The translations under genes and the position numbers were made by a program. From contig JAUSGZ010000014.1 of NCBI GenBank assembly GCA_030648715.1, positions 1,055 through 65,054 of the forward strand: a stretch of DNA of 64,000 nucleotides. Reading direction: 5' to 3'. Source of the DNA: a bacterium (GTDB lineage: Bacteria; Patescibacteriota; Patescibacteriia; Buchananbacterales; GWA2-38-13). The notes below the pieces were generated by a model. That model was given only the letters and a program-made list of their open reading frames with translations. It was not told the DNA's origin and did not search any database. Positions 1 to 64,000 of the stretch are shown here, piece by piece; position 1 is the first letter of the stretch; every line of letters begins with the position of its first letter.

Positions 1-304
1 GCCAGGTGATGCGGTACGTGCTGCCACGAACCCACTGCTCACCGCCATTAGGGAAAGTGACGGTAATCGTCGGCGTCGGGGTAGCGGTTGGCGTCGGAGT
101 CGGCGTGGCCGTCGGCGTCGGTGTAGGTGTAGGTGTAGGTGTAGGTGTCGCCGTGGGCGTTGGGGTAGGTGTGCTATTGGTATTCCCGTTCGAGTTTGCC
201 GCCACGACCGAGCCGGCATACACGAACAGACCGAGCGCCACCGTAAAACAGAAAGCGCTCACCAGGAACGCGGTCACCCGCGAAATCGTCTGAGCCTGTT
301 TCAT
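1..304 (-). CDS. 5'-partial secreted/cell-surface protein with N-terminal signal peptide/TM and a Pro-Thr linker. It runs off the window start.
   Basis: Manual minus-strand translation from ATG (revcomp of 302-304) gives MKQAQTISRVTAFLVSAFCFTVALGLFVYAGSVVAANSNGNTNSTPTPTPTATPTPTPTPTPTPTATPTPT...ITVTFPNGGEQWVRGSTYRITW with no stop before position 1. The PT-linker is encoded by a GTNGGN hexanucleotide repeat. The plus-strand ORF 6..293 (GVGVAV...) is its antisense shadow. Confidence 0.6.
   Translation of the reverse strand, partial: MKQAQTISRVTAFLVSAFCFTVALGLFVYAGSVVAANSNGNTNSTPTPTPTATPTPTPTPTPTPTATPTPTPTATPTPTITVTFPNGGEQWVRGSTYRITW
52..178 (-). repeat. Tandem hexanucleotide (ggYgtN) repeat encoding the Pro-Thr linker of the partial surface protein
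   Basis: Direct reading: ggcgtcggggtagcggttggcgtcggagtcggcgtggccgtcggcgtcggtgtaggtgtaggtgtaggtgtaggtgtcgcc... Confidence 0.7.
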
Positions 305-591
305 AACTATCGAAATCCCGGCCCTCATGAGGCGCGGGGTAAATAAGTAAATTTAGGGCGAAATGTGAATACATATTAATTATATCACGACAAGCCATTA
401 TTGGCAAGAGGATAACATAAATATTTTGCTAAAATAAGACAATTTTATTCTCAAAAATAAAATCGCACCAAATTCAGTACTTATAAATATCAATAGAAAT
501 AGATGCTGGGGTGTGTATAAACCCCAATTACGAAAAGTACATTTTGGGAAACAAAAAATCAGCCGCCTGCCACTGCTGAGTTCTTCGCCAC

Positions 592-663
592 TGCGCCCAC
601 GAGGATTCGAACCTCGATCACCGGCTCCGGAGGCCGGTGCTCTATCCATTGAGCTATAGGCGC
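592..663 (-). tRNA. tRNA-Arg (anticodon CCG)
   Basis: Revcomp folds as a canonical 72-nt cloverleaf: GCGCCTA/TGGGCGC acceptor, GCTC-AATGGATA-GAGC D arm, CCGGC-CTCCGGA-GCCGG anticodon arm (loop C-U-CCG-G-A), CGAGG-TTCGAAT-CCTCG T arm, discriminator A. CCA is not encoded. Confidence 0.85.
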
Positions 664-849
664 AAAGGCAAAGAACCGTGCAAAACAACAATATCAATTT
701 CTCTCACCATAAACCCGGCAACTGGCGGGCAGGTATCCATTGTCCGCCCCAGGCGGATCCGCCTCGGGCGGAAGCTACAAGGGGGCGGGGAAAGGTGTGC
801 CGACAAACCGGTCTGGAAAGGGCGCGATGTTCGGAAAAAAAACGGCGGT

Positions 850-1476
850 TCAACGCTTGGGCAGCGACCCCGGTTTGGTGGAACGCTCTCCCAGTAATTT
901 CAACGCCGCGCGGATGACTGCCTCGCTGGAATCGTCGTCGAGCGGGATTTGCACGAGCGCACGCTGCACGTCTTGAGCGGAGAACCCAAGCGCCTGAAGG
1001 GCTTCGCTGGCTTCGGCATGGCCGCTCCGTGCGCCGTGCGCCGCGCCGGAACCGGCGGCCAGTTCTTCCAGCTTGCCGCGCAATCCGGCAACCAATGTCT
1101 CCGCCAGACGCTGGCTGACCCCGGCGTGCTCCACCAGGTATTCCGGCCGGCCGCCGGCCACGGCCTGGCGTAGCTGCAACGGCGTTACGACTTCCATCAC
1201 ATGGAGCGCCGAACGCGGACCGACGCGCTGCACCGTGATAAGCAGCTCGAACATCTGCAACTCGTCGCGGCTGGAAAAACCAAACAGCTCCTGGGCATCC
1301 TCGCGCACCTCCAGATGCGTGTAGAGCTGCAACTGAGCGCCGACCTTGGCCTGCCGCACAAAGGTGCCAGTCACCTCTACGCGGTAGCCGACCGCGCCCA
1401 CCTCCACGACCAGGTGGTTGCCGCGCTTGAGGGGCGGGTGCACATAGGTGACCGTGCCACGCAGCGTTGCGATCAT
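850..1476 (-). CDS. ruvA: Holliday junction DNA helicase subunit RuvA
   Basis: 208 aa. The N-terminal MIATLRGTV...VEVGAVGYRVEV OB-fold signature, helix-hairpin-helix region and C-terminal domain layout are typical of RuvA. Confidence 0.85.
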   Translation of the reverse strand: MIATLRGTVTYVHPPLKRGNHLVVEVGAVGYRVEVTGTFVRQAKVGAQLQLYTHLEVREDAQELFGFSSRDELQMFELLITVQRVGPRSALHVMEVVTPLQLRQAVAGGRPEYLVEHAGVSQRLAETLVAGLRGKLEELAAGSGAAHGARSGHAEASEALQALGFSAQDVQRALVQIPLDDDSSEAVIRAALKLLGERSTKPGSLPKR

Positions 1477-1647
1477 AGGTGAAAGCGAATGCCGGCAGAA
1501 TGTCGCCGACGTGCCCCAACGTTAGCAAAAGCAAGCCAATTTGGCAACGGGAAATCTTGACAAACGGCGATTTTCCCAGTAGCGTTGGGGGAAGGTTTTT
1601 CGTACCTCGACAATCCACAATCCCACGCCACGAAAGGAGCGTGTTCC

Positions 1648-2787
1648 ATGTTGACCTTTACGGTTGAGCCGCGCAAAGTTTGGGTGCCTTACGGCGGCAA
1701 AAGCGTCCTGACCCACCCCGTCACCCACCTGCCCAAGAGCATCCTGGTCGCCCAAGGTACGGGCGAATTTTTCCTCCAGTACTGGGAGGAAGGAGAACGG
1801 CGCGGCGATAAGAAGCAACGCCGCTGGAGGAAATACCGCGACGTGTGGTCGCTGCACCGCGGGCTGAAGCTCGCCCGCTACGGCACGATCGTCCGCCGCC
1901 TCCCCACGCTGGAAGAGCTGCGCAGTCTGTGCAGCGGCGCCAACATCACGCTGAGCGCGGGCCGCGTCGCCCCCGAGGCGCTCGCCCAGGTCAAAACCGA
2001 CCTGCTGCGCGTGCTGGACACGCTGCGGCAGCCCCGCACCCACGCCCTCAAGGACGTCGTCGTCCAGATCGAGCTGGTCGTGCCGTTGCGCGACGCCAAG
2101 GGACGTCTGAACACCGGGGCGCTGGCCGCGCGGCTCGTGCCGGTCAAAAACCGGCTGTTCGTGGAGCGCGTCTCCGACATCGCCGAGTGGCTCGGCTACT
2201 ACGCCCACTGGGAACAGGACGTCGCGGTCCTGCTGCAATTGGCCGGGGGCTTTCTCCCGACGCTGGAACGAAGCATCGGCAACGCGGTCAGCCGCCTGGC
2301 CGATATTGCCGACGCCCCGGCGGCACTACTGCCCCTCGCGCGCGAACTTCGGCCGCATGCCGATTTCGTGGAGCAGCTGGTGCCATTCGGCGGCTGGACC
2401 AACTGGGCGCGCGCCTGCAGTGCGGACTTCCGCGCCACCATCAACGCATTGTTCGCCAATGACCGCGACGTCGCGCTGGCGGCCCTGCGACGGCTGGCAA
2501 CGGCAATCCGCCTCAAATGGCTGCAGGCCGACATCTCCGACCTGCTGCTGGAAATCCAGATGGACGCCCTGAACGGCGACTTGCAGGTCGACTGCTACCT
2601 GCGACGCCTGGAGGACCTGCTCTCCCGTCTCGCGACGCTCGATGACGCTCACCTGCGCACGCCGGTGGTTCCCACCCTCGCGGAAAAATTCCGCGCTACC
2701 ATCGCCACCCTGGGTTCGAAAGAACCCGACCGTGCCCGCGTGCGCAAGAGCCGCGACCACCTCCGCGTGGCCGTCGCTGCGCTCTGA
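1648..2787 (+). CDS. hypothetical protein (379 aa, soluble, Leu/Arg/Ala-rich, no recognisable motif)
   Basis: Long ORF on plus strand. The ATG at 1648 is preceded by RBS aaaggagcg (1633-1641). It is divergent from ruvA and convergent with the NIF3 gene. No Walker, HExxH or other motif was found. Confidence 0.55.
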   Translation: MLTFTVEPRKVWVPYGGKSVLTHPVTHLPKSILVAQGTGEFFLQYWEEGERRGDKKQRRWRKYRDVWSLHRGLKLARYGTIVRRLPTLEELRSLCSGANITLSAGRVAPEALAQVKTDLLRVLDTLRQPRTHALKDVVVQIELVVPLRDAKGRLNTGALAARLVPVKNRLFVERVSDIAEWLGYYAHWEQDVAVLLQLAGGFLPTLERSIGNAVSRLADIADAPAALLPLARELRPHADFVEQLVPFGGWTNWARACSADFRATINALFANDRDVALAALRRLATAIRLKWLQADISDLLLEIQMDALNGDLQVDCYLRRLEDLLSRLATLDDAHLRTPVVPTLAEKFRATIATLGSKEPDRARVRKSRDHLRVAVAAL

Positions 2788-2904
2788 ACGCCCCATCTGC
2801 TCTTCACCGCCAACGGCAATCGCCCCCACGATTGCCGCTTTTTTTATTTCCCACCTCCATTCATCCCGCCCGCTTGCGGGGCAATGCTTCATTTCTTCTG
2901 TCCA

Positions 2905-2932
2905 AAAAGCACGCCAGTTGGCGTGCTTTTCT
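2905..2932. terminator. bidirectional rho-independent terminator hairpin between convergent genes
   Basis: aaaagcacgcc-agtt-ggcgtgctttt: perfect stem flanked by A-run and T-run. Confidence 0.6.
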
Positions 2933-2947
2933 CTGCGATGGAAAATT

Positions 2948-3940
2948 TTAGCGGCGGCGTTTCGCGGGCTTGCTCGCCTTCGTACGGGTGGCAGCCTTGG
3001 CGCGGCTGACGCGGATGAGCCCGGCGCTGGGAATGATCTCCACGCCGCGGCGTTCCAGCTGGTCCAACATCAGGTTCATGCCGAGGGAATCGGACGACAT
3101 GTGGCCGGCGATGACCACGTTGATGTGGTACTTGGCCGCCTCTTTCTTGCGCTCCTTGTCCATGTGCATGCCGATGATGGTGCCAAACCCGTACTGCGAC
3201 ATCTTCTCGTAGATGCCGACCGCCCCTTCGGTACCGCCGGTGATGTCGGTCAGCACGATCTTGCCCGCCGACGATTCCGGGGTGCCGACCATGATGAACG
3301 GGCCCGACTTGCGCCTAATGGCTTCGCGGTACTCCGGCACGGTTTTGAGTGCGGCAATGATCTCCCCCAGTGTTTCGGGGTTGGCGCGCCGGATGACGCC
3401 ATCCAAAAATTTCGCGGCTTGGTTGTCGGTGCACGTGTGCGTGCACGCAAACCCGATGTCCAGCAACCGGGCGGCATCCACCGTACGGTGGTGGTTGGAC
3501 GCCGACACGCCGTGGGCAACCTCGGTGATGCGCTCGCGCATCAAGGACTCCGCGATGTTGATGGGCATGCCGTAGAGCGCCATCACCTCGGCCTGCAGGT
3601 GCATGACGTCGTGGAGATCGGCCAACCCTTCGCCCGCCGGGTGGTGGGCAATGACCAGGTCGCAGCCCAGTTGTTTGGCAATGATGAGCTCCGACGGGGT
3701 GATATCGATACCCGCGAGCACCTTACGCACGGGACGCCCGTGGTCGAAGAGCACGCGCGAATCCAGATAAGGGTTCACTGTGGCTTCCGGGTCCAGTTCC
3801 CACCGGTCGTTTTCCGGGGTGTGGTCGTACCGCGCCTGGGCGCGGGTGAGCACCTTGTCGACGGACTTTTGGCCGCGCAGGTCAGTCTGCCTGCCCAGCT
3901 GAATGGCCAGCTGGTAGATTTGCTTGATGGTCATTGGCAT
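2948..3940 (-). CDS. Nif3-family dinuclear metal centre protein (YbgI/YqfO-like, GTP cyclohydrolase 1 type 2 homolog)
   Basis: 330 aa. DLVIAHHP motif, metal-binding His/Glu pattern, and a split NIF3 fold with inserted domain. Confidence 0.75.
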   Translation of the reverse strand: MPMTIKQIYQLAIQLGRQTDLRGQKSVDKVLTRAQARYDHTPENDRWELDPEATVNPYLDSRVLFDHGRPVRKVLAGIDITPSELIIAKQLGCDLVIAHHPAGEGLADLHDVMHLQAEVMALYGMPINIAESLMRERITEVAHGVSASNHHRTVDAARLLDIGFACTHTCTDNQAAKFLDGVIRRANPETLGEIIAALKTVPEYREAIRRKSGPFIMVGTPESSAGKIVLTDITGGTEGAVGIYEKMSQYGFGTIIGMHMDKERKKEAAKYHINVVIAGHMSSDSLGMNLMLDQLERRGVEIIPSAGLIRVSRAKAATRTKASKPAKRRR

Positions 3941-3943
3941 AAA

Positions 3944-6913
3944 TTACACTTTGGAGATCCGCAGCAGAATTGCGCGGTCGTTCAGCGTCACCGGCTCTCC
4001 TCCCGTTCCGGTGGTAATCGTGAGGGCATTGGTCTTACGCAGCACCTCGTCGCGGTGCGACGTCAGTACGTCATCGAGTGCGCCGTCGTAGATGACGGCG
4101 ATCCGGTCGGCAACCGTCAGCGCAGCCGCCTTGCGCAGATTGTTGATGCACCGCACTAATTCCCGCGCCAACCCGGCAACCCGCAGCTGGTCGGTCATCG
4201 CGGTGTCCAGCGCCACGGTTGCGCCGGTCCGATACTCTAACACGTTCAATTCTTCTTTGACAATATCCTGCAGTTCCGCCCCGATCGCGGGGCCGGTAAC
4301 GGCGGCCAGCGGCTGGCGCACCTTCAGCCCGGCTGACATCCGCAACGCCAAGCCCTCGGTCACCACGGCCCGAGCTTTGGTCATCGCTTCCAGCGCGACC
4401 GGGTCAACAGACTCCCGCTTCGGCCAGTCTTCCAAATGCACCGAGGCGAGCTTGCCGCCGACTTCCCGGTACACATATTCAGCAAAGAACGGCGTAAACG
4501 GCGCTAAAAGTTTTGCGGTCTGCAGCAGCACATATCCCAGGGTGGCTATCGCCTCGGGGTCGCCGGCTTTGAAACGGTCGCGCGAACGGCGCACATACCA
4601 CGTGGACAGGTCGGTGATGAAGTCGCTCATCGGCCGCGCCGCTTCGATGACCCCGTACTGGGACAGCGCATCGGTGACAGTTCCGTTCAGTTGGGAAAGG
4701 CGAACGAGGATCCACTGGTCCAACACGTGATCCGTTCTCGGGGGAACCACCTGCGCCTTAGGCTTGGGTACATACAGCCGGTAGAACGCCACGACGTTTT
4801 GCAGGATGAGGAATACTTTTTTGACGACCTCGTCGATCTGCTTGAGGTCGAAGTTCTTGGCCTCGCCCGGCTGGTTGATGGTGTAGAGGTACCAACGCAG
4901 CGGGTCGGTGCCGAACTTGTTGATGACATCCCAGGGGTTGACGATGTTGCCCTTGGACTTGGACATCTTGCGGCCGCTGGCGTCGTTGATATGGCCGAGA
5001 CAAATGACATTCTTATAGCTTGGGCCCTTGCCCATGATGGTGGACACGGCCAAGAGCGTATAGAACCACCCGCGCGTCTGGTCAATGGCCTCGCAGATAT
5101 AATCGGCCGGATACTGTGCTCCGAGCTTGTAGCTTGTAGGTGGTAGCTTGTAGGTTTTTTTGGATTTCGTGGTTGATAATTTACCATCGATCAATTCTTC
5201 ATTCTCGAACGGATAATGGTACTGCGCGAACGGCATCGAGCCGGAATCCAGCCACACGTCCATGACTTCCGGCACGCGTCGCATGGTCCCGCCGCACGTT
5301 GCACACGGGAAAGTCACTGCGTCGATGAATGGCCGGTGCAGATCCTTCGGAATTTTCTTGGCCAAATTTTTCAGCTCTGCCACCGACCCCACCACCTGCC
5401 ACGCACCGCAGCCTTGCGGTAATTTTGATTTTTTAATTTTTAATTTTGAATCAATTTTCGAAATTTTAAATTTGAAATTCGAGTTTCCCGTCTGGCAACG
5501 CCAGACGGGCATCGGCGTTCCCCAGTACCGCTCGCGCGAGATCGCCCAGTCTTTGACGCCCGAGAGCCACTCTCCGAACCGCCCCTCCTTAATGTGCGCG
5601 GGCACCCAGGAGATCTGCTCGGCGTTCTTGAGCAGCTCATCTTTCACCTTGGTCATCGCGACGAACCACGAATCCTTGGCGTAGTACAGGAGCGGCGAAT
5701 CGCAGCGCCAGCAGAACGGATAGTCGTGTTCGTAAAGTACGGTCTGCATGAAAGCGCCATTGCGCTTGAGATGGTCGTAGATGAGTTCCTGCGTGTCTTT
5801 GGCCTTCACGTATTTTCCGGCCAAACCGGTAACGCGCGGTAAAAATTTTCCGTCCAGCCCGACGGTATGCTGTTTGGGCAGCCCAACCTGTTCGCCCAGC
5901 CGGTAGTCATCCTCGCCGTACATCACTGCGGTGTGGACAATCCCCGTACCATCGGTTGCCGTCACAAATTCGGCTGGTACGACGGTCCATGCTACGGTCT
6001 TGTCACCGACGTCAACCGCGCCGACAAACAACGGCTGGTAGTGAACACCCACAAGCTGCGTTCCAGGAACGGTTGCCAGTACGCGATGTTCCTGCGCTCC
6101 AAAGACTGCCGGTACCAACGCTTCAGCCAACACATAATGTACACCGCCGACCTCAATACGCACGTACTTTAATTTGGGGTGCACCGCCAGCGCGACGTTG
6201 CCCGGCAGCGTCCACGGGGTCGTGGTCCATGTCAGGATGAAATCGCCCTTCTGCACGAACTGGTTGCCAACGGTGACGCGGCATTTGACGTAGACGGAGT
6301 CTTCCTTGATCTTTCGGTACCCAAGCGCCACTTCATGAGATGACAGGGAAGTGCCACAGCGCGGGCAGTACGGCACTACCTTGTGGCCCTGATACAACAA
6401 CTCGCGCGCGTGCGCCTTCGCAATGACTTTCCACACGCTTTCAATGTAGTCATTCTCATACGTGATGTACGGATGCTTCAGGTCCAGCCAGAACCCGATA
6501 CGCTCGGTCAATTTTTCCCAGTCATCCTTGAACTGCCAGACCAACTCCCGGCACTCCGCGTTGAACTTGGCAATGCCGTACGTTTCAATCTCGGGTTTGG
6601 ACTTCAGGCTCAGCTTTTTTTCCACCTGCAACTCCACCGGCAAGCCGTGAGTGTCCCAGCCGGCCTTTCGTTCCACGTGGTAGCCCTGCATCGTGCGGAA
6701 GCGGACGATGATGTCCTTGAAGACACGTGCCAACACATGGTGCACCCCGGGGGCGGCGTTCGCCGTCGGCGGCCCTTCGTAGAACACAAAATTCCCTTTT
6801 GGCGATTTACGCGCCAAAGTTTTGGAAAAGATTTTTCCCTTCTGCCAGCGGGCAAGGATCATTTCTTCTTCTGCGGGCCAGGAATTTTTTTGCTTTTGTT
6901 CATCCATTGTCAT
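3944..6913 (-). CDS. ileS: isoleucyl-tRNA synthetase
   Basis: 989 aa. HIGH-region P-TANAAPGVHHV, KMSKSKGN, editing CP1 domain motifs, WAISRERYWGTP, DQTRGWFYTLL. It has a eukaryote/archaeal-like (type 2) architecture and contains two AT-rich Lys-rich insertions. Confidence 0.93.
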   Translation of the reverse strand: MTMDEQKQKNSWPAEEEMILARWQKGKIFSKTLARKSPKGNFVFYEGPPTANAAPGVHHVLARVFKDIIVRFRTMQGYHVERKAGWDTHGLPVELQVEKKLSLKSKPEIETYGIAKFNAECRELVWQFKDDWEKLTERIGFWLDLKHPYITYENDYIESVWKVIAKAHARELLYQGHKVVPYCPRCGTSLSSHEVALGYRKIKEDSVYVKCRVTVGNQFVQKGDFILTWTTTPWTLPGNVALAVHPKLKYVRIEVGGVHYVLAEALVPAVFGAQEHRVLATVPGTQLVGVHYQPLFVGAVDVGDKTVAWTVVPAEFVTATDGTGIVHTAVMYGEDDYRLGEQVGLPKQHTVGLDGKFLPRVTGLAGKYVKAKDTQELIYDHLKRNGAFMQTVLYEHDYPFCWRCDSPLLYYAKDSWFVAMTKVKDELLKNAEQISWVPAHIKEGRFGEWLSGVKDWAISRERYWGTPMPVWRCQTGNSNFKFKISKIDSKLKIKKSKLPQGCGAWQVVGSVAELKNLAKKIPKDLHRPFIDAVTFPCATCGGTMRRVPEVMDVWLDSGSMPFAQYHYPFENEELIDGKLSTTKSKKTYKLPPTSYKLGAQYPADYICEAIDQTRGWFYTLLAVSTIMGKGPSYKNVICLGHINDASGRKMSKSKGNIVNPWDVINKFGTDPLRWYLYTINQPGEAKNFDLKQIDEVVKKVFLILQNVVAFYRLYVPKPKAQVVPPRTDHVLDQWILVRLSQLNGTVTDALSQYGVIEAARPMSDFITDLSTWYVRRSRDRFKAGDPEAIATLGYVLLQTAKLLAPFTPFFAEYVYREVGGKLASVHLEDWPKRESVDPVALEAMTKARAVVTEGLALRMSAGLKVRQPLAAVTGPAIGAELQDIVKEELNVLEYRTGATVALDTAMTDQLRVAGLARELVRCINNLRKAAALTVADRIAVIYDGALDDVLTSHRDEVLRKTNALTITTGTGGEPVTLNDRAILLRISKV

Positions 6914-6961
6914 AGGCGTACTATTTGCTTACGTTAGCACCGATTTTGACGCGGCGTCAAC

Positions 6962-6990
6962 CAAAAAACCGCCGTTGGGCGGTTTTCCCG
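6962..6990 (-). terminator. rho-independent terminator downstream of ferredoxin gene
   Basis: aaaaaaccgcc-gttg-ggcggtttt hairpin. On the minus strand it is followed by a T-run. Confidence 0.55.
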
Positions 6991-7005
6991 AGCCCGGAAT
7001 GGCGG

Positions 7006-7221
7006 CTATTTCCCCGGATTTTCTTCGTGCTCTTCCCAGGCGATCGCGGCGACCGGGCACATTTCAATGGCATCGGCGATCTTGTCCTTATACTTTTCGT
7101 AGTCTATGCCGTCCATCACGGTCGCCTTGCCTTCGGCATCCACTTTGAATACCTCGGGACAGACTGACTCGCAAGCGGCGGCCCCGATGCACTTGGCGCG
7201 GTCCACGACGGGCTTTTTCAT
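7006..7221 (-). CDS. monocluster [4Fe-4S]/[3Fe-4S] ferredoxin
   Basis: 71 aa. Cys pattern CIGAAACESVCP ... EMCP (Cx5Cx3CP...CP) is typical of small single-cluster ferredoxins. Confidence 0.8.
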   Translation of the reverse strand: MKKPVVDRAKCIGAAACESVCPEVFKVDAEGKATVMDGIDYEKYKDKIADAIEMCPVAAIAWEEHEENPGK

Positions 7222-7255
7222 AATGTAAATATTGTAGGACGGAACCCTGCCCCGG

Positions 7256-7630
7256 TCAAACGTCGCCGCTGACCCACTGTTTTACCTTTTCCACCAAAGC
7301 CTTGGGGGTCACGCTGGTTTTCACGACGAAATCCTTGGCCCCGAGCTTTAACCCCTTTTCGATCTCTTCTTTCTGGCTCAAATTGGAAAAAATGATGACT
7401 GGAATTTTCTTGGTGTCGGGGTCATTTTTGAGGTGCCGCAACGCTTCGTAGCCATCCACTTTTGGCATCAGAATATCCAGCAGGATCAGATCCACGGGGT
7501 TACCCTTGGCCAATAAGTAGCCGGCGTCGCCGTTGACGGCCGTGAACAGCGAAAACCCCGCCTGCTCCAACGCCAACCGGTACAGCTCCAGCAAACTTGG
7601 CTCGTCCTCAACGATAAGGATCTTCTTCAT
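7256..7630 (-). CDS. stand-alone response-regulator receiver domain protein (CheY-like)
   Basis: 124 aa. MKKILIVEDE...DLILLDILMP(K)VDG...FSNL...KLGA.DFVVK carries the conserved acidic pocket and phospho-acceptor Asp. There is no output domain. Confidence 0.85.
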   Translation of the reverse strand: MKKILIVEDEPSLLELYRLALEQAGFSLFTAVNGDAGYLLAKGNPVDLILLDILMPKVDGYEALRHLKNDPDTKKIPVIIFSNLSQKEEIEKGLKLGAKDFVVKTSVTPKALVEKVKQWVSGDV

Positions 7631-7690
7631 ACTTATTTATAGATGAGTACCTATATACTACGTACACACTTGCTTTGCAGTCAAACTTGA

Positions 7691-8728
7691 CTACGAAAAC
7701 CACTTCAAAAGGCGAATGATGCCCATTTTTGCTGCCTGACGATGTGCCGAGACGTCCTGACGCGAACGTATCTGTTCTCGATGGTCATGATAATATTTAT
7801 ACGCGCGCCAAAGCATTTCCTCGTTCGAGCAGGTTGGCTGCCACTGCAATTCGCGCTTGATCTTTTCAGTATTAAAGGAAAAATCTTCGGCGATCATCCG
7901 ATACTGATACGGACCAAGAGGTGATACGCCAAGGGTATACGCCAGCCGCATCAAAAAAAGCGTCGGCACGCGCGGGAGCGATGTGATCCTCGCTTTCGTT
8001 CCTGCGCGCGAGATGACGGATTGGTACACTTCGCGTAATGATTTCACGCCGTCTGCACCGATATGAAAAGTTGCGGAATGGTGGTACTCCAGTGCCCGTA
8101 GGCAAGCGGCTGCCAAATCCTTGGCGTAGATGAACTGGTACTTATTCTTACCGCCGTCAACCACCCAGACCTTACGGCCCTCGTCAATGAATTCGAATAG
8201 GATCGCCAAAAGCCCAAGCCGTCCCTCATCAATGATGGTTGGGCAGCGAAATGTAATGATGTGAAGATCTCGTTCATACTCGGATAATATTTTTTCTGCT
8301 ACCAGCTTTGACCGACCGTAAATTTCTGCCGGATCCGGAGCATCCTCTTCACGGACCGGCCGGTCAAATGATCTACCCCAGAGGCAATTGGAAGAAATAA
8401 AGATCAACTTGGGCACCCGAAAATCACGGCAGCATTCCGCCACGTTCCTCGTCCCGTCGACATTCGACGTCCACAAAAAATCTCTATCTTTCGCGGCGTG
8501 CGCGAGCACGGCTGCGCAATGGAAAACCGCGGTGTAACCCTCCGGTTGGAATAAACGACGCAGGGAAACGCGGTCGCGGATGTCTCCCTGGATCGGCGTC
8601 AACCGAGGATGCTGCTGCGCATGTGGCACGAGGTCGATGCTATCGCAAGAAAATCCTGATGCCAGGAGATGGTCAATCAAGATCCCGCCGAAAAAACCCG
8701 CTCCTCCAGTTACTAAAATTTTTTTCAT
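7691..8728 (-). CDS. NAD-dependent epimerase/dehydratase (extended SDR)
   Basis: 345 aa. N-terminal Rossmann VTGGAGFFGGIL and the SDR catalytic core. It is the last gene of the operon with two GT-C genes. Confidence 0.8.
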   Translation of the reverse strand: MKKILVTGGAGFFGGILIDHLLASGFSCDSIDLVPHAQQHPRLTPIQGDIRDRVSLRRLFQPEGYTAVFHCAAVLAHAAKDRDFLWTSNVDGTRNVAECCRDFRVPKLIFISSNCLWGRSFDRPVREEDAPDPAEIYGRSKLVAEKILSEYERDLHIITFRCPTIIDEGRLGLLAILFEFIDEGRKVWVVDGGKNKYQFIYAKDLAAACLRALEYHHSATFHIGADGVKSLREVYQSVISRAGTKARITSLPRVPTLFLMRLAYTLGVSPLGPYQYRMIAEDFSFNTEKIKRELQWQPTCSNEEMLWRAYKYYHDHREQIRSRQDVSAHRQAAKMGIIRLLKWFS

Positions 8729-8736
8729 ATACCAAG

Positions 8737-10383
8737 CTAGCGTTTTAACCCGACATCAATGTGGTCCAATGGCTGAAATACGCAGGTATGATACCGCTGC
8801 AGTTCTATCGTACCATACCGCCAATCAGGATGATGCGGGATGACGAACACTTCTCCGACCCGGCAGTATTGGCGCAAGGCGTTGTCCAAAAGACGATCGG
8901 GATCATAATGAACCGCCCCACCGGCGCGGACATACCACACGGTGTCGAAACCGCGCAGTTGCGCGCCAAGATCATGCAGGGATTCTTGGTTGATCCAGTG
9001 CAAACCGACCCGGCGGGCATAAGCAAGGGGAAGATCAATACCCTCGACCGACTCTTTGGGGATGGGAAGACGGACCATTGGGAGTCCCCCGCCGTAGTAG
9101 TAAGAAAGCAACACTGAATCTTCATAGTGAGCGACGATCGCGGTGCCGGGTTGCGGAGGAATTGTCCGCATGACGGAATGTACGACCGGCCAGTAAGCAT
9201 CCTGGTAGTGCAGCTTTGTGGTCAGGACTACGAAAACGTTGGCGCTCATCACGGCAGCAATCAACGCGACGAAAAACCACTGCTGCGCCCAGTGCCGCGT
9301 AAGATGCGAGATACCACGGAATATCAGGAGACAAAAGAACGGCAGCGTGTAGGAAACATATCGACTGACCGGGGCCCGCAAGCTCCAAAGGATGGTGAGG
9401 GGAACAAGAACGATGATCGCCAATGCGGCCGCCCGCAGATCGGTCACCCGCAATCCGATGGCAAGGGTGCGGCGGGAGAAACGGAATTGGAAGAACACCA
9501 GTCCCAGCGCGGTGATGACCAGGGTGATCACGGCGGAGGAGATCCACACGGGTACATCTGCCACATACCAGACGAGCAACTCAAACGGCATCCGCCAAAA
9601 AATGTAAAAATTGATCGGGATATTATCCAGCCAACGCTGAGAGGGCGCCAAATACCAGTGGAGCACTCGATCGTACAGCACCACGAACTGCGGCACATAC
9701 GCCGCAACGATCGCGACCTGACCGGCAACCCAAGGAATGATCGACCCTTCAACACGATGCTGGCGGCGCCAGAGCAACCACACGACATTGTGGGCAAAGA
9801 CAAAAAACCAGAACGGGTAGTGGATATAGGTCCCGACGATCCCGGCCACCACATACCAGCCATACCACGACCAGGACCGAGGGTAACGGAAGATCTGTGA
9901 AAGCAGCCACGTGAGAATAACCCCGGCTGCGACCAACAGAGCGTACATCCGCGTCTCCGTGGCGAAAAAAATCGTCGATTGTGCTATCCAAAAAAGCACG
10001 GTTGCCCGAAAAGCGACCGTGGCGTCGAACAGCTGCCGACCGAAAAAGTACACCAGCAACGCCGCGACAATCGTGGTCAGCAGCGATAATACTCCCGTCG
10101 CGATCTCTCCAACCCCGAAGGCAACGGTCCAGGCCTTGAGCAGAAAGTAATACCCGGGAGGAAACCAATCATTGGCGACAAATGCCAACATCCGAGCCCA
10201 TGGTTGCTGGACGTAATAGACGGTATTGGCCTCATCGAACCAATACGGCGCCGGCAGCTGGGTCAGCATGATCACTCCCGCAACCGCGCACGCCACCCCC
10301 GCGAACCATACCTCTGGACGCCAAAAGCGGAACGCTTTCAAGCGTGACCCTACTGCTTGGCGCAATGTTTGGAGGACTGGCAT
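8737..10383 (-). CDS. GT-C fold glycosyltransferase, ArnT/PMT-like (GT39/GT83 family), polytopic membrane protein
   Basis: 548 aa, about 12 TM helices. The first extracytoplasmic loop contains WFDEANTVYY (DE motif of PMT/ArnT enzymes). It overlaps the upstream gene by 34 nt. Confidence 0.75.
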   Translation of the reverse strand: MPVLQTLRQAVGSRLKAFRFWRPEVWFAGVACAVAGVIMLTQLPAPYWFDEANTVYYVQQPWARMLAFVANDWFPPGYYFLLKAWTVAFGVGEIATGVLSLLTTIVAALLVYFFGRQLFDATVAFRATVLFWIAQSTIFFATETRMYALLVAAGVILTWLLSQIFRYPRSWSWYGWYVVAGIVGTYIHYPFWFFVFAHNVVWLLWRRQHRVEGSIIPWVAGQVAIVAAYVPQFVVLYDRVLHWYLAPSQRWLDNIPINFYIFWRMPFELLVWYVADVPVWISSAVITLVITALGLVFFQFRFSRRTLAIGLRVTDLRAAALAIIVLVPLTILWSLRAPVSRYVSYTLPFFCLLIFRGISHLTRHWAQQWFFVALIAAVMSANVFVVLTTKLHYQDAYWPVVHSVMRTIPPQPGTAIVAHYEDSVLLSYYYGGGLPMVRLPIPKESVEGIDLPLAYARRVGLHWINQESLHDLGAQLRGFDTVWYVRAGGAVHYDPDRLLDNALRQYCRVGEVFVIPHHPDWRYGTIELQRYHTCVFQPLDHIDVGLKR

Positions 10384-11651
10384 AACAGGCTCGAATAGCC
10401 CAGGGAGGGAGAAGATAATGAGAGAAAGATCTGGCGAGGGGATACTTGGCGTACGACGGGAAGTATGCGCCCATCTGTTCCGCGGAATGCGTAGTAGAGG
10501 TTGAGGATGGCCAATACACCTGCCAATAACCCTCCCACCATCCGCAGACGGAGCTGATCCGACATCCTCGATATCGCTACCGCCATCGCGACGATGAACA
10601 TCGGACCAAAAACCACATAGTACTTTGGCACACCGACGTCAAAACCGGCCAACAGGAATATCGGTAGCGCGCCAACAACCAGCAGATAGGAAACCGGAGT
10701 GTTGGGTGGAGTGAACGTAACGGTCAGCCAACGTCGCTCGCGATGAAAGGTAAAGAGCAGTGGAAAGGACGTCAAAATGATGAGGATACCAACGCGTAAG
10801 TTGACACTCCAAGAAGCCGTCCAGGTCGGATAAAGATAGCCGTGCATCACGGAAAAGGGAAACTGCCGGGAAGGTACGGCGGGAGTCGCGGATGATATTC
10901 CTTCGGTAATGAACGCAGGAAGCAGACGAAGGTAATGGACGGCCACTGGCGCCACAACCATAAAAAGCAGGGCCTCAAGACGCCACCAGCGCTGCCATTG
11001 GACGGGCGTGATCCTCCACCGTCGCTGCAAGAGGGAAATGGCGGCAGTTTGGGAGAACAACACTAATAGTAGACTCGGGTTGGTGTAGACACCAAGAGCT
11101 GCCGTTGCCCCATACCACCATAAGGACGACGAACGCCCGATCTGAAAATATTGATACAGCGCAAAATTCGTTGCCGTTACCAGCACAATACCGAGCATAA
11201 GTGGGCTGGTTTCCGTAGAATACTGTATCCCAAGGTAACTCGACCAAAACAAGATGATGGAGAGAAGACCGCAAGCAGCCCCTCCCATGCGCTTCGCGAG
11301 TGCATACATCAGCCCGATGCCAACCAGCGTAATAACCAACGAAAGCCCTGCCGTGGCAAGCGGTGTGCTGCCGAAAAGACGCACCCAAAAACCTAGAAGT
11401 AAGCGATAGACCGGGGACGACTGCGCCGGATCCAAAAAGATGGGGGCGCCGCCGCTCAGCAGGCGAGCGCTCTTGGCCACTATTATCTCTTCGTCGGGCG
11501 TATACGGGAGCGCCGCCTGTCGCCAACGCACAACGATACCGCCGATGACCGCTGCACCCAGGAAAAGCCAAAATAGCGGCCGTTGCCAGTCTCGCCGCGT
11601 TTCCGATAACGGTGTTGCCGGATGTCCGAGGTCGCTCATACAGGTCAACAA
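10350..11651 (-). CDS. GT-C fold glycosyltransferase, ArnT/PMT-like membrane protein
   Basis: 433 aa, polytopic. Loop-1 YTPDEEIIVAKSARL (DE motif) with a hydrophobic core. Confidence 0.7.
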   Translation of the reverse strand: MLTCMSDLGHPATPLSETRRDWQRPLFWLFLGAAVIGGIVVRWRQAALPYTPDEEIIVAKSARLLSGGAPIFLDPAQSSPVYRLLLGFWVRLFGSTPLATAGLSLVITLVGIGLMYALAKRMGGAACGLLSIILFWSSYLGIQYSTETSPLMLGIVLVTATNFALYQYFQIGRSSSLWWYGATAALGVYTNPSLLLVLFSQTAAISLLQRRWRITPVQWQRWWRLEALLFMVVAPVAVHYLRLLPAFITEGISSATPAVPSRQFPFSVMHGYLYPTWTASWSVNLRVGILIILTSFPLLFTFHRERRWLTVTFTPPNTPVSYLLVVGALPIFLLAGFDVGVPKYYVVFGPMFIVAMAVAISRMSDQLRLRMVGGLLAGVLAILNLYYAFRGTDGRILPVVRQVSPRQIFLSLSSPSLGYSSLLCQSSKHCAKQ

Positions 11652-11822
11652 TGTGGCGTCAGCTGCGGCAATTCCTATCGCGTGGACCCACTCCTGCTGC
11701 CAAAATTAACCGCGCGGCATATTGCGGCCAACGATGTTGTCATATATAATTTTTTGGCAGGAATTTTCTTGGCTACGAGCGAGGTACCCGGACCTATGCG
11801 GCAAATGATACAATAAAGTAGC

Positions 11823-13259
11823 ATGGACAAAGCTCCGTATCAAGAAAAGTTACGCGTGCTCATCATCGGCGCAGGACCGGCCGGCTTGACGGCGGCGCTG
11901 GAAGGCGTGCGCCGTGGCTACTCGGTCACCGTATTGGAAGCCAGCGATCAATCGGGCGGACTGGCAAAGACCGTTTTCCACGACGGCTATGGCTTTGATA
12001 TCGGGGGCCACCGCTTTTTCACGAAATTCCCGCAGGTCGAACAGTGGTGGCACGAGGTGCTGCGGGACGACTTCATCACCGTCCGCCGGCAATCGCGCAT
12101 CTACTACCGCGGAAGATTTTTCGACTACCCGTTGCGGCCGCTCAATGCACTTGCCGGTCTGGGTCCAGGGATGAGCCTGCGTCTGGCGGGCAGCTACCTG
12201 TGGGCGCGCCTTCACCCACGTCGCCCAGAAACAACGTTTGAAGATTGGGTATCCAACCGTTTTGGCCGCCTGCTGTTCTCCATTTTTTTCAAAAGCTACA
12301 CGGAAAAAGTCTGGGGTATTCCCTGCAATGAGCTCTCGGCCGATTGGGCTGCGCAACGCATCAAATCACTATCCTTGAGCAAGGCGGTACTGAACGCCAT
12401 CCGACCTCAACGCGGAAGCATTACCACGCTCATCGAAGAATTTCAATACCCGCGGCGCGGCCCGGGCATGCTATGGGAGAGAGTGGTACAACTCGTGGAG
12501 GATGCGGGCGGCCGCGTGCTGCTGCAATCGCCGGTACAGCATCTGGTGGCGTTGCCCGGTCACGGATTCCGCGTAACAGCGATGGTAGACGGGAAGACAC
12601 AAGAACTTTTTGCCGATGCGGTCATCTCGACAATGCCCCTGCCAGACCTGGTAGCGATGCTGGAACCCGCGCCGCCCGCCGATGTGCGCGCCGCCGCCGA
12701 GCGGCTCACCTTTCGTGATTTTCTGAGTGTCTTGCTGGTGCTGAAAACAACCGCGCTCTTCCCCGATAACTGGATCTATATCCATGATCCGTCCATTCGG
12801 GCCAGTCGCGTCCAAAACTACGGGAACTGGAGCGCCGCGATGGTACCCCAACCAGGAACGAGCGGCATCGGCGTCGAATACCACTGCCAGCAAGGCGACC
12901 AACTGTGGACCAAAACCGACGACCAGCTCATTGCGCTAGCGACGGAAGAACTCTCGCGGCTGCGGCTCGCGGAACCGGCACAGGTGCAGCGCGGCTGGGT
13001 CATCCGAGAACCCTACGCGTACCCCCGCTATACCGACGACTACCAACAGCACGTGAAGACCATCGCACGTCATCTCGCAAGCATTCCGAGGCTACAGACC
13101 GTCGGCCGCGCCGGAATGCACAGATATAACAACCAGGATCACTCGATGCTCACGGCGATGCTGGCGATCGACAATCTCAGCGGAGCCCGCCATGACCTCT
13201 GGGCGGTGAACGCCGATGATGAGTACCACGAAATAAAAATATCAAAGCCGCGGCACTAA
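11823..13259 (+). CDS. FAD-dependent oxidoreductase, UDP-galactopyranose mutase-like / amine-oxidase fold
   Basis: 478 aa. GxGxxG VLIIGAGPAGLTAA, GGHRFF, and YTEKVWG (matches the YTEKQWG motif of Glf). It is embedded between GT-C genes. Confidence 0.7.
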   Translation: MDKAPYQEKLRVLIIGAGPAGLTAALEGVRRGYSVTVLEASDQSGGLAKTVFHDGYGFDIGGHRFFTKFPQVEQWWHEVLRDDFITVRRQSRIYYRGRFFDYPLRPLNALAGLGPGMSLRLAGSYLWARLHPRRPETTFEDWVSNRFGRLLFSIFFKSYTEKVWGIPCNELSADWAAQRIKSLSLSKAVLNAIRPQRGSITTLIEEFQYPRRGPGMLWERVVQLVEDAGGRVLLQSPVQHLVALPGHGFRVTAMVDGKTQELFADAVISTMPLPDLVAMLEPAPPADVRAAAERLTFRDFLSVLLVLKTTALFPDNWIYIHDPSIRASRVQNYGNWSAAMVPQPGTSGIGVEYHCQQGDQLWTKTDDQLIALATEELSRLRLAEPAQVQRGWVIREPYAYPRYTDDYQQHVKTIARHLASIPRLQTVGRAGMHRYNNQDHSMLTAMLAIDNLSGARHDLWAVNADDEYHEIKISKPRH

Positions 13260-13273
13260 CATTCGTTCCATTG

Positions 13274-14920
13274 CTAGCTTCCCGCCATCGGCCGGCAGAG
13301 GCCGGCCAGACGGTCGAACCGAAAGAGGAAGATCTTCAACGGCTGCGGCAACGGCACGTACGTCGGCGTCCACCCGTCCGCGATGAGCGCGACGTCCAGA
13401 TCGAATAAGCTGGGAGTGACCGACACCACCCACAGCCGGTCGTACCGTGAAAGATCGGGTGGCAACCGGTAGTCGCGGTACGGAATGTGCGGGTGCGTCA
13501 GCAGGTAGCCTTCTACCGGCGTCTGCCGCGGCGATCCCGACGCGATGGTCAGCTGTCGGGAGCCGATTGTTTCCGGCACGAGGCTGCCGACCGTCTGGCC
13601 GCCGCGGTAGTAATAGTCCAAGAGGATCCGGTAGTTGGGCCAGAATCCCACGATGAGCTCGCGTCCGCCGCGCTCTTGGCCCTCAATAACCCGCGCGACC
13701 GCCGGAAACTGGTGCTGCGGGTCCCACGTAGCGTCATTGGTAAAATACTGCGGACCGTTCATCAGCACGTAGGCGCAAACCGCCACCGCCACGACGGCCA
13801 GGTGCGGAAATCCCAAGCGTACGCGCGCGAACAGCTCCTGCCCGGCCAACGCGATGGCGATGGCAACGGCCGGCAGGACGAACAGCACGTGGCGCTGGTA
13901 GTACCAGGAGTAACGGCCCGACATCGGTGAAACCAGGAACAGCAGCAACGGCGCAACCACCCACATGCCCACCAGCACCAGCCGCTGCCAGCGGTACGCG
14001 GCCGAGGTGTTCCCCTGCCGAACGCGCGCGAACGCCGTAACCGCTGCGAAACCGGCCCCGACGACCAGGAGCAGTAGTGTTGAACCCTGGAGCAGCCGGC
14101 CGAACGCATCGACAGGCCATTTACCCGGGAAAAAGAGAAAATTCATCACAACGTCCAATGGCAGAAAATTTTCCGGCTGCGTCAGCGCCGACAGCGGCGT
14201 CAAGTCGCCGACCGTGCGGTACTGCGCGAAAAGGTTCTTCGCCAGTACGGGCACCCACGGCAGATAGGCAGCCACAATCCCTCCCAATGCCACGGAAAGC
14301 TGCGTTCTCCCTTTTTTAGCGCGCGGGACAAACACCATGGCCGCCAGCACCTGGCTGCCCAGGACAAACCAGTACGCGTAGTGTGTGTACAGCCCGGCAA
14401 CCGCGAGTATGGTAAAACCGGTTATGGCCGCCCGCGAACCGGTTGTTTGCCACCGCGAGAGCGCAAACCACCCGCCGATCGCTATCGCAGTCAGCAGCAT
14501 GTACGGGCGCGCCTCGCGGGAAAACTCCACGAAGAACGGCGAGAGCGCCATCGCCATTGCTGCGACCGACGCCGTTTTGCGATCGAACCACTCCCGAGCT
14601 AACCCGTACAGCAGCCCGACGGACAGCAGCGCGAACAGCAGAGAGAAACCGCGCAGCGCGAACGCCGAGTCGCCCACTGCGCGGACCCACCCCGCCATCA
14701 TGAGGTAATAGAGCGGGGGGTGGTTCTCGTACTGCGCCAGGTACGCGGTCATCTCCACGGGATTTTCCGAATGCCGGTACACGCTCCAGCTCAACACCTC
14801 GTCGAACCACAATGGTTCGCTGCGCAGGTGCGGCAGCCCCAACAAAAAAGTAACCGCGAGCGCGGCAATCAGTCCCATCGGCAATTTCTTAGTCATGGGA
14901 AAACGCAACAACTTGAGCAT
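13274..14920 (-). CDS. GT-C fold glycosyltransferase, ArnT/PMT-like membrane protein
   Basis: 548 aa, polytopic. Loop-1 LWFDEVLSWSVY (DE motif). It is a third paralog of the same family. Confidence 0.75.
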   Translation of the reverse strand: MLKLLRFPMTKKLPMGLIAALAVTFLLGLPHLRSEPLWFDEVLSWSVYRHSENPVEMTAYLAQYENHPPLYYLMMAGWVRAVGDSAFALRGFSLLFALLSVGLLYGLAREWFDRKTASVAAMAMALSPFFVEFSREARPYMLLTAIAIGGWFALSRWQTTGSRAAITGFTILAVAGLYTHYAYWFVLGSQVLAAMVFVPRAKKGRTQLSVALGGIVAAYLPWVPVLAKNLFAQYRTVGDLTPLSALTQPENFLPLDVVMNFLFFPGKWPVDAFGRLLQGSTLLLLVVGAGFAAVTAFARVRQGNTSAAYRWQRLVLVGMWVVAPLLLFLVSPMSGRYSWYYQRHVLFVLPAVAIAIALAGQELFARVRLGFPHLAVVAVAVCAYVLMNGPQYFTNDATWDPQHQFPAVARVIEGQERGGRELIVGFWPNYRILLDYYYRGGQTVGSLVPETIGSRQLTIASGSPRQTPVEGYLLTHPHIPYRDYRLPPDLSRYDRLWVVSVTPSLFDLDVALIADGWTPTYVPLPQPLKIFLFRFDRLAGLCRPMAGS

Positions 14921-15038
14921 TCAAGCACCGCGAACCGATGTGCAAACTGCCGTGTCATGATGCCGTAGAAGCTTCGCCAATATTTCCGATTCCACATATT
15001 ACCGACTACCTACTACCCCACTACTTACTATTCTCACA

Positions 15039-16778
15039 CTACATCGCGTCCGGCGCGGGGATGCCCAAAAGCGACAGCCCGCGGGCCATCACGGTCTTAA
15101 CTGCGAAAACGAGCTGCAGCCGGCTCGACAGCGTCGCGCCCTTGCTCTGCAGCACGGGGACATCCTGATAGAACGACGAGAACGTCTGCGCCAGCTCATA
15201 GAGGTAGGCCGACACAACGCTGGGGTCGTACACGGTCGCGGCACGCTGCACGGCGTGGGGAAAACGCGCCAGCGTTACGAGCAGCGCCTGCTCGAGCGGT
15301 TCCGTGAACGTCGGTTTCGTCTTCCGGGTTTTCCCGGCTTTCTCCAACAGGCTACAGCATCGCGCGTGCACATACTGCAGATACGGTCCGGTCCTGCCGG
15401 CGAACGCTAAGGATTTTTCCGGGTCGAACATCATCGTGGTTGTCGCATTGACCGACAGGATGTAGTACTTCAACGCCGCCAAGGCAATGGCGTGCGCCCG
15501 CTCCCTCACCGCGACGGCAGGCAATTTTTGGTGTCGCGCCCGCACTTCCTCGACCGCCAATTCGTCCAACAGGGAGAGGAGATCATCGGCGCCAGCGCCA
15601 GCCGGGATGCCTTGGCGCGATTTGATCTTGCCCGTCGGCAGCCGCATCATCCCGTACGATAAATGGTGCATCGGGTACGTCTGCCCCAGCTCCTGCATGA
15701 TGGCAAACAGCTGGCGGAACGCCAAATCCTGCTCCGCGCCAACGACGTAGATGGACAAGGCTGGGTCGTGCTTCCCTTTGAGCTGCGCCAGGTACAGGTC
15801 CTGCGTGATATACAGGCTGGTGCCGTCTGACCGCAGCAAAATTTTCTCCGGCAGCCCCTCGTCCTCCAACGGCGCATAGATGTAACCTTCGCTGTGGCGG
15901 CGGAACACCCCGCGCGCCAGCCCGTCCTCCACGACTTCCTTGCCGTGCCGGTAGATCTCGCTTTCAAAGTATCGCACCGCCGGATGGTCCACGCCCATCC
16001 GCTGCAATGTTTCCGTGAATCCATCCATCGTCCAATCAATGAGTTGACGCCAAATTCGCCGCACCTCGGGGTCGCCCGCCTCCCACTGGCGCAAACATTC
16101 CTGCGCCTCCTGTTCCAACTCGGGATGGGCTTCCACCTCTTGTCCGAAGCGCACGTAAAACTGGCCGACGAAATGGTCGGGCTTCATCCCCGCCGTTTCC
16201 GGCGTCGCGCCATTCCCCCAGCGGCGATAGGCGACCGTCGCCTTGCACAGCGCAATGCCGCGGTCGTTGTAGATCGAATTTTCCACCACCGTGAACCCGA
16301 GGGCGGAAAGCAAGCGCGACAGACTCCACCCCAGGCAGACGTTGCGCACGTGGCCCACCGTCATTGGCTTATTGGTGTTGGGCGAGAAATATTCCACCAG
16401 GATCGTTTTCCCTTTTCCAATATTCGCCGAGCCATACGCCGCTCCTTCTTTGACGATCTGGGGAAGCGTCAGCGCGGCGTAGGCGTCAGGCTGAACGAAA
16501 AAATTCACGTAGGGCCCTGCGGCCTGCGCGCGAGCGATCAGCGTCGCGGTTTTCGGCATCACTGCGGCCGCGATACGCCCTGCCACAACGGCAGGCGGTT
16601 CTCCCAAGGCTTTCCCCAGCGTAAAACAGGGCACCGTGAAGTGGCCCAGCGCCGGTTCCGGCGGGTAATCAACGGTGACCGTCGAAGTTTTCCCGACGAC
16701 GGCGCGCACAAAGTCAGTGATCTGTTCGCGGGCAGCCTGCTCCGCGCGGCTGAAATTTTTGTCCTCGATGATCGTCAT
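15039..16778 (-). CDS. argS: arginyl-tRNA synthetase
   Basis: 579 aa. N-terminal Arg-tRNA add-on domain, class I core with NTNKPMTVGHVRN (HIGH-like), and DALR anticodon-binding C-terminus. Confidence 0.92.
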   Translation of the reverse strand: MTIIEDKNFSRAEQAAREQITDFVRAVVGKTSTVTVDYPPEPALGHFTVPCFTLGKALGEPPAVVAGRIAAAVMPKTATLIARAQAAGPYVNFFVQPDAYAALTLPQIVKEGAAYGSANIGKGKTILVEYFSPNTNKPMTVGHVRNVCLGWSLSRLLSALGFTVVENSIYNDRGIALCKATVAYRRWGNGATPETAGMKPDHFVGQFYVRFGQEVEAHPELEQEAQECLRQWEAGDPEVRRIWRQLIDWTMDGFTETLQRMGVDHPAVRYFESEIYRHGKEVVEDGLARGVFRRHSEGYIYAPLEDEGLPEKILLRSDGTSLYITQDLYLAQLKGKHDPALSIYVVGAEQDLAFRQLFAIMQELGQTYPMHHLSYGMMRLPTGKIKSRQGIPAGAGADDLLSLLDELAVEEVRARHQKLPAVAVRERAHAIALAALKYYILSVNATTTMMFDPEKSLAFAGRTGPYLQYVHARCCSLLEKAGKTRKTKPTFTEPLEQALLVTLARFPHAVQRAATVYDPSVVSAYLYELAQTFSSFYQDVPVLQSKGATLSSRLQLVFAVKTVMARGLSLLGIPAPDAM

Positions 16779-16931
16779 ACGCCTGTCTTCTATTCTACCA
16801 GATTTCGCGCGCCAACAGGTCTTTTTTCCTTGACAAAATCAAAAAAATATGCTACCAATATATGCCTTTTGTTCATTCCGCGTGCTATTTCACAACCTTA
16901 CCCAACCTCGTTCCGAATTGAAAGGAGAACG

Positions 16932-17675
16932 ATGCGTTACCGACGATGGATGTTCTTCCCCTGGCAGACATGGGGAATGGTGGCGGCAATTTTTTTCGCC
17001 GCGGGAATCGCCTGGTGGAGCCTCAAGGGCATCCCCGACTACGACCCCAGCCGGCCATGGCAGTTCGCGCGCCTGGTCGCGAGCGGCGAGTACGCCTGGC
17101 AGGAGGAAGGAGATCTCCTCGTGTTCCATGGTGCGGTGCCGGCCATTCGCCAGGCGGCCCTGGATTCTCCCGCACCCGCCGTGCAACTCGAGCTGCGCAA
17201 GCTGCTCATCGCGCTGGACCCGGATGACGATACCCCTCGGATCTTTCAGGATGGCTCCGTCCCGCACGTCCTCAAATCCCTCCCCTGGGGCTTCAACCAC
17301 TGGCTCATCCACAACGGCCACTTGTGCGCCCGCCAGGGGACGGTCCGCGACGTAGTTATGGAATTGATGGAGCTTCCGGAACACGAAGCCCTGGCCGCGT
17401 GGCGCGACTATGTCGTACTGACCGTCATGACCGAGCTCCTCTACGACCAGCGATCGCGGTTCGGTCAGTTCAGTTTCTCGCCCCAGGACGTGGCGCACAC
17501 CACCGCCGAACTGCTGCGGGATGTCTACCGGCCGCTGCGCGCGGCCGCGAAGATCGAAGGCCGGGTGTGGCGCCTGCCCTCCATCCTGGGACCGCTTACC
17601 GAGCTTGAGCAGAAGCTCGCCGAACTGGGCGACCATTCCGAAACTCTGGAATGGTATCAACTGTTCCAGTTCTAG
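16932..17675 (+). CDS. hypothetical protein with one N-terminal TM helix (247 aa)
   Basis: ATG at 16932 preceded by RBS aaaggagaa. The upstream part of the long +ORF (15894..) is antisense to argS and was discarded. No recognisable motif. Confidence 0.55.
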   Translation: MRYRRWMFFPWQTWGMVAAIFFAAGIAWWSLKGIPDYDPSRPWQFARLVASGEYAWQEEGDLLVFHGAVPAIRQAALDSPAPAVQLELRKLLIALDPDDDTPRIFQDGSVPHVLKSLPWGFNHWLIHNGHLCARQGTVRDVVMELMELPEHEALAAWRDYVVLTVMTELLYDQRSRFGQFSFSPQDVAHTTAELLRDVYRPLRAAAKIEGRVWRLPSILGPLTELEQKLAELGDHSETLEWYQLFQF

Positions 17676-17711
17676 GCCGGGCCCCCGGTAGTTCGACCGA
17701 CTGTTCTTTCG

Positions 17712-17742
17712 CAGAGCGACCATCAGGCCGCTCTGTTTTATT
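17712..17742. terminator. bidirectional terminator hairpin
   Basis: cagagcg-accatcaggc-cgctctg followed by ttttatt. It sits between a convergent gene pair. Confidence 0.5.
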
Positions 17743-19312
17743 AACGCAGCTCGCAGCGGCGCGGGCTGTTCGCGGCAATGACCTGTTCGATGGTCACCGT
17801 CTTTTCAACCCCGCTGATGATATTCCCTTGAGCCCCGGGAACCGTCGGTTCCAGATAGGTGAACGGCCGCACCGCCTGCCGCGGCAAAAGTCCCATCAGG
17901 TACAGATCGAGATCGCTGTACGGCCGGCGAATGAGATTGACGTCCTCGGCCAGCTTGGAAAGGAATTTTCCGTCGCCCAGCGGCCGCCAGCCGGAACCGC
18001 CGAGCGGCGAGATGAACCCTGCGTAGTAACTCCAGTGAATGCCATCATCGCGGAGCAGCGCCACGGAGTCCTGATCGTCGGCGGTACGGAACTTCACTCG
18101 TGCTCCCCATTGGTGTCCCAATTCATGCAGTAGAAAGTTGTCCAGCCGCAGCGCATCGCTTTCTTCCGTCAAGGTGAACCGCCCCAGGTCGCCCATGACG
18201 ATAATGCCCTTCAGCTTGCCGCGGCTGCCGAACAGGTCGGCGGCATTCTGCAGCGGCAGCGAGAGCCCGGTTATCCCATTCGTGACCAACGTTTCGTGCC
18301 CTTCGTGGTTGGGTTTTTCCTCTTGGACGGCGAAGTTGGTGAAGAGAATGAGGAAATCGTACGCATCGGGATGCTGGTCGTAGAAACGCAACGCCGTTTC
18401 TTCCGTCAGGACGCGTCCGCCCTGCGGCGTGGCTCGGGAGAGTAACCCGTCGTCGGTGAGAACGACCGGGTCGGCGATTTCCGCAGCCCCCAGCTGTTGA
18501 GTCGCCCAAGCGTACGCTTCCGGCAAACGGGCGTGCACGGCGGCCAATGACTCGCGGTACGATGCCGCCAGCTCGCCGCGCGCCACCAAAATGGGTGCGA
18601 TGGTAATGGTCGTTCCGCCGCAATCCTGCGTGGACCACTCGCGCGGCGCCAATGGGTCGGCAATCCTTGTGTCCGCGCCAAAGATCTGGCGTGCCCGAGT
18701 GGGCAAGGTGCGCGCGCCAGTGACCACATCCTCCTTGCGGTACCCGTTGGCAAAAACCGCCGCCCAGTCCGCGAACGGCTGCAATAAATTTCCCTGTTTC
18801 CAATAGTATGTCCCTTGCCCGCGCACCTGATAGACGATGGAACTGGGCAATTGGTAGGTACGGTCCAGCGGCTCTCCAACCGCATAGTTTTCAAAAAATA
18901 CTTCCGGCAGGTCGACGACCCGCTGCTGCCAGCGCGACCCGAATATCGCGGCCGCCACTTCCGCGGAGGAGATCGGACGCAGCACGCCGCCCTGCTCGAC
19001 CGCGTACACCGTCGGGGCGCTGGGCACTTTCAACAACGCGGTGCCCGGCTTCATGGTCAGGTTGCGCCCCAGCGGGTAGCCCGCAAGGGTGAGCGCGGCG
19101 ACCGTCTGGACCGCGGAGAAATCATCCCCGTACCAGCTGCGATAGGTGGGCGCGTTGGGGAACGCATGGCGCACGCCCTGCGTATCCAAAAAATACACGG
19201 CGGAATTTCCGACCGCCTTGATGAGCGTACCCGCGGCGGCCGCCGGCAGAACGGGAACAACATGAACCACGACGAGGGCCACCGCTGTGCTCCACAGCGC
19301 GATTTTTTTCAT
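17741..19312 (-). CDS. secreted zinc-metalloprotease-like protein (HExxH)
   Basis: About 523 aa from MKKIALWSTAVALVVVHVVPVLPAAAAG (signal peptide; ATG at 19312). Contains HELGHQWGARV, an HExxH zinc-binding motif. The longer ORF start at 19441 lacks an RBS and signal peptide. Confidence 0.65.
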   Translation of the reverse strand: MKKIALWSTAVALVVVHVVPVLPAAAAGTLIKAVGNSAVYFLDTQGVRHAFPNAPTYRSWYGDDFSAVQTVAALTLAGYPLGRNLTMKPGTALLKVPSAPTVYAVEQGGVLRPISSAEVAAAIFGSRWQQRVVDLPEVFFENYAVGEPLDRTYQLPSSIVYQVRGQGTYYWKQGNLLQPFADWAAVFANGYRKEDVVTGARTLPTRARQIFGADTRIADPLAPREWSTQDCGGTTITIAPILVARGELAASYRESLAAVHARLPEAYAWATQQLGAAEIADPVVLTDDGLLSRATPQGGRVLTEETALRFYDQHPDAYDFLILFTNFAVQEEKPNHEGHETLVTNGITGLSLPLQNAADLFGSRGKLKGIIVMGDLGRFTLTEESDALRLDNFLLHELGHQWGARVKFRTADDQDSVALLRDDGIHWSYYAGFISPLGGSGWRPLGDGKFLSKLAEDVNLIRRPYSDLDLYLMGLLPRQAVRPFTYLEPTVPGAQGNIISGVEKTVTIEQVIAANSPRRCELR

Positions 19313-19455
19313 AATACCCCCTAGTATAGCAAGCGATGTGATGGGAGCAAACACAGCTGCGGCGTTGACAGACCGGCGCGGCGGGTCTACCATTCGCCCG
19401 CGCGACTGGAACGTTTCCAGCCCCTTCACAACCCACCCCAACCGGAGGACTTTCC

Positions 19456-20535
19456 ATGGATCAGGCCGGATGGATCACCCGCCTGCAAGAACGCGAAGTG
19501 CTGTGGCGGCACGATGGCAAAACCGCGCGGCCGCACGCCGAGCTCACGTCGGGTCGGCACTCCGACGCCTTCTTCAACTGCAGCCGCATCATCCAAGATC
19601 CCGCGCTCCTCGCGGAGGTCTGCCGCGACATCGCGGCGCGCACCGACGGCCAACAGCGGCCCGATCGGATCTTTGGCACCGCCTACGGCAGCATCCCGCT
19701 CGCCCTGGAACTGGCGACCGCTTTCACCTGCCGCTTCGGCTTCACCGAACGCGAGGTGGGGGGCCCGCTGACGTTGAAGCGCTTTGATATCAAAGCCGGC
19801 GAACGCGTACTGGTCATCACCGGCTGCCACACGATGGAAAACCTCGCCACGATCGCCGAGACCGTCGGCCTGGTGGAAGCGCGCGGCGCGCGGGTACTGC
19901 CGAAGGTCGGCGCGCTGGTGTCCCGCGATGGAGGCACGGTCGCTGCCGGACGTCCGGTATTCGCGATGGACCTCGCCGTCAAATTCTGGGCGGAACGTTT
20001 CTACGACCTGCTCAAGTACGGCGCTGCGCAGGCCGCCATCGACAACCCCGGGATGTTGGAAAACATCGCCCGCGACCTGGTGTGCAATCTCCGGCTCGCC
20101 CCCGAGGAACAGCCTGCCTGGGTGGTTGCGACCGGCATCGATGCCATCGCATTCAGCTACATCCTCGCCAAACACCTCGGGTGTAACGCGGGGTTTGCCG
20201 AGCGCGAGATGCGCAAGGACGCGCCCCTGGCGCTGTGGCAGTTCCCCGCGCCGAACGGGTTGAAAGTGCTGGCGGCCGACGACGTCATCACCACCGGCGG
20301 CTCCACGCTGCAAACCATCGCAGCCCTCCGAGCTGCCGGCGCAACGGCGCTGCCCTACTGCTGCGCCATTGCCAACCGCTCAGGCAAGCCGTTGCTGCAC
20401 GATCGCCCGATCTTCTCGCTGCTGGACCTCTCCTGCAGCGACTGGGCTCCCGAGGACTGCCCGCTCTGCCGCCAAGGCTCCACCGCCATCCGCCCCAAAG
20501 GCCGCTGGCACGAACTGACGCAGCCGGTTTCATAG
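19456..20535 (+). CDS. tandem type-I phosphoribosyltransferase-domain protein (orotate-PRTase-like)
   Basis: 359 aa. N-terminal TSGRHSDAFFNC matches the OPRTase GEF.L.SG..S.YYFN hood. The first PRPP loop is degenerate (VLVITGCHTMENLATIAETV). The second is intact (VLAADDVITTGGSTLQTIAALRAAGA). Confidence 0.7.
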   Translation: MDQAGWITRLQEREVLWRHDGKTARPHAELTSGRHSDAFFNCSRIIQDPALLAEVCRDIAARTDGQQRPDRIFGTAYGSIPLALELATAFTCRFGFTEREVGGPLTLKRFDIKAGERVLVITGCHTMENLATIAETVGLVEARGARVLPKVGALVSRDGGTVAAGRPVFAMDLAVKFWAERFYDLLKYGAAQAAIDNPGMLENIARDLVCNLRLAPEEQPAWVVATGIDAIAFSYILAKHLGCNAGFAEREMRKDAPLALWQFPAPNGLKVLAADDVITTGGSTLQTIAALRAAGATALPYCCAIANRSGKPLLHDRPIFSLLDLSCSDWAPEDCPLCRQGSTAIRPKGRWHELTQPVS

Positions 20536-20581
20536 CCGACGCAAAAAGATCGGCGCTCCTTCCGCCGACACCGCCCTTTCG

Positions 20582-20610
20582 CCCCGCCGACACGACGGGG
20601 CCTTTTTTAT
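20582..20610 (+). terminator. rho-independent terminator
   Basis: ccccgccgacacgacggggcc followed by ttttttat. Confidence 0.55.
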
Positions 20611-21602
20611 ACCCGGAAGTGCGCCCGGTACCACGCGACGAATTTCTGCAGCCCGTCGGCAAATTTGGTCGTCGGTTCCCATCCCAAAAGGCGCTTGGCC
20701 TTGGCAACATCGGCAAAAGTTTTCGGCACGTCGCCAGGCTGCATCGGCAGCATCCTGGTGTTTGCCTTCACCCCCAGCGCGGCTTCCAAAGTTGCGACGA
20801 ATTCGCCGAGTCGTATCGGCTGGTGATTACCGAGGTTGATGAGCTCGTACCCCTGGGGCCGATCGATGGCGGTCACCACGCCCCGGACGATATCATCAAC
20901 AAAGGTAAAGTCGCGCTCCATATTCCCATGGTTGTAGAGGTCGACGGTCGCGCCGGAGAGCATCTTTTGCGTGAAACTGAAGTACGCCATGTCGGGCCGG
21001 CCCCACGGTCCGTAGACGGTGAAGAACCGCAACCCCGTGCAGGGGGTCGCGTGCAGCCGGTGATAGTTAAGCGCGAGCAGTTCCACGGTTCGCTTGGTGG
21101 CCGCATACAACGAGACGGGCTGCTCCACGCGGTCATCCTCGCTGAAAGGAACCTTGTCATTATCGCCGTACACCGACGAGGAAGAAGCGAAGATGAACGG
21201 TGGATTGCCATGCCGGCGGGAAATCTCCAACAGCGTGAGTGTACCCAGCACGTTGGACTCCACATACACGCGCGGGTTCTCCAGGGAGTAACGTACTCCG
21301 GCTTGCGCTGCCAGATGAGCTATCTTGTCGAACGCATGGTCGCGGAAGATCTTTTCCATCGCCGAGCGGTCGGTCAGGTCGGCGCGCACCACGGTCGGCG
21401 AGAATTCTGCAAGCAAATGCTGCACCCGCGCCTCCTTGAGCGCCGGGTCATAGTAGGGATTGAAATTATCTACGACAACGACTTGGTCGCCGCGCGAAAG
21501 CAACGCTCGCGCCACATGCGCCCCAATGAAGCCAGCACCGCCCGTAACCAGGATCGTTTGCGGCTTGCCCGGCAGTCCAATGGTCGAGCGTGTCTTACTC
21601 AC
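20607..21602 (-). CDS. NAD-dependent epimerase, UDP-glucuronate 4-epimerase-like
   Basis: 331 aa. ILVTGGAGFIGAHV Rossmann, DNFNPYYDPALK signature (typical of the UDP-GlcA 4-epimerase / WbpP-like subgroup), and YAATK catalytic YxxxK. Confidence 0.8.
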   Translation of the reverse strand: MSKTRSTIGLPGKPQTILVTGGAGFIGAHVARALLSRGDQVVVVDNFNPYYDPALKEARVQHLLAEFSPTVVRADLTDRSAMEKIFRDHAFDKIAHLAAQAGVRYSLENPRVYVESNVLGTLTLLEISRRHGNPPFIFASSSSVYGDNDKVPFSEDDRVEQPVSLYAATKRTVELLALNYHRLHATPCTGLRFFTVYGPWGRPDMAYFSFTQKMLSGATVDLYNHGNMERDFTFVDDIVRGVVTAIDRPQGYELINLGNHQPIRLGEFVATLEAALGVKANTRMLPMQPGDVPKTFADVAKAKRLLGWEPTTKFADGLQKFVAWYRAHFRV

Positions 21603-21736
21603 ATGACTAGGTTAAAATTTTCTGCCTCGGCCTGCATCAATTCCACCAATCCGTTGCACTACCGGGCATATTCGTAGAATAGATATGTAGCACAGCCGGA
21701 CACTTTTGGCTAGGTTGACTGTACGACAAAAGAATA

Positions 21737-22594
21737 ATGCGCTACCGTACCAGTATGGAGCCCTCACCAACTACCACTCCGCAAATCACGAACGTCACGA
21801 AGGAAACTTCAACCTATATCAAAAACCACCTCGGCGGGTGGCGCTGGGTTGCTTTGGCTGCCACGATTGCCTGGTCCGGCGCGACGGTATGGTTTGGGAT
21901 CCAAAACCATTGGGACGATGACGGAATTGGCATCCTCGCGTTTCTGCCGTGGATCGCCATTATCATCTACGTCGGAATAGTCCAGGGGAAAATTCGTGAA
22001 CAGTTCTGGCAACAGTTCGCGGTCCGGCTGGGTTTTGCCTACGAAAAGAGCGGCGACCCGGCGCAGGAACGCGCGACCCGTTTCCAGCAGGGCCACAGCA
22101 AAAAAATGAGCCACGTGGTCAGCGGCGAGCTCAACGGCCGACCGCTGCGGCTGTTCAGCTACCAGTACACCGTCGGCAGCGGGAAAAACAGCCACACCTA
22201 CTACTATACCGTCATGGAATTCAAGGTCGCCGGCCGCTTCCCCCACCTCTACCTGGACAGCCGCAGCAACTGGGAAGGCGCCGGCAAGGGGGTGAGGATC
22301 CCGCTCCCCGCGGAATTTGAAAAAGAATTCCGGCTGCTGGCCCCGAAAGAGTACGAAATCGAGGCGCTGCAAATTTTCACGCCGGATGTGCTCGCGTACT
22401 TGCTGGACACGAAACTCCAGTACGACGCGGAACTGGTCGACCAGGAACTCCTCCTGTTCATCGGCGGCCTCGCCGACACCCTGGAAAAACTGGAGCAAGA
22501 TTTTGCCATTGCCATCAACCTCCTCAACCGCCTCGCGCCCGTGCTGGACAAAATGCGGTTCACGGAGATCAAGTACCATTCCCCGGCGTTGTAG
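21737..22594 (+). CDS. hypothetical membrane-anchored protein (2 N-terminal TM helices + soluble domain)
   Basis: 285 aa ORF followed by a strong terminator. No recognisable motif. The start could be the internal Met (MEPSPTT). Confidence 0.5.
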   Translation: MRYRTSMEPSPTTTPQITNVTKETSTYIKNHLGGWRWVALAATIAWSGATVWFGIQNHWDDDGIGILAFLPWIAIIIYVGIVQGKIREQFWQQFAVRLGFAYEKSGDPAQERATRFQQGHSKKMSHVVSGELNGRPLRLFSYQYTVGSGKNSHTYYYTVMEFKVAGRFPHLYLDSRSNWEGAGKGVRIPLPAEFEKEFRLLAPKEYEIEALQIFTPDVLAYLLDTKLQYDAELVDQELLLFIGGLADTLEKLEQDFAIAINLLNRLAPVLDKMRFTEIKYHSPAL

Positions 22595-22602
22595 GGGAAT
22601 GA

Positions 22603-22634
22603 AAAACGCCCCGAGACTGCGGGGCGTTTTTTTA
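22603..22634. terminator. bidirectional rho-independent terminator
   Basis: aaaaacgccccg-agac-tgcggggcgttttttt. Confidence 0.65.
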
Positions 22635-22638
22635 TTAT

Positions 22639-24930
22639 CTACCGTTTCGCTTCTTCCGCCAGCTGTTCGGGAGTTTTTATCTTGAGCGTGCGCTCCTTGG
22701 GCTGCTGCGGACGGACCTTTGGGCCAGCCAAGGGGATGGAGAACGAGAACACGCTGCCTTTGCCTTCGCCTTTGGACTCGGCGCCGATCATTCCCTCATG
22801 GATATCCACGATTTTTTTTGCGACGTACAGGCCCAGGCCCGTGCCCTCGGTGTGCACCAGCGCCGACCCGCGCCCGCGGGAGAATTTCTGGAAGAGGTGG
22901 GCGATAGTTTCCTTACTCATCCCCATACCGCTGTCCTGGACCGAGAACGTCAGGTACCCGGCCGGCTGTGCCGACAGCACAACATGGATGCTCCCCTTTT
23001 CGGTGTACTTCACGGCGTTATCTATGAAATTGATCATCACCTCGTGCAGTTTGTCTTTATCAACCACGGGTTTGGGCAGCGGTTTCGCCGGCTTTTCCAG
23101 CACGAGCGTTAGCTTTTTCTTCTCCGCCTGCGGCTTAAGGCTCTCCACGACGCCGGCGGCCATTTCATAACAGTCGGTCGGTTCCCACGTGTAAACCTGG
23201 CGGCCTGATTCAATGCGCGAAATGTTGAGCAGATCTTCCACCAAACCAATGAGCCGCTCGTTGGCTTCATAGACTTTGTCCAGCTGCTTGTGGATGAGCG
23301 GCGGGACCCTGCCGAAGGCCTGCTCGTTGATCATGGAGATAAACCCCTTGATGATGGTGAGCGGCGTACGCAGCTGGTGGCTGGCGATGGATATGAACTC
23401 GGACTTAGTGGCATCCAACCGCCGCAATTCGGCGTTCGCCGCCCGTAATTCCTGCGTGGCCTTGCGGACCTCATCTTTCAAAACTTCCGCGAAGTGCTTT
23501 TGCTCTTCATAGAGCAAGGCGTTCTCAATGGAGACTGCCAACTGCCCCGAGACGATCTTGAGCACCCGCAAGTCCTGGCTATTGTACGGCTCGCCTGATT
23601 TCTTGTTGCCGATGACAACCACCCCGATGAGCTTATCCTGTAAGCGGAGAGGGACGATGACTGCCAGATCCTGCTCGTGCATCGCCAGCATCAATTCAGG
23701 TTTAACGAACAGCTGGAGATTTTCTCCGTTCTCGTACTCGGTCTTGCGTTCTTCAATGACGAAAATGCCGGGCGTGCGCTTGAACTGTTCGAACATCACC
23801 CGCTCGTTGCCGCGCGCCAGCGCTTCGGCAACTCCTGGCGGGAACCCCTCCTGGTGAGCGATGTACAGTTTGCTTTTTTTATTGATGAGCGCCACGCCGA
23901 GCTTGTCCGCATGGAACGCTTCCGTCAAGGTGTGCGAAATGGACTGCAGGAGGTGGGCGAAATCCAGAGTGGACGATGTAATATGGTTGACCCGCGCGAT
24001 GAGCACATCCGGGTCGTAGGATTTTTTGTACAGGAAAGTATTGGTCGCGCGCTCAATGATGTCCCGCAGCGGTTTGTAAAAGACCGTCACCAACACCGCC
24101 AGAATGACGCCGGACAAAATGTTGGACTGCAGCCCCGCTAATTCTGCAAAGAGATAGGTAAAGAGCGCTGAAATGATCGAGAAAATACCGGTGATGATGA
24201 AAACGATGGCGCCGAAGGCAATGGTCCTAAAGATAATTACCCGAATATCCATGAATCGGTATTTCGCTATAGCGTAAGCCGTGAAGGAAACAAAAAATAT
24301 AGAACTTGCTGAATCGAGTGGGATAAACTCATTAATACCGAAAAGCGGAAGAATAACACTTACGGAGGTGGCTATAGTAGCGTAAATACTCAAGCCAATA
24401 AGTACATAGAGAATCTGTTTCCGCCGAACTCCACTAGATTGGTAAAATTTACTAAAGAGATAAAATAAACTGAAAAATAAAATTGAAATAATATATAAAC
24501 CGTAAATTGGAAAAAGTAATCCGTATCGCGCGTCGCCACCGCCGAAGGTGATGTTCTCTGCACCGACCAAAATAAGGTTTGAAAACTGTGCCAACAGTGC
24601 AAAAAAAGAACCGCAGAGATAAAGAATCCCGGTCAATTGTCGGCTGAATCGTCCGGTAGCAAAGTACAGAATCCATGCCACACACGCGGAAACAAGAAAA
24701 ACAGCGGTAGCATAACCGTTACGCAATAAAGCTAAACTAGGAAAAACGCCCGTTAAGAAATTATTAATCACCCAGTACCCAGAAATGAGTGCGAAAATAA
24801 AAAATAATTTTGCTGACAATATTTTCCGTTTCGAATATAAAACGATGAAAGCCAGAGCAACGTTCAAAACGCCAACCAAAAGCAAGAAATAAACCATATC
24901 TAGATCTAATGGACTTCTTTCCGGAGGCAA
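22639..24930 (-). CDS. sensor histidine kinase: N-terminal ~9-10 TM sensor domain, GAF domain, HisKA, HATPase_c
   Basis: 763 aa. H-box SHQLRTPLTIIKGF, N/G1/G2 boxes (NAVKYT, DSGMGM, GTGLGLYVAKK), GAF-like region, and a long polytopic N-terminus. The N-terminal ~260 codons (24150-24930) are conspicuously AT-rich while the kinase core is GC-rich. Confidence 0.85.
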   Translation of the reverse strand: MPPERSPLDLDMVYFLLLVGVLNVALAFIVLYSKRKILSAKLFFIFALISGYWVINNFLTGVFPSLALLRNGYATAVFLVSACVAWILYFATGRFSRQLTGILYLCGSFFALLAQFSNLILVGAENITFGGGDARYGLLFPIYGLYIISILFFSLFYLFSKFYQSSGVRRKQILYVLIGLSIYATIATSVSVILPLFGINEFIPLDSASSIFFVSFTAYAIAKYRFMDIRVIIFRTIAFGAIVFIITGIFSIISALFTYLFAELAGLQSNILSGVILAVLVTVFYKPLRDIIERATNTFLYKKSYDPDVLIARVNHITSSTLDFAHLLQSISHTLTEAFHADKLGVALINKKSKLYIAHQEGFPPGVAEALARGNERVMFEQFKRTPGIFVIEERKTEYENGENLQLFVKPELMLAMHEQDLAVIVPLRLQDKLIGVVVIGNKKSGEPYNSQDLRVLKIVSGQLAVSIENALLYEEQKHFAEVLKDEVRKATQELRAANAELRRLDATKSEFISIASHQLRTPLTIIKGFISMINEQAFGRVPPLIHKQLDKVYEANERLIGLVEDLLNISRIESGRQVYTWEPTDCYEMAAGVVESLKPQAEKKKLTLVLEKPAKPLPKPVVDKDKLHEVMINFIDNAVKYTEKGSIHVVLSAQPAGYLTFSVQDSGMGMSKETIAHLFQKFSRGRGSALVHTEGTGLGLYVAKKIVDIHEGMIGAESKGEGKGSVFSFSIPLAGPKVRPQQPKERTLKIKTPEQLAEEAKR

Positions 24931-25928
24931 TAGTTGATATTAAACCACGCAACGGTTCTATCCATCGCCTTCTCAAAACTTAAAAAACCATTATCGAGAT
25001 GCTGTTTCATTGAGCTGGAATCAACCTCTAGGCTGGACGTTACCATTGAAAGGCTCGACCGAGTAATCATTGGTCTTGTCTTTATGCCTAACAATCGGTG
25101 ATAATTCTCAAACAATAAGGAGGCGACATAGCCTAAGACGTACGGAATATTCACGACGACGGCTTTTGCATTACAGGCTGGTTTAAAAAATGTCACGAAC
25201 TGTCGCCACGTAATCTTAGCATCGTCGCAGAGATTCATTTTGGTGCCGCTGGGTAATCCATCGATGCGATCTAAAACATTCCTGACGAAAAAGGCAAAAT
25301 TCTCAACGTACAATAACGGTATATATGTATCCTTCTTACCAGGCAGTAAAAGAAAACCTTGCTTTAGGTTGTGGATAATTTCTGGAATCAAGGTTTTATC
25401 ACCTGGACCGAACAGCCACGCTGGCCGAAGAATAACAACCTTAAAATATTCACGACTATCAACGGCGGCTAACTCGCCAAGAAGTTTCGTTTTTTGGTAG
25501 GGATGGCCCGAAGAAGTGTAAGGAGTAGTTTCGGAAAGTACCGTGTGTTTCCCGTGCTTATAGTCCAAAACATCAATGGTACTTATGTAGAGGAAATTTT
25601 TAATCGCAGCTAGACGCGATGCCTCCAGTAACCGACGCGTCCCATTAACGTTAACCTCATAAAAAATTTCCTTGGGACCCCAATCAGATACGACAGCCGC
25701 TGAATGGATAACATGCTCTATCTCATTTTTCTCTAAAAGGTCAAACAGGGCTTCTGCACTGCTCAAATCACCTTGTAACAGGGTAATCCTCGGATTATTG
25801 ACGAATAATTGAGTGTGTACACTAATTTTTCTTACCAAGGCGTATACTTGGTAACCATGCAAAGCCAACACTTTGCATATAGAGCGCCCCGCAAACCCAT
25901 TCGCTCCGGTTACTAAAACTTTTGCCAC
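24906..25928 (-). CDS. NAD(P)-dependent epimerase/dehydratase-family reductase (extended SDR)
   Basis: 340 aa. VLVTGANGFAGRSI Rossmann, YQKTK (YxxxK). It lies in a lower-GC region and is co-directional with the AOS gene and the histidine kinase (25-bp overlap with the kinase start). Confidence 0.75.
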   Translation of the reverse strand: MAKVLVTGANGFAGRSICKVLALHGYQVYALVRKISVHTQLFVNNPRITLLQGDLSSAEALFDLLEKNEIEHVIHSAAVVSDWGPKEIFYEVNVNGTRRLLEASRLAAIKNFLYISTIDVLDYKHGKHTVLSETTPYTSSGHPYQKTKLLGELAAVDSREYFKVVILRPAWLFGPGDKTLIPEIIHNLKQGFLLLPGKKDTYIPLLYVENFAFFVRNVLDRIDGLPSGTKMNLCDDAKITWRQFVTFFKPACNAKAVVVNIPYVLGYVASLLFENYHRLLGIKTRPMITRSSLSMVTSSLEVDSSSMKQHLDNGFLSFEKAMDRTVAWFNINYCLRKEVH

Positions 25929-25939
25929 GTAGGTGTTCG

Positions 25940-27160
25940 TTACGACCCTTGCCTTTTTTCTAATTTTTCAAGTAGCTTATCAATATGCTGCTTCGTATGG
26001 CTTGCTGTCAGGGTCAAACGTAGCCGTTCGTAGCCGACCTCGACTGCGGGTCGCCGAATGGCCGGAGCCAAAATCCCCGCCTTATATAGCGCATCGGAAA
26101 GTTCAATTACTTTTTTCTCGGAGCGTACCATTAGCGGAACGATCGCTGTCTCGCCGGGTATGGTCTCCAGACCTAAGCGCTGCAGCCCTTGACGCAGGTG
26201 GGTAGCATTCTCTTTCAGTTGTTTTCGGAGACCATGCCCATCGCGGATGATCTCTAGAGTCTTGAGCAGCCCAGCAACAAAGGCCGGCGGTATTGGGTCT
26301 GAAAAAATATAGCCGCGTCCGGTCACGCGAATGTAATCCGCCAAATCTTTTGAAATGGCGGCGACGTAGCCGCCAATACTCCCCCATGCCTTCGTGAAAC
26401 TCGCCATTACCAAATCTACTTTCCCTGCGACACCAAGGTGAGCGGCGGTACCCTCGCCGTTCGGTCCTAATACACCGGCACCATGGGCGTCGTCTACGTA
26501 TAACACTGCGTCATACTCCTGGCTTAAATCGACCAATCGAGGAAGATCAGCAAAGTCGCCATCCATGCTAAAAACGCCGTCGGTAACGATCGCCTTGCGA
26601 ACTATTTTACGACGGCGCAGCTCTCGTTCGAGTCCGTCGTAGTCGCGGTGTTTATAGATCACTCGTTCTGCATACGACAGGCGCACTGCATCAACGATAC
26701 TGGCATGGTTCAGCTGGTCACTGAAAATGGCACCCGGTTTGTCTTTCTTGATCAATGGAAAATATGGGAAAGGGTCTGCCAAATACCGTATGACACTTGT
26801 ATTCGCGAGAAAGCCAGAGGAGAAGGTCACCGAATCCTTAACCTGCAAGAAATTCGCCAGTTCCCTCTCAAATTGCTGTTGAACGTCCAATGAACCCGAC
26901 AGTAGCCGAGTGCTCCCGGAGCCAACGCCGTAGCGTTCAACCGCTTGCTGAACTGCAAGTTTAATTTCAGGATTATTTGCCAACCCCAAATAGTTATTGG
27001 AACAGAAGGAGAGATATTTCTTACCCCCAATGATAATTTCCGGAGCGGTCGAGGGGCCGGAAATTTCTGGTATGCGAGGGTATAAATTGTTTTCGCGGAG
27101 GTGACGAACGACTTCTGAAAAATACCCAAGTTTGCCATCCTGCATACCTTCATCCGACAT
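25940..27160 (-). CDS. PLP-dependent alpha-oxoamine synthase family acyltransferase (BioF / Kbl / serine palmitoyltransferase / CqsA-like)
   Basis: 406 aa. VDDAHGAGVLG and the PLP-lysine motif SFTKAWGSIGGY are diagnostic of the AOS family. Subfamily cannot be assigned from sequence alone. Confidence 0.8.
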   Translation of the reverse strand: MSDEGMQDGKLGYFSEVVRHLRENNLYPRIPEISGPSTAPEIIIGGKKYLSFCSNNYLGLANNPEIKLAVQQAVERYGVGSGSTRLLSGSLDVQQQFERELANFLQVKDSVTFSSGFLANTSVIRYLADPFPYFPLIKKDKPGAIFSDQLNHASIVDAVRLSYAERVIYKHRDYDGLERELRRRKIVRKAIVTDGVFSMDGDFADLPRLVDLSQEYDAVLYVDDAHGAGVLGPNGEGTAAHLGVAGKVDLVMASFTKAWGSIGGYVAAISKDLADYIRVTGRGYIFSDPIPPAFVAGLLKTLEIIRDGHGLRKQLKENATHLRQGLQRLGLETIPGETAIVPLMVRSEKKVIELSDALYKAGILAPAIRRPAVEVGYERLRLTLTASHTKQHIDKLLEKLEKRQGS

Positions 27161-27331
27161 TATTACGAGTTATCAACCACACAACATTATACCGCTTTTG
27201 GCAAGGGAAAACAAAAAAACCGGCGTGGGTCGGGTATCTACGCGGAGTAAAAAAATGAACGGATAACTCTAATTGCGGCTACCAGCTATTTCTAGTATAG
27301 TTATATTATCCCGACAAGAACTCAGGATTGT

Positions 27332-27901
27332 ATGACACAGGAAAAGCCGAACCCAAGCTCCGCACCAGGAGTCGTACTGCGCACAGCCATTCTCCTATTT
27401 ATCTATGGCATCGCTGGTCTTATCTACCTTTTTTGGGTTATCCAAGGAAGCTACGGGGCGATTTTCCTCGCCATTGACGGCTTGGTTTTTATCTTGGTGA
27501 TATTGACGGGTTCAATATGGACAATTATGGCTGGACTTTCATTAATTTCTAGAAAAAAACTTCCTACCAACAATTTAGGATGGGTGGCTACCCTCACAAT
27601 ATTGCCAGCATCTTTTGCAGCATACGATATCGCAAGCTATTATGGTATGCCAATTATTGGGGCATGGGCGGCACTTATTGGAGGTTTAATAATTTTTTAT
27701 AAAAAACTTTCAAAAGATATTAGATTGGTTATGATTTTAATCGCAGTACCTACGGGCATTCTGGCATACGATATTTTGAGACATAGCAGCAAAACACAAA
27801 TCATTGGCGACCTTACCACTTCAGGATTGTTTATTTTTGTAATCATCCTCTACCATCACCTACAAGCTTCTATCAAAGTCCTTAAACGACAGCAAGAGTA
27901 G
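27332..27901 (+). CDS. hypothetical small polytopic membrane protein (5-6 TM), AT-rich
   Basis: 189 aa ORF on plus strand, hydrophobic throughout, terminator directly downstream. Confidence 0.5.
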   Translation: MTQEKPNPSSAPGVVLRTAILLFIYGIAGLIYLFWVIQGSYGAIFLAIDGLVFILVILTGSIWTIMAGLSLISRKKLPTNNLGWVATLTILPASFAAYDIASYYGMPIIGAWAALIGGLIIFYKKLSKDIRLVMILIAVPTGILAYDILRHSSKTQIIGDLTTSGLFIFVIILYHHLQASIKVLKRQQE

Positions 27902-27915
27902 TAAATTTTGGGGGC

Positions 27916-27951
27916 AAAAAAATCCCGACAATGTTACACTGTCGGGATTTT
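27916..27951. terminator. bidirectional rho-independent terminator
   Basis: aaaaaaatcccgacaatgttacactgtcgggatttt. Confidence 0.65.
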
Positions 27952-27977
27952 GGTTCACGAAAGAGCTTACCTCCCTT

Positions 27978-30752
27978 CTAGTACTCAAGGCAGTAGAGAT
28001 CGTCCAGAGTCGAGTCGGAACCAGGTGTGAACGGCCCAGGGGCCGGGGGGTCAGTGGTACCAAGAAAAAGCCAACCGAGCGTGAAAATGGGGTCGGAGAT
28101 ATCTAAGTCACCAGAGTCATTGGCGTCCGCGGCGTCAGCACAGTCCACTCGGCCACCACCGGTAAAGAGGTAGCCAAGAGTGTTGACGGAATCAGAGATA
28201 TCAACTGCGCCGTCAGTATTGGAGTCTCCGCGACGGAACGAAATCCCGCCGGTGACTACGACCATCACTTCATCCATACCGACGTTGCCGGCGGGGTCGC
28301 GAACGATGAGAGTAATGGAGAATTGGCCTGACGGCAGGTCAACTGTTGGTTGAACCCCGGCGGCGAGCAACCCATCCTCAAGCATCCACCAATACTGCAG
28401 CGGCGCATCACCGTCAGGGTCGGTTGTTGCCGTGCCATCCAACGCAACGGCGCCGAAGCCATCAATGTCTGCGGACACCTCCTGGTCCGGTCCGGCATTG
28501 ACAATCGGCGACTGATTGCCGTTCCACTGGTCTTGCCAGAAGGTTAAGTTACGCAGATAGACGGTCGAGCCGGGCAGGAGCGATTGAAGCTCAAACTGGA
28601 ACGTCACCATCTGACCGTGCAGACGACGAATGTCGCGGAGCCCAGAGTTCAGGTAACCCTGACCTAAGGTAAGGTCCGAAAGTACCTGTAACACAGGATG
28701 GAAGGCATCGGTGGTGGTAACTGAACACTCAAATGTTGCGGGAACTTCCGCTTCGGTGAAGCTGTATTCGAAACTCACATAGTCCCAGGTTGATTGGACT
28801 ACGAGCGGGATGGAGTAACGAGCGAAGACCCCTTCCTGTACCTGTTGACCGCCACCGCGTCCACCACCTAACGGAAGGTTAAGGAGGTACTCACCGATAT
28901 CGGTTATACTACCGCAGTTGTTGCCCAGACTGCACTCGAGATTACCGAGGTCGAGACCGACCGTGGTTGTCGGAAACGAGACGAACGGCTCTTGACACTC
29001 TTGGTAGTTGTCAAACCCAAATACACCGCTATCGTCACCGGCCAACCTTCGACACAGTGAAAGTTCCGAGAACTGCAGCGTACCAGTGGCCTCACACATA
29101 CTTGACAGAGGTCGATTCCGATCTGGATGTGCAAGGTCAGTTACCAATATCGAAGCGCCAAAACCAACAGTACCAAAGAGTACCTCGGCAAAACACCATG
29201 GTTCCTGCCTAAGCAATGGATCGCGCCCTATGAGAGTGGTATTAAGATACCAATCAACCCGATGGCTGACCCCAGGAACATTGACCCACAGATTGGCAAA
29301 GTGAGTGCTTAGATTGGTGAGCCCGTGATAGGAATCTACATACGTCCCCACTCTCCGGAGCGCTGGTACCTCCTCATTGAGCAATCCGCTGCCAACCCAG
29401 TCCGGCGTATCCAATTGTGTCACTTGGGCTGGTGGGAACACATTCGGCACAGTTACGCCTTGAGCCAAATTGATGGCCGCAGTCGTGACAATCCGCGACC
29501 CGAGACTATGACCGATGAAATGCACCGGTCCTGTATAGCCGTCGGGCAATAGCACCCGAAGACTGCTCGCAAGGCGCTGTGCCTGTGGCTCGATACCAGT
29601 TACTAGCGGCTCTAACTGACTTGCCTCGGTAATCCAATCCCAGGCAAGAATGTTAACCCCACCAGGTACCCGGGAAGAAATTTGGTGAGCCATCTGCAGC
29701 ATCCAACTGTTGAGCTGGTCGCCGCCAAAAATCGGCGGGTCCCATCCGTGCACAATCACGGCGGTGCCATATCTCGGATCGAAGTGGGGATCACACGGGA
29801 AAAAGCCGGTCCAAGATCCTTTTTCTTGCGGAGTCGTGCCGGGGACATAGATTTGCATCTGCGTAAAGCTACCGGGCGTTGCCCGAATGCAAATCTCGGA
29901 TGTTGGCAGGGAAACCCCCACGGAGTTGATGGCTCGTACCCGGTAGCAGATATCTCTGGCTTCCGGTAGTGGAACATCTGCTACCTGTATGGTAGATGAG
30001 CTAAAGGGTATTTCCGGTGGTAATGTCAACCACTCGGAGCAGTATCCGACTCTCCTTTCGATACGGTAACGGTCTACCCACAAAAGACTCGGATGCCATT
30101 CCAGTATTGCAATGCCGCTACCCTCGGGGTGCTGAACGGTAAAGCCACCCGGAGCGTCGGGTAGTTGAGGCGTACCTGACACCGAAACGCGGACCTTCGC
30201 GAGTGCCCAACTCTCATCATCAAGCGCTTGCAACCCACCGGCAAGAAAATTGATGATCATGCCTGAATCGACATGTGGGGAGCTAAAACGTAGCTCGTAC
30301 TGTGAGTAGGCATGATTGGCATGCAGAAGGGCACCAGTTCCCGCAGGATGGTCACCGCCCGGGTACTCATCAGGATACGCCTGTCGATTGCCGGCACTCC
30401 CGGTCGTACTGAACGTCGTGCGGAGCAGCTTTCGCACGTCTCCGACATTGATCTCCCACACGTCCGGACCGGGCACGCCGTTTCCATCCCAGGTGCGCAA
30501 CAGCCACAGATCGAACTCGATGGTGACTTCACCATGCGATGGAAGCTGCTCCAGCGACAGACTGACAGTCTGGTTTCCAAACGAGCCAAGAATTGGCTCA
30601 TCAGTTGGGGAGGAGCGTATTGCCCCCGACGACCACTCGCGGCCGACGCCGCTTTCGAAGTTGGTCGAGTAGACCACCTGCTCCTGCGCGATGACAGAGA
30701 GTGAAGGAATTGCAGCGAACGCTGCCACAAACAACATCTGCATCCAGAACAT
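27978..30752 (-). CDS. large secreted multidomain protein: signal peptide, beta-rich/FN3-like region, alpha/beta-hydrolase (lipase, GHSLG) domain, PKD-like region, C-terminal dockerin-like repeats
   Basis: 924 aa. N-terminal MFWMQMLFVAAFAAIPSLSVIAQ signal peptide, VHFIGHSLGSRIV (GxSxG nucleophile elbow), C-terminal DSNTDGAVDISD / DANDSGDLDISD (type I dockerin-like Ca-binding repeat pair). Confidence 0.7.
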   Translation of the reverse strand: MFWMQMLFVAAFAAIPSLSVIAQEQVVYSTNFESGVGREWSSGAIRSSPTDEPILGSFGNQTVSLSLEQLPSHGEVTIEFDLWLLRTWDGNGVPGPDVWEINVGDVRKLLRTTFSTTGSAGNRQAYPDEYPGGDHPAGTGALLHANHAYSQYELRFSSPHVDSGMIINFLAGGLQALDDESWALAKVRVSVSGTPQLPDAPGGFTVQHPEGSGIAILEWHPSLLWVDRYRIERRVGYCSEWLTLPPEIPFSSSTIQVADVPLPEARDICYRVRAINSVGVSLPTSEICIRATPGSFTQMQIYVPGTTPQEKGSWTGFFPCDPHFDPRYGTAVIVHGWDPPIFGGDQLNSWMLQMAHQISSRVPGGVNILAWDWITEASQLEPLVTGIEPQAQRLASSLRVLLPDGYTGPVHFIGHSLGSRIVTTAAINLAQGVTVPNVFPPAQVTQLDTPDWVGSGLLNEEVPALRRVGTYVDSYHGLTNLSTHFANLWVNVPGVSHRVDWYLNTTLIGRDPLLRQEPWCFAEVLFGTVGFGASILVTDLAHPDRNRPLSSMCEATGTLQFSELSLCRRLAGDDSGVFGFDNYQECQEPFVSFPTTTVGLDLGNLECSLGNNCGSITDIGEYLLNLPLGGGRGGGQQVQEGVFARYSIPLVVQSTWDYVSFEYSFTEAEVPATFECSVTTTDAFHPVLQVLSDLTLGQGYLNSGLRDIRRLHGQMVTFQFELQSLLPGSTVYLRNLTFWQDQWNGNQSPIVNAGPDQEVSADIDGFGAVALDGTATTDPDGDAPLQYWWMLEDGLLAAGVQPTVDLPSGQFSITLIVRDPAGNVGMDEVMVVVTGGISFRRGDSNTDGAVDISDSVNTLGYLFTGGGRVDCADAADANDSGDLDISDPIFTLGWLFLGTTDPPAPGPFTPGSDSTLDDLYCLEY

Positions 30753-30919
30753 CGGAGTACCTTTCTTCCGCGCGAAGCGGAAATCTGCGAACCGAAAAGG
30801 GCATTTTCGGTTCTTGCTTGTTGTGTTGTCAACGAGCCATCAATAATTGACTGCACAAGCGTTCACCCGCGCAGCCAATCAGGAAATATAGGTAATACGG
30901 ACGGAAACGTCAAGCCGTG

Positions 30920-31240
30920 GCGCCCCTCACCCAACCCTCTCCCGCGAGGGGAGAGGACAAAAACATTGACGCATAACCACCCTAACCCTTTCCCCTCCTA
31001 CGCCAAGGCTTCGGCGAGCAGGCCACTAGGGGAGAGGGGAAATTAGAATTGTTCATCGGTTCTTCTCTACCTCTCATCTCATCCCCCTCACCTGTCCTTT
31101 CGGACATCCTTCCTGCCCCGCGACTGCGGGGTCCCTCAAGGGAGAGGCAAGTTAGGAAGGATTTATCTCCACCCTCACCCGAGCCCTCTCCCCTCCTACG
31201 CCAAGGCTTCGGCGGGCAGGCCACTAGGGGAGAGGGAAAT
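30920..31240. repeat. cluster of GC-rich palindromic (REP-like) elements, including two near-identical ~50-bp copies
   Basis: cccctcctacgccaaggcttcggcg[a/g]gcaggccactaggggagaggg occurs at ~30993-31042 and ~31189-31237. A shorter hairpin ccctctcccgcgaggggagagg sits at ~30935-30956, and ccccgcgactgcgggg at ~31116-31132. The stems are ccctctcccc/ggggagaggg. Confidence 0.7.
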
Positions 31241-31244
31241 AAGA

Positions 31245-33038
31245 TTACCGATCGTAAAGGGAAACAATCTCCTTGGCGTAGTGGCGTTCGATGACCGAAC
31301 GGCGGAGTTTCTGGGTGGGCGTGACTTCGTCGCGCTCGGCCAAAAATTCATCGGGCAAGAGCGCGAAGCGACGTACCTGCTCAAAATCGGGCCGGTCGGC
31401 AAGCGCTTTGGTGATGCGTTCTTGGTAGAGCGCGCGCACGCCCTTGTGGTTCAGCAGTTCTTTTCTATCTGCCGGCCAGCCTTGCGTCTGCGCTTCTTGC
31501 AGCAACGCGGGCCACACCGGCACCACCAAGGCAACAACATACGGCTTCCCGTGGGCAACAGCCATAGACTGCGCGATGAGCGAGTCGTTGTTCATCGCGT
31601 TCTCCAACACTGCCGGCCAGATATTTTTTCCTCCCGCCGTTACTAGCATTTCTTTTCGGCGACCGATAATAAACAGGAACCCGTCCGGGTCAATAAATCC
31701 CAGATCGCCGGTGTGCAGCCAACCGTCGGCGTCAATGAGCTCACGCGTTGCCCCTTCGTCTTGCCAATAGCCGGCGCAGATGTTTTCCCCGCGCGCCAGA
31801 ACTTCCTTGTCGTGCGAGATTCTCACCTGCACGCCGGAAAGGGGAATGCCGACGCTGCCGAACTTCCGTTTCGCTGGGCTATTGACCGTGATGACCGGTG
31901 AAGTTTCGGTCAGGCCATAGCCCTCATAAATTTGCACCCCCACGCGGTCAAAGAATTTCGCCAATGGGGGATGCAGCGCCGCCCCGCCGGAAATGGATAG
32001 CCGCAACCGCCCGCCCAGCGCGCGCAGGACCTTCGCAAACACGAGACGGCTGGCGAGTTGGTGCTGCCAGGTGCCGTGGCGTTGGCGCAACGCCCAGGTG
32101 AACAGCCGTTTCCGCCAGGCAAGGCCGGCGTTCGCCTTGGCCCAGACGGCATCGTGGAATTTTTCAAACACGCGCGGCACCGCAATGAGAATGGTGGGAT
32201 GCACCTCCAATAAATTTTCCTTCAGGGTGGAGGGATTTTCGGCAAAGGCGATCGTTGCGCCATGCGTCAGCGGCATCAGGTACCCGGCCATGTGCTCCAA
32301 TACGTGGGACAGCGGCAGGAACGACAGAAAAAGGTCTGTCGGGTAGACCGGGATAGCCAACATGGATGCTGTTACATTGGAAAGAAAATTTTTGTGGGTC
32401 AGGACCACTCCGTGCGGCAAGCCGGTGGTGCCCGATGTATAGACGATGCTGGCCGCATCATCGGACTGGCGGGGCGTTGGCGCTGACAACGGAGCCGCGG
32501 AAATAATATCATCCCAGCGGTGGCAGGCAACGGCAGCGAGCTGTGGCACGACGGCATTCGCCACCACCAGGTGCCGCACCGTAGGCAATCCCCGTAGCGC
32601 TTCCACAGTTTTTTTCAGCAACCCCTCCCCTGCCGCCACCACGATGCTGGCGCCGGAATGTTCCAGCACGTAGCGGATGAGCGCCGAACTGAAGGTCGTG
32701 TGCACCGGTACCGTTACCCCGCCGGCAAACATCGTCGCCAGGTCCGCAACAACCCACGCCGAACCATTCGGGGCGACGACGGCCACGCGGTCGCCCGGCT
32801 GCAAGCCGAGTTGGCGCAAGCCCGCCGCGCACCGCCGCACCTGGTCGGCGAGCTGGGCGTAGGTGATGCCGTAGTACTGGCCGCCTCGTTTTTCCCGCAA
32901 CGCCACATGGTCGCCATGGAGTTTGGCGACCTCAAGAACGGTTGACGGGATAGTTATTGACATGAGACTGAAGAAAATTGGTGGGTAGGTAGTACGGGTC
33001 ATTGCGAGGAGTCCCGCCAACTCGGGACGACGCGGCAA
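31245..33038 (-). CDS. long-chain fatty-acid--CoA ligase (AMP-binding / ANL superfamily)
   Basis: 597 aa. AMP-binding motif IVYTSGTTGLPHGVVLTHKNF, YGLTE, and TGDLG...DRKKE-like C-terminal motifs. Confidence 0.85.
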   Translation of the reverse strand: MPRRPELAGLLAMTRTTYPPIFFSLMSITIPSTVLEVAKLHGDHVALREKRGGQYYGITYAQLADQVRRCAAGLRQLGLQPGDRVAVVAPNGSAWVVADLATMFAGGVTVPVHTTFSSALIRYVLEHSGASIVVAAGEGLLKKTVEALRGLPTVRHLVVANAVVPQLAAVACHRWDDIISAAPLSAPTPRQSDDAASIVYTSGTTGLPHGVVLTHKNFLSNVTASMLAIPVYPTDLFLSFLPLSHVLEHMAGYLMPLTHGATIAFAENPSTLKENLLEVHPTILIAVPRVFEKFHDAVWAKANAGLAWRKRLFTWALRQRHGTWQHQLASRLVFAKVLRALGGRLRLSISGGAALHPPLAKFFDRVGVQIYEGYGLTETSPVITVNSPAKRKFGSVGIPLSGVQVRISHDKEVLARGENICAGYWQDEGATRELIDADGWLHTGDLGFIDPDGFLFIIGRRKEMLVTAGGKNIWPAVLENAMNNDSLIAQSMAVAHGKPYVVALVVPVWPALLQEAQTQGWPADRKELLNHKGVRALYQERITKALADRPDFEQVRRFALLPDEFLAERDEVTPTQKLRRSVIERHYAKEIVSLYDR

Positions 33039-33165
33039 TCCGACCTCGCAACCGCGGGGTCGCCCTCTGCGGAGGCGCAGGGTCTCCGTGTAGTTCGGGG
33101 GATCCCTCGACCCGGCTCGGGATGACCGCGGCGGTCAGATTGCTTCGCTGCGCTCGCAATGACGA
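32997..33165. repeat. ~165-bp structured palindromic intergenic element with terminal inverted repeats gtcattgcgag / ctcgcaatgac
   Basis: Terminal inverted repeats at 32999-33009 and 33153-33163. Internal hairpins gtcccgccaactcgggac and cgcggcaatc...gattgc. The plus-frame translation contains the ...LRCARNDE... string characteristic of this kind of repeat. Confidence 0.6.
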
Positions 33166-33264
33166 AAGTTATTTTACAGTCTCAACAGAGGGAATAAGAT
33201 TGCCGCCCAACCCTGCTCGCCGTCGAAGCGGCGGCAAGCAAGGTTCGGCGGCATTCCCCCACCG

Positions 33265-34122
33265 CTACGCTGCCTCTTTCTCCAGCTCCTGAATGAACTC
33301 GTCGACCTTACGGAAAATTTCCTCGCGGCGGTCCGAATCCGGCAAATTGTGGTAGCGGCCGTTCAACCAGTACATCTTTTTGTGGTTGGACCCCAGGTGC
33401 TGGTGGATGTACGGGGCACTCTTAGGATGCACCACCGGATCCTGGTCGGCCTGGATCATCAAGGTCGGCGTCGTGATCCCCTCCAGCGTAGGAATAGTGC
33501 GCGTACGGATGAAGCGCAAAAACTCGCGCAGGCAGCGGATGGGAATGACCGGGTAGCTCACCTGGTCGGACAGGTCAATGTAGTCCACCTTGTACTCGCG
33601 ACCGGATTTTCTGTGGTAGCTCATGAACCAGGCGTAGGTGTAGGTACGCAGCAGAATGAACCAGTGGCCGCGCAGCTTGATGGGGGTACCGAGCGAGACA
33701 ATTCCCGACACCAGGTCCGGATACCGGTGAGCCAGCCAGAATGCAAGGTTGCCGCCGAACGAATTCCCCACGACGATCACTCGCTTCACATAGCGGCGCA
33801 GGTGGTGCAACGCCTCCTCTGCGGATCTCGCCCAATCCTCGCCGGTCGTTTTGGACATCTCCTTTGGCGACGTCCCGTGGCCCGCGATGAGCGGCGAGTA
33901 GACCGTGAAGCCCCGGTCCACCAAAAATTTGCTTAATTCACGGAACTGGTGCGGCGTGCTGGTGAAACCATGCAGCAGCAGCAGGCCGACCTCGGACCCC
34001 TTATCTATAAAAAGAGGCTCGCCGCCTTTCATAAAAGGGAGGGAGCCTGAAATGCTCGCCGAGGCAACGGTTACCGCGTCAGCAAGCGTCGGACCGAATT
34101 TTGTGGGTATCGCATTAGCCAT
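33265..34122 (-). CDS. alpha/beta-hydrolase fold esterase/lipase
   Basis: 285 aa. HGFTSTP (oxyanion HG), nucleophile elbow GNSFGG, C-terminal acid/His region. Confidence 0.75.
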   Translation of the reverse strand: MANAIPTKFGPTLADAVTVASASISGSLPFMKGGEPLFIDKGSEVGLLLLHGFTSTPHQFRELSKFLVDRGFTVYSPLIAGHGTSPKEMSKTTGEDWARSAEEALHHLRRYVKRVIVVGNSFGGNLAFWLAHRYPDLVSGIVSLGTPIKLRGHWFILLRTYTYAWFMSYHRKSGREYKVDYIDLSDQVSYPVIPIRCLREFLRFIRTRTIPTLEGITTPTLMIQADQDPVVHPKSAPYIHQHLGSNHKKMYWLNGRYHNLPDSDRREEIFRKVDEFIQELEKEAA

Positions 34123-34428
34123 ACCGACTACCCAAACGTTTTGTAACTATATTTTTTTATTTGGTCTTTGCTTTCTTTTGGGGTACCGGGGTCAACAACA
34201 AACGTATGAAATACTACGATATCATACCACGGCTGTCAACCCACAATTAGTGAATAAGCTGTTCATAAGAAGTACAAATTTTGTGGACATCCGAACTTAC
34301 CATTTGCTACGGTGGAAGTAAAGCCATACTATTGAAGCTCGCGGGAATTCACTGGTGGAAAAATAAATATAGGAGGTATAGGCACATATACATCCCTTTT
34401 TACTACGCATGGTCCGACCACCTTCCTC

Positions 34429-34500
34429 CTCCCTGTAGCTCAACGGATAGAGCAGCGCCGTCCTAAGGCGATGATGGGGGTTCAATTCCCTCCAGGGAGA
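34429..34500 (+). tRNA. tRNA-Arg (anticodon CCT), unusual C1-G72 and G27.A43
   Basis: CTCCCTG acceptor / CAGGGAG-A, D arm GCTC-AACGGATA-GAGC, anticodon arm GCGCC-GTCCTAA-GGCGA, T arm GGGGG-TTCAATT-CCCTC. 72 nt with no encoded CCA. An AT-rich region lies immediately upstream. Confidence 0.65.
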
Positions 34501-34566
34501 ATGAAGGCGATCGGCGCATCGGCGCCAAAGCCTGCAGCCGTGTACTTGATTGGCATATCTGCTAGG

Positions 34567-35316
34567 ATGGATGCAGTAAACCATTCTATGGCTGCCGCAA
34601 AGACTTCGCAAAAACTACCGGTGCCCGATGCCACGGCTTCGGAGTTCATCACCGTGATGGCGCACCAGCTCCGCACGCCGCTCTCGGCGGTCAAGTGGGT
34701 CATGAATATGCTGCTTGCCGGCGATGTCGGTGAACTGACTCCGGAACAAAAAAGTTTGCTGCTCAAGGGCTACCAGAGCAACGAACGCATGATCAGCCTG
34801 GTCAACGACATGCTCAACGTCGCGCTGATCGAAGCCGGGCGTTTGCGTTTCCGCGCGACACCCCGCTCATTTGAGGATTTAGTGAATGAAGTGATGCTGG
34901 ATTTTTTTGGCCCTATTCAGCGTAAAAAGATCCGGTTCGCTTTGAACGTAACACCCCCCGCTCTGCCCAAAGTTTCCCTGGATCCGGACCGCATGAAGAC
35001 GGTACTGCACAACCTGCTCGAGAATGCGGTACAATACACGCCGGTGAACGGCTCCATTACCGTAGGATTGGAAAAAGACGGTGAGAAAATATCGGTCACG
35101 ATCCAAGACAGCGGGATCGGCATCCCCAAGCAGCAGCAGAAAAAGATATTTTCCCGGTTTTTCCGCGGCGATAATGCCGTGCGCATGGAAACCGACGGCT
35201 CCGGCCTTGGGCTGTACGTCGTGCGCCGGATCATCGAGCAGCATGGGGGTCGCGTCTGGTTTGAAAGCGAGGAAGGAAAAGGAAGCGCCTTTCACTTTAC
35301 TCTTCCCGTGGCCTAG
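34567..35316 (+). CDS. cytoplasmic sensor-less histidine kinase (HisKA + HATPase_c only)
   Basis: About 249 aa from MDAVNHS. H-box AHQLRTPLSAVKW, N-box NLLENAVQYT, G-boxes DSGIGI / GSGLGLYVV. No TM or sensor domain. The ORF-track start at 34471 overlaps the tRNA, so the internal ATG at 34567 was chosen. Confidence 0.75.
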   Translation: MDAVNHSMAAAKTSQKLPVPDATASEFITVMAHQLRTPLSAVKWVMNMLLAGDVGELTPEQKSLLLKGYQSNERMISLVNDMLNVALIEAGRLRFRATPRSFEDLVNEVMLDFFGPIQRKKIRFALNVTPPALPKVSLDPDRMKTVLHNLLENAVQYTPVNGSITVGLEKDGEKISVTIQDSGIGIPKQQQKKIFSRFFRGDNAVRMETDGSGLGLYVVRRIIEQHGGRVWFESEEGKGSAFHFTLPVA

Positions 35317-35330
35317 CCTATCACGAGCGT

Positions 35331-36116
35331 ATGCCCAAGCAACCGCCAACGGACAAAATCTCGGTCCTCATCATCGAAGACGACAAGGTGCTGGGGGAAA
35401 TTCTGCTTCGTAAGCTGAAAACCGAGGGATTTGAGGCCTCACTAGAACGCGATGGCGAAGCCGGATTAACAGCCATTCGCGCCAAATTACCGACGCTCGT
35501 GCTTTTGGATATCGGGCTACCAAAACTGGACGGCTACCAAGTGCTGGAGGCAATGGCAAAGGATGGGCTGACCAAAAATGTTGCCGTCATCATCATTTCC
35601 AACTCGGGCCAGCCGGTGGAACTGGACCGCGCAATGTCCCTTGGGGCTCGTGATTACCTGGTAAAAACCGAATTTTCGCCTGACGAAGTGATGGCGAAAG
35701 TTCGGCGTCAATTGGCACCGGCTGCCGAGCGGACCGCAAAGAAGAAGAAAGGCAAAAAGGTTCTGATGGTGGAGGATGACAAATTCCTGCGCGACTTGGC
35801 AGTGAAAAAGATCACCCTTGCCGGATACCAAGTGGTTACGGCCTCAGACGGTAATGAAGCCATAGCCGTTGCCGCGAAAGAAACCCCCGATATCATCCTA
35901 CTGGACATCATTTTACCAGGCGTTGATGGCTTTGAAATTCTCCGTACGTTGAAGTCGGACGGCAAGCTCAAAAAAATACCGGTCGTTATGCTTTCTAACC
36001 TTGGGCAGGAAACTGACATTGAACGCGGCCTTGGGTTAGGTGCCATCGACTACCTCGTGAAAGCTCACTTTACTTTGGAAGATATTATTGAAAAAATTGA
36101 ACGCTACATTGGATAA
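35331..36116 (+). CDS. double receiver-domain response regulator (REC-REC, no output domain)
   Basis: 261 aa. Two CheY-like halves (VLIIEDD...LLDIGLPKLDG...KTEF and VLMVEDD...LLDIILPGVDG...KAHF) joined by a Lys-rich linker. Confidence 0.85.
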   Translation: MPKQPPTDKISVLIIEDDKVLGEILLRKLKTEGFEASLERDGEAGLTAIRAKLPTLVLLDIGLPKLDGYQVLEAMAKDGLTKNVAVIIISNSGQPVELDRAMSLGARDYLVKTEFSPDEVMAKVRRQLAPAAERTAKKKKGKKVLMVEDDKFLRDLAVKKITLAGYQVVTASDGNEAIAVAAKETPDIILLDIILPGVDGFEILRTLKSDGKLKKIPVVMLSNLGQETDIERGLGLGAIDYLVKAHFTLEDIIEKIERYIG

Positions 36117-36126
36117 GTGTACAAAT

Positions 36127-36166
36127 CAGTACTAAAAAATGGCTTAACAAAGCCATTTTTTAGTAC
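36127..36166 (+). terminator. rho-independent terminator (18-bp perfect stem)
   Basis: agtactaaaaaatggctt-aaca-aagccattttttagtact. Confidence 0.6.
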
Positions 36167-36267
36167 ATAACTATTCTGCACGTTAAGTATTTTCTTATGA
36201 GGATTCATTGCCAATAACGAACAGTTATGCTAGAGTCTCTCTACGCTGAAATATTTTCATGATCTGT

Positions 36268-36341
36268 GGGCCTGTAGTACAGTGGTAATACGCCGCATTC
36301 GCATTGCGGAGGCGGGGGTTCGATTCCCCCCAGGTCCACCA
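36268..36341 (+). tRNA. tRNA-Ala (anticodon CGC), CCA encoded
   Basis: GGGCCTG acceptor with G3.U70 (Ala identity), anticodon arm CCGCA-TTCGCAT-TGCGG, T arm GGGGG-TTCGATT-CCCCC, 3' CAGGTCC-A-CCA. Followed by the terminator hairpin aatcccgtacgcgggatttttt (36341-36367). Confidence 0.85.
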
Positions 36342-36441
36342 AAAAATCCCGTACGCGGGATTTTTTGGTGCTCAGGGCACCACAAACCTTGGCAGACGTG
36401 CGTGGCGCTAAACCTATTTTTGCATCGCATGCTAGGATACT

Positions 36442-38103
36442 ATGAGTACTGTTCCCATGCACTACCAATTTCTGCCGAAATCTACCCCCAGGAATAAAAA
36501 GGAAATTATTTTCCGATTATATTTGTATCCGCTGACAGCCATTCTATCGCTGCTGCTTTTGTTTTTTTCCAATCCGAACCGCCTTGCTCATGACCAGATC
36601 GACCACAAATTGTTTTTCATGATATATGACCAGCCAAGCTTGTTTGCTGATGATTACCTCTGGGGTAGTGAACGTCGAAATCTGGTAGACAACCGCTATT
36701 CTTTCACGATAATCAAAAAAATAGGGCAATTCACAGGTAGCGATGAAGTAGCTCGATGGTTACTCGTTCCGTTCGCTTTCTTTTTCTTTACGATCGGTAT
36801 GTTTGAGTTTACGAGGATGATAACCAAGGAATATTTCTTTAGTTACCTTGTCGCAGTGCTTTCAAACATTCATATCCCTCATGTTTTTTCTGCAGAATGG
36901 GGTCTACCTGGACCATCGGAAATTGACCCATGGGTTTTTTATCAATCACTGACACCACTCATCTTGGCTATTTTTTATAAAGGTCTGGTTTCCGGAAAAG
37001 ATTGGATGATAGTGGTGAGCTTTGCAATCGCAGGTTTACTGGGAAACCTTCACATTATTTCAGCTTTTTACCTCATCGGAATACTATTTATTAGCTATAT
37101 AGTTTCACGTGGAACTAATAGTAAATATATATTAAAATCGTTAATTTACGCTGTATTAAGTGGAATATTATCATTACCATACGTTTTGCGACATTATTTA
37201 GATAAAATACCACACCCAGTTTCATTTAATTCATCGAACGCTGAGGCATGGGACGCGATCAACGTAATTGCCGGCCATACAACACTGAACGGCCGTATTG
37301 CCAATCTCAATGCCTGGGTAATAGGCGAGTGGTACTTATTTTGGCCTTTCGTGGCTGCACTGGTGGCACTTCTGCTCATCGTGCGACGCTGGCGCCTTAT
37401 TGGCATTTCACCGTTCACCAAGTTTGCTGTACGTTTCATTCTCGCGACCGTTCTCTTCAATACCGCCTTTTCCGCATTGCAAATTTTCCGGCTGTACGTT
37501 CTTCACCAACTGCCGTTCTGGAACGAGCCCCGCGGCATGCAGCTGATCTATTTCGTTTTCTTTCCGGCCCTGGGATTACTTGGGACAGTACTCTGGCAAC
37601 GGACGCGAGTTTGGTGGAACTTCGAACGGCAACTTATCGTACTTGCGATCGCTATATTGACTGTCAGTATCGGAGTTCGCGTTAATCTGCCGCTGCTGGC
37701 CGACCGGTACCGGGACCACATTACCCCACGTTACAGTTTTAATACCTGCGATGCGCAACTTTACTTCGCGTTCAACCATGCGTCACTACCGCCAGGTCCG
37801 GTATTGATCGACCCAGGCTATTGGAGCGCGTTTCGCATCTGCACCGGACGCTCGGTAGTCGTGCAAAACCGCGACAAAGCGTTCGCTTATTCGCAAGGCG
37901 CAGATACCATGATGGAATGGTACCGTCGCTTCAGAGAGGCGAACACGGGATTTGCATCCGGGGGGGAGGGTCTGCTGCAAACGGCAAAAAAATATGGGTC
38001 ACGAGTTATCGTTAGCCGAAATTGCGTGCCACTGCCGACGGATGTGGACATTCGGCGCACCAGCGTCGGCAACGAGGGTTGCATTGACGCCCTTCCTGAC
38101 TGA
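36442..38103 (+). CDS. hypothetical large polytopic membrane protein (~14 TM), AT-rich; possible glycan polymerase/GT-C-like
   Basis: 553 aa ORF with low GC relative to neighbours. Hydrophobic segments throughout. No diagnostic motif. Confidence 0.5.
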   Translation: MSTVPMHYQFLPKSTPRNKKEIIFRLYLYPLTAILSLLLLFFSNPNRLAHDQIDHKLFFMIYDQPSLFADDYLWGSERRNLVDNRYSFTIIKKIGQFTGSDEVARWLLVPFAFFFFTIGMFEFTRMITKEYFFSYLVAVLSNIHIPHVFSAEWGLPGPSEIDPWVFYQSLTPLILAIFYKGLVSGKDWMIVVSFAIAGLLGNLHIISAFYLIGILFISYIVSRGTNSKYILKSLIYAVLSGILSLPYVLRHYLDKIPHPVSFNSSNAEAWDAINVIAGHTTLNGRIANLNAWVIGEWYLFWPFVAALVALLLIVRRWRLIGISPFTKFAVRFILATVLFNTAFSALQIFRLYVLHQLPFWNEPRGMQLIYFVFFPALGLLGTVLWQRTRVWWNFERQLIVLAIAILTVSIGVRVNLPLLADRYRDHITPRYSFNTCDAQLYFAFNHASLPPGPVLIDPGYWSAFRICTGRSVVVQNRDKAFAYSQGADTMMEWYRRFREANTGFASGGEGLLQTAKKYGSRVIVSRNCVPLPTDVDIRRTSVGNEGCIDALPD

Positions 38104-38327
38104 ATAATATTTCGTTTTGTAAAGGGTTAAGCAGCGCTCCATTCGCTCAACATGGAAATATCTGTTCAGGCTGGCTGAATGAATCAAAAGTCAAGGGTGA
38201 ACAACAATGGGGTGCAGTACAATTCAAGTGTTTTTATGTTGCCGGCTGCTAAAACATTTTTTTAAGACGGGTAAATAATTTGTCGCGGACATTATTCCAG
38301 AGAGTTTAAACGGAATTTAAAAATAAG

Positions 38328-38356
38328 AAAAAAATGGCCCAAAGAGGCCATTTTTT
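38328..38356. terminator. bidirectional rho-independent terminator
   Basis: aaaaaaatggccc-aaag-aggccatttttt. Confidence 0.6.
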
Positions 38357-38371
38357 GTCGACTAAAAAAAA

Positions 38372-39259
38372 TTACTTTTGTGCGAACAAAACCAGATTTC
38401 CGGCGTACATTTTCAACCTCACATCAAGACCGGGCCTTTGGAGGAGTCGCAGCAGGAATAGTTTCATCTTTTTCGGTAACGGAAATAACCGCACCCAGTA
38501 AGAAAGATTATGAATGTTGAATGCGCTGTTCACTTCGCGCACGGTGAATCCGTGCTTTTCAAACAGCGCCCGCATCGTCCGCTTATCGTAGAGGTAGGTA
38601 TGTTCGATATCGATGATCGGGCTGGCGCGGCCTAAAAGTTTTGCCGACCAGGCGCCGACGTTGTGGTTAAAGAACAACGCCACTCCGTTTTTTTTCAACA
38701 GCCCGCGGCAGGATGCCAGCACCGCGTTGGGGTCCGGCAAATGGTCCAGGGTCTGGAAGCAGCAGATGACGTCAAAGTACTCATTGGGGAACAGCCCCGG
38801 GCGGATAACGTCGACCAGGATGTGCGGACGAAGTTCCGGGGGCGCTTTTTCTACCGATTTTTCCCCCGGCTCGACCCCATAGACTTCCGCGTAACCCTGC
38901 CGCTGCGCCTCGTCGAGAAAGAAACCGTTGCCGCAGCCGATCTCGAGCAGGCGTTCCTTCTCCGCATGGTAGCGCGCCACCTGCTGCAGGTAATGGCCGT
39001 ACGTGCGCACCAGGTTCTCGACCTGCGCATCGTAACTGACAAAGCTTTTGCGATACCACGCGTTGATCTTTTCCACTTCCAGGATCGGATTGGAGTAGAT
39101 CAGGCCGCAGCGGTTGCAACGCACGATACGGTAATGGATACGGTCGGGCAGTCGGCGCGCCGAAAATATCTTCTCGTCGAGAAGCTGCACGTCGAAATTC
39201 TCTTGATAGACGACCGCGAAGTCGCTGCGCTCACACAGCGCACAATTTTGCTGTACCAT
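38372..39259 (-). CDS. class I SAM-dependent methyltransferase with N-terminal zinc-ribbon
   Basis: 295 aa. CALCER...CNRCG (Cx2C...Cx2C), motif I LLEIGCGNGFF, and an acidic motif II. Confidence 0.75.
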   Translation of the reverse strand: MVQQNCALCERSDFAVVYQENFDVQLLDEKIFSARRLPDRIHYRIVRCNRCGLIYSNPILEVEKINAWYRKSFVSYDAQVENLVRTYGHYLQQVARYHAEKERLLEIGCGNGFFLDEAQRQGYAEVYGVEPGEKSVEKAPPELRPHILVDVIRPGLFPNEYFDVICCFQTLDHLPDPNAVLASCRGLLKKNGVALFFNHNVGAWSAKLLGRASPIIDIEHTYLYDKRTMRALFEKHGFTVREVNSAFNIHNLSYWVRLFPLPKKMKLFLLRLLQRPGLDVRLKMYAGNLVLFAQK

Positions 39260-39304
39260 GAATCCTTGAGTATGCTACTATTGACCCTGTATTTTGGCGC
39301 AGCT

Positions 39305-40090
39305 ATGGACCAAATCCAGCTCCACGAAAACTTGCGGCGCACGATGATCCGCATCGCGCACGCCAGTAAATCGGGCCATACCCACATCGGATCGTGCTTG
39401 TCGTGCATCGACATCGTAGCACAAACGATACTATTTGAAATGCGGCGAAACGACAAATTCATCCTCTCGAAAGGCCATGCTTCGCTGGCGCTGTATGTTG
39501 TGTTGCGCGAAAAAAAGCGGATCACCGACGAAATGCTGGACAGCTATTTTTGCGACGGCGGGCATTTCGGCATCCATCCGCCGTCATCACTCCCTGACGA
39601 CATCCCATTGCCGACCGGCAGCCTCGGACACGGGCTGTCATTCGGCTGCGGCGTCGCCAAAGGATTCCTCTACCGGCGAAAAAAGCCGCTGCCGCGCGTA
39701 TTCGTCCTGCTCTCTGATGGTGAATGCAATGAAGGCGCCGTCTGGGAGGCGGCAATGTTTGCCAGCCACCACCAACTGAACAATTTGGTCGCCCTGATCG
39801 ACCGCAACGGCTGGCAGGCCTTCGGCCGGACGAAAGAAGTGTTAGGCGACGCGGCGGCCCCGGACAAATGGCGGGCGTTCGGATTCAATACCTACCGCGT
39901 GAACGGCCACCGAATTTCCGACCTGCAGGCGGTATTCAAAAATATCCGCGTTAACCGCAACGGCAAACCGCACGCAGTCATCTGCGATACCGTGCGGGGC
40001 AAGGGCATTAAAACTCTACACGACCAGCTGCACTCCAATTATACGACCGTGGATACCGCCATGCTGCTGCAGGCGACGGGTTCCCACTAG
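39305..40090 (+). CDS. transketolase, N-terminal (TPP-binding) subunit of a split transketolase
   Basis: About 261 aa from MDQIQLHE. GH(T/A)HIGSCLS, LSKGHASLALY, SLGHGL, LLSDGECNEGAVWEA (TPP-binding GDG-like). The upstream part of the long +ORF is antisense to the methyltransferase and was discarded. Confidence 0.8.
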   Translation: MDQIQLHENLRRTMIRIAHASKSGHTHIGSCLSCIDIVAQTILFEMRRNDKFILSKGHASLALYVVLREKKRITDEMLDSYFCDGGHFGIHPPSSLPDDIPLPTGSLGHGLSFGCGVAKGFLYRRKKPLPRVFVLLSDGECNEGAVWEAAMFASHHQLNNLVALIDRNGWQAFGRTKEVLGDAAAPDKWRAFGFNTYRVNGHRISDLQAVFKNIRVNRNGKPHAVICDTVRGKGIKTLHDQLHSNYTTVDTAMLLQATGSH

Positions 40091-40091
40091 T

Positions 40092-40997
40092 ATGCGGGTT
40101 GCTTTCGCCAAATCTTTTTTGACGGTCGCCGCCAGAGATCCGCGCGTGATCTTTTTGACCGGCGACCTCGGATTCAACGCGTTCGAGCCGCTACAGCGCC
40201 GGCTGAAGAACCGCTTCATCAACGCCGGGGTCGCCGAACACAACATGGTGACCGCGGCGGCGGGCTTGGCCTATACGGGGTTGCAACCATGGGTGTACAG
40301 TATCGCGCCGTTCGTCACGATCAAGGTGGTGGAAGAGATCCGCAACGACATCTGCCTGCAAGGCGCCAACGTGAAGATCGTCGGGCTGGGCGGCGGCTAT
40401 GACTATGGCCTGGCCGGGCCGACGCACCACGCGCTTCAGGACGTAGCCGCGATCCTGTCATTGCCCAACATCAAGGTCTACGCGCCAGGGTTCGCGCAGG
40501 ATGTGGCGGTCATTGTCGGAAAAATGCACCGGGAGAAAACGCCGGCGTACCTGCGGCTGACGAAGGGCCAGCCCACGGACCTGCGGCTGCCGCCCTATGC
40601 ACCGAGCCGCCGTATTGCGAAAGGCGCCAAGATGACGGTCGTCGCCCTGGGCTCCATCGCGAGACCGATTTGCGAGCTGGTCGCGCAAAAGGCCGTGCCG
40701 GCGGGGACCATTGACCTGTGGGTGGTCTCCGAACTGCCGCAAGAACTTCCGCCACAGCTGTTCCGATCCATCCGCCAGACCAAAACCCTGGCCGTCGTGG
40801 AGGAACACGTAAAAACCGGCGGTTTGGGGCAGTGGATCGCCCACACGCTCATTGAGCGCGGCATCCCGGTTTCCCGCTTCATCCATCTGTATGCCAAGGG
40901 GTATGCCACGAAACGCTACGGCAGCCACGAGTTCTATCTGCGACAGACCGGACTGGACAAGGGAAGCATTGCGCGGACGCTCCGCCGCTCCCTGTAA
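40092..40997 (+). CDS. transketolase, C-terminal (pyrimidine-binding) subunit
   Basis: 301 aa. FINAGVAEHNMVTAAAGLA, IAPFVT, GPTHHALQDVA are typical of the transketolase central/C-terminal domain. The start is 1 nt after the N-subunit stop. Confidence 0.8.
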   Translation: MRVAFAKSFLTVAARDPRVIFLTGDLGFNAFEPLQRRLKNRFINAGVAEHNMVTAAAGLAYTGLQPWVYSIAPFVTIKVVEEIRNDICLQGANVKIVGLGGGYDYGLAGPTHHALQDVAAILSLPNIKVYAPGFAQDVAVIVGKMHREKTPAYLRLTKGQPTDLRLPPYAPSRRIAKGAKMTVVALGSIARPICELVAQKAVPAGTIDLWVVSELPQELPPQLFRSIRQTKTLAVVEEHVKTGGLGQWIAHTLIERGIPVSRFIHLYAKGYATKRYGSHEFYLRQTGLDKGSIARTLRRSL

Positions 40998-41032
40998 ACC
41001 GTCAATTTCTGACGACCCTGGCGCGCCACATC

Positions 41033-41971
41033 TTGAAACTGCGCGGTCCCATCGCTGTTTTCGGCGCCGGCGGTTTTGTCGGGGTTAATTTGCTGCAAAC
41101 GCTGCGGGAACAACGTTCGGACGTCATCGGTTATTCCCAAGCGCCCGCCAGATCCTGGCGGCTCCGCCAGGCCAAGATCCCAACGACCTGCCTGGAAAAA
41201 ATTGACCTGCTGCAGCCCGCGCAGCTTGCCCGTACGTTGGCGCGTCACCGGCCCCAGACGGTCTTCAACCTCGCGGCCTACGGCGCCTACGCCAAACAAA
41301 AGGATATCGCCAAGATCCACGCCACGAATTTTCTCTCCACGGTCAACTGCCTGGAGCTCCTGAAACGGCGCGGATTTGCAGCTTACCTCCACGCCGGTTC
41401 CCAATCGGAGTATGGGCTCAATGCCGCCGGACCGCGCGAGGACGCCGAGCTGGTCCCCAACAGCCACTACGCCGTCTCCAAGACCGCCGCCTACTACCTA
41501 ATGAAATACTACGGGAAGGTGGAACGATTGCCGGTCGCCCATGTCCGCCTCTACTCGGTGTACGGCCCGTGGGAAGAACCCGACCGGTTGATCCCCACCC
41601 TCATCCGCGCGGCGAAACAAAAAAAGTTGCCGCAGTTCGTCGCGGCCGACATTTCCCGCGACTTCGTGTACGTCGACGACGCCGTGGCGGCCCTTATCGC
41701 GGTGGCGGCCACCCTGCAGCGGAAAAACTACGGGGAGGCCTTCAATATTGCGACCGGTACGAAGACCACGATGCGCGAGCTGGCGGCCCTGACCAAGGAG
41801 CTGTTTTCCATCCCGCAGCGGCCGGCGTTCGGCACCATGCGCAACCGCGGCTGGGACGTCCGTGATTGGTACGGGAACCCGGCCAAGCTGCAGCGCACCA
41901 CCGGCTGGAAGGCGGCAACGACGCTCGCCCAGGGCCTGAAGCGCTGCTACGACCATGCAGGACGCGCCTGA
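41033..41971 (+). CDS. NAD-dependent epimerase/dehydratase (extended SDR)
   Basis: 312 aa. VFGAGGFVGVNL, YAVSKTAAY (YxxxK). Confidence 0.75.
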   Translation: MKLRGPIAVFGAGGFVGVNLLQTLREQRSDVIGYSQAPARSWRLRQAKIPTTCLEKIDLLQPAQLARTLARHRPQTVFNLAAYGAYAKQKDIAKIHATNFLSTVNCLELLKRRGFAAYLHAGSQSEYGLNAAGPREDAELVPNSHYAVSKTAAYYLMKYYGKVERLPVAHVRLYSVYGPWEEPDRLIPTLIRAAKQKKLPQFVAADISRDFVYVDDAVAALIAVAATLQRKNYGEAFNIATGTKTTMRELAALTKELFSIPQRPAFGTMRNRGWDVRDWYGNPAKLQRTTGWKAATTLAQGLKRCYDHAGRA

Positions 41972-42665
41972 ATTTTCCATTGTCTTTCCGGTCCTCAACC
42001 AGGAAGACCACATTGAACGCGTCATCCGCGCCTACCATGCGGCGCTGCAAGACGCCAATTTTTCGTTTGAATTGATCCCCGTGGTCAACGGAACCACCGA
42101 CCGCAGCTACGCCATCTGCCAGCAGCTGGAGCGGACACTCCCGGAAATACGCGCGTTCCGGCTGCAGGGAGCCGGGTACGGGCTGGGCATTCTCCACGGG
42201 CTGGCGCAGGCAAGAGGGAAGTACCTCGGCTACCTCAACTGCGCCCGTATCACGGCGGAAGACCTCGTGATGTGCTTGCGGCAATTCCAGACCAACCCGG
42301 CGGCTATCGTACATGGAGTGCGCGTCCAGCGGAGCGCGGTGCAGCGTACGATCCTGTCGGTCGGCTACAGCACGCTCTGCCGGCTCATTTTCCGGCTCAA
42401 GACCTCGGACGTGAATGGCAACCCCAACTTTTTCTCGCGCCTGTGGTACGAGAAGTTCCACCTGCGCAGCACCGACAGCATGATCGACGTGGAGTTGCAG
42501 GACAACGTGGGCAAGGCCGACGCGCCGCTCATCGAAGTCCCCATCCACAGCTACCGGCGGCACGGCGGCATCTCCACGACGACATTCTGGACCACGTTCC
42601 GGCTGCTGAAAGAGGGAATCCACTACTGGTGGAGAACAAGGATCCTAAAAAACGACCAACGGTAA
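41955..42665 (+). CDS. family 2 glycosyltransferase (GT-A)
   Basis: 236 aa. FSIVFPVLNQEDHI is a GT2 N-terminal signature. Overlaps the epimerase stop, suggesting translational coupling. Confidence 0.75.
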   Translation: MQDAPEFSIVFPVLNQEDHIERVIRAYHAALQDANFSFELIPVVNGTTDRSYAICQQLERTLPEIRAFRLQGAGYGLGILHGLAQARGKYLGYLNCARITAEDLVMCLRQFQTNPAAIVHGVRVQRSAVQRTILSVGYSTLCRLIFRLKTSDVNGNPNFFSRLWYEKFHLRSTDSMIDVELQDNVGKADAPLIEVPIHSYRRHGGISTTTFWTTFRLLKEGIHYWWRTRILKNDQR

Positions 42666-42694
42666 AAAAACCGCCCGCTCGGGCGGTTTTTTTA
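42664..42694 (+). terminator. rho-independent terminator
   Basis: aaaaaaaccgcccg-ctc-gggcggttttttt. Confidence 0.7.
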
Positions 42695-42777
42695 CCGACC
42701 CCCGTTGACAAATCCAGCCGTCGTTGCCATACTTGCTACGGCGTTTCCCAACCGCGGTTCTTTTACGGAGGTACAGA

Positions 42778-43004
42778 TGGCCTACGAACATTTGAACGAT
42801 GAACAACTGCGACAGCGGATCAAGGAGCTCGAAGCGCAAGGCTTCACCGGCTTGAACAACGCCGAACTCCACCTGCTGAATATCGCGCAGACGTCCCGCA
42901 TGTCTGACGCGGATCTGCTGGCGAAAATCCGCGAACGCCGCGCTCAGGGCAAACCAACCGGCAAGCTCGAAGCCGCCGCCCGCCAACGCGGGCTTTCCAT
43001 CTAG
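42778..43004 (+). CDS. small hypothetical helical protein (75 aa)
   Basis: MAYEHLNDEQLRQRIKELEAQGF... RBS ggagg 8 nt upstream. Bracketed by two terminators. A longer alternative start at 42705 lacks an RBS. Confidence 0.5.
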
Positions 43005-43024
43005 CACACTCGCACGCACCCCCA

Positions 43025-43057
43025 GAGGCTGGCACACCCAGCCTCGCATTTTTTTAT
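43025..43057. terminator. bidirectional rho-independent terminator
   Basis: gaggctgg-cacac-ccagcctc followed by gcattttttta. Confidence 0.6.
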
Positions 43058-45120
43058 TCCTCGAGCTGCGCGGAGATCAGCCGATAAATATCCAGCGTCT
43101 CCAGCTGCTCAGACAATACGTACGCGGACGGCAGCATCGTGCGGAAAAGATTCAATTCGTTGGCCCGCTGCCGCTGGAAATCATCGAAGGCGTCGCGGCC
43201 GTTGCCGACCAGCACGGCTTCGGGCTGCAGGCGAGTAACGGCGTCCGCCAGCACCCGCAGGTCGGCGGGCGTGTAGAGGTTGAAACTGTAATACACCGGC
43301 AGCGCGTTCACTTTACCCGCATAGTAAAGGAGTTTGCTGTCGTTGATGTGCACGAGCGCCACCCGCGATCCCGCAAACTCGCGAGCGATGATTTCCGCAT
43401 CACGGACCAGCACGTCTTCGTTGGCGGGGACGCGGCGGAAACTGGCGGCGACCGCGGCGTAGTCACGGTTGCCGAATTCTACCGGCAGCTTGACCAGGAT
43501 GAGCCCGAGGAAGAACGCCGCGACCGCGTATGCACCGGCAGCCGCCAGACGGCGGGACGACCCCGCCAGTTGGGGAAGGTAACGGTCGACCAGGACGGCA
43601 ATGACCACCACCCACGGCCAGGCGACAAAATACAGTTGCTGCCAGGTAGATTCGCCAATGTAGTACACCATCGAGAGCGCACCGTAGGCGGCAATAAAAA
43701 GCAGCGGCCCATCCAAGGGCATGCCGCTCAACAGTCTACGCGCCTGTGCGACCAGCACGGCAAGATAGGTGAGCACGAGCACCTGGAAAAGTCCGAACAT
43801 CGGCAGCGGGGACACGAAGTATCCCTGGGTCACCTGCCGGAGCTCACGCAGGTAGTGCAACCAATCCGGCGCAGCACCCACGGTAACGATGTTGGCCAGC
43901 GTGATCATCCCGAATACCGCCGCCGCGAACGCAAGGTAGATACCCCCCAGCCGCCGGACTCGCGAAAGCAGCGGCGCGGAACTGGAAGCTGCGAGGGAAA
44001 TCAGCACGGCGCCGCCCACCGCCAGCCCGGTATCCAAATTCCAAAAAAGCGCCAATGCCGCCCAGGCCAGCGCCAAGCGCGCCGACGCCCAGCGACCGTG
44101 CCGGGCAAACGACTGCACGCACCACCACGCCGGCACCACCAGCCAGAACCGGAACGGGGTCATGGCGGGGAAGAGGTACGCGCTGCGCGTCGGGCTGGTC
44201 TGGAACAACAACAGAAGCGCAAACACCGCCAGCGTCGTTACCGCGGCCAGTACGGACGACGTCAGCGACCGCCGCAGCACGGCAAATAGGCCGGCCAAGA
44301 ACCCAAAAAATACGACCGCCAGCAGCAGCGAGAACGCCGGATACGCGAAAGGCAGCACCCAGCGGAATATGGCGGAGATCGCGTAGTGGTTCAGCACCCC
44401 GTACAAACTGGACGTCTCATACAGCAGCGCCTTGCCATGCAGCTGGTCGTTGACCGGCGCCAAAAAATAGTTGTAGTGATGGTAGTCGACGGGGAAATTC
44501 GGATGCCACACGAGCAACGCGAGCAAGGGTAGCAGCAGCCACCACCCGCGCGCGAAGGCCCGGTCCACGAATGGCGGAACACGCACGGGCAGCGGGCGAC
44601 GGGAAAACGCGTACGCGGCGGCAAAAACGACCGCGGCCACGCCGACCAGGGCAACGGACGAAAACAGCCGTTTCGTGGTTAGCAGCCACAGCGCGCGGCC
44701 AAGCCCACGCGCCTGCACGTAGCCCAGCGCCGTTGAAAAAAATCCTGCCAATTTTCCGACCGGCGCAACGGGGGCAAGTGTGAAAACGACGAGCACCGCG
44801 CCAGCCACGACGACCCACCGCCGCGCCGAGCGGGGCACCGCGGCCGCGCAACGCTCCAACACCCATTTGCCCGCGAAGGCCAAGATGGGGATGACCAGGT
44901 ACCCGGCCAAGTAGAGCGGGATCTCATACGGCTCGGGATGCAAAAAACCCGGCCCGAAACTGGCAAACAGCGTCGGGGGCCGGTGGAATCCCCGGTACAG
45001 GTAATCCTGCAGCAGCCGCGCGCCCGCGAAGTAACCGACAACGGCCGCCGCCAGCCCCCAAAAAAAATACGCTCCGCGACCGCGGTTGAGCGCTAACAGC
45101 CATGACGTACGGGGCACCAT
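43054..45120 (-). CDS. large polytopic membrane protein of unknown family (paralog A; N-terminal ~12 TM + ~250-aa C-terminal soluble domain). Possible GT-C-type glycosyltransferase/polymerase.
   Basis: 688 aa. Shares collinear similarity with the 49994..52063 product, e.g. HPEPYEIPLYLAGYL / LPEPWEMPLFLAGYL, LWLLTTKRL, LYETS..YG.LN.YA. Confidence 0.65.
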   Translation of the reverse strand: MVPRTSWLLALNRGRGAYFFWGLAAAVVGYFAGARLLQDYLYRGFHRPPTLFASFGPGFLHPEPYEIPLYLAGYLVIPILAFAGKWVLERCAAAVPRSARRWVVVAGAVLVVFTLAPVAPVGKLAGFFSTALGYVQARGLGRALWLLTTKRLFSSVALVGVAAVVFAAAYAFSRRPLPVRVPPFVDRAFARGWWLLLPLLALLVWHPNFPVDYHHYNYFLAPVNDQLHGKALLYETSSLYGVLNHYAISAIFRWVLPFAYPAFSLLLAVVFFGFLAGLFAVLRRSLTSSVLAAVTTLAVFALLLLFQTSPTRSAYLFPAMTPFRFWLVVPAWWCVQSFARHGRWASARLALAWAALALFWNLDTGLAVGGAVLISLAASSSAPLLSRVRRLGGIYLAFAAAVFGMITLANIVTVGAAPDWLHYLRELRQVTQGYFVSPLPMFGLFQVLVLTYLAVLVAQARRLLSGMPLDGPLLFIAAYGALSMVYYIGESTWQQLYFVAWPWVVVIAVLVDRYLPQLAGSSRRLAAAGAYAVAAFFLGLILVKLPVEFGNRDYAAVAASFRRVPANEDVLVRDAEIIAREFAGSRVALVHINDSKLLYYAGKVNALPVYYSFNLYTPADLRVLADAVTRLQPEAVLVGNGRDAFDDFQRQRANELNLFRTMLPSAYVLSEQLETLDIYRLISAQLEE

Positions 45121-45486
45121 AATTGACAGGGGAATCCTTCACCACTATACTAGGGATTCTGTTCTCTCAAAAGAGCGGATGACCGCGTCGGGCAATTTCG
45201 GAAAAGGGGACGCTTTCCCCTGCCAGCGCCTACCAAGCAGCAAGGGTTCTCTCCTTGCGACCGCCCCAACGTCCGGCAGACGTGCCTACGCCCGTCAATG
45301 TTTTGCACGGCGGGCGAAAGCGCATCGGAGTATGCAGAGGCAAACGCCGGTTTCCTTACCGGCGCTGACGAAGAGGTGCGCTGCAGTGACGCGCGCGGTA
45401 CCTACCCGTATTCCGAGGGTCAGTCTTGGCCGTTCTCCGCTCTTTCTTTGCCGCGCCCGTTGGGATTCTTCCCGACGGGCGTTTTT

Positions 45487-46728
45487 TCATGCCGCGTAAT
45501 GGCGTTCCAATTTCTCCAGCCAGCGGGGAGCACTGAATTCCGCGACTGCGCGCGCATGGCCCGCAGCACCCATGCGCGCGGCCAGCGCGGGATCGGAAAA
45601 CAAACGGACGATACGGTCAGCCAGCGCGTTGGCATCGTATGGATTGACGATGAACCCGGTCTGGCCGTCAATCACAGCCTCGCGGCTGCCGCCGAAACAC
45701 GTCGCGATCACCGGCTTGCCGGCAGCCATGGCTTCCAAATTCACCGAGGGGAACGAATCAAAACACACCGAAGGTACGACGACCGCCGCGCACGCAGAAT
45801 AGGCGGTCACCATATCCTGGGACGAGAGCTGGCCGGCAAACCGGACGCGGTCGGAAACCCCGTACTGCTGCGGCAGCCGCTGGTAGCTGCCGGCCCCGCC
45901 CTCGGCACTGCCCGCGATCAGCAGCGCGGCATCAGGAACCGTTTGGGCGGCGGCCGCGAGCGCGGCCAAGATCTGGTTGATGCCCTTGGCGCCCGAGATC
46001 CGCCCCGGGAACAGCAGCACGCGGCGGCCGGCAAGATCGAAACGGCGGAGCAGCTCCTCGGTCACGGCCGGCGGCCGCGGCGTCCATGGGGTAAGGTCAA
46101 TGCCATTATGCACGACCGCGACGTTGGTAATGCCGTTATCGGCCAGCGCGTCGGCCAATGCTTGAGAGACAGCCAGTACCTTGGTGATGCCGTTGAGGCG
46201 GCGGCGGATGACGGCGTTGCGGAATGGATTGAAACGTTTTTTCGCCGTGCGCAGATTCACGAGCCACGACGTCCGATACTTCGGCCGGAGCGGGCAATCT
46301 CTGCGCGCGGGATCAATGAAATGGGTCAGTTTGGCGTAGGCAAAACTCTGCACGTCGTGGGTGGTCAGAAAAACTTTCGGCGCAGACCGCCGCGCTGCCT
46401 CCAGACAGCGATAGGAAAGCGCCTGGTAGATATTGTGCGCATGGACAATGTCCGGCTTGAGCCGATGCAAAGCGGCGGCTACCGGCCGCACGGCGGCCGG
46501 ATGGTGCAGCCCCAAGTACGCACCCCAGCGGGGGTGAAATGGAGTTGCCACCACGTTGACGGCGACCCCGTCGACGGGCTGCCCGCTTGCCGTCAGCACG
46601 GTGACCTGATGGCCACGGCGAGAAAGACCGATGGCGTGCTGGTAGCACACGCCCAGCGCCCCGCCGAGCGCGGGGGCGAATTGGTCGGCCAAGATCACCA
46701 CCCGCATACCCGGTAGTACAATGGGCAA
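45487..46728 (-). CDS. family 4 glycosyltransferase (GT-B, group 1)
   Basis: 413 aa. C-terminal DSFPSVNLEAMAAGKPVIAT (EX7E-type GT4 motif). Confidence 0.8.
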   Translation of the reverse strand: MPIVLPGMRVVILADQFAPALGGALGVCYQHAIGLSRRGHQVTVLTASGQPVDGVAVNVVATPFHPRWGAYLGLHHPAAVRPVAAALHRLKPDIVHAHNIYQALSYRCLEAARRSAPKVFLTTHDVQSFAYAKLTHFIDPARRDCPLRPKYRTSWLVNLRTAKKRFNPFRNAVIRRRLNGITKVLAVSQALADALADNGITNVAVVHNGIDLTPWTPRPPAVTEELLRRFDLAGRRVLLFPGRISGAKGINQILAALAAAAQTVPDAALLIAGSAEGGAGSYQRLPQQYGVSDRVRFAGQLSSQDMVTAYSACAAVVVPSVCFDSFPSVNLEAMAAGKPVIATCFGGSREAVIDGQTGFIVNPYDANALADRIVRLFSDPALAARMGAAGHARAVAEFSAPRWLEKLERHYAA

Positions 46729-46816
46729 ATAAATCGTGCCCGCCTTATACCATAATAATTACAAGACCCATCTTCTGGCTTCCTCATAAATCCATTGTAC
46801 TATCGGGCATACCCTG

Positions 46817-48547
46817 TTACGCGGTTTTTTCCACCACCAAATTACCCAGCACCAGCACATCCAGTTCGCTCTGCAGGTACGCGCTGATGGCCTCTTCGGG
46901 CGTGCACACGATCGGCTCCTCATGCATGTTGAAGCTGGTGTTCACGAGACTCGGCAGGCCGGTCAGCTGCTCATAGTGTTTCAAGACATCGTAGTACACC
47001 GCATTGATCTCGCGGCTGACCAGCTGTGGCCGGCAGGTTCCGTCCACGTGCACGGCCGCGGGCATTTTGTCGCGCATGAACTTCGTCGCCGGCAAGGCAA
47101 TGGTCATGAAAGTGGCCGCAGCTCTGCAGCGATCGGTCAATTCATAGCAGTCGGCAGCTTTCTCCATTAGGGTGACCGGCGCGAACGGCATAAACTCGCT
47201 GCGCTTGAGCCGCTTGTTCAGCCAATCGTTCACCTCGGGGTCGGTCGCCGGATACAGAATGGAACGGTTGCCCAGTGCGCGCGGCCCGTACTCCATCGCG
47301 CCCTGGAAAAAACCAACGACCTTGTTCTCGGCCAGGCGCGCGGCGGTCCAGGCAGCCACGTCGCCCTCGCGCCGGAAGGAAAGCCGAGCTGCCGTCAGCG
47401 CGGCCGTACAGCGCCGCTCATCGAACGCCGGGCCGAGGTACACGTGCGGAATTGCCTGCGGAGTCAACGGGTGCTTTTGTGCCAGGGCTCCCAACGCCGC
47501 CCCTAAGGCCTGACCCACGTCGCCCATACCGGGATGCACGAACACTTCCTTGAGCGGCAGCTGCCGCAGGAACTCCAGATTCAGCTTGACGTTGGCAACC
47601 ACGCCGCCCGACAGGGCCAACCGCTCGAACGGCATTTGCTTTTGCCACGCGGAAAGCACGCTGACGCAGACGTCCTCCAGCCGGCGCTGGAACGCCGCCG
47701 CGATATCCTCGCGGGTGTGGCCGGAAAACACCACCGGCAGTTTTTTCCCGCGCGCAAAGTACTCCTCATGCAGCACGAACAGCTCCGGGCTGACTTTCAT
47801 CGTGGTGCCCTCGGCCCACAACAACCGGTTCACCACGGGAGCGAGTTTCGTGGGATCGCCGAATGCCGCCAGCCCCGTGATCTTGCCGCCGTGCTTCTTG
47901 GGATGGAACCCCAGGATCCGCGTCACCACCTCGTAGTAACGGCCCGGGCTGTGCGGCAAGGGTACCGTACCGACTTTCTGCAGCCGACCGTTCGCACCGC
48001 GCCAGAACGAGCACGTATTGGTAAAACTGGAACCCTCGATGATGGCGACGAAACAATCCGTAAAACCGGAAGTGAAATACGCGGTGGCGGCGTGCGCTTC
48101 GTCATGGTCGACGAACGTGACCTCGCCGGCGAATCCCTGCTGGCGCAACTCGTCAATCAGCTGCTGTGTCGCCTTGCCCACGCGCCACGTCTCCAGTATG
48201 GCTGCCAAACCGGTTTGGCGCAGCAGCCTCCCGCGGTCGCGGCTCTTGAGCGTATAGAAGGAGTGTAGGTAGCGGCCGCGCGTGAACGTGACCCGCTGCG
48301 CCTGCTGGATAAAGTTGTACCAGTACTTGCGCGGCCCCGGCCGCAGGCCGGAGAACGCGACCACATCCAACTCGCGCGGCGCGACGCCCGCGACCGCGAA
48401 CACCGCGGCCATGGACTGGCGGGGCGGCGCACCATCCATCTTTGTACGGGAAAAACGCTCTTCGTTGGCCGCCGCCAACACGCGGCCGTCCTCCACGATA
48501 GCGGCACCGCTGTCGTGCGTATCCAAATGAATGCCAAGGATTTTCAT
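46817..48547 (-). CDS. carbamoyltransferase (NodU/CmcH family)
   Basis: 576 aa. MKILGIHLDTHDSGAAIV N-terminal Kae1/ASKHA-like carbamoyltransferase domain plus a C-terminal YrdC-like carbamoyltransferase domain. Confidence 0.8.
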   Translation of the reverse strand: MKILGIHLDTHDSGAAIVEDGRVLAAANEERFSRTKMDGAPPRQSMAAVFAVAGVAPRELDVVAFSGLRPGPRKYWYNFIQQAQRVTFTRGRYLHSFYTLKSRDRGRLLRQTGLAAILETWRVGKATQQLIDELRQQGFAGEVTFVDHDEAHAATAYFTSGFTDCFVAIIEGSSFTNTCSFWRGANGRLQKVGTVPLPHSPGRYYEVVTRILGFHPKKHGGKITGLAAFGDPTKLAPVVNRLLWAEGTTMKVSPELFVLHEEYFARGKKLPVVFSGHTREDIAAAFQRRLEDVCVSVLSAWQKQMPFERLALSGGVVANVKLNLEFLRQLPLKEVFVHPGMGDVGQALGAALGALAQKHPLTPQAIPHVYLGPAFDERRCTAALTAARLSFRREGDVAAWTAARLAENKVVGFFQGAMEYGPRALGNRSILYPATDPEVNDWLNKRLKRSEFMPFAPVTLMEKAADCYELTDRCRAAATFMTIALPATKFMRDKMPAAVHVDGTCRPQLVSREINAVYYDVLKHYEQLTGLPSLVNTSFNMHEEPIVCTPEEAISAYLQSELDVLVLGNLVVEKTA

Positions 48548-48560
48548 ATCGCAATGTTGG

Positions 48561-49943
48561 TTACGCCGGAACGGCGGGGAACGGCGGCGCTACCAGCCGC
48601 CTCCGCAGCCACCAAAAATAGGCAAAACCCAAAAAGTTGGGGACGAACGTGAACAGCAGCGTCGCAATGACCAGCCCGCGGATGGCCGACGCGTTGATGA
48701 GATACCACGACAGCGGCAGGAGCGTCAGGAGCGTGAAGACCTGGATGGCAACATTCACCCGCATCCGGTTGAGGGTACGAAACATCGCCGCCAGCCCGAC
48801 ACCCCCGGCGACCAGGAGCGGATAAGGGGAGAGCGCCATGATGAACGGCAGCGCCGGCCCGTAGGCGGGGAACAGCGCGTTGATGAACACGGGTGCCAGC
48901 AGGATCGCCGGCAGCAAGACCACCAGTTCCATCAGGAGGGTCAAACCGGTGATCTGGTAGAACCGTTTGAACAGCTTACTGTTACCGGCCACCTCGGTCT
49001 TGGGGAACTGGTCGTTGAGCAGGCGCGCAATGGGATCAGCAAAGACCAGCGGCAGCCCGACGTAGGTGAACGCGACCTTGAAGAACCCCAGCCCGGAGGT
49101 CGTCGGCAGCACCGCGCCCAGCATCAGCAGCGGCACGGTCTGGTTGACCTTCAAAATATTCTTGCTGATGGCGATCAAAAAACCGAAACGGAAATAATAG
49201 GATATCTTTGGCCACGGCACCCGGGTCCGCCACAGGTCGGAAAGCCCGACCGCGGTACCGGCGCGCACATAGCGGCGGTAGATGAACGCCGCGGCGATGC
49301 TGGCCCCTACCATCAGGAGGAACTGACCGCCAATGATGGCCATCACCCCGCCGCCCAATAACACCCAGGCGACGGTCACCACGGCGCCGATGATCTTGCT
49401 GCCCGTCTCCAGCACGGCCAGCGGGATGAGCTCGCGACGGATCTGCTGCAAGGTCGTCACCAGGGGAACGAAGAAGGTCAGCGCGAACGTGAGCACGCCC
49501 AAGGCCGCGTACCAGCCCACCATCGGGTCATGGTACCAGCGCTCCCCCAGGAACGGTGCTGCCAGCATCCCCGCCACGCCCGCCGTCGCGCCGATCGCCA
49601 CCGTTGTTTTCAAAAAATAGGCGAGCACGTCCCGCGCTTCCGCACGGTCGCTTCTTGCCTCGGCGCGCGCCAGCAGGTTCACGATGGCATGGCCCATGCC
49701 GAATTCCTGAAAGACATTGAGGAATGCCGCCAAGGTCGTTGCCAGCGTATACAGGCCGTAATCTTCCGGGCCCAGCAGGTTGGCAAACAGGATGCCCGTC
49801 AGGATGCCAACACCTTTGCTGATGATGCCGGCCGCCTGCAGGATTGCCGAATGCCGCGCGAACGGATGTTTCAGCGCGAACCGCAGCCGTTGATGCGTTT
49901 GGGCGAACACAAAAGCGAGGGATAGATGACCAAACCCCCGCAC
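48561..49943 (-). CDS. polysaccharide/oligosaccharide flippase (MOP superfamily, Wzx-like)
   Basis: 460 aa, about 12-14 TM, with a periodic hydrophobic pattern and spacing typical of Wzx/MurJ-like transporters. Confidence 0.6.
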   Translation of the reverse strand: MRGFGHLSLAFVFAQTHQRLRFALKHPFARHSAILQAAGIISKGVGILTGILFANLLGPEDYGLYTLATTLAAFLNVFQEFGMGHAIVNLLARAEARSDRAEARDVLAYFLKTTVAIGATAGVAGMLAAPFLGERWYHDPMVGWYAALGVLTFALTFFVPLVTTLQQIRRELIPLAVLETGSKIIGAVVTVAWVLLGGGVMAIIGGQFLLMVGASIAAAFIYRRYVRAGTAVGLSDLWRTRVPWPKISYYFRFGFLIAISKNILKVNQTVPLLMLGAVLPTTSGLGFFKVAFTYVGLPLVFADPIARLLNDQFPKTEVAGNSKLFKRFYQITGLTLLMELVVLLPAILLAPVFINALFPAYGPALPFIMALSPYPLLVAGGVGLAAMFRTLNRMRVNVAIQVFTLLTLLPLSWYLINASAIRGLVIATLLFTFVPNFLGFAYFWWLRRRLVAPPFPAVPA

Positions 49944-49993
49944 CGCGAAGGAGGGGGCGCTCTAGCTACTGTAGCGTGCCGCAAACGCCAGGG

Positions 49994-52063
49994 TCAATCC
50001 CGCCCAGGAGCGCGAACAGGCCGGTAGATCTGCAACGTTGCCCACGATTCCGCCGGCGCATACTGGCCGTCGATCGCCGCCATGAAGTACGGCCGATAGG
50101 GAAAATCCTCATTGCCGATGAGTAGGTACTCGGGGCGCTCGCGGCGCACCTGGTCGGTCAGCCGCTGCAGGTTCCAGTCGAACACCACGTCCAGCTGGTC
50201 GTAAATGGGAAACCAGTTGGTGCGGCGCGACAGCAGGAGCAGCTGGCCGTCATTGGCGTGCACCAGCGGCGGCCGGCTGCCGGGCAGGAACTCGGCTGCG
50301 ATGCGCTCCGCATCCGCCAGCAGTTCGGGGGTGTCGGCGCTCGCTTGAGGACGCAACCGCTGGGTAATGTCCCGGTAGTTGCGCGTGCTGAAAAGCACGG
50401 GCAGCTTCGCAGCAACGATCAGCGCGACAAAGGCCGCGAGCGCAACGAAGGCCCGTGCCGCGAGGGGCTCATGCGGCCCGCGGGTATAGGCGGCAAACAG
50501 GTACAGGTCGGAAACCAGGTACAGCAGCACGAACACCAGCGGCGTGCTGATCGGGTACAGGTAGCTCCAGGCTGAATTGCCGACATAGTAGGTGACCGAT
50601 AGCGCGCCGTAGGTCAAAAGGAAAAGGAATGTTGCATCGACCTTCCGCCCGACCGCCCAACGCCGCAGCACCAGCACCCCCGCCGCCAGGTAGGTCAGCA
50701 CATACCATTCGAACATCCCGACCGCCGGCATGGGCAATTTGCTGATGCCCGTCCGGTAGACGGCCATGGCATCGCGGTAGAGGGAGAAGTTCGGCCACGC
50801 CCCGTAGTACCAGAAGTTGCCGACCGCCACCGCGGAAAAACCCAGCGCCAAATACGCCGCCTGCCGCAGGCCGGTCGCCAGCAGCCGCCGCAGCAGCACC
50901 TTCGGGCTCAGACTGGAAAGTTGAATTGCCGCCGCGGCCACCACCGTTGCCGCCGCGATGGCCAAACCGGAATCCAGGTTCCACACGGCCGCCACCGCCG
51001 CGAGCTGCAACGGCAAGTCGCGACGCCACCAGGGAAGCTGCGGCCGGCGGCTGACAAACAATACCGCCGCCGCGACCAGTACGTACCAGCCCTGGCGATA
51101 CGGCGTCGTGCCCGGGTAGTGCACCGAGGAAAGGAACGGCCCGGCCTGCAGGAGGAAATAGGTACCAACGGCGGTCGCCGTGCCAAGCAGCGCCAACAAC
51201 CGCGAATGCAGCCAGCGCTTCAACAGCGCATAACTGAAGGCGAAAAAGAAAAAATAACTGACCGACAGGACCAGGGAAAGTGCTTGGTAGCTGAGCGGTA
51301 CGATTTTGAACAGCGCGACCAGCGCGTAGGTATTCAAGATCCCGTATTGGTTGGTAGTTTCATAGAGGAACGGTTTGCCGGCGAGCACGTCGTTGACCGT
51401 ACCGATGACGTGGTTGGCGTGACGTTGCTCATACGGAAATGACGGATCAAAAATGATGACGGCCAGCAGCACCAGCAGCCACGGCTCCAACCTGGCAATC
51501 CACCGCGGGTCGGCGTGCCGCTTCAGCCAATGAAAACTCGCCTGCCGCCAGCGCCAGGATAAGAAGAGGAACACCGCCACGCTCACGCCCAGCGCCAGCC
51601 GCACGGCGTACAGCCGTTTCGTGGTCAAGAGCCACAAAGCATGCCACACGCCGACGCGCTCCAGGTAGCCGGCGACGAACGCCGCGCGCTCGGAGATCAG
51701 GGGCGAAAATCGCCACCCCAGAGCAACGGCCAGCACGGCCACTGCTGCGAGCATTCCCAGCCGGAGCCGGACGCTCGGCCGCGGCCAGCGCCGCACCCGC
51801 GTGAAGGCCGACGAGATCGGATAGTACAACACCAAGGCGATCAACGGGATCGCCAGGTAACCCGCCAAAAATAACGGCATCTCCCAAGGCTCGGGCAAAA
51901 CCTCGAATGTGGAGAGCTTGTGCGCGACCGCCCACCGGTCCACGGGCAGCACGCGGTCCTGCAAGAAGCGGGAAGCGGCAAAATACCCCAAGGTCGTTGC
52001 AGCCAACGCCGCAAGCGCCGGCGGCCAGCGAAACGTTCCAAGAAATGCGCGGGCATTGAACAT
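49994..52063 (-). CDS. large polytopic membrane protein of unknown family (paralog B)
   Basis: 689 aa. Collinear with 43054..45120 (see above). Confidence 0.65.
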   Translation of the reverse strand: MFNARAFLGTFRWPPALAALAATTLGYFAASRFLQDRVLPVDRWAVAHKLSTFEVLPEPWEMPLFLAGYLAIPLIALVLYYPISSAFTRVRRWPRPSVRLRLGMLAAVAVLAVALGWRFSPLISERAAFVAGYLERVGVWHALWLLTTKRLYAVRLALGVSVAVFLFLSWRWRQASFHWLKRHADPRWIARLEPWLLVLLAVIIFDPSFPYEQRHANHVIGTVNDVLAGKPFLYETTNQYGILNTYALVALFKIVPLSYQALSLVLSVSYFFFFAFSYALLKRWLHSRLLALLGTATAVGTYFLLQAGPFLSSVHYPGTTPYRQGWYVLVAAAVLFVSRRPQLPWWRRDLPLQLAAVAAVWNLDSGLAIAAATVVAAAAIQLSSLSPKVLLRRLLATGLRQAAYLALGFSAVAVGNFWYYGAWPNFSLYRDAMAVYRTGISKLPMPAVGMFEWYVLTYLAAGVLVLRRWAVGRKVDATFLFLLTYGALSVTYYVGNSAWSYLYPISTPLVFVLLYLVSDLYLFAAYTRGPHEPLAARAFVALAAFVALIVAAKLPVLFSTRNYRDITQRLRPQASADTPELLADAERIAAEFLPGSRPPLVHANDGQLLLLSRRTNWFPIYDQLDVVFDWNLQRLTDQVRRERPEYLLIGNEDFPYRPYFMAAIDGQYAPAESWATLQIYRPVRAPGRD

Positions 52064-52069
52064 ACGCGG

Positions 52070-54448
52070 CTACTGCTGGGTGAAGATATCGCGCCAGGCG
52101 CGATCCAAGGAATATGTGAATTCAAGCTGATGGTCGCCCTGCGGCACCCGAACGGCCTGCAACAGATAGTTGGCAGGATAGTGCGCCGTCGGAAGGCCGT
52201 CCAGCGCCGCCGTCCAGCCCGGCAGGTTGGCGTAGCCGAAGATGAACCACGCATCCGCAGCGGCGCGCACCGCGAACCGGTACCGCGCGGTTGACGCTTC
52301 CAGCACCTGCACCGTACCCGTCGCCGAGGATACCGGGCAGTCCGCGCATTCGAGGAGCACGGCGTTCTGCAACTGCGGCTGGTGGTTTAAAAATGCCTGC
52401 CAGGCATCCGCGTCATTGGCAACGGCGGTGGCCTGCACCGCAGGAGCAAAATAGGAGCGCGGCTGCACGGTCGTTAACCGGTAGACGTAGAGCGGCAGCT
52501 GGCGGGTGGTTACATCCAAAGTTGCGACGAGCGTCAGGTCGGGGTGCGGCAGCGGGTAGAGGCTCACGATGGTACCGACGTTGAATGCGGCCAGCACGGG
52601 CAATCGTTCTAAAAATTTCGCGCGCTTTTCTTCAAAACTGATATCCAGCGTGGCCAGCTGCTCGCCGGCCGTGCCGCGGCTGGAGCCCAGGTACGACAGG
52701 ACGCGGGCGCTGCGGCGGTCCATGATGTTGTCGTAGTAGTCCAGGCCGTCGCTGCCATCCAGGAGCTGAAGGTTGGCAGAACCCAATGCGCGATGGAGCG
52801 AGATGTTATCGTCCGGCGCGTAACCAAAAGGGACATCAAGCTGCTGATACACAGAGGAACCGGGGAGAAAAGAAAAAAAGCGTTCGCCGGGCGGCACTGA
52901 CCAGCCCGGTGCAATACGCAGCACGCGCGCGTCGGCGGTCGGCAGCGCCGAGAACGCCAACGGCGCGAGGTTCCCCGCGGTCAACGCCAACGCGAAAACC
53001 GCGAATGCTCCGACCGCTATCCTGCCGTTGGCGACACTACGCAGCAGCCATCCGGCAACCGCCAAAGATGCGATCGCGAGTGCAGTGGGAAAAGACCAGA
53101 CCGTGACGCCGCCGGCCACCTGGCGCAGCAGCTCATCAAGCACCTGGTGATAGTGGGAGATCGGCAGCCCCGTAGTGCGCGCGTACCAAAAGCGGTCAAA
53201 CAGCGCGAATGCCGCCGAACGCAGCGGCGCCGCCGCGACCAGCCAGATGGCAGACAGCCCAACCAGTACCGCGACGACGCGCGCCGTCCAGTGGCTGACG
53301 CGCCGCGCCGTGATCCGCCACGCCTCATCCTTGCCGGCGACAATGACATCCAGACCCGCGGCGGCCACAAACGCAGCCGCGACATTCCCAACATACATCC
53401 AGCGCGCCGACGCGCGGAATAAGGAGAATACGGGCAGCCGGTTCACGAGCCACGCGAGGGGCGAACCCGACCAGGCCAGGAGCAGGCTCCCCAACAACCC
53501 CCACCAGGCGACGCGTACTCGCCAGTCGCGCAGCCGCAATCCCAAAATTGCCAGCAAGAACGGCAACGCTCCCATGTACAAGAAACCGGGGGTGGAGGTC
53601 AGCCGCGGCAGCGCAACGCGCGGCAGCAGCCAGCTGGAAAGATCCAGCAACCGCAGCCCGCCCTCGCCGCTCGCACCTGAATTCAGCCGCGCCGAAAGCC
53701 GCGCGAAAGCCAAGGTGGGCAGCAGCAGCGGCAGCGCCATGACGGCCGCGGCCGAAAACAGCGCGACTGTTCCCGCGAGCGTCTGCCAGCGTTGCGCCCG
53801 CCAGGAAAGTGCTGCGGCGAACGCGAACACCGCGGTGCCGTACACCAACGGCCACTGCAGGTGGCCGACGTGCAGGCTGTGTGCAAAGATCAGCGCGCCG
53901 CCGGCAACCATTGCCCACCATCGCGCCTGCCGCACCGACGAGCAGTGCAGGTGCCACACGCACAGCAAGAGCGCGGGGAACGTCCAATAGGTCACGCTGA
54001 CGGTGATATTGCCGGCAAACCCGAGCAGCGCGGGAGACAACGGAACAACCAGCGCTGGCAGTGCCGCCGCCGGACGGCCGAACCCGAGCGCGCGCGCCAA
54101 TCCGTAGGTGCACAGCGCCGTCAGCACAAAGCTCGCCCCCGTCAGCCAGGCGTAGACGGTAATGACGTCGAACGTCGAAAACAGCCACTGCTGCAAGGGC
54201 GAACGCAAGCCGCCGAGGGTGCTGGCCGCGGTCGGGAACCCGGCCAGGACGTGCGGGTTGAAATCCACGGACTGGCCCGCGCGCAGTACGCGCTGCAGCC
54301 AGGTCAGGATGGGATAGAATTGCAGCACCGCGTCGCCGTCCGCGAACACCCGTCCGAAGAACAACACCGGGGAAAAAACGGCGACCACGACAGCCAACGG
54401 GAACGCCAGCCACCCCAAGGAACGCACTCGGGCAACAGCACCCATAAG
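52070..54448 (-). CDS. YfhO-like large polytopic membrane protein (putative glycosyltransferase acting with the GtrB-like GT2)
   Basis: About 792 aa from MGAVARVRSLGWLAFPLAVV (the ORF-track start at 54562 would overlap the upstream gene by 107 nt). Many TM helices throughout. FYP-containing N-terminal region. Confidence 0.6.
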   Translation of the reverse strand, partial: LMGAVARVRSLGWLAFPLAVVVAVFSPVLFFGRVFADGDAVLQFYPILTWLQRVLRAGQSVDFNPHVLAGFPTAASTLGGLRSPLQQWLFSTFDVITVYAWLTGASFVLTALCTYGLARALGFGRPAAALPALVVPLSPALLGFAGNITVSVTYWTFPALLLCVWHLHCSSVRQARWWAMVAGGALIFAHSLHVGHLQWPLVYGTAVFAFAAALSWRAQRWQTLAGTVALFSAAAVMALPLLLPTLAFARLSARLNSGASGEGGLRLLDLSSWLLPRVALPRLTSTPGFLYMGALPFLLAILGLRLRDWRVRVAWWGLLGSLLLAWSGSPLAWLVNRLPVFSLFRASARWMYVGNVAAAFVAAAGLDVIVAGKDEAWRITARRVSHWTARVVAVLVGLSAIWLVAAAPLRSAAFALFDRFWYARTTGLPISHYHQVLDELLRQVAGGVTVWSFPTALAIASLAVAGWLLRSVANGRIAVGAFAVFALALTAGNLAPLAFSALPTADARVLRIAPGWSVPPGERFFSFLPGSSVYQQLDVPFGYAPDDNISLHRALGSANLQLLDGSDGLDYYDNIMDRRSARVLSYLGSSRGTAGEQLATLDISFEEKRAKFLERLPVLAAFNVGTIVSLYPLPHPDLTLVATLDVTTRQLPLYVYRLTTVQPRSYFAPAVQATAVANDADAWQAFLNHQPQLQNAVLLECADCPVSSATGTVQVLEASTARYRFAVRAAADAWFIFGYANLPGWTAALDGLPTAHYPANYLLQAVRVPQGDHQLEFTYSLDRAWRDIFTQQ

Positions 54449-54455
54449 GCTAATA

Positions 54456-55223
54456 TTAGCGTTGCGGAGGGGGCGGCACCCGGCGGCGGAAACGGTAGTA
54501 GAGCAGATTGCGCAAAAATTCCCAGATCGCCGACGGCGGCACGAACGACGCCCGCCGCTCATTCTTATAAAAAATGGTGGAAACCTCTCCGACCTTCAAT
54601 TTCAGCCGCAAGGCCTCGAGCATGATCTCCGCATCCGTGAACCAGTCGTTGGATAACAGCTGCATCGCCTGGTAGGCGCGGCGCGTCATCACCTTGGGTT
54701 TGGAATTGATGTCGCGGAAACTGGCGGACGGAGGGAACAGCACGCGGAAGAGCAGGTTGTACAATCGGGAAATAGTGGCGCGGTACCGACCATCATGCCG
54801 CTGGGCACGGAAAGTTTTGACCAGGTCGTAGCCGCCCACCTGCAGCACCTGATAGACCTTGACGATATCGCTGGACGGCATCTGGCCGTCGCCGTCAATG
54901 ACCGCGAGATGCCGTCCCGTCGCCGCCTCCAGGCCGGCGCGCATGTCCCAACCCATCATGCCTTCTTTGACGCGGGCGACCACTTTGATGCGAGGGTTGG
55001 CGGCCGCCAGCTCCTGTACGATCTGGGGCGTGCGGTCGGGACTTTCGGCATGGAAATTGGCGACCAGCACCAATTCGTAGTCAAGGTTTGCCTCTTTTAA
55101 TTCGCGGGTCAGCTGCGCCACAAATTCGCGCGCCAATTCTTCGGCGCGGTAGCACAGCACCACAACCGACAGCTCCGGCCCGGCGGAGGGCGTGACCAGC
55201 GTTGTGTGGCGGGCAAGCTCCAT
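54456..55223 (-). CDS. GtrB/DPM1-like family 2 glycosyltransferase (polyprenyl-phosphate sugar synthase-like)
   Basis: About 255 aa from MELARHTT. LSVVVLCYRAEE, DGDGQMP (DxD), C-terminal amphipathic/TM helix. The ORF-track start at 55259 overlaps the SDR gene. Confidence 0.75.
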   Translation of the reverse strand: MELARHTTLVTPSAGPELSVVVLCYRAEELAREFVAQLTRELKEANLDYELVLVANFHAESPDRTPQIVQELAAANPRIKVVARVKEGMMGWDMRAGLEAATGRHLAVIDGDGQMPSSDIVKVYQVLQVGGYDLVKTFRAQRHDGRYRATISRLYNLLFRVLFPPSASFRDINSKPKVMTRRAYQAMQLLSNDWFTDAEIMLEALRLKLKVGEVSTIFYKNERRASFVPPSAIWEFLRNLLYYRFRRRVPPPPQR

Positions 55224-55227
55224 AGTG

Positions 55228-55974
55228 CTAACGGCGGAACGGCCGCGTGATGGCGTCAAACACGGGATCCGGCAGCCAGGCCGTTACCCGCAGCGCGCAA
55301 GAAACCAGCCACGGGTAGGTTACGACCGTACGGCCGGAATCCATCGTCCGCACGATCGCGGCAGCCGCCTGCTGGGCGGTGCGCAAATGCGGCGCGAACC
55401 GTACGCGCCGCCGTTCAGCCCCCGCAAAGCCCTCGGTCGCGATCGGGCCGAACTGGATGACCTTGAAACGGACGCTGCTGTTACGGTACCGCAAGGCCAG
55501 CGACCGGAATGCCATGGTCAGCGCCGCTTTGCTGGCCGCGTAGCCGACGCCCAACGGATCGGGCCGCCGGGCAAAGAGGGAAGAAACGGCGACAAACTGC
55601 CCGCCGCGCTGCTGCACTTGGGGGAGCAGCCGGCCAACCAGCGCCAGCGTGCCGGAAACGTTGACCGCCAGGACCTTGGCGGCCACCGCCGCGTCGAATT
55701 CTTTGTCGCTGTCGTGCGGATAAATGCCGGCGTTGAGTACCACCGCGTCCGGCACAAACTCAACCGAGGCCAGGGCGCGCGCCACGATGTCCGCCGCCCC
55801 CGGCGAAGCCAGGTCCGCGGCAACGAATGAAAAATTCTTCCCAAGTTGAGCTTGCACTTCCGCCAGCGCCGTAACGCTGCGGCTCACGCCAAACACCCGA
55901 TCGCCCCGCGCGGTCAGTAGTCCGACCAAGGCCCGCCCGATGCCCGATGTTGCCCCGGTAACGACGATCTGCAT
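55228..55974 (-). CDS. classical short-chain dehydrogenase/reductase
   Basis: 248 aa. VVTGATSGIGRAL, NAG, YAASK (YxxxK). Confidence 0.8.
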   Translation of the reverse strand: MQIVVTGATSGIGRALVGLLTARGDRVFGVSRSVTALAEVQAQLGKNFSFVAADLASPGAADIVARALASVEFVPDAVVLNAGIYPHDSDKEFDAAVAAKVLAVNVSGTLALVGRLLPQVQQRGGQFVAVSSLFARRPDPLGVGYAASKAALTMAFRSLALRYRNSSVRFKVIQFGPIATEGFAGAERRRVRFAPHLRTAQQAAAAIVRTMDSGRTVVTYPWLVSCALRVTAWLPDPVFDAITRPFRR

Positions 55975-56142
55975 ATAATAATCACCGCCATCCTATCACG
56001 GAAAAACCGCAAAAACAAGGCGTAATTCGCGGATTTTTTCCCGGCTGGCGGCACCGTAATAAATATTTTTTCTCGAAAGTAGACAGGTACTGCGGTCTTG
56101 AGTATACTGCACAGGTACGATCCGTAACTTTATCGCAACGCT

Positions 56143-56457
56143 ATGGCTCTTCGTGAAATCGGCGACCAAAATTTCGAAACGGAAGTTCTCAAAGCCCCCG
56201 GCGTGGTGCTGGTGGATTTTTGGGCGCCGTGGTGCGCACCGTGCCGCGTGCAGCATCCCATCCTGGAAGAGCTCGCCGGGGAGATGAAAAACGTGACTTT
56301 CGCGTCGATCAACGTCGACGAACACCCAACGGTCGGCGGCCGCTACCAGATCATGAGCATTCCGACGCTCATCGCATTCAAGGGCGGCGCCCCCGTCGCC
56401 CAATTCATCGGTTTGCAGAGCAAGGAAGCGTTACGCGCCAAACTTGGCGGCCTCTAA
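56143..56457 (+). CDS. trxA: thioredoxin
   Basis: 104 aa. VLVDFWAPWCAPCR active site (CAPC variant of WCGPC), cis-Pro IPTL. Confidence 0.85.
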   Translation: MALREIGDQNFETEVLKAPGVVLVDFWAPWCAPCRVQHPILEELAGEMKNVTFASINVDEHPTVGGRYQIMSIPTLIAFKGGAPVAQFIGLQSKEALRAKLGGL

Positions 56458-56575
56458 TTTCACCCCTCTGCCCGGTAGGACAACGGTCCGGGCCAAAGAC
56501 AAGTAACAATCAGCGCAAATTCTCTCTTCAGAGGGTAATCGGGTTCCTAAACATTCATCCGTTGTTCCACTGGGT

Positions 56576-57505
56576 ATGGCGGGGAAAACTTACGACGTCA
56601 TCATCATCGGCGCAGGCGCCGCGGGGTTGACTGCGGCCATCTACACCATGCGCAAGCAGCTGCGGACGGTTGTGGTCAGCCCGGAAACGGGCGGGGCAAC
56701 GGCGCTGTCCAACTGGGTGGAGAACTACCCGGGTGCGAAAGCGATGCCCGGATTGGAGCTGATGGAACAGTTCAAGGCGCAAGTTACCGCGCTGGGAACC
56801 CCGCTGGTGGCGACGAAAGTGAAGGGCATTACGCCGGGCGTAACCTTCCGCGTCGCCCTGGAGAACGGCGAGACCATTTCCGGCCGCGCGCTCATCATCA
56901 CCGCCGGCAAGGTCCCGCGGCGGCTCAACGTGCCCGGCGAGGATAAATTCTTCGGTCGCGGGGTATCCACCTGCGCCACCTGCGACGGTCCGCTGTTCAA
57001 GGGCAAACCCATCGCCATCGTCGGCGGCGGGAACGCGGCCGTCGAAGCGGCGCTGGAACTGGCCGAGATCGCCAAGCCCGTCTACCTCATTCACCGGCGC
57101 GACACCTTCCGCGCCGATGAGATCACGGTCGCTAAGCTGAAAACCAGCGCAGTTCAGCTCGTGCTGGGAAGCGAGGTGACGGCCGTGCACGGCGACCGGT
57201 TCCTGAACGGCCTGACCGTACGCGACCAGGCCGGTACCATCCGCGAGCTGTCGGTCAACGGACTGTTCCTGGAGATCGGTTCAGATACCGACCCGGTGCT
57301 AGTTGCCCCGTTCGCGAAGAACGACGCCAATGAGATCCTGGTCGACGCGCGGCAACGCACCAACATCCCGGGAGCGTTCGCGGCGGGCGACGTCACGGAT
57401 GTCGCCTACAAACAGACGGTCATTTCGGCTGGCGACGGAGCGCAGGCGGCACTGGAAGCCCACCGGTTCCTGACCGTGCCGGGCTACCATTGGCCAAAAC
57501 AGTAA
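56576..57505 (+). CDS. trxB: thioredoxin-disulfide reductase
   Basis: 309 aa. YDVIIIGAGAAG FAD site, CATCDGP redox-active disulfide, GGGNAAVE NADPH site. Confidence 0.9.
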   Translation: MAGKTYDVIIIGAGAAGLTAAIYTMRKQLRTVVVSPETGGATALSNWVENYPGAKAMPGLELMEQFKAQVTALGTPLVATKVKGITPGVTFRVALENGETISGRALIITAGKVPRRLNVPGEDKFFGRGVSTCATCDGPLFKGKPIAIVGGGNAAVEAALELAEIAKPVYLIHRRDTFRADEITVAKLKTSAVQLVLGSEVTAVHGDRFLNGLTVRDQAGTIRELSVNGLFLEIGSDTDPVLVAPFAKNDANEILVDARQRTNIPGAFAAGDVTDVAYKQTVISAGDGAQAALEAHRFLTVPGYHWPKQ

Positions 57506-57898
57506 GTGAACGAAAGCAGCGCAAAAACCCCCGTCGTCGGGGGTTTTCTTTCACCGCGCCAACCTACTGCAGTGACCGCAGGAGCATTTCCTGCGTTTCT
57601 GCCGGCAGGGGCAGGGTGTCTCGCTCTCCCGCCGCTCGCGGCGCCAGGCTGCGGTCGGATTGCGGCCGCACCGTCGGCAGGGATTTCGTTTTGGAACTCG
57701 GTGACGTCAGGGAAGCGATCATATCTATAGTCACAACGGTAGCGGTCCACGGCATCTCCGTCAATAATAAAAATGGCTAAATTTAGCTAAAAATTGACTA
57801 TCCACCGATATTTTTGCTGTATTCCGCACTTACGTTGCACGTTTCCCACAACCTTTCAAAGTGTTATACCGAGACTATCCCCACCTTATCCCAGTCGA

Positions 57899-58525
57899 AT
57901 GATCCGCCCCAATTTCTCGAACGAAAAAGAAATGTTTGCCGCCGGCATCAAGGTCGTCGCAGGATTGGATGAGGTCGGCCGGGGCGCCTGGGCCGGACCG
58001 CTGATCGCCGGCGCGGTGGCGTTAACCCCCGAGCTGCTCCGCGCAGGCAAACGGATCGCGCGGCTGGTGCGCGATTCCAAAACGCTGAGCGAACGCCAGC
58101 GGGAGCGCGCGTATGAGCAGCTGACCGCCGCGCTGCCGTGGGCGGTCGGCACAGCGTCCGCCGGAGAGATCGACGCCTTCGGGGTTACTGCCGCCAACCA
58201 GCAGGCGCTCACCCGCGCCGCCGCCGCGCTGCCCGCGCGCGCCGATTTCCTCCTGGTGGACGGCCGCGGATTTTCCTTTCCTACGCCGTATCGGCAGGTC
58301 GTGGATGGCGATGCGCGGATATTCTCCGTCGCGGCCGCGTCCATCATCGCCAAGGTGACCCGCGACCGCTTGATGGCGATGCTTCACCGCCGCTACCCCG
58401 GCTATGGATTTGATCGCCACCGCGGGTACGGCACCCCCGAACACCAGGCGGCGCTGGGTCGCCTGGGTTGCTGTCCCCTGCACCGCCGTTCCTACCGGCC
58501 GATCGCGGCACTCGCGTCGGCGTAA
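57899..58525 (+). CDS. rnhB: ribonuclease HII
   Basis: About 208 aa from MIRPNF. GLDEVGRGAWAGPL catalytic DE motif, DSK, and D...IIAK C-terminal residues. Confidence 0.85.
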   Translation: MIRPNFSNEKEMFAAGIKVVAGLDEVGRGAWAGPLIAGAVALTPELLRAGKRIARLVRDSKTLSERQRERAYEQLTAALPWAVGTASAGEIDAFGVTAANQQALTRAAAALPARADFLLVDGRGFSFPTPYRQVVDGDARIFSVAAASIIAKVTRDRLMAMLHRRYPGYGFDRHRGYGTPEHQAALGRLGCCPLHRRSYRPIAALASA

Positions 58526-58579
58526 CAGTACCCTTCGGCACGGCCGCGAGAACTGCTACACTATGAGTGTACAAAACCT

Positions 58580-59131
58580 ATGACCTACGTTGCCGCTAGT
58601 AATACGATGATCAACGTCGCGGATGTCATCTCCCGGCTGAACCTGCGCGAAGGGATGCGCGTCGCGGATCTCGGCTGCGGCGGGCACGGGCTCTTCACCC
58701 TGCACGTGGCGAAACTGGTCGGCCCCCGCGGGCTGGTCTATGCCGTCGACATCCTTAAATCCACGCTCGCCGAGCTGGCCAAAAAAGCCCGCCTGGACGG
58801 CGCGAGCAACGTCAAACCGATCTGGTCCAACCTGGAAGTCGCCGGCGCCACACCCATTCCGGATGAAAGCGTGGACGCCGCGCTCGTGGTCAACGTCCTG
58901 TTCCAGTCTACCGACCGCGCCGCCTTGCTGCGCGAAGCCCGGCGCGTCATGAAACCCGGCGCGCGGATTGCCCTCGTGGACTGGCAGCCGGGGGCCTCGC
59001 CGTTCGGCCCGCCCGCAACGGCGCGCCTGACGCCGAAAGCCGCCGCCACGCACGCCCAGGCCGCCGGGTTCAAACTACTGGAAGCGTTCGCCGCCGGCAA
59101 ATACCACTACGGCCTGATATTGACGCGGTAG
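58580..59131 (+). CDS. class I SAM-dependent methyltransferase
   Basis: 183 aa. Motif I VADLGCGGHGLF, acidic motif II AVDI, motif III/post-I region. Confidence 0.7.
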   Translation: MTYVAASNTMINVADVISRLNLREGMRVADLGCGGHGLFTLHVAKLVGPRGLVYAVDILKSTLAELAKKARLDGASNVKPIWSNLEVAGATPIPDESVDAALVVNVLFQSTDRAALLREARRVMKPGARIALVDWQPGASPFGPPATARLTPKAAATHAQAAGFKLLEAFAAGKYHYGLILTR

Positions 59132-59158
59132 CGCGAACACGGGTACGATAGGACATCT

Positions 59159-59563
59159 ATGAACCAGATCTCCTACTATCTTAATTTCGACTACCTCCTG
59201 AACCTGCGACCCAACCCGCTCGGACCGGCCGGGCGCGTGCTGCTGCCGCTCGTGGTCGCTGCCTGCCTGGCGGCGGCTAGTATCCTACAGCGCCGCGCCG
59301 CGGCATCCGCCGACCCGATCCTACGCGCCGGGCTGCAGCGTCTCCGCACGCCGTTGCTGACCATGGGCATCATCGGCGCCCTGTTCACGGTCGTCGCGTG
59401 GCTGGGCGTGCCGATCCTGTCCATCCGCGTGGTGCTGCCCGCCTGGGTCCTGGTCACCGCGTGGTGGCTCCTGACCGTCTCCCGCAAAGAGTGGGGAAGC
59501 CTCCCACAGCGCCGTGCCGCGCGTGAGCAGCGCCTGCTGAAGGAAAAATACCTGCCCAAATGA
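59159..59563 (+). CDS. hypothetical membrane protein (3 TM)
   Basis: 134 aa ORF with a terminator downstream. Confidence 0.45.
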   Translation: MNQISYYLNFDYLLNLRPNPLGPAGRVLLPLVVAACLAAASILQRRAAASADPILRAGLQRLRTPLLTMGIIGALFTVVAWLGVPILSIRVVLPAWVLVTAWWLLTVSRKEWGSLPQRRAAREQRLLKEKYLPK

Positions 59564-59593
59564 AAAACCGCGGCCTCAAGGCCGTGGTTTTTC
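59564..59593 (+). terminator. rho-independent terminator
   Basis: aaaaaccgcggcc-tcaa-ggccgtggttttt. Confidence 0.65.
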
Positions 59594-59665
59594 ATCCCGA
59601 GCGGAGTCCCGCGGCCGCGGGACGGTGTCGAGGGATCCCCATTTTACGCTTTACACTTTCATGAG

Positions 59666-60031
59666 ATGGGCCTTATCGGCAATTTCCTCGGCCAGCGCGG
59701 GGAACGGCTAGCCGAAAAATTCTTACGCCGCAAAGGCTACCGAACGGTAGCCCGTAATTTTCGCACCCGCGAGGGCGAATTGGACCTGGTCTGCCGCGAC
59801 GGCGACTGCCTCGTCTTCGTTGAGGTGAAAACGCGCACCACCGGCGGCCTGGGCTTTCCGGAAGACGCCGTGACTGCGGACAAACAGCGCAAGCTGATCT
59901 CTGCGGTCAACGCCTACCTGGCGCGGCTGCGACAACCGCCCGCCAGCTTCCGCATCGATGTGGTCAGCATTATCACGGCCGCCCAAAGGCAGCCGCAGAT
60001 CATCCACCTGGAGAATATCACCGGCTCATGA
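59666..60031 (+). CDS. yraN: YraN-family (UPF0102) putative endonuclease
   Basis: 121 aa. GERLAEKFLRRKGYRTVARNFRTREGELDLVCRDGDCLVFVEVKTR matches the conserved YraN core. Confidence 0.8.
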   Translation: MGLIGNFLGQRGERLAEKFLRRKGYRTVARNFRTREGELDLVCRDGDCLVFVEVKTRTTGGLGFPEDAVTADKQRKLISAVNAYLARLRQPPASFRIDVVSIITAAQRQPQIIHLENITGS

Positions 60032-60156
60032 CGGCAGCTCCCGATCAACGGCGCTCGCGGCAGCACCGGGGGACGGCTTCTTGACAGCTGCCGCGGGATT
60101 CGAGTAGACTGTACACAAGGTAGCCTTACGGCTACTTAAAATTTTGCCTTTTAATC

Positions 60157-61479
60157 TTGGCACCTATGCGTATGGATGTGGAGCAGCGCTCCGCGATCGC
60201 CGCGGCGATCAAACAGATCTGCGAGGAGAAGAATATCTCCTACGACGCCGTCATTGAGACCATTGAGTCGGCGCTCGGCGCGGCCTATCGAAAGGACTAC
60301 GGCAACCGGATGCAGAACATCAAGGTCAAGTTCGACGTGGAAACCGGCAAAATGACGGTCCATGACGTCAAAACGGTCGTTGAGGACCTGCCGCCGGAAC
60401 TACAGGAGGCCGCCCAGGCGGCGGCGGCCGAAGGCGTCCCGCTGCCCGCGACCCCGCCAGTACCGTCTGCCGACGGCACCGTTCCCGCCGGAGACGGCGC
60501 CGACAAGCCGCGCTTCAACCCCAAAACCGAGATCCAGCTCTCCGATGCCAAAAAGATCAAGGATGACAGCAATGTCGGCGAAGAACTGGTGCAGGAACTG
60601 CCGACCCCCGGCGCGTTCGGCCGCATGGCCGCGCAGACCGCCAAGCAGGTCATTACCCAGAAGATCCGCGAAGCGGAACGCGAAATGGTCTACAACGAGC
60701 TGAAGGGACGCGAAGGCTCCATCGTCGTCGGTACCGTCCAGCGCCGCGAAGGGCGCATGGTGCTGATCGATCTGGGCCGCGTGGCCGCGCTGCTGCCGCC
60801 CGAAGAGCAGATCGAACGCGAACCGTACATCCCCGGCGAACGCATCAAAGTCTACATAATCTCCGTGACCAAGGGGACCCGCGGACCGGAGATCGTCGTC
60901 TCGCGCTCGCACGCGCAGATCGTGGACACCCTCTTCCACACCGAGATCCCGGAGATCGCCAACGGGACGGTACAGATCAAGGGCATCGCCCGCGAAGCCG
61001 GTTCGCGCACCAAGGTCGCCGTCTGGACCGAGGACGAGAACATCGACCCGATCGGCTCCTGCATCGGGCAGCGCGGCGCGCGCGTCCAAACCATCATCGC
61101 CGAACTACGCGGCGAAAAGATCGACATCATCCAGTACAACGCCAACCCCAACGAATTTTTGGCCAACGCCCTGTCGCCAGCCAAGGTCACCAGCATCCAG
61201 GTGAACGGAGAGGCGCGCACGGCCGTCGTCACCGTGCCGGAGGACCAATTAAGCCTGGCCATCGGCCGCGGGGGACAGAACGTGCGCCTGGCGGCCAAAC
61301 TCACCGGCTACAAGATCGATATCATCTCGTCGGGCAAACTGGCGGAAGGCGGCACCGTCGCGCCCGAAGCGTCGGCCACGCCCGAGGGTACCGTCGCCGA
61401 AGCTGCGGCGGAAACTCCGACGGCCGTTCCAGCGGAACAGGAAACAAAGCCGGAAGAACCGGCCGCCCCCACAGTGTAA
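60157..61479 (+). CDS. nusA: transcription termination/antitermination factor NusA
   Basis: 440 aa. NTD, S1 (GSIVVGTVQRRE), KH1/KH2 (GSCIGQRGARVQ, AIGRGGQNVRLA). Has a Pro/Ala-rich insertion after the NTD and an acidic low-complexity C-terminal tail. Confidence 0.88.
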   Translation: MAPMRMDVEQRSAIAAAIKQICEEKNISYDAVIETIESALGAAYRKDYGNRMQNIKVKFDVETGKMTVHDVKTVVEDLPPELQEAAQAAAAEGVPLPATPPVPSADGTVPAGDGADKPRFNPKTEIQLSDAKKIKDDSNVGEELVQELPTPGAFGRMAAQTAKQVITQKIREAEREMVYNELKGREGSIVVGTVQRREGRMVLIDLGRVAALLPPEEQIEREPYIPGERIKVYIISVTKGTRGPEIVVSRSHAQIVDTLFHTEIPEIANGTVQIKGIAREAGSRTKVAVWTEDENIDPIGSCIGQRGARVQTIIAELRGEKIDIIQYNANPNEFLANALSPAKVTSIQVNGEARTAVVTVPEDQLSLAIGRGGQNVRLAAKLTGYKIDIISSGKLAEGGTVAPEASATPEGTVAEAAAETPTAVPAEQETKPEEPAAPTV

Positions 61480-61489
61480 TTTTTGAAGT

Positions 61490-63562
61490 TTGACTTTTCA
61501 TCCTATGTTGATCCTCGTGTTCATGGTCGGCCTCGCCGGGGTGGCAGTGGCCTACGTACTCTCCCGCCAAGTCCTCAAGGCGGATACCGGCACCGCGGAA
61601 ATGCAGTCGGTCGCCCTCGCCATCAAGCAAGGCGCGGGCGCGTACCTGAAACGGCAGAACACCACCATTGCCATCATCATCGGCATCCTGGCGCTGGTCA
61701 TCTACGTGCTGTACGGCGCGCGCGGCGAAATGGGGATCGGCCTGAAGACCGTCGGGGCGTTCGTCGCCGGCGCGGTCCTGTCGGCGCTCTCGGGATACTT
61801 CGGCATGGCCATCGCGGTGCGGGCCAACCTCCGCACGGCGGCGGGCGCCAAGGTCAGCGTTAACCGCGCGCTGCAACTGGCGCTGCGCGGCGGCGCCGTC
61901 GCCGGATTTTTGGTCGTGTCGCTGTCGCTGCTGGGCGTCGCCGGCCTGTTCTACCTGTTCGGCGGCCTGCAAAACCCGACCGTTGTTCCGATGCAGCTGG
62001 TCGGCTTTGGCTTTGGCGCCAGCTTGGTCGCGCTGTTCGCGCAACTCGGCGGCGGCATCTACACCAAAGCCGCCGACGTCGGCGCGGACTTGGTCGGCAA
62101 AGTTGAGGCCGGAATTCCGGAAGACGACCTGCGCAACCCGGCCGTCGTCGCAGACCTGGTCGGTGACAACGTCGGCGACTGCGCGGGCCGCGGCGCCGAC
62201 CTCTTTGAGAGCAGCGTCGCCGAGAGCCTGGGCGCCATGATCATCGGCATTGCGATGTACGAGGTCTTCGGGCTGGGCGGCATCATCTTCGCGCTGGTGG
62301 CCCACGCGCTGGGCTTGGTGGCTTCAATGATCGGCGTGTTCACCGTCAAGGTCAAAGGCGACGAGGACCCGATGAAGTCGCTCAACCGCGGCTTTTTGGT
62401 CACTGCGGCGCTGGCGTTCGTCGGCTTTGCCGCCGCCGCGCGCCTGCTGCTCTACACGGACACCGCCCCGAAGGCGTGGCTGCTGTTCGCCGCCTGCGGG
62501 TTGCTGGGGCTGCTCACCTCGCTGGCGTTCCTGTTCATCACCCAGTACTACACCAGCCACCGCTACCGCCCGGTCAAATCCATCGTGGAAGCGTCGCGAA
62601 CGGGTGCTGCCACCAACATCATCACCGGTTTTGCCGTCGCCCTGGAAAATACCTTCGCCCCGGTCATCGTGGTCGGCGTCGCGCTCCTGACCTCCCACTG
62701 GCTGGGCGGCCTCACCGGATTGGACGGCGGTGGACTGTTTGGCACCGCTCTCGCGACGATGGGAATGCTGTCCACGGTCGGCTACGTGCTGGCGATGGAC
62801 ACCTTTGGCCCCATCACGGACAACGCCGGCGGCATCGTGGAAATGTCCAACGCTTCCGAAGATGTGCGTAACACGACCGACAAGCTCGACGCCGTAGGAA
62901 ACACCACCAAAGCGCTGACCAAAGGCTACGCGGTCGGGTCGGCGGCATTGGCGGCGTTCCTGTTGTTCTCGGCGTACCTGGAAGCCGCCGGGCTGGAGTC
63001 CATCGACCTGGCCAAGCCCGTGGTGTTCGTCGGAGCGCTGATGGGCGGAATGCTGGTCTTCCTGTTCGCGTCGCTCGCCATCCGCGCGGTCGGCAAAGGT
63101 GCGTACTACATCATCAACGACGTGCGCGACCAGTTCAAAGAAAATCCCGGCATCATGGCCGGGACCAGCAAGCCCAACTACGCCCGTTGCGTGGACATTG
63201 CCACCAAAGGCGCCCTCAAGCAGATGGTCCTGCCCGGCATCGTCGCCGTCGCCGTCCCGACGCTGGTGGGCGTGCTGCTGGGGCCGGAAGCCGTCGGCGG
63301 CACCCTGATGGTCGGCACCATCGCCGGCGTCCTGCTGGCGCTGGTCCTCAACAACGGGGGCGGCGCGTGGGACAACGCCAAGAAGTACGTGGAAACCGGC
63401 GTCTACGGCGGCAAGGGTTCCGACGTCCACAATGCAACCGTCGTTGGCGACACCGTCGGCGATCCCTTCAAGGACACCGCCGGACCCAGCTTGCACGTGC
63501 TCATCAAACTGTTGTCCACGCTGACGCTGGTGCTATTGCCCCTGTTCACGTTGTTCCGCTGA
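61490..63562 (+). CDS. hppA: membrane-bound proton/sodium-translocating pyrophosphatase
   Basis: 690 aa, about 16 TM. GGGIYTKAADVGADLVGKVE, DNVGDCAGRGADLFES, DTVGDPFKDTAGPS signature motifs. Confidence 0.9.
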   Translation: MTFHPMLILVFMVGLAGVAVAYVLSRQVLKADTGTAEMQSVALAIKQGAGAYLKRQNTTIAIIIGILALVIYVLYGARGEMGIGLKTVGAFVAGAVLSALSGYFGMAIAVRANLRTAAGAKVSVNRALQLALRGGAVAGFLVVSLSLLGVAGLFYLFGGLQNPTVVPMQLVGFGFGASLVALFAQLGGGIYTKAADVGADLVGKVEAGIPEDDLRNPAVVADLVGDNVGDCAGRGADLFESSVAESLGAMIIGIAMYEVFGLGGIIFALVAHALGLVASMIGVFTVKVKGDEDPMKSLNRGFLVTAALAFVGFAAAARLLLYTDTAPKAWLLFAACGLLGLLTSLAFLFITQYYTSHRYRPVKSIVEASRTGAATNIITGFAVALENTFAPVIVVGVALLTSHWLGGLTGLDGGGLFGTALATMGMLSTVGYVLAMDTFGPITDNAGGIVEMSNASEDVRNTTDKLDAVGNTTKALTKGYAVGSAALAAFLLFSAYLEAAGLESIDLAKPVVFVGALMGGMLVFLFASLAIRAVGKGAYYIINDVRDQFKENPGIMAGTSKPNYARCVDIATKGALKQMVLPGIVAVAVPTLVGVLLGPEAVGGTLMVGTIAGVLLALVLNNGGGAWDNAKKYVETGVYGGKGSDVHNATVVGDTVGDPFKDTAGPSLHVLIKLLSTLTLVLLPLFTLFR

Positions 63563-63566
63563 TCCC

Positions 63567-64000
63567 ATGGACGTCGCTGCAAAAAAACTGCCGCGCGGAC
63601 AGGCGGAGCTGACCGTCACGCTGACCGCGGACGAATATGTACCCTTCCTCCACCGCGCCGCAGCCGAAGTTTCCGCGCACCTGACCATCCCCGGGTTCCG
63701 TCCGGGCAAAGCCCCGTATGAGGTGGTGACAGAAAAGATCGGCGAGGCCAAGCTGTGGGAAGAGGCCTTAGAAACTGCGGTCAAACGCACCTACCCGCAA
63801 GCGCTCGAGCAAGCCAAATTGGAACCCGTCGGCTCGCCGCAGATCGGCATCACCAAGCTCGCGCCCGGCAACCCGGTCGTCTACCGCGCCACCGTCAACC
63901 TGCTGCCCGAGGTGCAGTTGAGCGACCTTTCGCGCATCAAGGTGGAACGCCGTGCGCCAACGGTCGCGGATGCCGATGTGGCAAAGACCCTGGAAGACCT
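63567..64000 (+). CDS. tig: trigger factor, 3'-truncated by window end
   Basis: MDVAAKKLPRGQAELTVTLTADEY...GFRPGKAP is a canonical ribosome-binding N-domain signature (GFRxGxxP). Confidence 0.85.
   Translation, partial: MDVAAKKLPRGQAELTVTLTADEYVPFLHRAAAEVSAHLTIPGFRPGKAPYEVVTEKIGEAKLWEEALETAVKRTYPQALEQAKLEPVGSPQIGITKLAPGNPVVYRATVNLLPEVQLSDLSRIKVERRAPTVADADVAKTLED

Follow-up and report, generated by a model that had tools for sequence, protein, structure and literature searches.

Simple-sequence repeats (SSRs) with heptameric units are over-represented in bacteria, and it has been proposed that the footprint of the polymerase favours slippage by 7 nt (PMC4692102). The described cases include the heptanucleotide repeats of cyanobacteria, the GGGAATC repeats of Xanthomonas and the GGGGA(T/C)T repeats of Nostoc (PMC4692102). 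As at the locus that we describe here, they consist of a tandem 7-nt unit with few copies per array, the unit families are lineage-specific, some repeats form inverted pairs, their length and sequence vary among close relatives, and slippage has been proposed. However, these repeats were described as intergenic and often G-rich, whereas the present ones are translated, in frame, in essential housekeeping genes and at recurrent protein sites. Neither of the two arrays in the window, i.e. the 64,000-nucleotide stretch of DNA that was analysed, is intergenic; both of them, like most arrays of the related loci, lie within long open reading frames and are translated.

Lys/Asn-rich low-complexity insertions are found in conserved proteins of AT-rich eukaryotes of the Plasmodium type. 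They resemble the present inserts in being hydrophilic, unstructured loops of conserved enzymes that are made by slippage, rich in AT and variable between relatives, but our host is a bacterium of about 59% GC and a 7-nt unit is no multiple of three. Rickettsia palindromic elements (RPEs), which are dispersed palindromes of 100-150 bp with many copies, likewise represent extra in-frame DNA that is tolerated on the surface of essential proteins. Unlike RPEs, the present inserts are internally tandem 7-mers without dispersed copies in the 64 kb or terminal repeats. A copy of a dispersed, RPE- or MITE-like element was therefore rejected, there being no second copy in the window and no terminal inverted repeats that bound the inserts. 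Nor could the idea be upheld, put forward in a preliminary description of this DNA, that the inserts are foreign, if this is taken to mean a mobile element or DNA of unrelated origin, since no further copies, terminal repeats or target duplication were found. Outside the window, the matches to the inserts were of low complexity only, those of insert 1 being to other AT-rich heptamer arrays.

The gene that carries the inserts is ileS, and the host is an uncultured, groundwater-type Parcubacterium (Patescibacteria/CPR) with about 94% DNA identity to 'Gr01-1014_31'. The window is about 94% identical across 7.6 kb to L001, which together with L002 represents the sister genome. Apart from its inserts, the enzyme is a normal GVHH-type IleRS2. 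It contains the Pfam domains tRNA-synt_1, Anticodon_1 and DUF5915, its top PDB sequence match is the IleRS2 of P. megaterium (E=7e-234), and Foldseek comparison with IleRS2 structures resulted in TM values of 0.81-0.82, 8c8w and 8c8v (both IleRS2) being among the top structure matches and IleRS1 structures scoring far lower. The class Ia core, the KMSKS motif (residues 649-653) and the anticodon-binding domain are all present, and the C-terminal region is of type 2, lacking the zinc domain of type 1. Residues 56-59 read G-V-H-H, which is the GXHH swap of the HXGH signature that places the enzyme in the G/AXHH subclass; the same GVHH is found in the mutant structure 8c8w, the wild-type 8c8u having HVGH. 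The HXGH/GXHH motif class has been described previously (PMC10485003). Among the matches listed in a search of genome contigs were mostly distant IleRS sequences, at most 54% identical, and no close relatives.

Both segments to which the preliminary description had drawn attention (NSNFKFKISKIDSKLKIKKSKL at about 5421-5488 and KLSTTKSKKTYKLPPTSYKL at about 5120-5185) were found in the minus-strand ileS, in frame, and alignment with orthologs and IleRS2 structures showed them to be insertions relative to other IleRS sequences at the places that had been named (Table 1). For insert 1 the place can now be given more precisely, as it lies exactly between the two Cys residues of a C-x2-C zinc knuckle, the spacing of which is changed to C-x28-C. 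The GC content of less than 25% that had been attributed to both segments applies to insert 1 (19% GC, GC3 21%), and not to insert 2, which at 41% is only mildly AT-rich; likewise, ileS does not exceed 60% GC but averages 58% (GC3 75% outside insert 1) in a host genome of similar composition. The lowest-GC 60-nt stretch of the entire 64 kb (10%) begins at 5420, inside insert 1, and all 8 Lys codons of this insert are AAA, as compared to 26 AAA and 39 AAG codons in the remainder of ileS (p=0.0014). This low GC content is explained by the amplification of an AT-rich 7-mer unit (AAATTTN) 8-9 times rather than by foreign DNA.

Table 1. Features of ileS in the window and period-7 arrays at the zinc-knuckle site of related assemblies.
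Feature	Position	Strand	Unit and copies	Basis or match
ileS, type-2 isoleucyl-tRNA synthetase, 989 aa	3944..6913	-		Listed ORF, Pfam, PDB sequence match, Foldseek
Insert 1, 26 extra codons T475-Q500 (TGNSNFKFKISKIDSKLKIKKSKLPQ) between Q474 and G501 of C-Q-G-C	5414..5491	-		Alignment of relatives and IleRS2 structures
Decayed heptanucleotide array, core of insert 1	5420..5479	-	~AAATTTN in gene sense, TAATTTT on + strand	TRF, lag-7
Cys473 codon, first zinc-knuckle ligand	5495..5497	-		Aligns with T. thermophilus IleRS residue 461 (1ILE); invariant in 108 sequences
Cys502 codon, second zinc-knuckle ligand, 28 residues past Cys473	5408..5410	-		Conserved in at least 90% of sequences
Cys537 and Cys540 codons (C-A-T-C), partner half of CP3 zinc site	5294..5305	-		Invariant
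Perfect 10-bp hairpin CCCGTCTGGC-gtt-GCCAGACGGG, codons P-V-W-R-C-Q-T-G	5487..5509	-		Inverted-repeat search; local fold z=-4.7
Another short GC hairpin, at the opposite edge of insert 1 (ACCGCA-gcct-TGCGGT)	5405..5420			Terminator-like on + strand, then T-rich array
Insert 2, about 20 extra codons, about L579-G598 (LSTTKSKKTYKLPPTSYKLG), loop between HYPFEN and QYPADYI	5120..5179	-		Relatives and IleRS2 structures
Heptanucleotide array in insert 2	5124..5153	-	CTACAAG in gene sense (AGCTTGT on + strand), 4.3 copies	TRF, lag-7
Knuckle array, L001/L002			GAAGCAG x4.1	100% match
Knuckle array, L004/L005			AGAATCA x4.6	100% match
Knuckle array, L006			GGAATCA x4.6	
Knuckle array, L007			AAATACC x4.4	100% match
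Knuckle array, L009			AATCAAG x5.3	
Knuckle array, L091			AAGTTAA x4.7	
Knuckle array, L003			14-nt unit	

Both segments are period-7 tandem arrays. For insert 1, TRF detected a period of 7 with 8.6 copies at 69% match and 10% indels, the inner 4.6 copies matching at 80%, and the lag-7 self-identity of 0.63 was matched by none of 20,000 shuffles. In insert 2 the AGCTTGT unit matches at 82% over its 4.3 copies and a 14-nt unit is repeated 1.9 times at 100%, so that the direct repeat noticed earlier in this segment is real; the lag-7 self-identity of 0.56 was again reached in 0 of 20,000 shuffles. Each array is thus a head-to-tail repetition of a 7-nt unit in at least three copies, beyond what is expected by chance. 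As the array of insert 1 has decayed, the case for its heptamer origin relies on its periodicity and on related genomes, in which the arrays are cleaner.

The view that the inserts are surface loops is supported by the AF2 model of the protein, which has a mean pLDDT of 90.1 and values below 50 only for residues 1-9, 477-497 and 584-593. The two inserts are the only internal low-confidence segments, and both are modelled as disordered surface loops. The two sites belong to the peripheral CP3 subdomain, where insert 1 opens the tip of the hairpin between the knuckle cysteines, and insert 2 extends the loop that precedes the FPADxI strand and connects CP3 to the second half of the Rossmann fold. 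CP3 is known to be variable; a zinc motif is present in the T. thermophilus enzyme but absent from the IleRS of C. albicans and S. aureus (PMC7191050). The window enzyme has the same four cysteines in the same subdomain as T. thermophilus IleRS (1ILE), all of them conserved, but its first pair is C-x28-C, in contrast to the two C-x2-C pairs of the T. thermophilus type. A C-x2-C zinc knuckle apparently tolerates a loop of 15-40 residues between its cysteines. Most likely, the insert peptides are disordered loops of nearly neutral effect, with catalysis and zinc binding unimpaired. We regard the inserts as genuine, tolerated loop additions that are neither an assembly error nor foreign DNA.

In at least 7 related assemblies the knuckle site is occupied by other period-7 arrays with differing units, which map onto alignment columns that are vacant in most orthologs. 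A C-x8..40-C spacing was observed in 19 of 117 relatives and a long loop at the site of insert 2 in 9 of them, each in at least 4 clades, whereas P0005, P0007 and P0107, which are nested among the insert-bearing lineages, have the plain C-x2-C. With knuckle inserts in these 19 IleRS sequences from at least 4 clades, the occupation of the sites is not new. The DNA of insert 2 is 100% identical in the sister genome (L001, L002), and the 3' half of insert 1 has a colinear counterpart in L007, as detailed below. The recent origin suggested in the preliminary description was thus not confirmed for the sites, which are already filled in relatives, or for insert 2, but it does describe the turnover of the insert 1 allele. 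At this site the sister genome, which is otherwise 94% identical, carries the entirely different array GAAGCAG x4.1, within a patch of about 200 nt with raised divergence, which suggests that a homologous allele was imported by recombination into one of the two lineages. In our reading, the array of insert 1 is subject to fast turnover, and homologous recombination can exchange it between relatives.

We consider it likely that the two inserts are lineage-specific expansion segments of an ordinary, essential type-2 IleRS that were made from heptamers at a hairpin hotspot and are carried in near-neutral loops. Indeed, with both segments being period-7 tandem arrays, repeat slippage, which had already been proposed, is the best origin for them. 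The arrays are observed directly, whereas the mechanism of their expansion is inferred. In either segment a 7-nt unit would have been multiplied in tandem. Since such a unit shifts the reading frame, only multiples of 3 nt survive in the essential ileS, and the smallest surviving step would be three units, i.e. 21 nt or 7 aa. A step of precisely this size was observed between P0090 and P0059, the former being shorter than the latter by exactly 7 aa at the knuckle. The unit would be read in all three frames, giving rise to a hydrophilic peptide of low complexity.

The perfect hairpin next to insert 1 suggests why the knuckle could be prone to such events. Insert 1 starts with the 3' arm of this hairpin, which repeats the upstream P-V-W codons in inverted form. 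The perfect stem measures 10 bp in the window, 11 bp in L003, 12 bp in L004 and 9 bp in L006, and in the latter three it has been kept through compensatory changes. Across 7 sequences, 92% of the cells are paired and 3 pairs have changed on both sides; the covariation score of 0.317 compares with 0.154 for shuffled sequences (0 of 500 reached 0.317), and slid controls pair in at most 48% of cells. Moreover, QIG was found only together with PIW, in three clades. The conserved P-V/I-W-x-C-Q codons already hold the inverted repeat CTGG...CCAG, and a snap-back or quasi-palindrome template switch may have lengthened this repeat into the perfect hairpin of 9-12 bp, which would account for the recurrent 'Q-T/I-G' start of the knuckle inserts. 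The heptamer arrays start within 0-7 nt of the base of the hairpin, where replication may be expected to stall and misalign.

In quasi-palindrome template switching, an imperfect inverted repeat is perfected as one arm is copied from the other. The locus conforms to this, as the reverse complement of the P-V/I-W codons opens the insert and the arms change together. It differs from template-switch mutagenesis in that the product has become fixed across species within a coding sequence, where it adjoins a repeat array, and in that selection on the stem is possible. The 9-12 bp hairpin probably marks an insertion hotspot, but its covariation could also reflect selection on the structure instead of the mutational process. 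Long hairpins were rejected as a general partner of heptamer arrays, because the stems beside arrays equal those of random controls, with the exception of the clade A knuckle. The second, GC-rich hairpin at the other edge of insert 1 is absent from relatives and may therefore be incidental. No Rfam family was detected in the insert region at the gathering score (the sole match, rteR, had 27 bits versus the required 72, E=0.4), a promoter scan of this region gave no matches, and its 3 terminator-like matches, versus 1.2 expected, were not significant.

A possible, though in our opinion doubtful, alternative for insert 1 is that its AT-rich allele was acquired from a more AT-rich Parcubacterium through recombination of a short ileS patch, the heptamer array having arisen at the source. 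Over the 90 nt upstream of insert 1 the identity to L001 drops to 81%, no closer than for relatives that are 60-70% identical in protein, and no alignment is possible for the insert itself, against a backbone of about 94%. The 3' half of insert 1 is colinear with the decayed array of L007, a relative at only 63% identity with a locus of 46% GC, 25 of 32 nt being identical (15 of 2000 shuffles scored as high), and the L001 array has the length and register of the L004 and L006 arrays. However, the direction of transfer may be the reverse, with L001 as the recipient, there is no close donor for the flanks among the sampled relatives, and resemblance between low-complexity sequences carries little weight. 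Differential loss from an ancestor that had two arrays side by side, as L007 has, fits equally well. Importantly, import of an allele does not replace the origin of the insert as a heptamer array.

We regard a selected function of the inserts as unlikely. Lysine-rich appended segments of eukaryotic synthetases are known to provide an electrostatic grip on tRNA, and the Lys-rich loops might similarly grip tRNA(Ile) or contact a partner or the membrane; alternatively, the hairpin and the A-rich tract might pause translation before the knuckle folds. In accordance with such a role, the knuckle inserts are basic and hydrophilic in most lineages, the knuckle site is occupied in several clades, and the pairing of the hairpin has been kept by compensatory changes. 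In addition, the CP2-CP3 linker, which is located just upstream, lines the pocket for the tRNA 3'-end in yeast IleRS (PMC7955072). On the other hand, sequence, length and unit of the inserts vary freely among close relatives, the three nested lineages have kept the plain knuckle, and the inserts are unstructured in the AF2 model. Insert 2 is unchanged between two genomes, but this says little because it sits in a stretch that is about 97-100% identical anyway, and a basic, hydrophilic make-up is what remains if all three frames of a 7-mer have to be free of stops and of hydrophobic runs.

An assembly artefact or chimera at insert 1 is very improbable. It is true that there is no independent copy of the exact allele: a look-up of the exact IleRS protein sequence gave no identical record, and two metagenome DNA scans, with the conserved right flank and with the degenerate pattern GCGxWQVVG, had zero matches. 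However, the segment is in frame, free of stop codons and flanked by the expected conserved codons; when insert 1 was shuffled, just 6% of the trials were without stop codons, the requirement on length not being counted. Furthermore, analogous knuckle arrays are present in at least 8 independent assemblies from different pipelines, and two assemblies of the sister genome, made independently of each other, agree exactly in insert 2. A phase-variable contingency locus that toggles ileS by frameshifts, of which a 7-nt unit within an open reading frame is the classic architecture, is extremely improbable, as ileS is not dispensable but essential, with a single such gene at each of the loci examined, all alleles encountered are in frame, and the sole length difference seen between relatives is exactly 21 nt. 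A mini-intein, which would comprise at least ~130 aa with an N-terminal Cys/Ser and a C-terminal His-Asn followed by Cys/Ser/Thr, was rejected for inserts of 26 and 20 aa without these motifs.

Period-7 arrays are not confined to ileS. In the related loci they also occur in other long open reading frames and in intergenic regions, and per base they are about 40-fold enriched in the Patescibacteria loci that were fetched, both genic and intergenic. It should be noted that this sample was centred on ileS and that some loci were chosen because they bear inserts. In 227 kb of non-duplicate Patescibacteria loci, 41 of the 54 arrays with at least 3.5 copies have a period of 7. Over 666 kb of other bacteria only 2 such period-7 arrays were counted, and shuffling of the Patescibacteria loci yielded 0.2 per replicate; there is no enrichment of arrays with other periods. 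Similarly, exact tracts of period 7 numbered 46 in Patescibacteria and 11 in other bacteria, while periods 5, 6 and 8 merely scale with sequence length. A lag-7 count at the protein level for 120 IleRS sequences was unusable because it is dominated by conserved motifs and by the redundancy of homologs. The habit is patchy rather than shared by all Patescibacteria, because L013, L017, L021 and L093, the latter a locus of 23 kb that was picked regardless of repeats, have no period-7 array. Within the window, a fixed-lag scan detected no coding heptamer arrays outside ileS.

A non-triplet repeat, which is normally the hallmark of an on/off switch, here serves as a routine source of in-frame peptides in essential enzymes, in several lineages of a large and uncultured section of the bacteria. 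If this pattern holds in a census, it would help to explain why lineage-specific loops are so numerous in CPR proteins, and it would provide both a DNA signature for finding such loops and a natural system for the study of protein sequence made by hairpins and slippage. Our literature search found no report on heptamer or simple-sequence repeats in CPR/Patescibacteria, which does not prove that there is none.

Perfect tracts concentrate at 27-32 nt, also in intergenic regions, and in one genome a single unit family recurs at many sites. Stepwise slippage alone explains neither this clustering nor the reuse of unit families. We tentatively put forward, as a possibility that we would not rate as likely, that some Patescibacteria run a distinct heptamer-array process beyond stepwise slippage, possibly a sequence-specific one, which would act as a lineage-specific engine for the remodelling of conserved CPR proteins. 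Signs of such a process are this reuse of unit families, a preference for arrays of about 30 nt, or roughly 4.3 copies, both within and between genes, the overwriting of existing sequence by arrays with its length unchanged, the recurrence of arrays at the same surface loops of essential proteins and, at the zinc knuckle of IleRS, the coupling of the array to a covarying hairpin.

The two stretches reported in the preliminary description were both found, in frame, within ileS of the window, and both inserts are made of tandem 7-nt units. Their lag-7 self-identity was 0.63 for insert 1 (window 5414-5491, 26 aa) and 0.56 for insert 2 (5120-5179, 20 aa), values reached in none of 20,000 shuffles. 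The GC content of below 25% that had been ascribed to both applies to insert 1 (19% GC, GC3 21%, in a gene with 58% GC and GC3 75%), but not to insert 2, whose 41% GC makes it only mildly AT-rich. Insert 1 also holds the 60 nt with the lowest GC of the entire window (10% at 5420), and all 8 Lys codons of this insert are AAA, compared to 26 AAA and 39 AAG codons in the rest of the gene. Since both inserts are 7-nt arrays, the low GC of insert 1 reflects the composition of a single amplified AT-rich 7-mer and does not mark alien DNA. Peptides such as RIKNQESRIK arise because a 7-mer read through three frames yields a 7-aa period. Elsewhere in the window (~59% GC), two islands of 42-47% GC were observed at ~24000-28000 and ~36000-38000, which include several AT-rich spots.

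Features of the ileS gene of the window and period-7 arrays detected by tandem-repeat search (TRF) in the window and at the orthologous knuckle site in loci of relatives (L numbers)
Feature	Location	Strand	Description
ileS	window 3944-6913	minus	ORF, isoleucyl-tRNA synthetase of 989 aa
Insert 1 array	window 5420-5479	minus	TRF period 7, 4.6-8.6 copies
Insert 2 array	window 5124-5153	minus	TRF period 7, 4.3 copies
Intergenic array	window 15000-15030	+	TACCTAC x4.3, 76% match, between argS-like ORF and next gene
Knuckle array	L001/L002		GAAGCAG x4.1
Knuckle array	L003		14-nt unit
Knuckle array	L004/L005		AGAATCA x4.6
Knuckle array	L006		GGAATCA x4.6
Knuckle array	L007		AAATACC x4.4
Knuckle array	L009		AATCAAG x5.3
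Knuckle array	L091		AAGTTAA x4.7

The closest protein among 5.8 billion searched is the IleRS of 'Parcubacteria group bacterium Gr01-1014_31' (86-90% identity), and all good matches came from Patescibacteria. The DNA of this sister genome is ~94% identical to window 1-7615. Upstream of ileS synteny is lost (window 7615-13281 versus L002 1384-9299), the sister genome carrying there a run of PMT_2 glycosyltransferase genes with a single matching segment (85%). The best solved relatives are type-2 enzymes, namely P. megaterium IleRS2 (E=7e-234) and T. thermophilus 1ILE. In place of H-X-G-H, the enzyme has G-V-H-H as its class I signature motif (residues 56-59; window 6737-6748, minus strand); in the alignment of 108 Patescibacteria IleRS, H59 never varies, and at least 90% have G56 and H58. 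Such a swapped motif is known for the IleRS2 subclass linked to mupirocin hyper-resistance (PMC10485003).

Alignment with relatives and IleRS2 structures confirmed the proposed insertion points. Insert 1 adds 26 residues (T475-Q500) between the cysteines of the C-Q-G-C knuckle, which forms the zinc motif of subdomain CP3. As a result, 28 residues now separate C473 (aligned with 1ILE residue 461) from C502; the partner pair C537/C540 is unaltered. CP3 is a peripheral element with variable topology among IleRS, and it lacks any zinc in the C. albicans and S. aureus enzymes (PMC7191050). Insert 2 adds ~20 residues (L579-G598) to the loop that links HYPFEN to the FPADxI strand, where CP3 joins the Rossmann fold. 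The AlphaFold2 model, built from an alignment of 108 sequences, was confident overall (pLDDT 90.1, pTM 0.83). As its low-confidence parts are limited to the N-terminus and residues 477-497 and 584-593, the fold is predicted to be intact and both inserts to be disordered loops on it, in agreement with the suggestion that they occupy surface loops.

The knuckle spacing was C-x2-C in 88 of 117 related IleRS and C-x8..40-C in 19, and in 9 of the 117 the loop at the site of insert 2 is long. For either site, insert-bearers fell into at least 4 distinct clades of a neighbour-joining tree, among which lineages with a plain C-x2-C are nested. The knuckles of two relatives differ in length by exactly 7 aa, or three units, which is the smallest in-frame step open to a 7-mer. 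The heptamer arrays at the orthologous knuckle site are cleaner than those of the window, several being 100% perfect. The Buchananbacteria knuckle at L010 2155-2223 mirrors the window case: a 69-nt GC-rich piece lies between two AATCTCA half arrays in a locus of 39% GC overall. Its folding exceeds that of shuffles by a modest margin (z=-2.6), and no further copy was found among the fetched loci.

The 5' edge of insert 1 forms a perfect 10-bp hairpin, CCCGTCTGGC-gtt-GCCAGACGGG, over the codons P-V-W-R-C-Q-T-G, in which the conserved P-V-W codons recur as their reverse complement in the first codons of the insert. The stem is kept through paired changes in L003 (11 bp), L004 (12 bp, P-I-W pairing with Q-I-G) and L006 (9 bp). 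Of the cells in seven sequences, 92% are paired, both sides having changed at three pairs, and the covariation score of 0.317 (0.154 for shuffles) was reached by none of 500 shuffles; slid controls paired at no more than 48%. QIG occurs solely together with PIW, in three clades, insert-less genes have CTGG...CCAG only, and every clade-A array starts 0-7 nt from the 3' arm. We infer that a snap-back template switch may have lengthened an inverted repeat of 4 bp into a hairpin that would then favour misalignment beside the stem. Alternatively, the stem may be under selection, and a putative role of the hairpin in translation is possible. No such hairpins were found at other heptamer arrays. On the plus strand, antisense to ileS, window 5405-5420 (ACCGCA-gcct-TGCGGT, followed by the T-rich array) resembles an intrinsic terminator; it was not found in relatives, and terminator-like sites showed no excess over shuffled expectation.

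The sister genome carries insert 2 at 100% identity, and the next relatives lack it; insert 1 has a wholly different sequence in the sister. The 90 nt upstream of insert 1 are 81% identical to the sister, a distance like that of relatives with 60-70% protein identity. The 3' half of insert 1 is colinear with a decayed array in L007 (25/32 nt; 15 of 2000 shuffles scored as high), which makes an old origin of the AT-rich array probable. Judging from these comparisons, one of the two sister lineages probably replaced its insert-1 allele, by recombination or differential loss. In a second mosaic patch (~5940-6210, minus strand; residues ~235-325, CP1 editing domain) the sister is as divergent as distant relatives, its segment being ~37 aa longer and unalignable.

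Three observations suggest that the loops are near-neutral: insert sequence and length vary freely, nested lineages have lost the inserts, and no structure is predicted for them. A putative role of the basic loops in tRNA binding is possible.

Period-7 arrays are not confined to these sites. In non-duplicate, ileS-centred Patescibacteria loci totalling 227 kb, TRF gave 54 arrays with 3.5 or more copies, 41 of them of period 7, compared to 0.2 period-7 arrays per shuffled replicate and 2 in 666 kb from other bacteria obtained with the same query. Exact period-7 tracts numbered 46 in the Patescibacteria loci and 11 in the other bacteria, and those of periods 5, 6 and 8 simply scaled with sequence length. 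Perfect tracts measured 15-19 or 27-32 nt, with almost none in between. Besides several ileS sites, the arrays occupy other long ORFs and intergenic DNA. The habit is patchy across Patescibacteria: none were found in L093 (23 kb, picked regardless of repeats), L013, L017 or L021, and there are no more than three in the 64-kb window, the two of ileS and an intergenic one. Heptameric repeats are over-represented in bacteria, mostly in intergenic regions, and a polymerase-footprint explanation has been proposed (PMC4692102); our literature search found no paper that ties them to CPR bacteria or describes such arrays in frame within essential genes.

Unit families recur within genomes. Six GCGRCAN arrays occupy 4 kb and three ORFs, including ileS, in Azambacteria (L016 2882-6954), each uniform inside, with differences between arrays at one or two positions of the unit. 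Three AATYAAG arrays (peptide ELRIK) lie in the ileS encoding P0059 (L009 1629-1663, 1778-1807 and 2489-2524; relatives P0077 and P0090), one of which replaces prior sequence at the same length as in outgroups. An AATTTTC unit (peptide KFSI(S/F)NFQFSK) is common to one C-terminal ileS site of an Azambacterium (L016 6513-6542) and a Moranbacterium (L020 3363-3392). In non-coding DNA of L010, two inverted 7.6-copy arrays of AAGTCAA and its complement, 8 nt apart (6032-6083 and 6092-6143), could form a long hairpin. Lastly, the window edge (68-172) carries a long array based on the hexamer CGTCGG (15.5 copies, higher-order periods 24 and 42), and similar arrays occur near dockerin/EF-hand-type genes in the sister genome.

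What the first reader, a model, noticed from the sequence alone, without database searches (positions are those of the whole stretch)
7006..14920. Three GT-C (DE-motif) glycosyltransferases plus a UGM-like flavoenzyme and an epimerase: protein O-mannosylation-like or arabinan/galactan-like module, with a co-transcribed receiver protein and ferredoxin
Loop-1 DE motifs are visible in all three membrane proteins (WFDEAN, TPDEEI, LWFDEV). A flavoprotein with the Glf motif YTEKVWG sits between them. An epimerase, a lone REC-domain protein and a single-cluster ferredoxin follow in the same orientation. In established systems UGM-type flavoenzymes supply furanose donors, and ferredoxins or reduced flavin are needed for their activity. 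A receiver-domain protein embedded in a glycosylation operon is unusual and may gate it by phosphorylation.
Basis: partly seen in the sequence, partly recalled or inferred. Interest (0 to 1): 0.55.

Follow-up and report, generated by a model that had tools for sequence, protein, structure and literature searches.

The report
Swappable surface-glycosylation gene cassette
This stretch of a tiny uncultured (Patescibacteria) bacterium is a swappable cell-surface sugar-decoration cassette: three membrane glycosyltransferases, plus an enzyme pair that probably makes an unusual ring-contracted sugar donor. The neighbouring signalling protein and ferredoxin belong to the conserved flank, not demonstrably to the cassette.

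Summary
All seven genes and all four quoted motifs are real at the stated coordinates. One correction: the 478-aa flavoenzyme is on the opposite (+) strand.

- **GT-C proteins:** all three are genuine. They hit PMT_2, the DE pair sits just after TM1 and is invariant in 15 paralogues, and the model matches only GT-C folds.
- **Flavoenzyme:** it belongs to NCBIfam PRK07208, a very large family with no assigned function. Its only strong solved relatives are eukaryote-type UDP-galactopyranose mutases. The flavin histidine loop and all diphosphate-binding Arg/Tyr are invariant. One galactose contact (N207) and the uridine contacts differ.
- **Partners:** family members sit beside or are fused to GT2, GT4 and GT-C transferases. 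They recur next to orthologues of the 345-aa SDR found here.
- **REC and ferredoxin:** these look like conserved flank. In the closest relative they are 97% identical, yet the DNA between REC and GT-C#3 holds five other GT-C genes and no flavoenzyme or SDR. Another relative has the flavoenzyme but no REC or ferredoxin.

Best reading: a strain-variable extracytoplasmic glycosylation island whose SDR and mutase-like pair diversify the sugar donor. The sugar, the acceptor and the lipid-carrier step are inferred. Gating by the receiver and flavin reduction by the ferredoxin are unsupported.

The parts
13274..14920 (-). GT-C#3, a GT39/ArnT-like polytopic glycosyltransferase of 548 aa. DE at residues 40-41, followed by the HPPLYY, EARPY and YTHY motifs. 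It lies in the conserved flank next to ArgRS.
   Evidence: PMT_2 at E 1.9e-12. Orthologues are 87% identical in L116 and 51-54% in L002 and L004. The AlphaFold model (pLDDT 80.6) matches only GT-C folds: ArnT TM 0.55, then ALG9/12, STT3/PglB, Pmt4, AftA/B and Emb.
11823..13259 (+). FAD enzyme of 478 aa, NCBIfam PRK07208.1-4, a bacterial sister family of eukaryote-type UDP-galactopyranose mutase. It is a probable NDP-sugar pyranose/furanose mutase. It is on the strand opposite to all the other genes.
   Evidence: NCBIfam E 3e-194. PDB phmmer gives TcUGM 4.7e-24 and AfUGM 1e-23 against PPO 3e-8. The family profile gives AfUGM 7e-37. Foldseek gives TM 0.78-0.81 to UGMs and 0.75 to PPO. G61-G62-H63, R179, Y319, R329, Y400, R429, Y435 and N437 are invariant.
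10350..11651 (-). GT-C#2, a short GT-C paralogue of 433 aa with no C-terminal extracytoplasmic domain. DE at residues 53-54. Its end overlaps the start of GT-C#1 by 34 nt.
   Evidence: PMT_2 at E 6e-8. Equivalent short paralogues exist in L002 (403 aa), L004 (435 aa, 35-nt overlap with the next GT-C) and L116 (394 aa).
8737..10383 (-). GT-C#1, a long GT-C paralogue of 548 aa with DE at residues 50-51.
   Evidence: PMT_2 at E 1.4e-8. It is 38% identical to L003:6717-8318. TM1 spans residues 23-41, followed by DE.
7691..8728 (-). Extended SDR of 345 aa ('SDR345'), with GxxGxxG, Ser112/113 and Y137-x3-K141. It is the probable nucleotide-sugar epimerase or reductase partner of the flavoenzyme. It starts 8 nt after the GT-C#1 stop.
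   Evidence: Epimerase at E 4e-37. It falls below every NCBIfam equivalog cut-off, with GalE matching only the N-terminal half. Homologues of about 345 aa are 60-67% identical across phyla. Orthologues lie adjacent to the flavoenzyme family in L114 and L117, and nearby in L029 and L115.
7619..13280 (.). The variable cassette: SDR345, GT-C#1, GT-C#2 and the flavoenzyme. In the closest relative it is replaced by a different 7.9-kb block of five GT-C-type genes.
   Evidence: blastn of window against L116 aligns 6186-7618 at 94.5% and 13281-17679 at 84.3%, with nothing aligned in between.
7256..7630 (-). Stand-alone receiver (REC) protein of 124 aa with intact E8-D9, D52, S82 and K104. It lies in the conserved flank and is probably part of a separate two-component module.
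   Evidence: Response_reg at E 2.7e-25. It is 97.6% identical in L116 and 76% in L004, present at the cut end of L002 and absent from L003.
7006..7221 (-). Single-cluster ferredoxin of 71 aa with motif C11-x2-A14-x2-C17...C55-P. Only three Cys ligands are present, so a [3Fe-4S] type is likely. It lies in the conserved flank.
   Evidence: Fer4_13 at E 9e-15. It is 97.2% identical in L116 and 56% in L004. No homologue was found in 83 flavoenzyme loci.
7655..7684 (-). Promoter-like site TTGACT-18-TAGTAT, in the 60-nt gap upstream of REC.
   Evidence: This is a consensus match only.
7231..7259 (-). Promoter-like site TTGACC-17-TACAAT (10 of 12 positions, the best in the region), immediately upstream of the ferredoxin.
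   Evidence: This is a consensus match only.
6963..6986 (-). Terminator-like hairpin AAAACCGCC-CAAC-GGCGGUUUU followed by further U residues, about 20 nt after the ferredoxin stop and before IleRS.
   Evidence: Sequence and fold. The stem forms in both the MFE and the centroid structures, but the energy of the 56-nt segment does not stand out from shuffles (z = -0.7).

Best explanation
The region is a strain-variable extracytoplasmic glycosylation island of a Parcubacteria-type (Patescibacteria) genome. It is inserted between two conserved flanks: ArgRS with GT-C#3 on one side, and REC, ferredoxin and IleRS on the other.

**Shown here.**
- The three membrane proteins are GT-C-fold transferases of the GT39/ArnT kind, with the catalytic Asp-Glu in the first outer loop.
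- The flavoenzyme belongs to a very large bacterial family with no assigned function. It shares the fold, the flavin histidine loop and the whole diphosphate-binding constellation of eukaryote-type UDP-galactopyranose mutase.
- The flavoenzyme and the 345-aa SDR recur as neighbours across phyla.
- Family members are adjacent to, or fused to, GT2, GT4 and GT-C transferases.
- The cassette between REC and GT-C#3 is exchanged in the nearest relative.

**Inferred pathway.**
1. SDR345 sets the configuration of a nucleotide sugar, most simply by C4 epimerisation to a galacto- or arabino-configured sugar.
2. The reduced flavoenzyme contracts the pyranose ring to a furanose.
3. A GtrB/ArnC-type GT2 encoded elsewhere loads the sugar onto polyprenyl phosphate. 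Candidates in this window are 54456-55259 and 41955-42665.
4. After flipping, the GT-C paralogues transfer it to surface proteins or wall polymers.

The identity of the sugar (Galf, L-Araf or another) and of the acceptor is open.

REC and the ferredoxin are most likely a separate small signalling and redox module, partnered with the 7TM-GAF histidine kinase at 22639-24930. They happen to lie in the conserved flank.
For: **GT-C proteins.** PMT_2 hits. The DE pair is invariant and lies after TM1. The model matches only GT-C structures.

**Flavoenzyme is UGM-like.** Sequence, profile and fold comparisons agree. These residues are invariant: H63 loop, R179 (= AfR182), Y319 (= Y317), R329 (= R327), Y400 (= Y419), Y435 (= Y453), N437 (= N457) and R429 (= R447). 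Their roles are taken from Table in PMC3624792.

**A nucleotide-sugar role for the family.**
- Same-strand neighbours in diverse loci are mostly transferases: GT2 in 13/55 downstream and 13/62 upstream, GT4 in 10/55, PMT_2 in 4, and AftD-type GT-C in 2.
- An ArnC-like GT2 (E 1e-51) overlaps the flavoenzyme stop in Anaerolineae, beside three GT-C-type genes (PMT, PMT_2 and a DUF6311 protein).
- L114 reads GT2(AglJ/PpgS-like)-GtrA-SDR345-flavoenzyme-polytopic protein-GT2-polytopic protein.
- L117 reads flavoenzyme-SDR345-YfhO.
- Fusion proteins exist: P0322 is flavoenzyme+GT2+PMT_2, P0323 is flavoenzyme+GT2, P0382 is GT4+flavoenzyme, and P0320 is UXS-like SDR+flavoenzyme.

**Cassette swap and independence of REC/Fd.**
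Against: - No enzyme of the PRK07208 family has a demonstrated activity that I could find.
- The AfUGM galactose contact N207 is an invariant Ile here. The uridine contacts are also replaced: Q107 to R, F106 to L, and N163 to T. The substrate is therefore not simply UDP-Galp as in known UGMs.
- Foldseek scores protoporphyrinogen oxidase almost as high as UGM (TM 0.75 against 0.80), so the fold alone does not decide the question.
- No polyprenyl-phosphate GT2 and no GtrA flippase lie in or next to the cassette. The link to the GT-C genes here rests on adjacency and on other genomes.
- L116 carries six GT-C genes with no flavoenzyme, so the GT-C array does not need it.
- SDR345 falls below all curated equivalog cut-offs, so its reaction is a guess.
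- REC and Fd sit next to the GT-C array in four of five related genomes, so a functional link cannot be excluded.
Confidence: 0.55

Rival explanations
1. All seven genes form one functional unit. The ferredoxin keeps the mutase flavin reduced, and the receiver protein gates glycosylation by phosphorylation.
For: REC and Fd follow the GT-C array on the same strand, with short gaps of 60 and 34 nt. The same order is seen in L004 and L116, and REC alone is seen at the cut end of L002. UGMs need reduced flavin, and the physiological reductant of bacterial UGMs is unknown (PMC3624792).
Against: - The flavoenzyme is on the other strand.
- L116 has REC and Fd (97% identical) without the flavoenzyme or SDR. 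L003 has the flavoenzyme without REC or Fd.
- Fd was found in 0/83 and REC in 5/83 other flavoenzyme loci.
- In L097 a REC-Fd pair follows two histidine kinases next to UvrC, with no glycosylation genes.
- Promoter-like sites precede both genes and a terminator-like hairpin follows Fd.
- Eukaryote-type UGMs use NAD(P)H directly.
Confidence: 0.1
2. A DprE1/DprE2-like pair in a different fold. The flavoenzyme oxidises a hydroxyl of a polyprenyl-phosphate-linked sugar and SDR345 reduces the keto intermediate. Together they epimerise the lipid-linked donor that the GT-C enzymes use.
For: - The FAD enzyme, NAD-dependent SDR and GT-C combination parallels the arabinan pathway. It also parallels the auxiliary epimerases of pentofuranose three-component systems. 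There, an SDR acts on Und-P-ribofuranose, and Bacillus systems carry multiple GT-C enzymes, FAD oxidoreductases and NAD(P) epimerases (PMC11127046 and PMC11194591).
- SDR345 scores best against lipid-acting SDR models (OleD, HpnA) as well as GalE, and it ends in an amphipathic helix.
- The tight SDR345-flavoenzyme pairing fits a two-step reaction.
Against: - The flavoenzyme is not VAO/DprE1-type.
- It keeps every Arg and Tyr that binds the diphosphate of a nucleotide sugar in UGMs.
- Members are fused or adjacent to cytoplasmic Leloir GT4 and GT2 enzymes and to a UXS-like SDR. Both point to a nucleotide-sugar substrate.
- No UbiA-type phosphoribosyl synthase was seen among the window ORFs scanned.
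Confidence: 0.12
3. Coincidental neighbours. The GT-C paralogues are ordinary protein or wall mannosyl- or glucosyl-transferases that use a common polyprenyl-P-hexose. The flavoenzyme and SDR serve a different, cytoplasmic glycan pathway and merely share a recombination hot spot.
For: L116 has the GT-C array without the flavoenzyme. Many family members sit in Leloir-type EPS loci with GT4 and GT2 and no GT-C. The window holds a second glycan locus at 41-56 kb that could consume the product.
Against: In five related or unrelated lineages the flavoenzyme, with or without SDR345, directly abuts GT-C-type proteins. A flavoenzyme+GT2+PMT_2 fusion exists.
Confidence: 0.18
4. The flavoenzyme is a protoporphyrinogen oxidase, phytoene desaturase or amine oxidase with no role in sugar metabolism.
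For: Pfam hits Amino_oxidase. JGI names homologues 'protoporphyrinogen oxidase'. PPO is a close structural match.
Against: Sequence similarity to PPO, desaturases and amine oxidases is confined to the N-terminal FAD-binding stretch. The UGM-specific residues are invariant. The gene neighbourhoods are glycan loci throughout.
Confidence: 0.03

Closest known systems
Eukaryote-type UDP-galactopyranose mutase (A. fumigatus 3UTE/3UKH, T. cruzi 4DSG)
   Same: - Three-domain fold, TM about 0.8.
- The GGH histidine loop over the flavin.
- Arg and Tyr residues that clamp the diphosphate: R182, Y317, R327, Y419, Y453.
- N457 and R447.
- The YxxKVW motif.
- Length of about 480-510 aa.
   Different: - Only about 21% identical.
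- The galactose contact N207 is an invariant Ile.
- The uridine contacts Q107, F106 and N163 are R, L and T.
- Y334 is Trp.
- Bacterial origin, and usually paired with glycosyltransferases or a 345-aa SDR.
- No activity has been shown.
Bacterial Glf/UNGM family (E. coli 1I8T, K. pneumoniae 2BI7, C. jejuni 4MO2, D. radiodurans 3HDQ)
   Same: FAD Rossmann domain and the YT-x-K-x-WG motif. The profile match covers only about the first 170 residues (E about 3e-12). The role as an NDP-furanose supplier would be the same.
   Different: About 100 residues longer. No Pfam GLF domain hit. It is much closer to the eukaryotic type.
Three-component extracytoplasmic glycosylation systems (GtrA/GtrB/GtrC-type; CsbB/GtcA/YfhO; ArnC/ArnT)
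   Same: GT-C transferases with a loop-1 acidic motif. In related loci the flavoenzyme lies with ArnC/PpgS/AglJ-like GT2, GtrA and GT-C or YfhO genes.
   Different: In this window the GT2 and the flippase are not in the cassette. There are several GT-C paralogues rather than one. A mutase-like flavoenzyme and an SDR are added upstream of the donor step.
Pentofuranose three-component systems and the mycobacterial arabinan pathway (PPPRS/DPPRS, DprE1/DprE2 or ORF13, GT136/Emb/Aft; PMC11127046)
   Same: The logic of a furanose delivered on a polyprenyl phosphate to GT-C enzymes, with auxiliary FAD or NAD enzymes that diversify the sugar. An AftD-type GT-C lies next to the flavoenzyme family in two actinobacterial loci.
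   Different: No UbiA-type PRPP-dependent synthase was found. The flavoenzyme is not VAO/DprE1-type. The conserved diphosphate site points to a nucleotide-sugar route rather than a PRPP route.
Protein O-mannosyltransferases (GT39)
   Same: DE followed by HPPL motifs, PMT_2 and PMT Pfam hits, and the NCBI name 'glycosyltransferase family 39 protein'.
   Different: No MIR domains. The best structural match is ArnT (GT83), not Pmt. The genes occur in arrays of 2-7 divergent paralogues (20-38% identical). Donor and acceptor are unknown.

Membership tests
UDP-galactopyranose mutase (eukaryote type) | FAD-binding Rossmann domain plus the three-domain UGM fold | tested here: met
   The GxGxxG motif is invariant. 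The AlphaFold model has pLDDT 85.8. The top Foldseek hits are AfUGM and TcUGM at TM 0.78-0.81, but PPO reaches 0.75.
UDP-galactopyranose mutase (eukaryote type) | Histidine loop (G62-H63 in AfUGM) over the flavin N5 | tested here: met
   G61-G62-H63-R64 is invariant in 28 and in 7 family members.
UDP-galactopyranose mutase (eukaryote type) | Diphosphate-binding residues R182, Y317, R327, Y419 and Y453 | tested here: met
   R179, Y319, R329, Y400 and Y435 are all invariant. The residue list comes from PMC3624792.
UDP-galactopyranose mutase (eukaryote type) | Galactose contacts N207 and N457 | tested here: not met
   N457 corresponds to an invariant N437. N207 aligns with an invariant Ile204. 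The preceding flap, residues 191-202, is modelled with low confidence.
UDP-galactopyranose mutase (eukaryote type) | Uridine recognition (F106, Q107, N163, W167) | tested here: inconclusive
   W164 is conserved. Q107 is R105, F106 is L104 and N163 is T160. Thr is the D. radiodurans state according to PMC3624792.
UDP-galactopyranose mutase (eukaryote type) | Catalyses the pyranose/furanose interconversion of an NDP-sugar with reduced flavin | not testable with these tools
   This needs an enzyme assay. No paper on the PRK07208 family was found.
GT-C glycosyltransferases (GT39/GT83-like) | Polytopic membrane protein with a GT-C fold | tested here: met
   8-9 predicted TM segments in each protein. 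All 46 significant Foldseek hits of the GT-C#3 model are GT-C enzymes or GPI-pathway relatives, with ArnT the best. GT-C#1 and GT-C#2 are inferred by paralogy.
GT-C glycosyltransferases (GT39/GT83-like) | Acidic catalytic motif (DE/DxD) in the first extracytoplasmic loop | tested here: met
   DE lies at residues 50-51, 53-54 and 40-41, just after TM1. It is invariant in 15 paralogues.
GT-C glycosyltransferases (GT39/GT83-like) | Uses a polyprenyl-phosphate-linked sugar donor | not testable with these tools
   Inferred from family knowledge only.
Protein O-mannosyltransferase (GT39 sensu stricto) | Matches the PMT model; MIR domains in the luminal loop; Dol/polyprenyl-P-Man donor | tested here: inconclusive
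   PMT_2 is hit but not PF02366 PMT in the window proteins, and no MIR hit was found. The NCBIfam mannosyltransferase MT1671 model scores 24-25 bits against a cut-off of 900.
Three-component (GtrABC-type) glycosylation system | Polyprenyl-phosphate GT2 synthase and small GtrA-type flippase encoded with the GT-C | tested here: not met
   Neither lies within 7006-14920. The L114 GtrA has no match in the window by tblastn. Weak ArnC/PgfS-like GT2 candidates lie about 40 kb away at 54456-55259. Both components are present beside the flavoenzyme in L006 and L114.
DprE1/DprE2 decaprenyl-phosphoribose epimerase system | VAO-type FAD enzyme, classical SDR and UbiA-type phosphoribosyl synthase | tested here: not met
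   The flavoenzyme has the amine-oxidase/UGM fold. SDR345 is an extended SDR. No UbiA hit was found among the window ORFs scanned.
Two-component response regulator (receiver domain) | Acidic pocket, phospho-acceptor Asp, and conserved Ser/Thr and Lys | tested here: met
   E8-D9, D52 (in LLDILMPKVDG), S82 and K104 were read from the sequence. Response_reg at E 2.7e-25. There is no output domain and no adjacent kinase.
Single-cluster [4Fe-4S] ferredoxin (Fer4_13) | CxxCxxC...CP ligand set | tested here: not met
   The motif is C11-x2-A14-x2-C17...C55-P, so the second Cys is Ala. It is Ser in L004 and Cys in L097. Three ligands suggest a [3Fe-4S] cluster; this is an inference from general ferredoxin knowledge.

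The most novel reading that the evidence does not exclude
The PRK07208 flavoenzyme and its 345-aa SDR partner are a widespread, so far uncharacterised two-enzyme route to a furanose nucleotide sugar. The sugar may be a pentofuranose such as L-Araf rather than Galf, given three hints: N207 replaced by Ile, a UXS-flavoenzyme fusion, and UDP-glucose dehydrogenase next to SDR345 in L115. The product would be loaded onto polyprenyl phosphate and delivered by GT-C enzymes. That would make this a nucleotide-sugar-fed counterpart of the PRPP-fed pentofuranose three-component systems. In Patescibacteria it would sit in a cassette that is exchanged between close strains, like a serotype locus.
Probability: 0.3. 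Interest if true: 0.6.

Novelty: new variant of a known kind. Interest (0 to 1): 0.42.

Why it matters
Patescibacteria live attached to host cells, and their surface chemistry is almost unknown.

- **Surface variation.** A cassette of GT-C transferases and donor-modifying enzymes differs between genomes that are 84-95% identical in the flanks. This points to strain-level surface-glycan variation, as with O-antigen loci. Such variation would bear on host and phage recognition.
- **An unannotated enzyme family.** The flavoenzyme family is very large: 2,138 clusters at 50% identity with E <= 1e-30. It is annotated only as 'NAD(P)/FAD-dependent oxidoreductase' or, misleadingly, 'protoporphyrinogen oxidase'. 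The evidence here gives a concrete, testable function (NDP-sugar mutase), a partner enzyme, and a set of natural fusions to guide experiments.

Tried and rejected
- **Literature.** Searches for PRK07208, bacterial eukaryote-type UGMs, lipid-linked galactofuranose donors, GT39 in the candidate phyla radiation, and new pyranose/furanose mutases found nothing on this family. They returned only the comparators cited.
- **Genome scan for close relatives.** The GTDB genome scan returned only relatives about 50-55% identical from other phyla. I used these for a neighbourhood census instead.
- **Gene calling.** A greedy longest-ORF gene caller failed in high-GC loci. I replaced it with same-strand neighbour ORFs plus Pfam.
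- **Metagenome scan with REC.** It found only generic receivers 30-50% identical. Just one of them (L097) carried a ferredoxin.
- **The 345-aa gene at the end of L004.** It is not the SDR; it is truncated ArgRS.
- **GC content as evidence of transfer.** The cassette is lower in GC (0.50-0.56 against about 0.61), but so is part of IleRS, so I do not rely on it.
- **Repeats, structured RNAs and tRNAs.** None were found at the cassette borders or in the region.
- **AFDB Foldseek library.** It was unavailable.
- **Terminator energy.** It is not distinguishable from shuffles.

Full report
**Observation**

- Ferredoxin, 7006-7221 (-).
- Receiver protein (REC), 7256-7630 (-).
- A 345-aa extended SDR, 7691-8728 (-).
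- GT-C#1, 8737-10383 (-).
- GT-C#2, 10350-11651 (-).
- A 478-aa flavoenzyme, 11823-13259.
- GT-C#3, 13274-14920 (-).

IleRS (3944-6913) and ArgRS (15039-16778) flank them. Every quoted motif is present, and Pfam confirms the domain calls. No RNA family or tRNA lies in the region.

One thing needs correcting. The flavoenzyme is on the + strand. It is divergent from GT-C#2 and convergent with GT-C#3, so it cannot be part of a single operon with the rest.

**The GT-C proteins**

- All three hit PMT_2 above the gathering score.
- Each has 8-9 hydrophobic segments, with the DE pair 9-12 residues after the first.
- In an alignment of 15 paralogues from this window and three related contigs, D-E is invariant. 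So are the later ETR/EAR-x-Y and YTHY motifs.
- A model of GT-C#3 (pLDDT 80.6) matches only GT-C structures. ArnT is best at TM 0.55, followed by ALG9/12, STT3/PglB/AglB, Pmt4, AftA/AftB and Emb.
- NCBI names the protein 'glycosyltransferase family 39 protein'.
- GT-C#2 belongs to a short type without the C-terminal outer domain. Its 34-nt overlap with GT-C#1 is mirrored by a 35-nt overlap in L004.

**The flavoenzyme**

It is a full-length member of NCBIfam PRK07208.1-4 (E 3e-194), a model that carries no function.

Comparison with solved structures:
- The only strong sequence relatives are eukaryote-type UDP-galactopyranose mutases: T. cruzi at 4.7e-24 and A. fumigatus at 1e-23. Protoporphyrinogen oxidase scores 3e-8.
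- A profile of 28 family members widens the gap:

| PDB group | E-value | Region matched |
|---|---|---|
| AfUGM | 7e-37 (130 bits) | most of the protein |
| L-amino-acid oxidase | 3e-15 | first ~75 residues only |
| Bacterial Glf/UNGM | ~3e-12 | first ~170 residues |
| Protoporphyrinogen oxidase | 4e-9 | N-terminal stretch only |

- A confident model (pLDDT 85.8) superposes best on UGMs (TM 0.78-0.81). PPO is close behind at 0.75, so fold alone does not decide.

Residues were mapped through the HMMER alignments, and their roles were taken from the table in PMC3624792.
- Invariant in the family: the histidine loop G61-G62-H63; the diphosphate clamp R179, Y319, R329, Y400 and Y435; N437; and the FAD-pyrophosphate Arg R429.
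- Different: the galactose contact N207 is an invariant Ile204, and Q107, F106 and N163 are R, L and T.

Equally, the enzyme cannot be filed as a UDP-Galp mutase.

**What the family does elsewhere**

The family is very large. There were 8,000 of 8,000 scored hits, and 2,138 clusters at 50% identity with E <= 1e-30. Members are about 55% identical across Gemmatimonadota, Acidobacteriota, Chloroflexota, Actinomycetota, Cyanobacteria and Verrucomicrobiota.

Same-strand neighbours in diverse loci are dominated by glycosyltransferases:
- GT2 in 13 of 55 downstream and 13 of 62 upstream positions.
- GT4 in 10 of 55.
- PMT_2 in 4.
- AftD-type GT-C in 2.

Individual loci point the same way:
- In an Anaerolineae genome the flavoenzyme stop overlaps the start of an ArnC-like polyprenyl-phosphate GT2 (E 1e-51), beside three GT-C-type genes.
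- In Lacunisphaera it sits in a nucleotide-heptose-like context.
- Some cluster representatives are fusions: flavoenzyme+GT2+PMT_2 (P0322), flavoenzyme+GT2 (P0323), GT4+flavoenzyme (P0382), and a UXS-like SDR+flavoenzyme (P0320).

All of this fits an enzyme that makes a nucleotide-sugar donor. I found no paper that characterises the family.

**The SDR**

It has the NAD motif and a Ser/Tyr/Lys triad. It falls below all curated cut-offs, and GalE matches only the N-terminal half.

Homologues of about 345 aa are 60-67% identical across phyla. Of the six loci with this SDR that I examined, five also carry the flavoenzyme family within 8 kb:
- This window.
- L114 (Parcubacteria): GT2-GtrA-SDR345-flavoenzyme-polytopic protein-GT2-polytopic protein.
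- L117 (Verrucomicrobiales): flavoenzyme-SDR345-YfhO, with 2-nt and 33-nt gaps.
- L029 (Acidobacteriota).
- L115 (Peregrinibacteria).

The sixth locus, from Methylosinus, has only a 13-TM protein beside the SDR. The flavoenzymes in these loci keep all the invariant residues.

The SDR is therefore a genuine partner. Whether it is a C4 epimerase, which is the simplest reading, or a keto-reductase is not resolved.

**REC and the ferredoxin**

REC has an intact phospho-acceptor pocket. The ferredoxin has only three Cys ligands.

Five related arrangements are informative:

| Locus | Gene order |
|---|---|
| Window | IleRS-Fd-REC-SDR-GTC-GTC-flavoenzyme-GTC-ArgRS |
| L004 | IleRS-Fd-REC-GTC x3-flavoenzyme-GTC-ArgRS |
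| L002 | REC (cut by the contig end)-GTC x2-flavoenzyme-GTC x4-ArgRS |
| L003 | IleRS-GTC x2-flavoenzyme-ArgRS, with no REC or Fd |
| L116 (closest relative) | ArgRS-GTC x6-REC-Fd-IleRS, with no flavoenzyme and no SDR |

Against L116, window 6186-7618 aligns at 94.5% and 13281-17679 at 84.3%. REC is 97.6% identical and Fd 97.2%. Nothing between 7619 and 13280 aligns.

So REC and Fd belong to the conserved flank, and the flavoenzyme/SDR/GT-C block is an exchangeable cassette. Further points against a functional link:
- No similar ferredoxin occurs in 83 other flavoenzyme loci, and only 5 have any receiver.
- In L097 a REC-Fd pair follows two 7TM-GAF histidine kinases, with no glycosylation genes.
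- The window's kinase at 22639-24930 has the same architecture and is 34% identical over its full length to one of those kinases.
- Promoter-like hexamers precede REC (TTGACT-18-TAGTAT) and Fd (TTGACC-17-TACAAT). A hairpin with a U-run follows Fd. These are consensus-level observations, and the scan total is not above chance.
- Eukaryote-type UGMs are reduced by NAD(P)H directly.

Gating by REC and flavin reduction by Fd therefore remain unsupported. They are not excluded, because REC and Fd do adjoin the GT-C array in four of five genomes.

**Mechanism proposed**

Shown:
- The GT-C fold and catalytic motif.
- The UGM-like active-site scaffold.
- The SDR-flavoenzyme pairing.
- The association of the family with GT2, GT4 and GT-C enzymes.
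- The cassette exchange.

Inferred:
1. SDR345 prepares a galacto- or arabino-configured nucleotide sugar.
2. The reduced flavoenzyme contracts it to the furanose.
3. A GtrB/ArnC-type GT2 encoded elsewhere makes the polyprenyl-phosphate donor. Candidates are 54456-55259 and 41955-42665.
4. The GT-C paralogues transfer the sugar outside the membrane.

The sugar is unresolved. Three hints point to a pentose such as L-arabinose: N207 replaced by Ile, a UXS-like fusion, and a UDP-glucose dehydrogenase next to SDR345 in L115. These are leads, not tests.

**Comparison and novelty**

The closest known frameworks are two. One is the three-component extracytoplasmic glycosylation systems. The other is the furanose-on-lipid logic of arabinan synthesis and of the pentofuranose systems described in PMC11127046.

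This locus differs from them in three ways:
- It lacks the GT2 and the flippase in cis.
- It has a UGM-like rather than a VAO-type flavoenzyme.
- It implies a nucleotide-sugar route rather than a PRPP route.

I rate it a new variant of a known kind, of moderate interest. What remains of value is a very large enzyme family with no assigned function, its conserved SDR partner, and the strain-level cassette exchange. Together these give a concrete experimental lead.

Noticed in passing
window 7619-13280 versus L116 11602-19512: Between flanks that are 84-95% identical at the DNA level, the closest relative carries five different GT-C-type genes in place of SDR345, GT-C#1, GT-C#2 and the flavoenzyme. 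The exchange resembles a serotype-type cassette swap, and the breakpoints fall at gene boundaries.
   Followed up: partly
window 41033-55974: A second glycan locus:
- Extended SDR (41033-41971) overlapping a GT2 (41955-42665).
- Three polytopic proteins of 10-11 TM segments with no Pfam hit (43054-45120, 49994-52063, 52070-54562).
- Carbamoyltransferase (46817-48547).
- Wzx-like flippase (48561-49943).
- ArnC/PgfS-like GT2 (54456-55259) overlapping a classical SDR (55228-55974).

It could supply the lipid-carrier step that the cassette lacks.
   Followed up: partly
window 22639-24930 (-): An orphan histidine kinase with 7TM-GAF-HisKA-HATPase architecture. It is 34% identical over its full length to the kinase that directly precedes a REC-ferredoxin pair in the unrelated low-GC contig L097. 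It is a likely partner of the REC at 7256-7630.
   Followed up: partly
window 7006-7221 (-): The ferredoxin has Ala at the second cluster-ligand position (C-x2-A-x2-C...CP). The L004 orthologue has Ser and the L097 protein has Cys. This suggests a [3Fe-4S] rather than a [4Fe-4S] cluster.
   Followed up: no
P0320, P0322, P0323, P0326, P0382, P0374 (cluster representatives): Natural fusions of the flavoenzyme family. The partners are a UXS-like SDR, GT2 plus a PMT_2 GT-C, GT2 alone, a GFO/IDH/MocA oxidoreductase, GT4, and a methyltransferase. Whether these are real genes or merged gene calls was not checked.
   Followed up: partly
L009 2587-11284 (Lacunisphaera): A flavoenzyme homologue overlaps a nucleotidyltransferase gene. 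It sits with a GHMP kinase, a SIS isomerase and a HAD phosphatase, a layout like nucleotide-heptose synthesis. Some family members may therefore act on sugars other than hexoses or pentoses.
   Followed up: no
window 24000-28000: A low-GC stretch (0.42-0.47, against about 0.6 elsewhere). It holds an OleD/HpnA-like SDR (24906-25928) and a class I/II aminotransferase (25940-27160). A 924-aa PKD-domain protein and an AMP-binding enzyme follow. This may be acquired DNA.
   Followed up: no
window 20607-21602 (-) and L115 5163-7426: A 331-aa SDR carrying DNFNPYYD and YAATK motifs, which from memory are typical of UDP-glucuronate 4-epimerases. It is 49% identical to the SDR that follows a UDP-glucose dehydrogenase just upstream of SDR345 in L115. 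This hints at a uronic-acid or pentose branch.
   Followed up: no
L004 11440-11646: A 68-aa ORF overlaps the stop of the flavoenzyme gene in two independent contigs (L004 and L005). It has no counterpart in the window.
   Followed up: no

Follow-up and report, generated by a model that had tools for sequence, protein, structure and literature searches.

What do an alpha-oxoamine synthase (AOS) and an extended SDR, encoded in one compact operon with a membrane-embedded histidine kinase, produce in a tiny, symbiotic, high-GC bacterium of the Parcubacteria (CPR, Patescibacteria), and is the kinase the receptor of their product? The operon lies on the minus strand of the window, i.e. the whole stretch of 64,000 nucleotides that was analysed, and the initial annotation had offered two answers, a CqsA/LqsA-like autoinducer circuit and a sphingoid-lipid module. 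We give slightly better than an even chance to the operon being a CPR version of an AOS signal circuit, comprising, as judged from sequence, a CqsA/CqsS-like signal synthase, a tailoring enzyme and a receptor, with exchangeable "dialect" cassettes. Its product would probably be a small, lipid-like signal, either an amino-ketone or an amino-alcohol, sensed by the membrane kinase.

The operon, its products and its neighbourhood

The features discussed below are as follows:
22601-22632, bidirectional intrinsic terminator at the operon end (13-bp stem, 7 G-C pairs, A and T runs on either side)
22639-24897, minus strand, HisKA_7TM-GAF histidine kinase, composed of the next three features
22639-23967, minus strand, cytoplasmic part of the kinase, without receiver (Pfam and motifs)
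23968-24264, minus strand, conserved cytoplasmic KYRFMDIR motif, two conserved TM helices and linker, residues 212 to about 310 (alignment)
24265-24897, minus strand, variable HisKA_7TM sensor module, kinase residues 1-211 (Pfam, AF2 model)
24260-25970, minus strand, 1.7-kb block replaced relative to the locus L167 (blastn and MAFFT identity profiles, L167 ORFs, GC3)
24906-25928, minus strand, extended SDR, 340 aa, GTG start, MDO8559656.1 (Pfam Epimerase 6e-35, 3Beta_HSD 1e-25)
25940-27160, minus strand, AOS, 406 aa (Pfam Aminotran_1_2 1.7e-57, 195.7 bits)
27161-27331, divergent intergenic/promoter region between AOS and orf189 (identity profile against L167)
27978-30752, minus strand, PKD-domain putative secreted lipase, 924 aa (sub-threshold Lipase match)
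31245-33038, minus strand, FadD-like acyl-CoA ligase (Pfam, NCBIfam)
33265-34122, alpha/beta hydrolase (confirmed)

The three open reading frames were all found where the initial annotation had placed them, co-directional and minimally spaced (11 nt from AOS to SDR, 8 nt from SDR to kinase), and the operon is closed by a strong intrinsic terminator. About 30 nt 5' of the AOS ATG there is a perfect TATAAT, and a promoter scan of the AOS/orf189 intergenic region gave nothing above chance; this region is 97.5% identical to that of L167, which exceeds the identity of the flanking coding DNA, and an Rfam search with it returned no match. The low-GC patch noted at the outset is real, but it is uneven from gene to gene: GC3 is 0.45 in the SDR, 0.37 in the 7TM module of the kinase, 0.39 in orf189 and 0.52 in the AOS, against 0.69-0.76 in the remainder of the kinase gene (0.76 in the core). 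The same contrast between 7TM module and kinase core is present in L167 and L173.

The first enzyme is a member of the AOS family (PLP fold type I): both annotated motifs, YVDDAHGAG (residue 222) and SFTKAWGSIGG (residue 254), are present, the PLP lysine is K257, and the catalytic positions of BioF are all kept, H152, S198, D223, H226, S254, K257 and R369 aligning in this order with BioF H133, S179, D204, H207, T233, K236 and R349. The NCBI annotation starts this protein at M6, giving 401 aa. As to its place within the family, every NCBIfam AOS equivalog cutoff is missed: the scores are 393.4 bits for BioF (TIGR00858, cutoff 426.45), 367.6 and 284.5 for the KBL equivalogs (cutoffs 460 and 493), 314, 265.7 and 204 for three serine palmitoyltransferase (SPT) equivalogs (cutoffs 640, 500 and 670) and 191.3 for CqsA/LqsA (NF005526, cutoff 428). 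Among solved structures KBL is the best match with 270 bits, followed by SPT with 232 and CqsA with 112, so that membership of the CqsA/LqsA family by sequence, one of the possibilities raised initially, has to be given up. Compared with the KBL, BioF and SPT structures, the protein carries an 11-aa insertion, DPFPYFPLIKKDKPG (nt 26732-26776), just before SDQLNHAS, i.e. near an active-site motif; it is specific to, and invariant in, the clade described next.

In a neighbour-joining tree, which contained no CqsA sequence, the kinase-linked AOSs all fall in one clade (n=46, bootstrap 57; core of 40, bootstrap 100) that has no bio-linked or tdh-linked member. Its sister, weakly supported (bootstrap 45), is the Sphingobacterium SPT, and the tdh-linked clade branches just outside these two and does not contain the kinase-linked clade. 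The sequence thus places the AOS of the window in a CPR-specific clade, separate from context-verified BioF and KBL; the robust clustering inside BioF that had been considered initially was not found, the protein lying outside the bioA/bioB-linked clade. Three identities are not supported on these grounds: BioF (score below TIGR00858, position outside the bio-linked clade, no bioA or bioB nearby), KBL (scores below the equivalog cutoffs, position outside the tdh-linked clade, no tdh) and bacterial serine palmitoyltransferase (all three NCBIfam cutoffs missed).

The second gene encodes an extended-SDR reductase, as annotated: the Rossmann motif (TGANGFAG at residue 7, for TGxxGxxG), YxxxK (YQKTK at residue 144) and the Pfam matches (Epimerase 121 bits, 3Beta_HSD 90.5 bits) are all there. 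No equivalog cutoff was reached, the best NCBIfam matches being OleD-type 2-alkyl-3-oxoalkanoate reductases, far below cutoff; the families matched (OleD, HpnA, 3beta-HSD) are lipid 3-oxo reductases. The protein is thus a putative 3beta-HSD-like NAD(P)-dependent ketoreductase, which may tailor what the AOS makes by reducing its 3-keto group. Only one cluster more than 40% identical to it was retrieved among 1.84e9 representatives.

The third gene encodes a HisKA_7TM histidine kinase (PF16927; 39.5 bits against a gathering score of 28.6, residues 5-218) with GAF, HisKA (59 bits) and HATPase_c (89.5 bits) domains and no receiver domain. The polytopic membrane domain and the GAF domain of the initial annotation are both present, while the start and the helix layout had to be revised. 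The start is most likely ATG 24897 (752 aa), 8 nt past the SDR stop, rather than TTG 24930, because the N-termini of homologs align there. Nine helices are predicted for the membrane region, those of the 7TM module and two more (AF2 model, pLDDT 85), and the module itself is modelled as seven helices with an extracytoplasmic beta-hairpin at residues 110-125. The cytoplasmic part contains the GAF domain (about residues 314-459), the phospho-acceptor H507 in HisKA and the N-box (623), G1 (655) and G2 (685) of HATPase_c. There was no NCBIfam match, and for the 7TM module none among PDB sequences at E<=10; Foldseek against the PDB, apparently without the CqsS entries (9WXL etc.), gave weak, generic GPCR-like 7TM matches only, and a likeness to CqsS in sequence or fold was recovered by neither of these two PDB searches.

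As for the acyl-CoA ligase and two esterases reported within 8 kb, the ligase and one alpha/beta hydrolase stand; the second esterase is the PKD protein with its sub-threshold Lipase match. A homolog of this protein in L169 has a clear Lipase match and lies near the AOS-kinase pair, further homologs occur in L170, and the synteny of the genes at 27978-33038 is kept in L167. The PKD lipase and the FadD-like ligase form separate transcription units and may possibly belong to the system as its substrate supply.

The AOS-kinase pair in other loci

A HisKA_7TM kinase gene lies downstream of the AOS, in the same orientation, in 15 of the 16 CPR-clade loci whose downstream sequence is long enough (the window, L003, L004, L005, L006, L007, L040, L083, L163, L166, L167/168, L169, L170/171, L173 and the P0022 contig) and in none of the 153 AOS loci outside the clade; a kinase core of any sort occurs within 4 kb in just two of the latter, in neither case downstream. 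The loci outside the clade are bioA/bioB-linked or tdh-linked, and these contexts are never mixed; all three genes are absent from every kinase-linked locus examined, including the window, for which the lack of biotin genes had been pointed out before. The AOS-kinase gap is often 1-50 nt (1 nt in L167, the closest syntenic relative, with the AOS stop at 9573 and the kinase ATG at 9575), and the adjacency is kept across lineages whose AOSs are only about 40% identical and whose surrounding genes are wholly different. Being conserved in deep CPR lineages and exclusive to one AOS clade, it makes an autoinducer-type AOS adjoining its sensor kinase the best-supported of the initial readings.

The gene between the two partners varies: it encodes a Formyl_trans_N, GNAT, classical SDR, extended SDR or Amidohydro_2 protein, or is missing. 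No second locus with AOS, extended SDR and kinase was found among the related loci surveyed, so the triad does not stand as a conserved unit. The syntenic L167 and L169 have no such SDR; an ortholog (44% identity) lies in L172, directly upstream of a kinase of the same type, and L172 and L006b are SDR-kinase pairs without an adjacent AOS. The enzymes of the middle slot have amines, ketones or amides as targets, groups that an alpha-amino-ketone or its N-acyl derivative would carry, and we infer that this slot is filled by interchangeable tailoring enzymes.

The pairing was held to be undescribed in this lineage when the locus was first annotated; this claim to novelty fails, since it had already been predicted in silico by Bernard et al. 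(2020, mSystems 5:e00414-20), who listed 51 CPR "CqsA homolog" genes adjoining putative sensor kinases (PMC7567580, Table 1, Table S4). These kinases are reported there to match an in-house HMM of the CqsS N-terminal sensor with E of about 1e-10 to 1e-15, some kinase calls being based on a generic HATPase FunFam and not on a sensor-domain match, and the best reference matches of the CPR AOSs are glycine C-acetyltransferase or AONS (Table S2; PMC7567580). Their pairs resemble ours in lineage and in the association of a BioF/KBL-like AOS with an adjoining polytopic histidine kinase; in contrast to the present analysis, their BLAST/HMM census includes neither the variable tailoring gene, nor the exchange of 7TM cassettes, nor a separate AOS clade, nor the organism of the window. 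Their "LuxI homolog + CqsS-like kinase" pairs probably correspond to the GNAT-kinase arrangement found here.

Apparent exchange of the reductase and the sensing module

L167 is about 89% identical to the window on either side of a sharply delimited block, in which 1.7 kb of the window, comprising the last 10 or so AOS codons, the SDR and the 7TM module, stand in place of 0.68 kb. Homology ends at 25,970 and restarts at 24,260; at the downstream junction the alignment passes from unalignable to 57-60 identical positions of 60 nt at about 24,230-24,170, which by sequence comparison places this recombination junction at the KYRFMDIR motif. No repeats flank the block beyond the chance level. Relative to a near-identical genome, the alignments thus point to a single exchange that took in both the SDR and the 7TM module, and the two together look like a swapped low-GC cassette.

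The same mosaic recurs in relatives, where kinase cores are 92-97% identical and 7TM modules just 21-33%. The kinases of the window, L167 and P0125 share 95-97% identity past the motif and 21-32% before it; the corresponding values are 92% against 30% for P0129/P0122, 88% against 32% for L172/P0133 and 92% against 33% for the two receptors of L006. The modules form deep allelic types, which do not track the phylogeny of the kinase core. Those of the L170 type (three loci, 41-50% mutual identity) belong to kinases whose gene is immediately preceded by one for an N-formyl or N-acetyl transferase, an arrangement that occurs in no locus outside this group; L173 has a module of the window type (66% identity), yet no SDR and an AOS of a different type. 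In these comparisons, tailoring gene and 7TM type therefore co-vary imperfectly; the association comprises about 14 independent loci, and physical linkage alone could yield the same pattern. This cassette mosaicism appears to be new. Hypervariability of surface-exposed membrane modules could also stem from phage or host-interaction pressure.

Possible functions and known systems

In a signal circuit, the AOS would condense an amino acid with an acyl-CoA to a lipophilic alpha-amino-ketone, and the SDR would reduce its 3-keto group to give an amino-alcohol; the acyl-CoA is plausibly supplied by the neighbouring lipase and FadD-like ligase, which would draw on scavenged fatty acids. The product would enter the membrane, where it would be detected by the 7TM module of the kinase transcribed together with the two enzymes, whose GAF-DHp-CA part would signal to a response regulator encoded elsewhere, the operon having none. 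Substrates, product and its binding by the kinase are all predictions.

A structural lipid module, in which an SPT-like AOS and a 3-keto-sphinganine-type reductase make a sphingoid or amino-lipid for the membrane of a host that would lack fatty-acid synthesis and the kinase monitors the membrane and regulates the pathway, is less well supported, and we hold it to be unlikely. Bacterial ceramide synthesis combines an AOS with an NAD-dependent epimerase-family reductase, and the operon matches this logic, with an acyl-activating enzyme and a putative lipase nearby, lipid 3-oxo reductases as the best family matches of the SDR, an SPT structure score close to that of KBL and the Sphingobacterium SPT as the weak sister of the clade. 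However, the SPT equivalogs are far from reached, neither a ceramide synthase nor an ACP gene turned up in the window, and the AOS is not regularly accompanied by the reductase: the closest relatives have none, and elsewhere formyl/acetyl transferases or nothing take its place, which would be odd for a housekeeping lipid pathway. Nor would such divergent 7TM alleles on nearly identical backbones be expected of a membrane-homeostasis sensor.

It is distinctly improbable that the partners are unrelated neighbours, i.e. a KBL/BioF-like metabolic AOS (amino-acid or cofactor salvage) and a kinase sensing an external or host-derived lipophilic cue, co-transcribed through small-genome operon compaction or because the kinase regulates that metabolism. 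The top family scores (BioF, KBL), not far under their cutoffs, the KBLs as best solved relatives and the compactness of CPR genomes would suit such an arrangement, but tdh, bioA and bioB, which flank most non-CPR homologs, are absent here, the clade is distinct and has its invariant insertion, and the adjacency outlasts a complete change of surroundings. Very improbable, finally, is an inter-organism effector, with an amino-ketone or spontaneously formed pyrazines targeting the host bacterium or competitors and the kinase serving feedback or self-protection instead of population sensing: KBL-type alpha-amino-ketones do yield pyrazine signals, DPO and AI-3 among them, through dimerisation (a route discussed for CPR Tdh homologs by Bernard et al., 2020, PMC7567580), CPR bacteria are episymbionts and a hypervariable set of receptor and tailoring enzyme would suit an arms race, but the pair has no transporter, immunity or toxin-type gene as a constant companion at the loci examined, and N-formylation, N-acetylation and keto-reduction should block pyrazine formation and not favour it.

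The signal circuit that we prefer has close parallels in Vibrio CqsA/CqsS and Legionella LqsA/LqsS, where an AOS-family synthase is likewise encoded beside a membrane-embedded sensor kinase. In Vibrio cholerae a separate NADPH-dependent reductase reportedly completes CAI-1, as Wei and co-workers are said to have found in 2011. Against the signal reading, the AOS is nearer to KBL, SPT and BioF than to CqsA (191 bits against the 428-bit equivalog cutoff), and the architecture of the kinase is unlike that of CqsS: it has 7+2 TM helices instead of six, contains GAF and is not a hybrid, the receiver being absent. Nor does a LuxU/LuxO or LqsR gene lie near the operon. CAI-1 is bound inside the transmembrane domain of CqsS (PMC13174287).

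As to the variable block, the likeness is to Staphylococcus agrBDCA and Bacillus comQXP, in which a hypervariable modifying enzyme and receptor sensor domain also lie between conserved flanks that include the kinase core, and in which deep allelic types are common to different lineages. There the signals are ribosomal peptides, whereas an AOS-derived small molecule is predicted here. The pherotype-type layout as such, a hypervariable block between conserved flanks, is present in the sequence of the window locus; by analogy with the agr and comQXP pherotypes, the block may define specificity groups, i.e. signal "dialects".

The operon, its host and its surroundings

The initial annotation proposed three adjacent co-directional genes, and the open reading frames and Pfam matches bear this out, with small corrections to the kinase start codon and the spacings. 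The features are as follows (L and P numbers denote homologous loci and proteins, respectively):

25940-27160, minus strand: alpha-oxoamine synthase (AOS), 406 aa, Pfam Aminotran_1_2; deposited start at M6
24906-25928, minus strand: extended SDR, 340 aa, GTG start, Pfam Epimerase/3Beta_HSD
22639-24930, minus strand: histidine kinase ORF, Pfam HisKA_7TM, GAF, HisKA and HATPase_c
22601-22632: strong bidirectional terminator hairpin, 13-bp stem flanked on each side by A and T runs

The three-gene operon is real. The AOS and SDR genes are 11 nt apart, and the N-termini of homologs place the kinase start at ATG 24897 (752 aa), 8 nt past the SDR stop codon; the terminator closes the operon between the convergent kinase gene and a 285-aa ORF without a family match. 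Pfam revealed no receiver domain in the kinase. The AOS and SDR motifs quoted initially are present in the sequence, those of the SDR being TGANGFAG and YQKTK, and the AOS keeps every catalytic position of E. coli BioF (H152, S198, D223, H226, S254, K257, and R369). In the AlphaFold model (pLDDT 85), kinase residues 1-289 comprise seven helices and an extracytoplasmic beta-hairpin; the cytoplasmic KYRFMDIR motif and a further pair of helices come after these.

The divergent intergenic region between the AOS gene and orf189 (27161-27400) is 97.5% identical to that of L167, a syntenic relative, vs. 88-89% in the adjoining coding DNA, and a perfect TATAAT lies about 30 nt 5' of the AOS ATG. This conserved region may be regulatory; no Rfam match was found in it, which leaves the idea of a riboswitch or other RNA element without support. 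No family match, in Pfam, NCBIfam or otherwise, was obtained for orf189 (27332-27901, plus strand; GC3 0.39); its counterpart in L167 is 97% identical, and L170 encodes a homolog at 44% identity in another position.

Besides the operon, the window encodes IleRS, ArgRS, several PMT_2 glycosyltransferases, a split transketolase and many proteins without a Pfam match. In the full-length kinase search the closest homolog came from 'Parcubacteria group bacterium Gr01-1014_31'; a word-indexed search with the kinase N-terminus matched only four proteins. Two contigs of this organism, L167 and L168, match 22 kb of the window collinearly, with a nucleotide identity of about 89%, and L169, from a more distant Patescibacteria genome, has the same flanks. 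The nearest relatives of the AOS (55-63% identity) belong to Falkow-, Pace-, Sung-, Staskawicz-, Taylorbacteria and other Parcubacteria, and the SDR relatives at 33-36% include Jorgensenbacteria and other Patescibacteria. Judged by these nearest relatives, the host is a high-GC CPR bacterium and the AOS, SDR and kinase are all of CPR origin.

As for the other genes, the GalE-like epimerase (20607-21602, minus strand) was rejected as a member of the system, being of the sugar-nucleotide type and located outside the operon. The 480-aa ORF opposite it (20235-21677, plus strand) is a shadow, as is the 593-aa ORF (15894-17675, plus strand) opposite ArgRS (15039-16778, minus strand); such opposite-strand ORFs are typical for high-GC DNA. 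Positions 34471-36116 (plus strand) encode a soluble HisKA-HATPase kinase and, behind it, a 261-aa two-receiver protein without an output domain; both are kept in L167. This kinase is probably about 242 aa long, as in L167, because a tRNA gene (34429-34500) overlaps the start of the longest ORF. The double-receiver protein (35331-36116) is the sole response regulator in the window, none being encoded in the operon, and is a possible relay partner of the 7TM kinase. A second compositionally odd patch follows another tRNA gene (36268-36338): a low-GC ORF (36442-38103, GC 0.46) with a weak DUF6798 match, possibly an insertion beside the tRNA.

Family placement of the synthase and its pairing with a receptor kinase

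The AOS reaches none of the curated cutoffs for the NCBIfam AOS equivalogs: BioF (393 bits vs. 426), KBL (368 vs. 460), three SPT models (204-314 vs. 500-670), ALAS (286 vs. 339), and CqsA/LqsA (191 vs. 428). The last pair of values does not bear out the CqsA/LqsA membership initially considered. Against solved structures, the scores are 270 bits for KBL, 260 for Thermus BioF/KBL, 233 for SPT, 229 for E. coli KBL, 211 for BioF and 112 for CqsA. The neighbor-joining tree comprised 206 AOS sequences, none of them CqsA/LqsA, and the placement relative to CqsA is therefore taken from the HMM and phmmer scores; a tblastn search of plasmids for CqsA returned KBL, ALAS and BioF and no annotated CqsA.

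In this tree all kinase-linked AOSs form one clade (n = 46, bootstrap 57), with no bio- or tdh-linked member among the 46 sequences, and the window AOS lies inside its core (n = 40, bootstrap 100). The weakly supported sister is a Sphingobacterium SPT, followed outwards by the tdh-linked KBL clade and then by BioF; a robust position inside BioF, named at the outset as an argument against the proposal, is therefore not what the tree gives. The clade also carries an invariant 11-residue insertion (DPFPYF...) right before the SDxLNHAS motif. The AOS is demonstrably of a distinct clade and, by its conserved residues, catalytically intact.

Scans of genome and metagenome contigs with the AOS alignment sampled the CPR clade poorly, the matches listed being mostly 35-42% BioF/KBL homologs from other phyla. 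In all, 171 AOS loci were classified by their neighbors: a homologous 7TM receptor stands beside the AOS in 17, all of them CPR, bioA and/or bioB in about 37, and tdh in about 46, and these contexts never mix. The 153 loci outside the CPR clade among the matches listed served as a negative control; two have a kinase core within 4 kb of the AOS, and none has it downstream. Of the 16 CPR-clade loci with enough downstream sequence, 15 encode a HisKA_7TM receptor downstream of the AOS and on its strand (the exception is L002).

Genes between AOS and kinase in CPR-clade loci
None, kinase directly after AOS: L005, L006, L040, L083, L167/168 (1-nt spacer), L169, L173
Formyl_trans_N: L163, L170/171, L004, P0022 contig
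GNAT: L003; probably L164/165, where the contig ends
Classical SDR: L166
Amidohydro_2: L007

Among the loci examined, the extended SDR occupies this slot only in the window organism. Its subfamily is rare (1.84 billion representatives contain a single cluster at more than 40% identity), and a 44%-identical ortholog lies directly 5' of a kinase of the same 7TM type in L172, with no AOS nearby; on L006, a classical SDR stands directly ahead of the second 7TM receptor. Thus, of the arrangement proposed initially, the AOS beside a sensor kinase is conserved, and the AOS-SDR-kinase triad as a unit is not, since its middle gene varies or is missing among the CPR-clade loci. Gene order establishes a tight, conserved and clade-exclusive coupling of the AOS to a predicted polytopic receptor kinase, with a variable middle slot that demonstrably holds enzymes of families predicted to act on amines, ketones or amides.

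Two further observations concern the neighbors of the receptors. GNAT acetyltransferases are found directly 5' of 7TM kinases in L003, L164/L165 and L172. L166 encodes two stand-alone HisKA_7TM proteins (6176-7534; 226 and 214 aa) just 5' of its AOS-SDR-kinase operon, which share about 25% identity with one another and with every kinase-borne module; they could be independent receptors or spare sensor modules.

The pairing, initially thought to be undescribed in this lineage, exists as a computational prediction: Bernard et al. (2020; PMC7567580) listed 362 CPR 'CqsA homologs', 51 of them adjoining putative sensor kinases; an in-house HMM of the CqsS N-terminus matches some of these kinases (E 1e-10 to 1e-15). 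Their own table gives KBL or AONS as the best-matching references for these AOSs. [quoted passage not shown] No later follow-up of the pairing was found in the literature searched.

Mosaic structure of the SDR-sensor block

Aligned with L167, the window is 80-100% identical up to 25,970 (about AOS codon 397), then shows no identity for 1.7 kb, and resumes at about 24,260, rising at once to 57-60 matches in 60 nt. The differing block comprises the SDR and kinase residues 1-211, the 7TM module; its counterpart in L167, 0.68 kb long, contains no more than the AOS tail and a 7TM module unlike that of the window. Just past the downstream junction, identity reaches 96-100% over about 180 nt (24049-24228) vs. 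the 89% background, which hints that the conserved TM8-9 segment, the recombination anchor, has recently been homogenised. The AOS clade has the C-terminus ...IGKxLKII in nearly all of its members; the window AOS ends in ...EKLEKRQGS (25940-25975), an atypical C-terminus explained by the upstream block edge falling inside its last ~10 codons.

Insertion of the SDR by a mobile element was rejected, as no repeats flank the block. The view of the whole low-GC patch as one foreign island was rejected too, because the AOS and orf189 are equally low in GC in L167 and the differing part spans only 24.26-25.97 kb.

Compared domain by domain, other kinases show this mosaicism as well.

Identity of kinases after KYRFMDIR and in the 7TM module
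Window, L167 and P0125: 95-97% after the motif, 21-32% in the module
P0129 and P0122: 92% and 30%
L172 and P0133: 88% and 32%
Two receptors of L006 (3535-5289 and 12332-13444): 92% and 33%

The first receptor of L006, located behind the AOS, has no recognisable kinase core. The window's 7TM type, conversely, shares 59-66% identity with those of L173, L172, P0129 and P0132, proteins whose other parts are only 54-73% identical to that of the window. Within the kinase gene, GC3 is 0.37 in the 7TM module vs. 0.76 in the core; the values are 0.39 vs. 0.76 in L167 and 0.37 vs. 0.70 in L173, and this shared contrast suggests repeated import of 7TM modules from a lower-GC pool.

As to the link between enzyme and sensor, the L170-group modules (L170/L163, L003, L004; 41-50% mutual identity) have an N-formyl or N-acetyl transferase directly 5' of the kinase in all three independent loci and none of the other loci has one, a small sample that physical linkage alone could explain. 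The link is not strict: L173 combines the window-type 7TM module with a different AOS type and no SDR. Taken together, the alignments demonstrate a cassette-like exchange of a putative tailoring gene and a sensor module. Four features appear not to have been described in the literature searched: the AOS clade as a separate group, tailoring genes that replace one another, a mosaic boundary that is sharp against a near-identical genome, and deep allelic types of the 7TM module. On the sequence evidence, then, the operon is real and its mosaicism apparently new, the AOS-kinase pairing is not new, and the function is wholly inferred.

A possible signaling circuit and its known counterparts

CPR/Patescibacteria, which account for a large part of bacterial diversity, live attached to other microbes, and to our knowledge hardly anything has been learned about their sensing of kin or partners. 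In the proposed circuit, the AOS would join an amino acid to an acyl-CoA to give a lipophilic alpha-amino-ketone; the acyl-CoA could be supplied by a nearby PKD-lipase-like protein and FadD-like ligase, both of which recur near the pair in L167, L169 and L170. The window SDR would reduce the amino-ketone to an amino-alcohol, the 7TM module would bind the product in the membrane, as CqsS does with CAI-1, and the variable block would set specificity, as in the agr and comQXP pherotypes. We lean slightly towards such a circuit of signal synthase, tailoring enzyme and 7TM receptor, a function read wholly from genes and gene order.

The two alternatives of the initial annotation, an autoinducer circuit and a sphingoid-lipid module, converge chemically, because the product of an AOS and a ketoreductase is a sphingoid-base-like amino-alcohol; they differ in the role they give it, signal or bulk lipid. 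We favor the signal, as the reductase is not conserved and the receptor is hypervariable. A lipid pathway, if that is the case instead, would bear on the remodelling of scavenged lipids in bacteria without fatty-acid synthesis.

If the AOS-kinase pair works as a signal circuit, it would be among the few testable communication systems in CPR, and as it needs only two or three genes, it could be transferred to E. coli. The cassette pattern predicts ligand pairing of enzyme and receptor and places the specificity determinants in the first ~210 kinase residues, and the mosaicism offers a concrete, testable model for signal-receptor diversification in CPR bacteria. More tentatively, and with doubt prevailing, the system might be a small-molecule analogue of peptide pherotypes, in which an AOS core, a swappable tailoring enzyme and a swappable 7TM ligand-binding module on a conserved kinase recombine among lineages from a low-GC pool and give rise to a large number of 'dialects', private to one another and built on a lipid-like amino-ketone or amino-alcohol, by which ultra-small episymbionts would recognise kin or sense hosts. 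The tailoring enzymes would, in this rather speculative scheme, be a formyl or acetyl transferase, a ketoreductase and an amidohydrolase.

As to the structure of the sensor, it has no NCBIfam match, and in a PDB set apparently lacking the CqsS cryo-EM entries it found no sequence match and, with Foldseek, only weak GPCR-like ones. CAI-1 is bound inside the TM bundle of CqsS (PMC13174287). The window locus resembles CqsA/CqsS in that its AOS adjoins a membrane kinase, although the enzyme is not CqsA/LqsA by sequence, and it resembles agr and comQXP in the variable block, which we propose as its specificity determinant.
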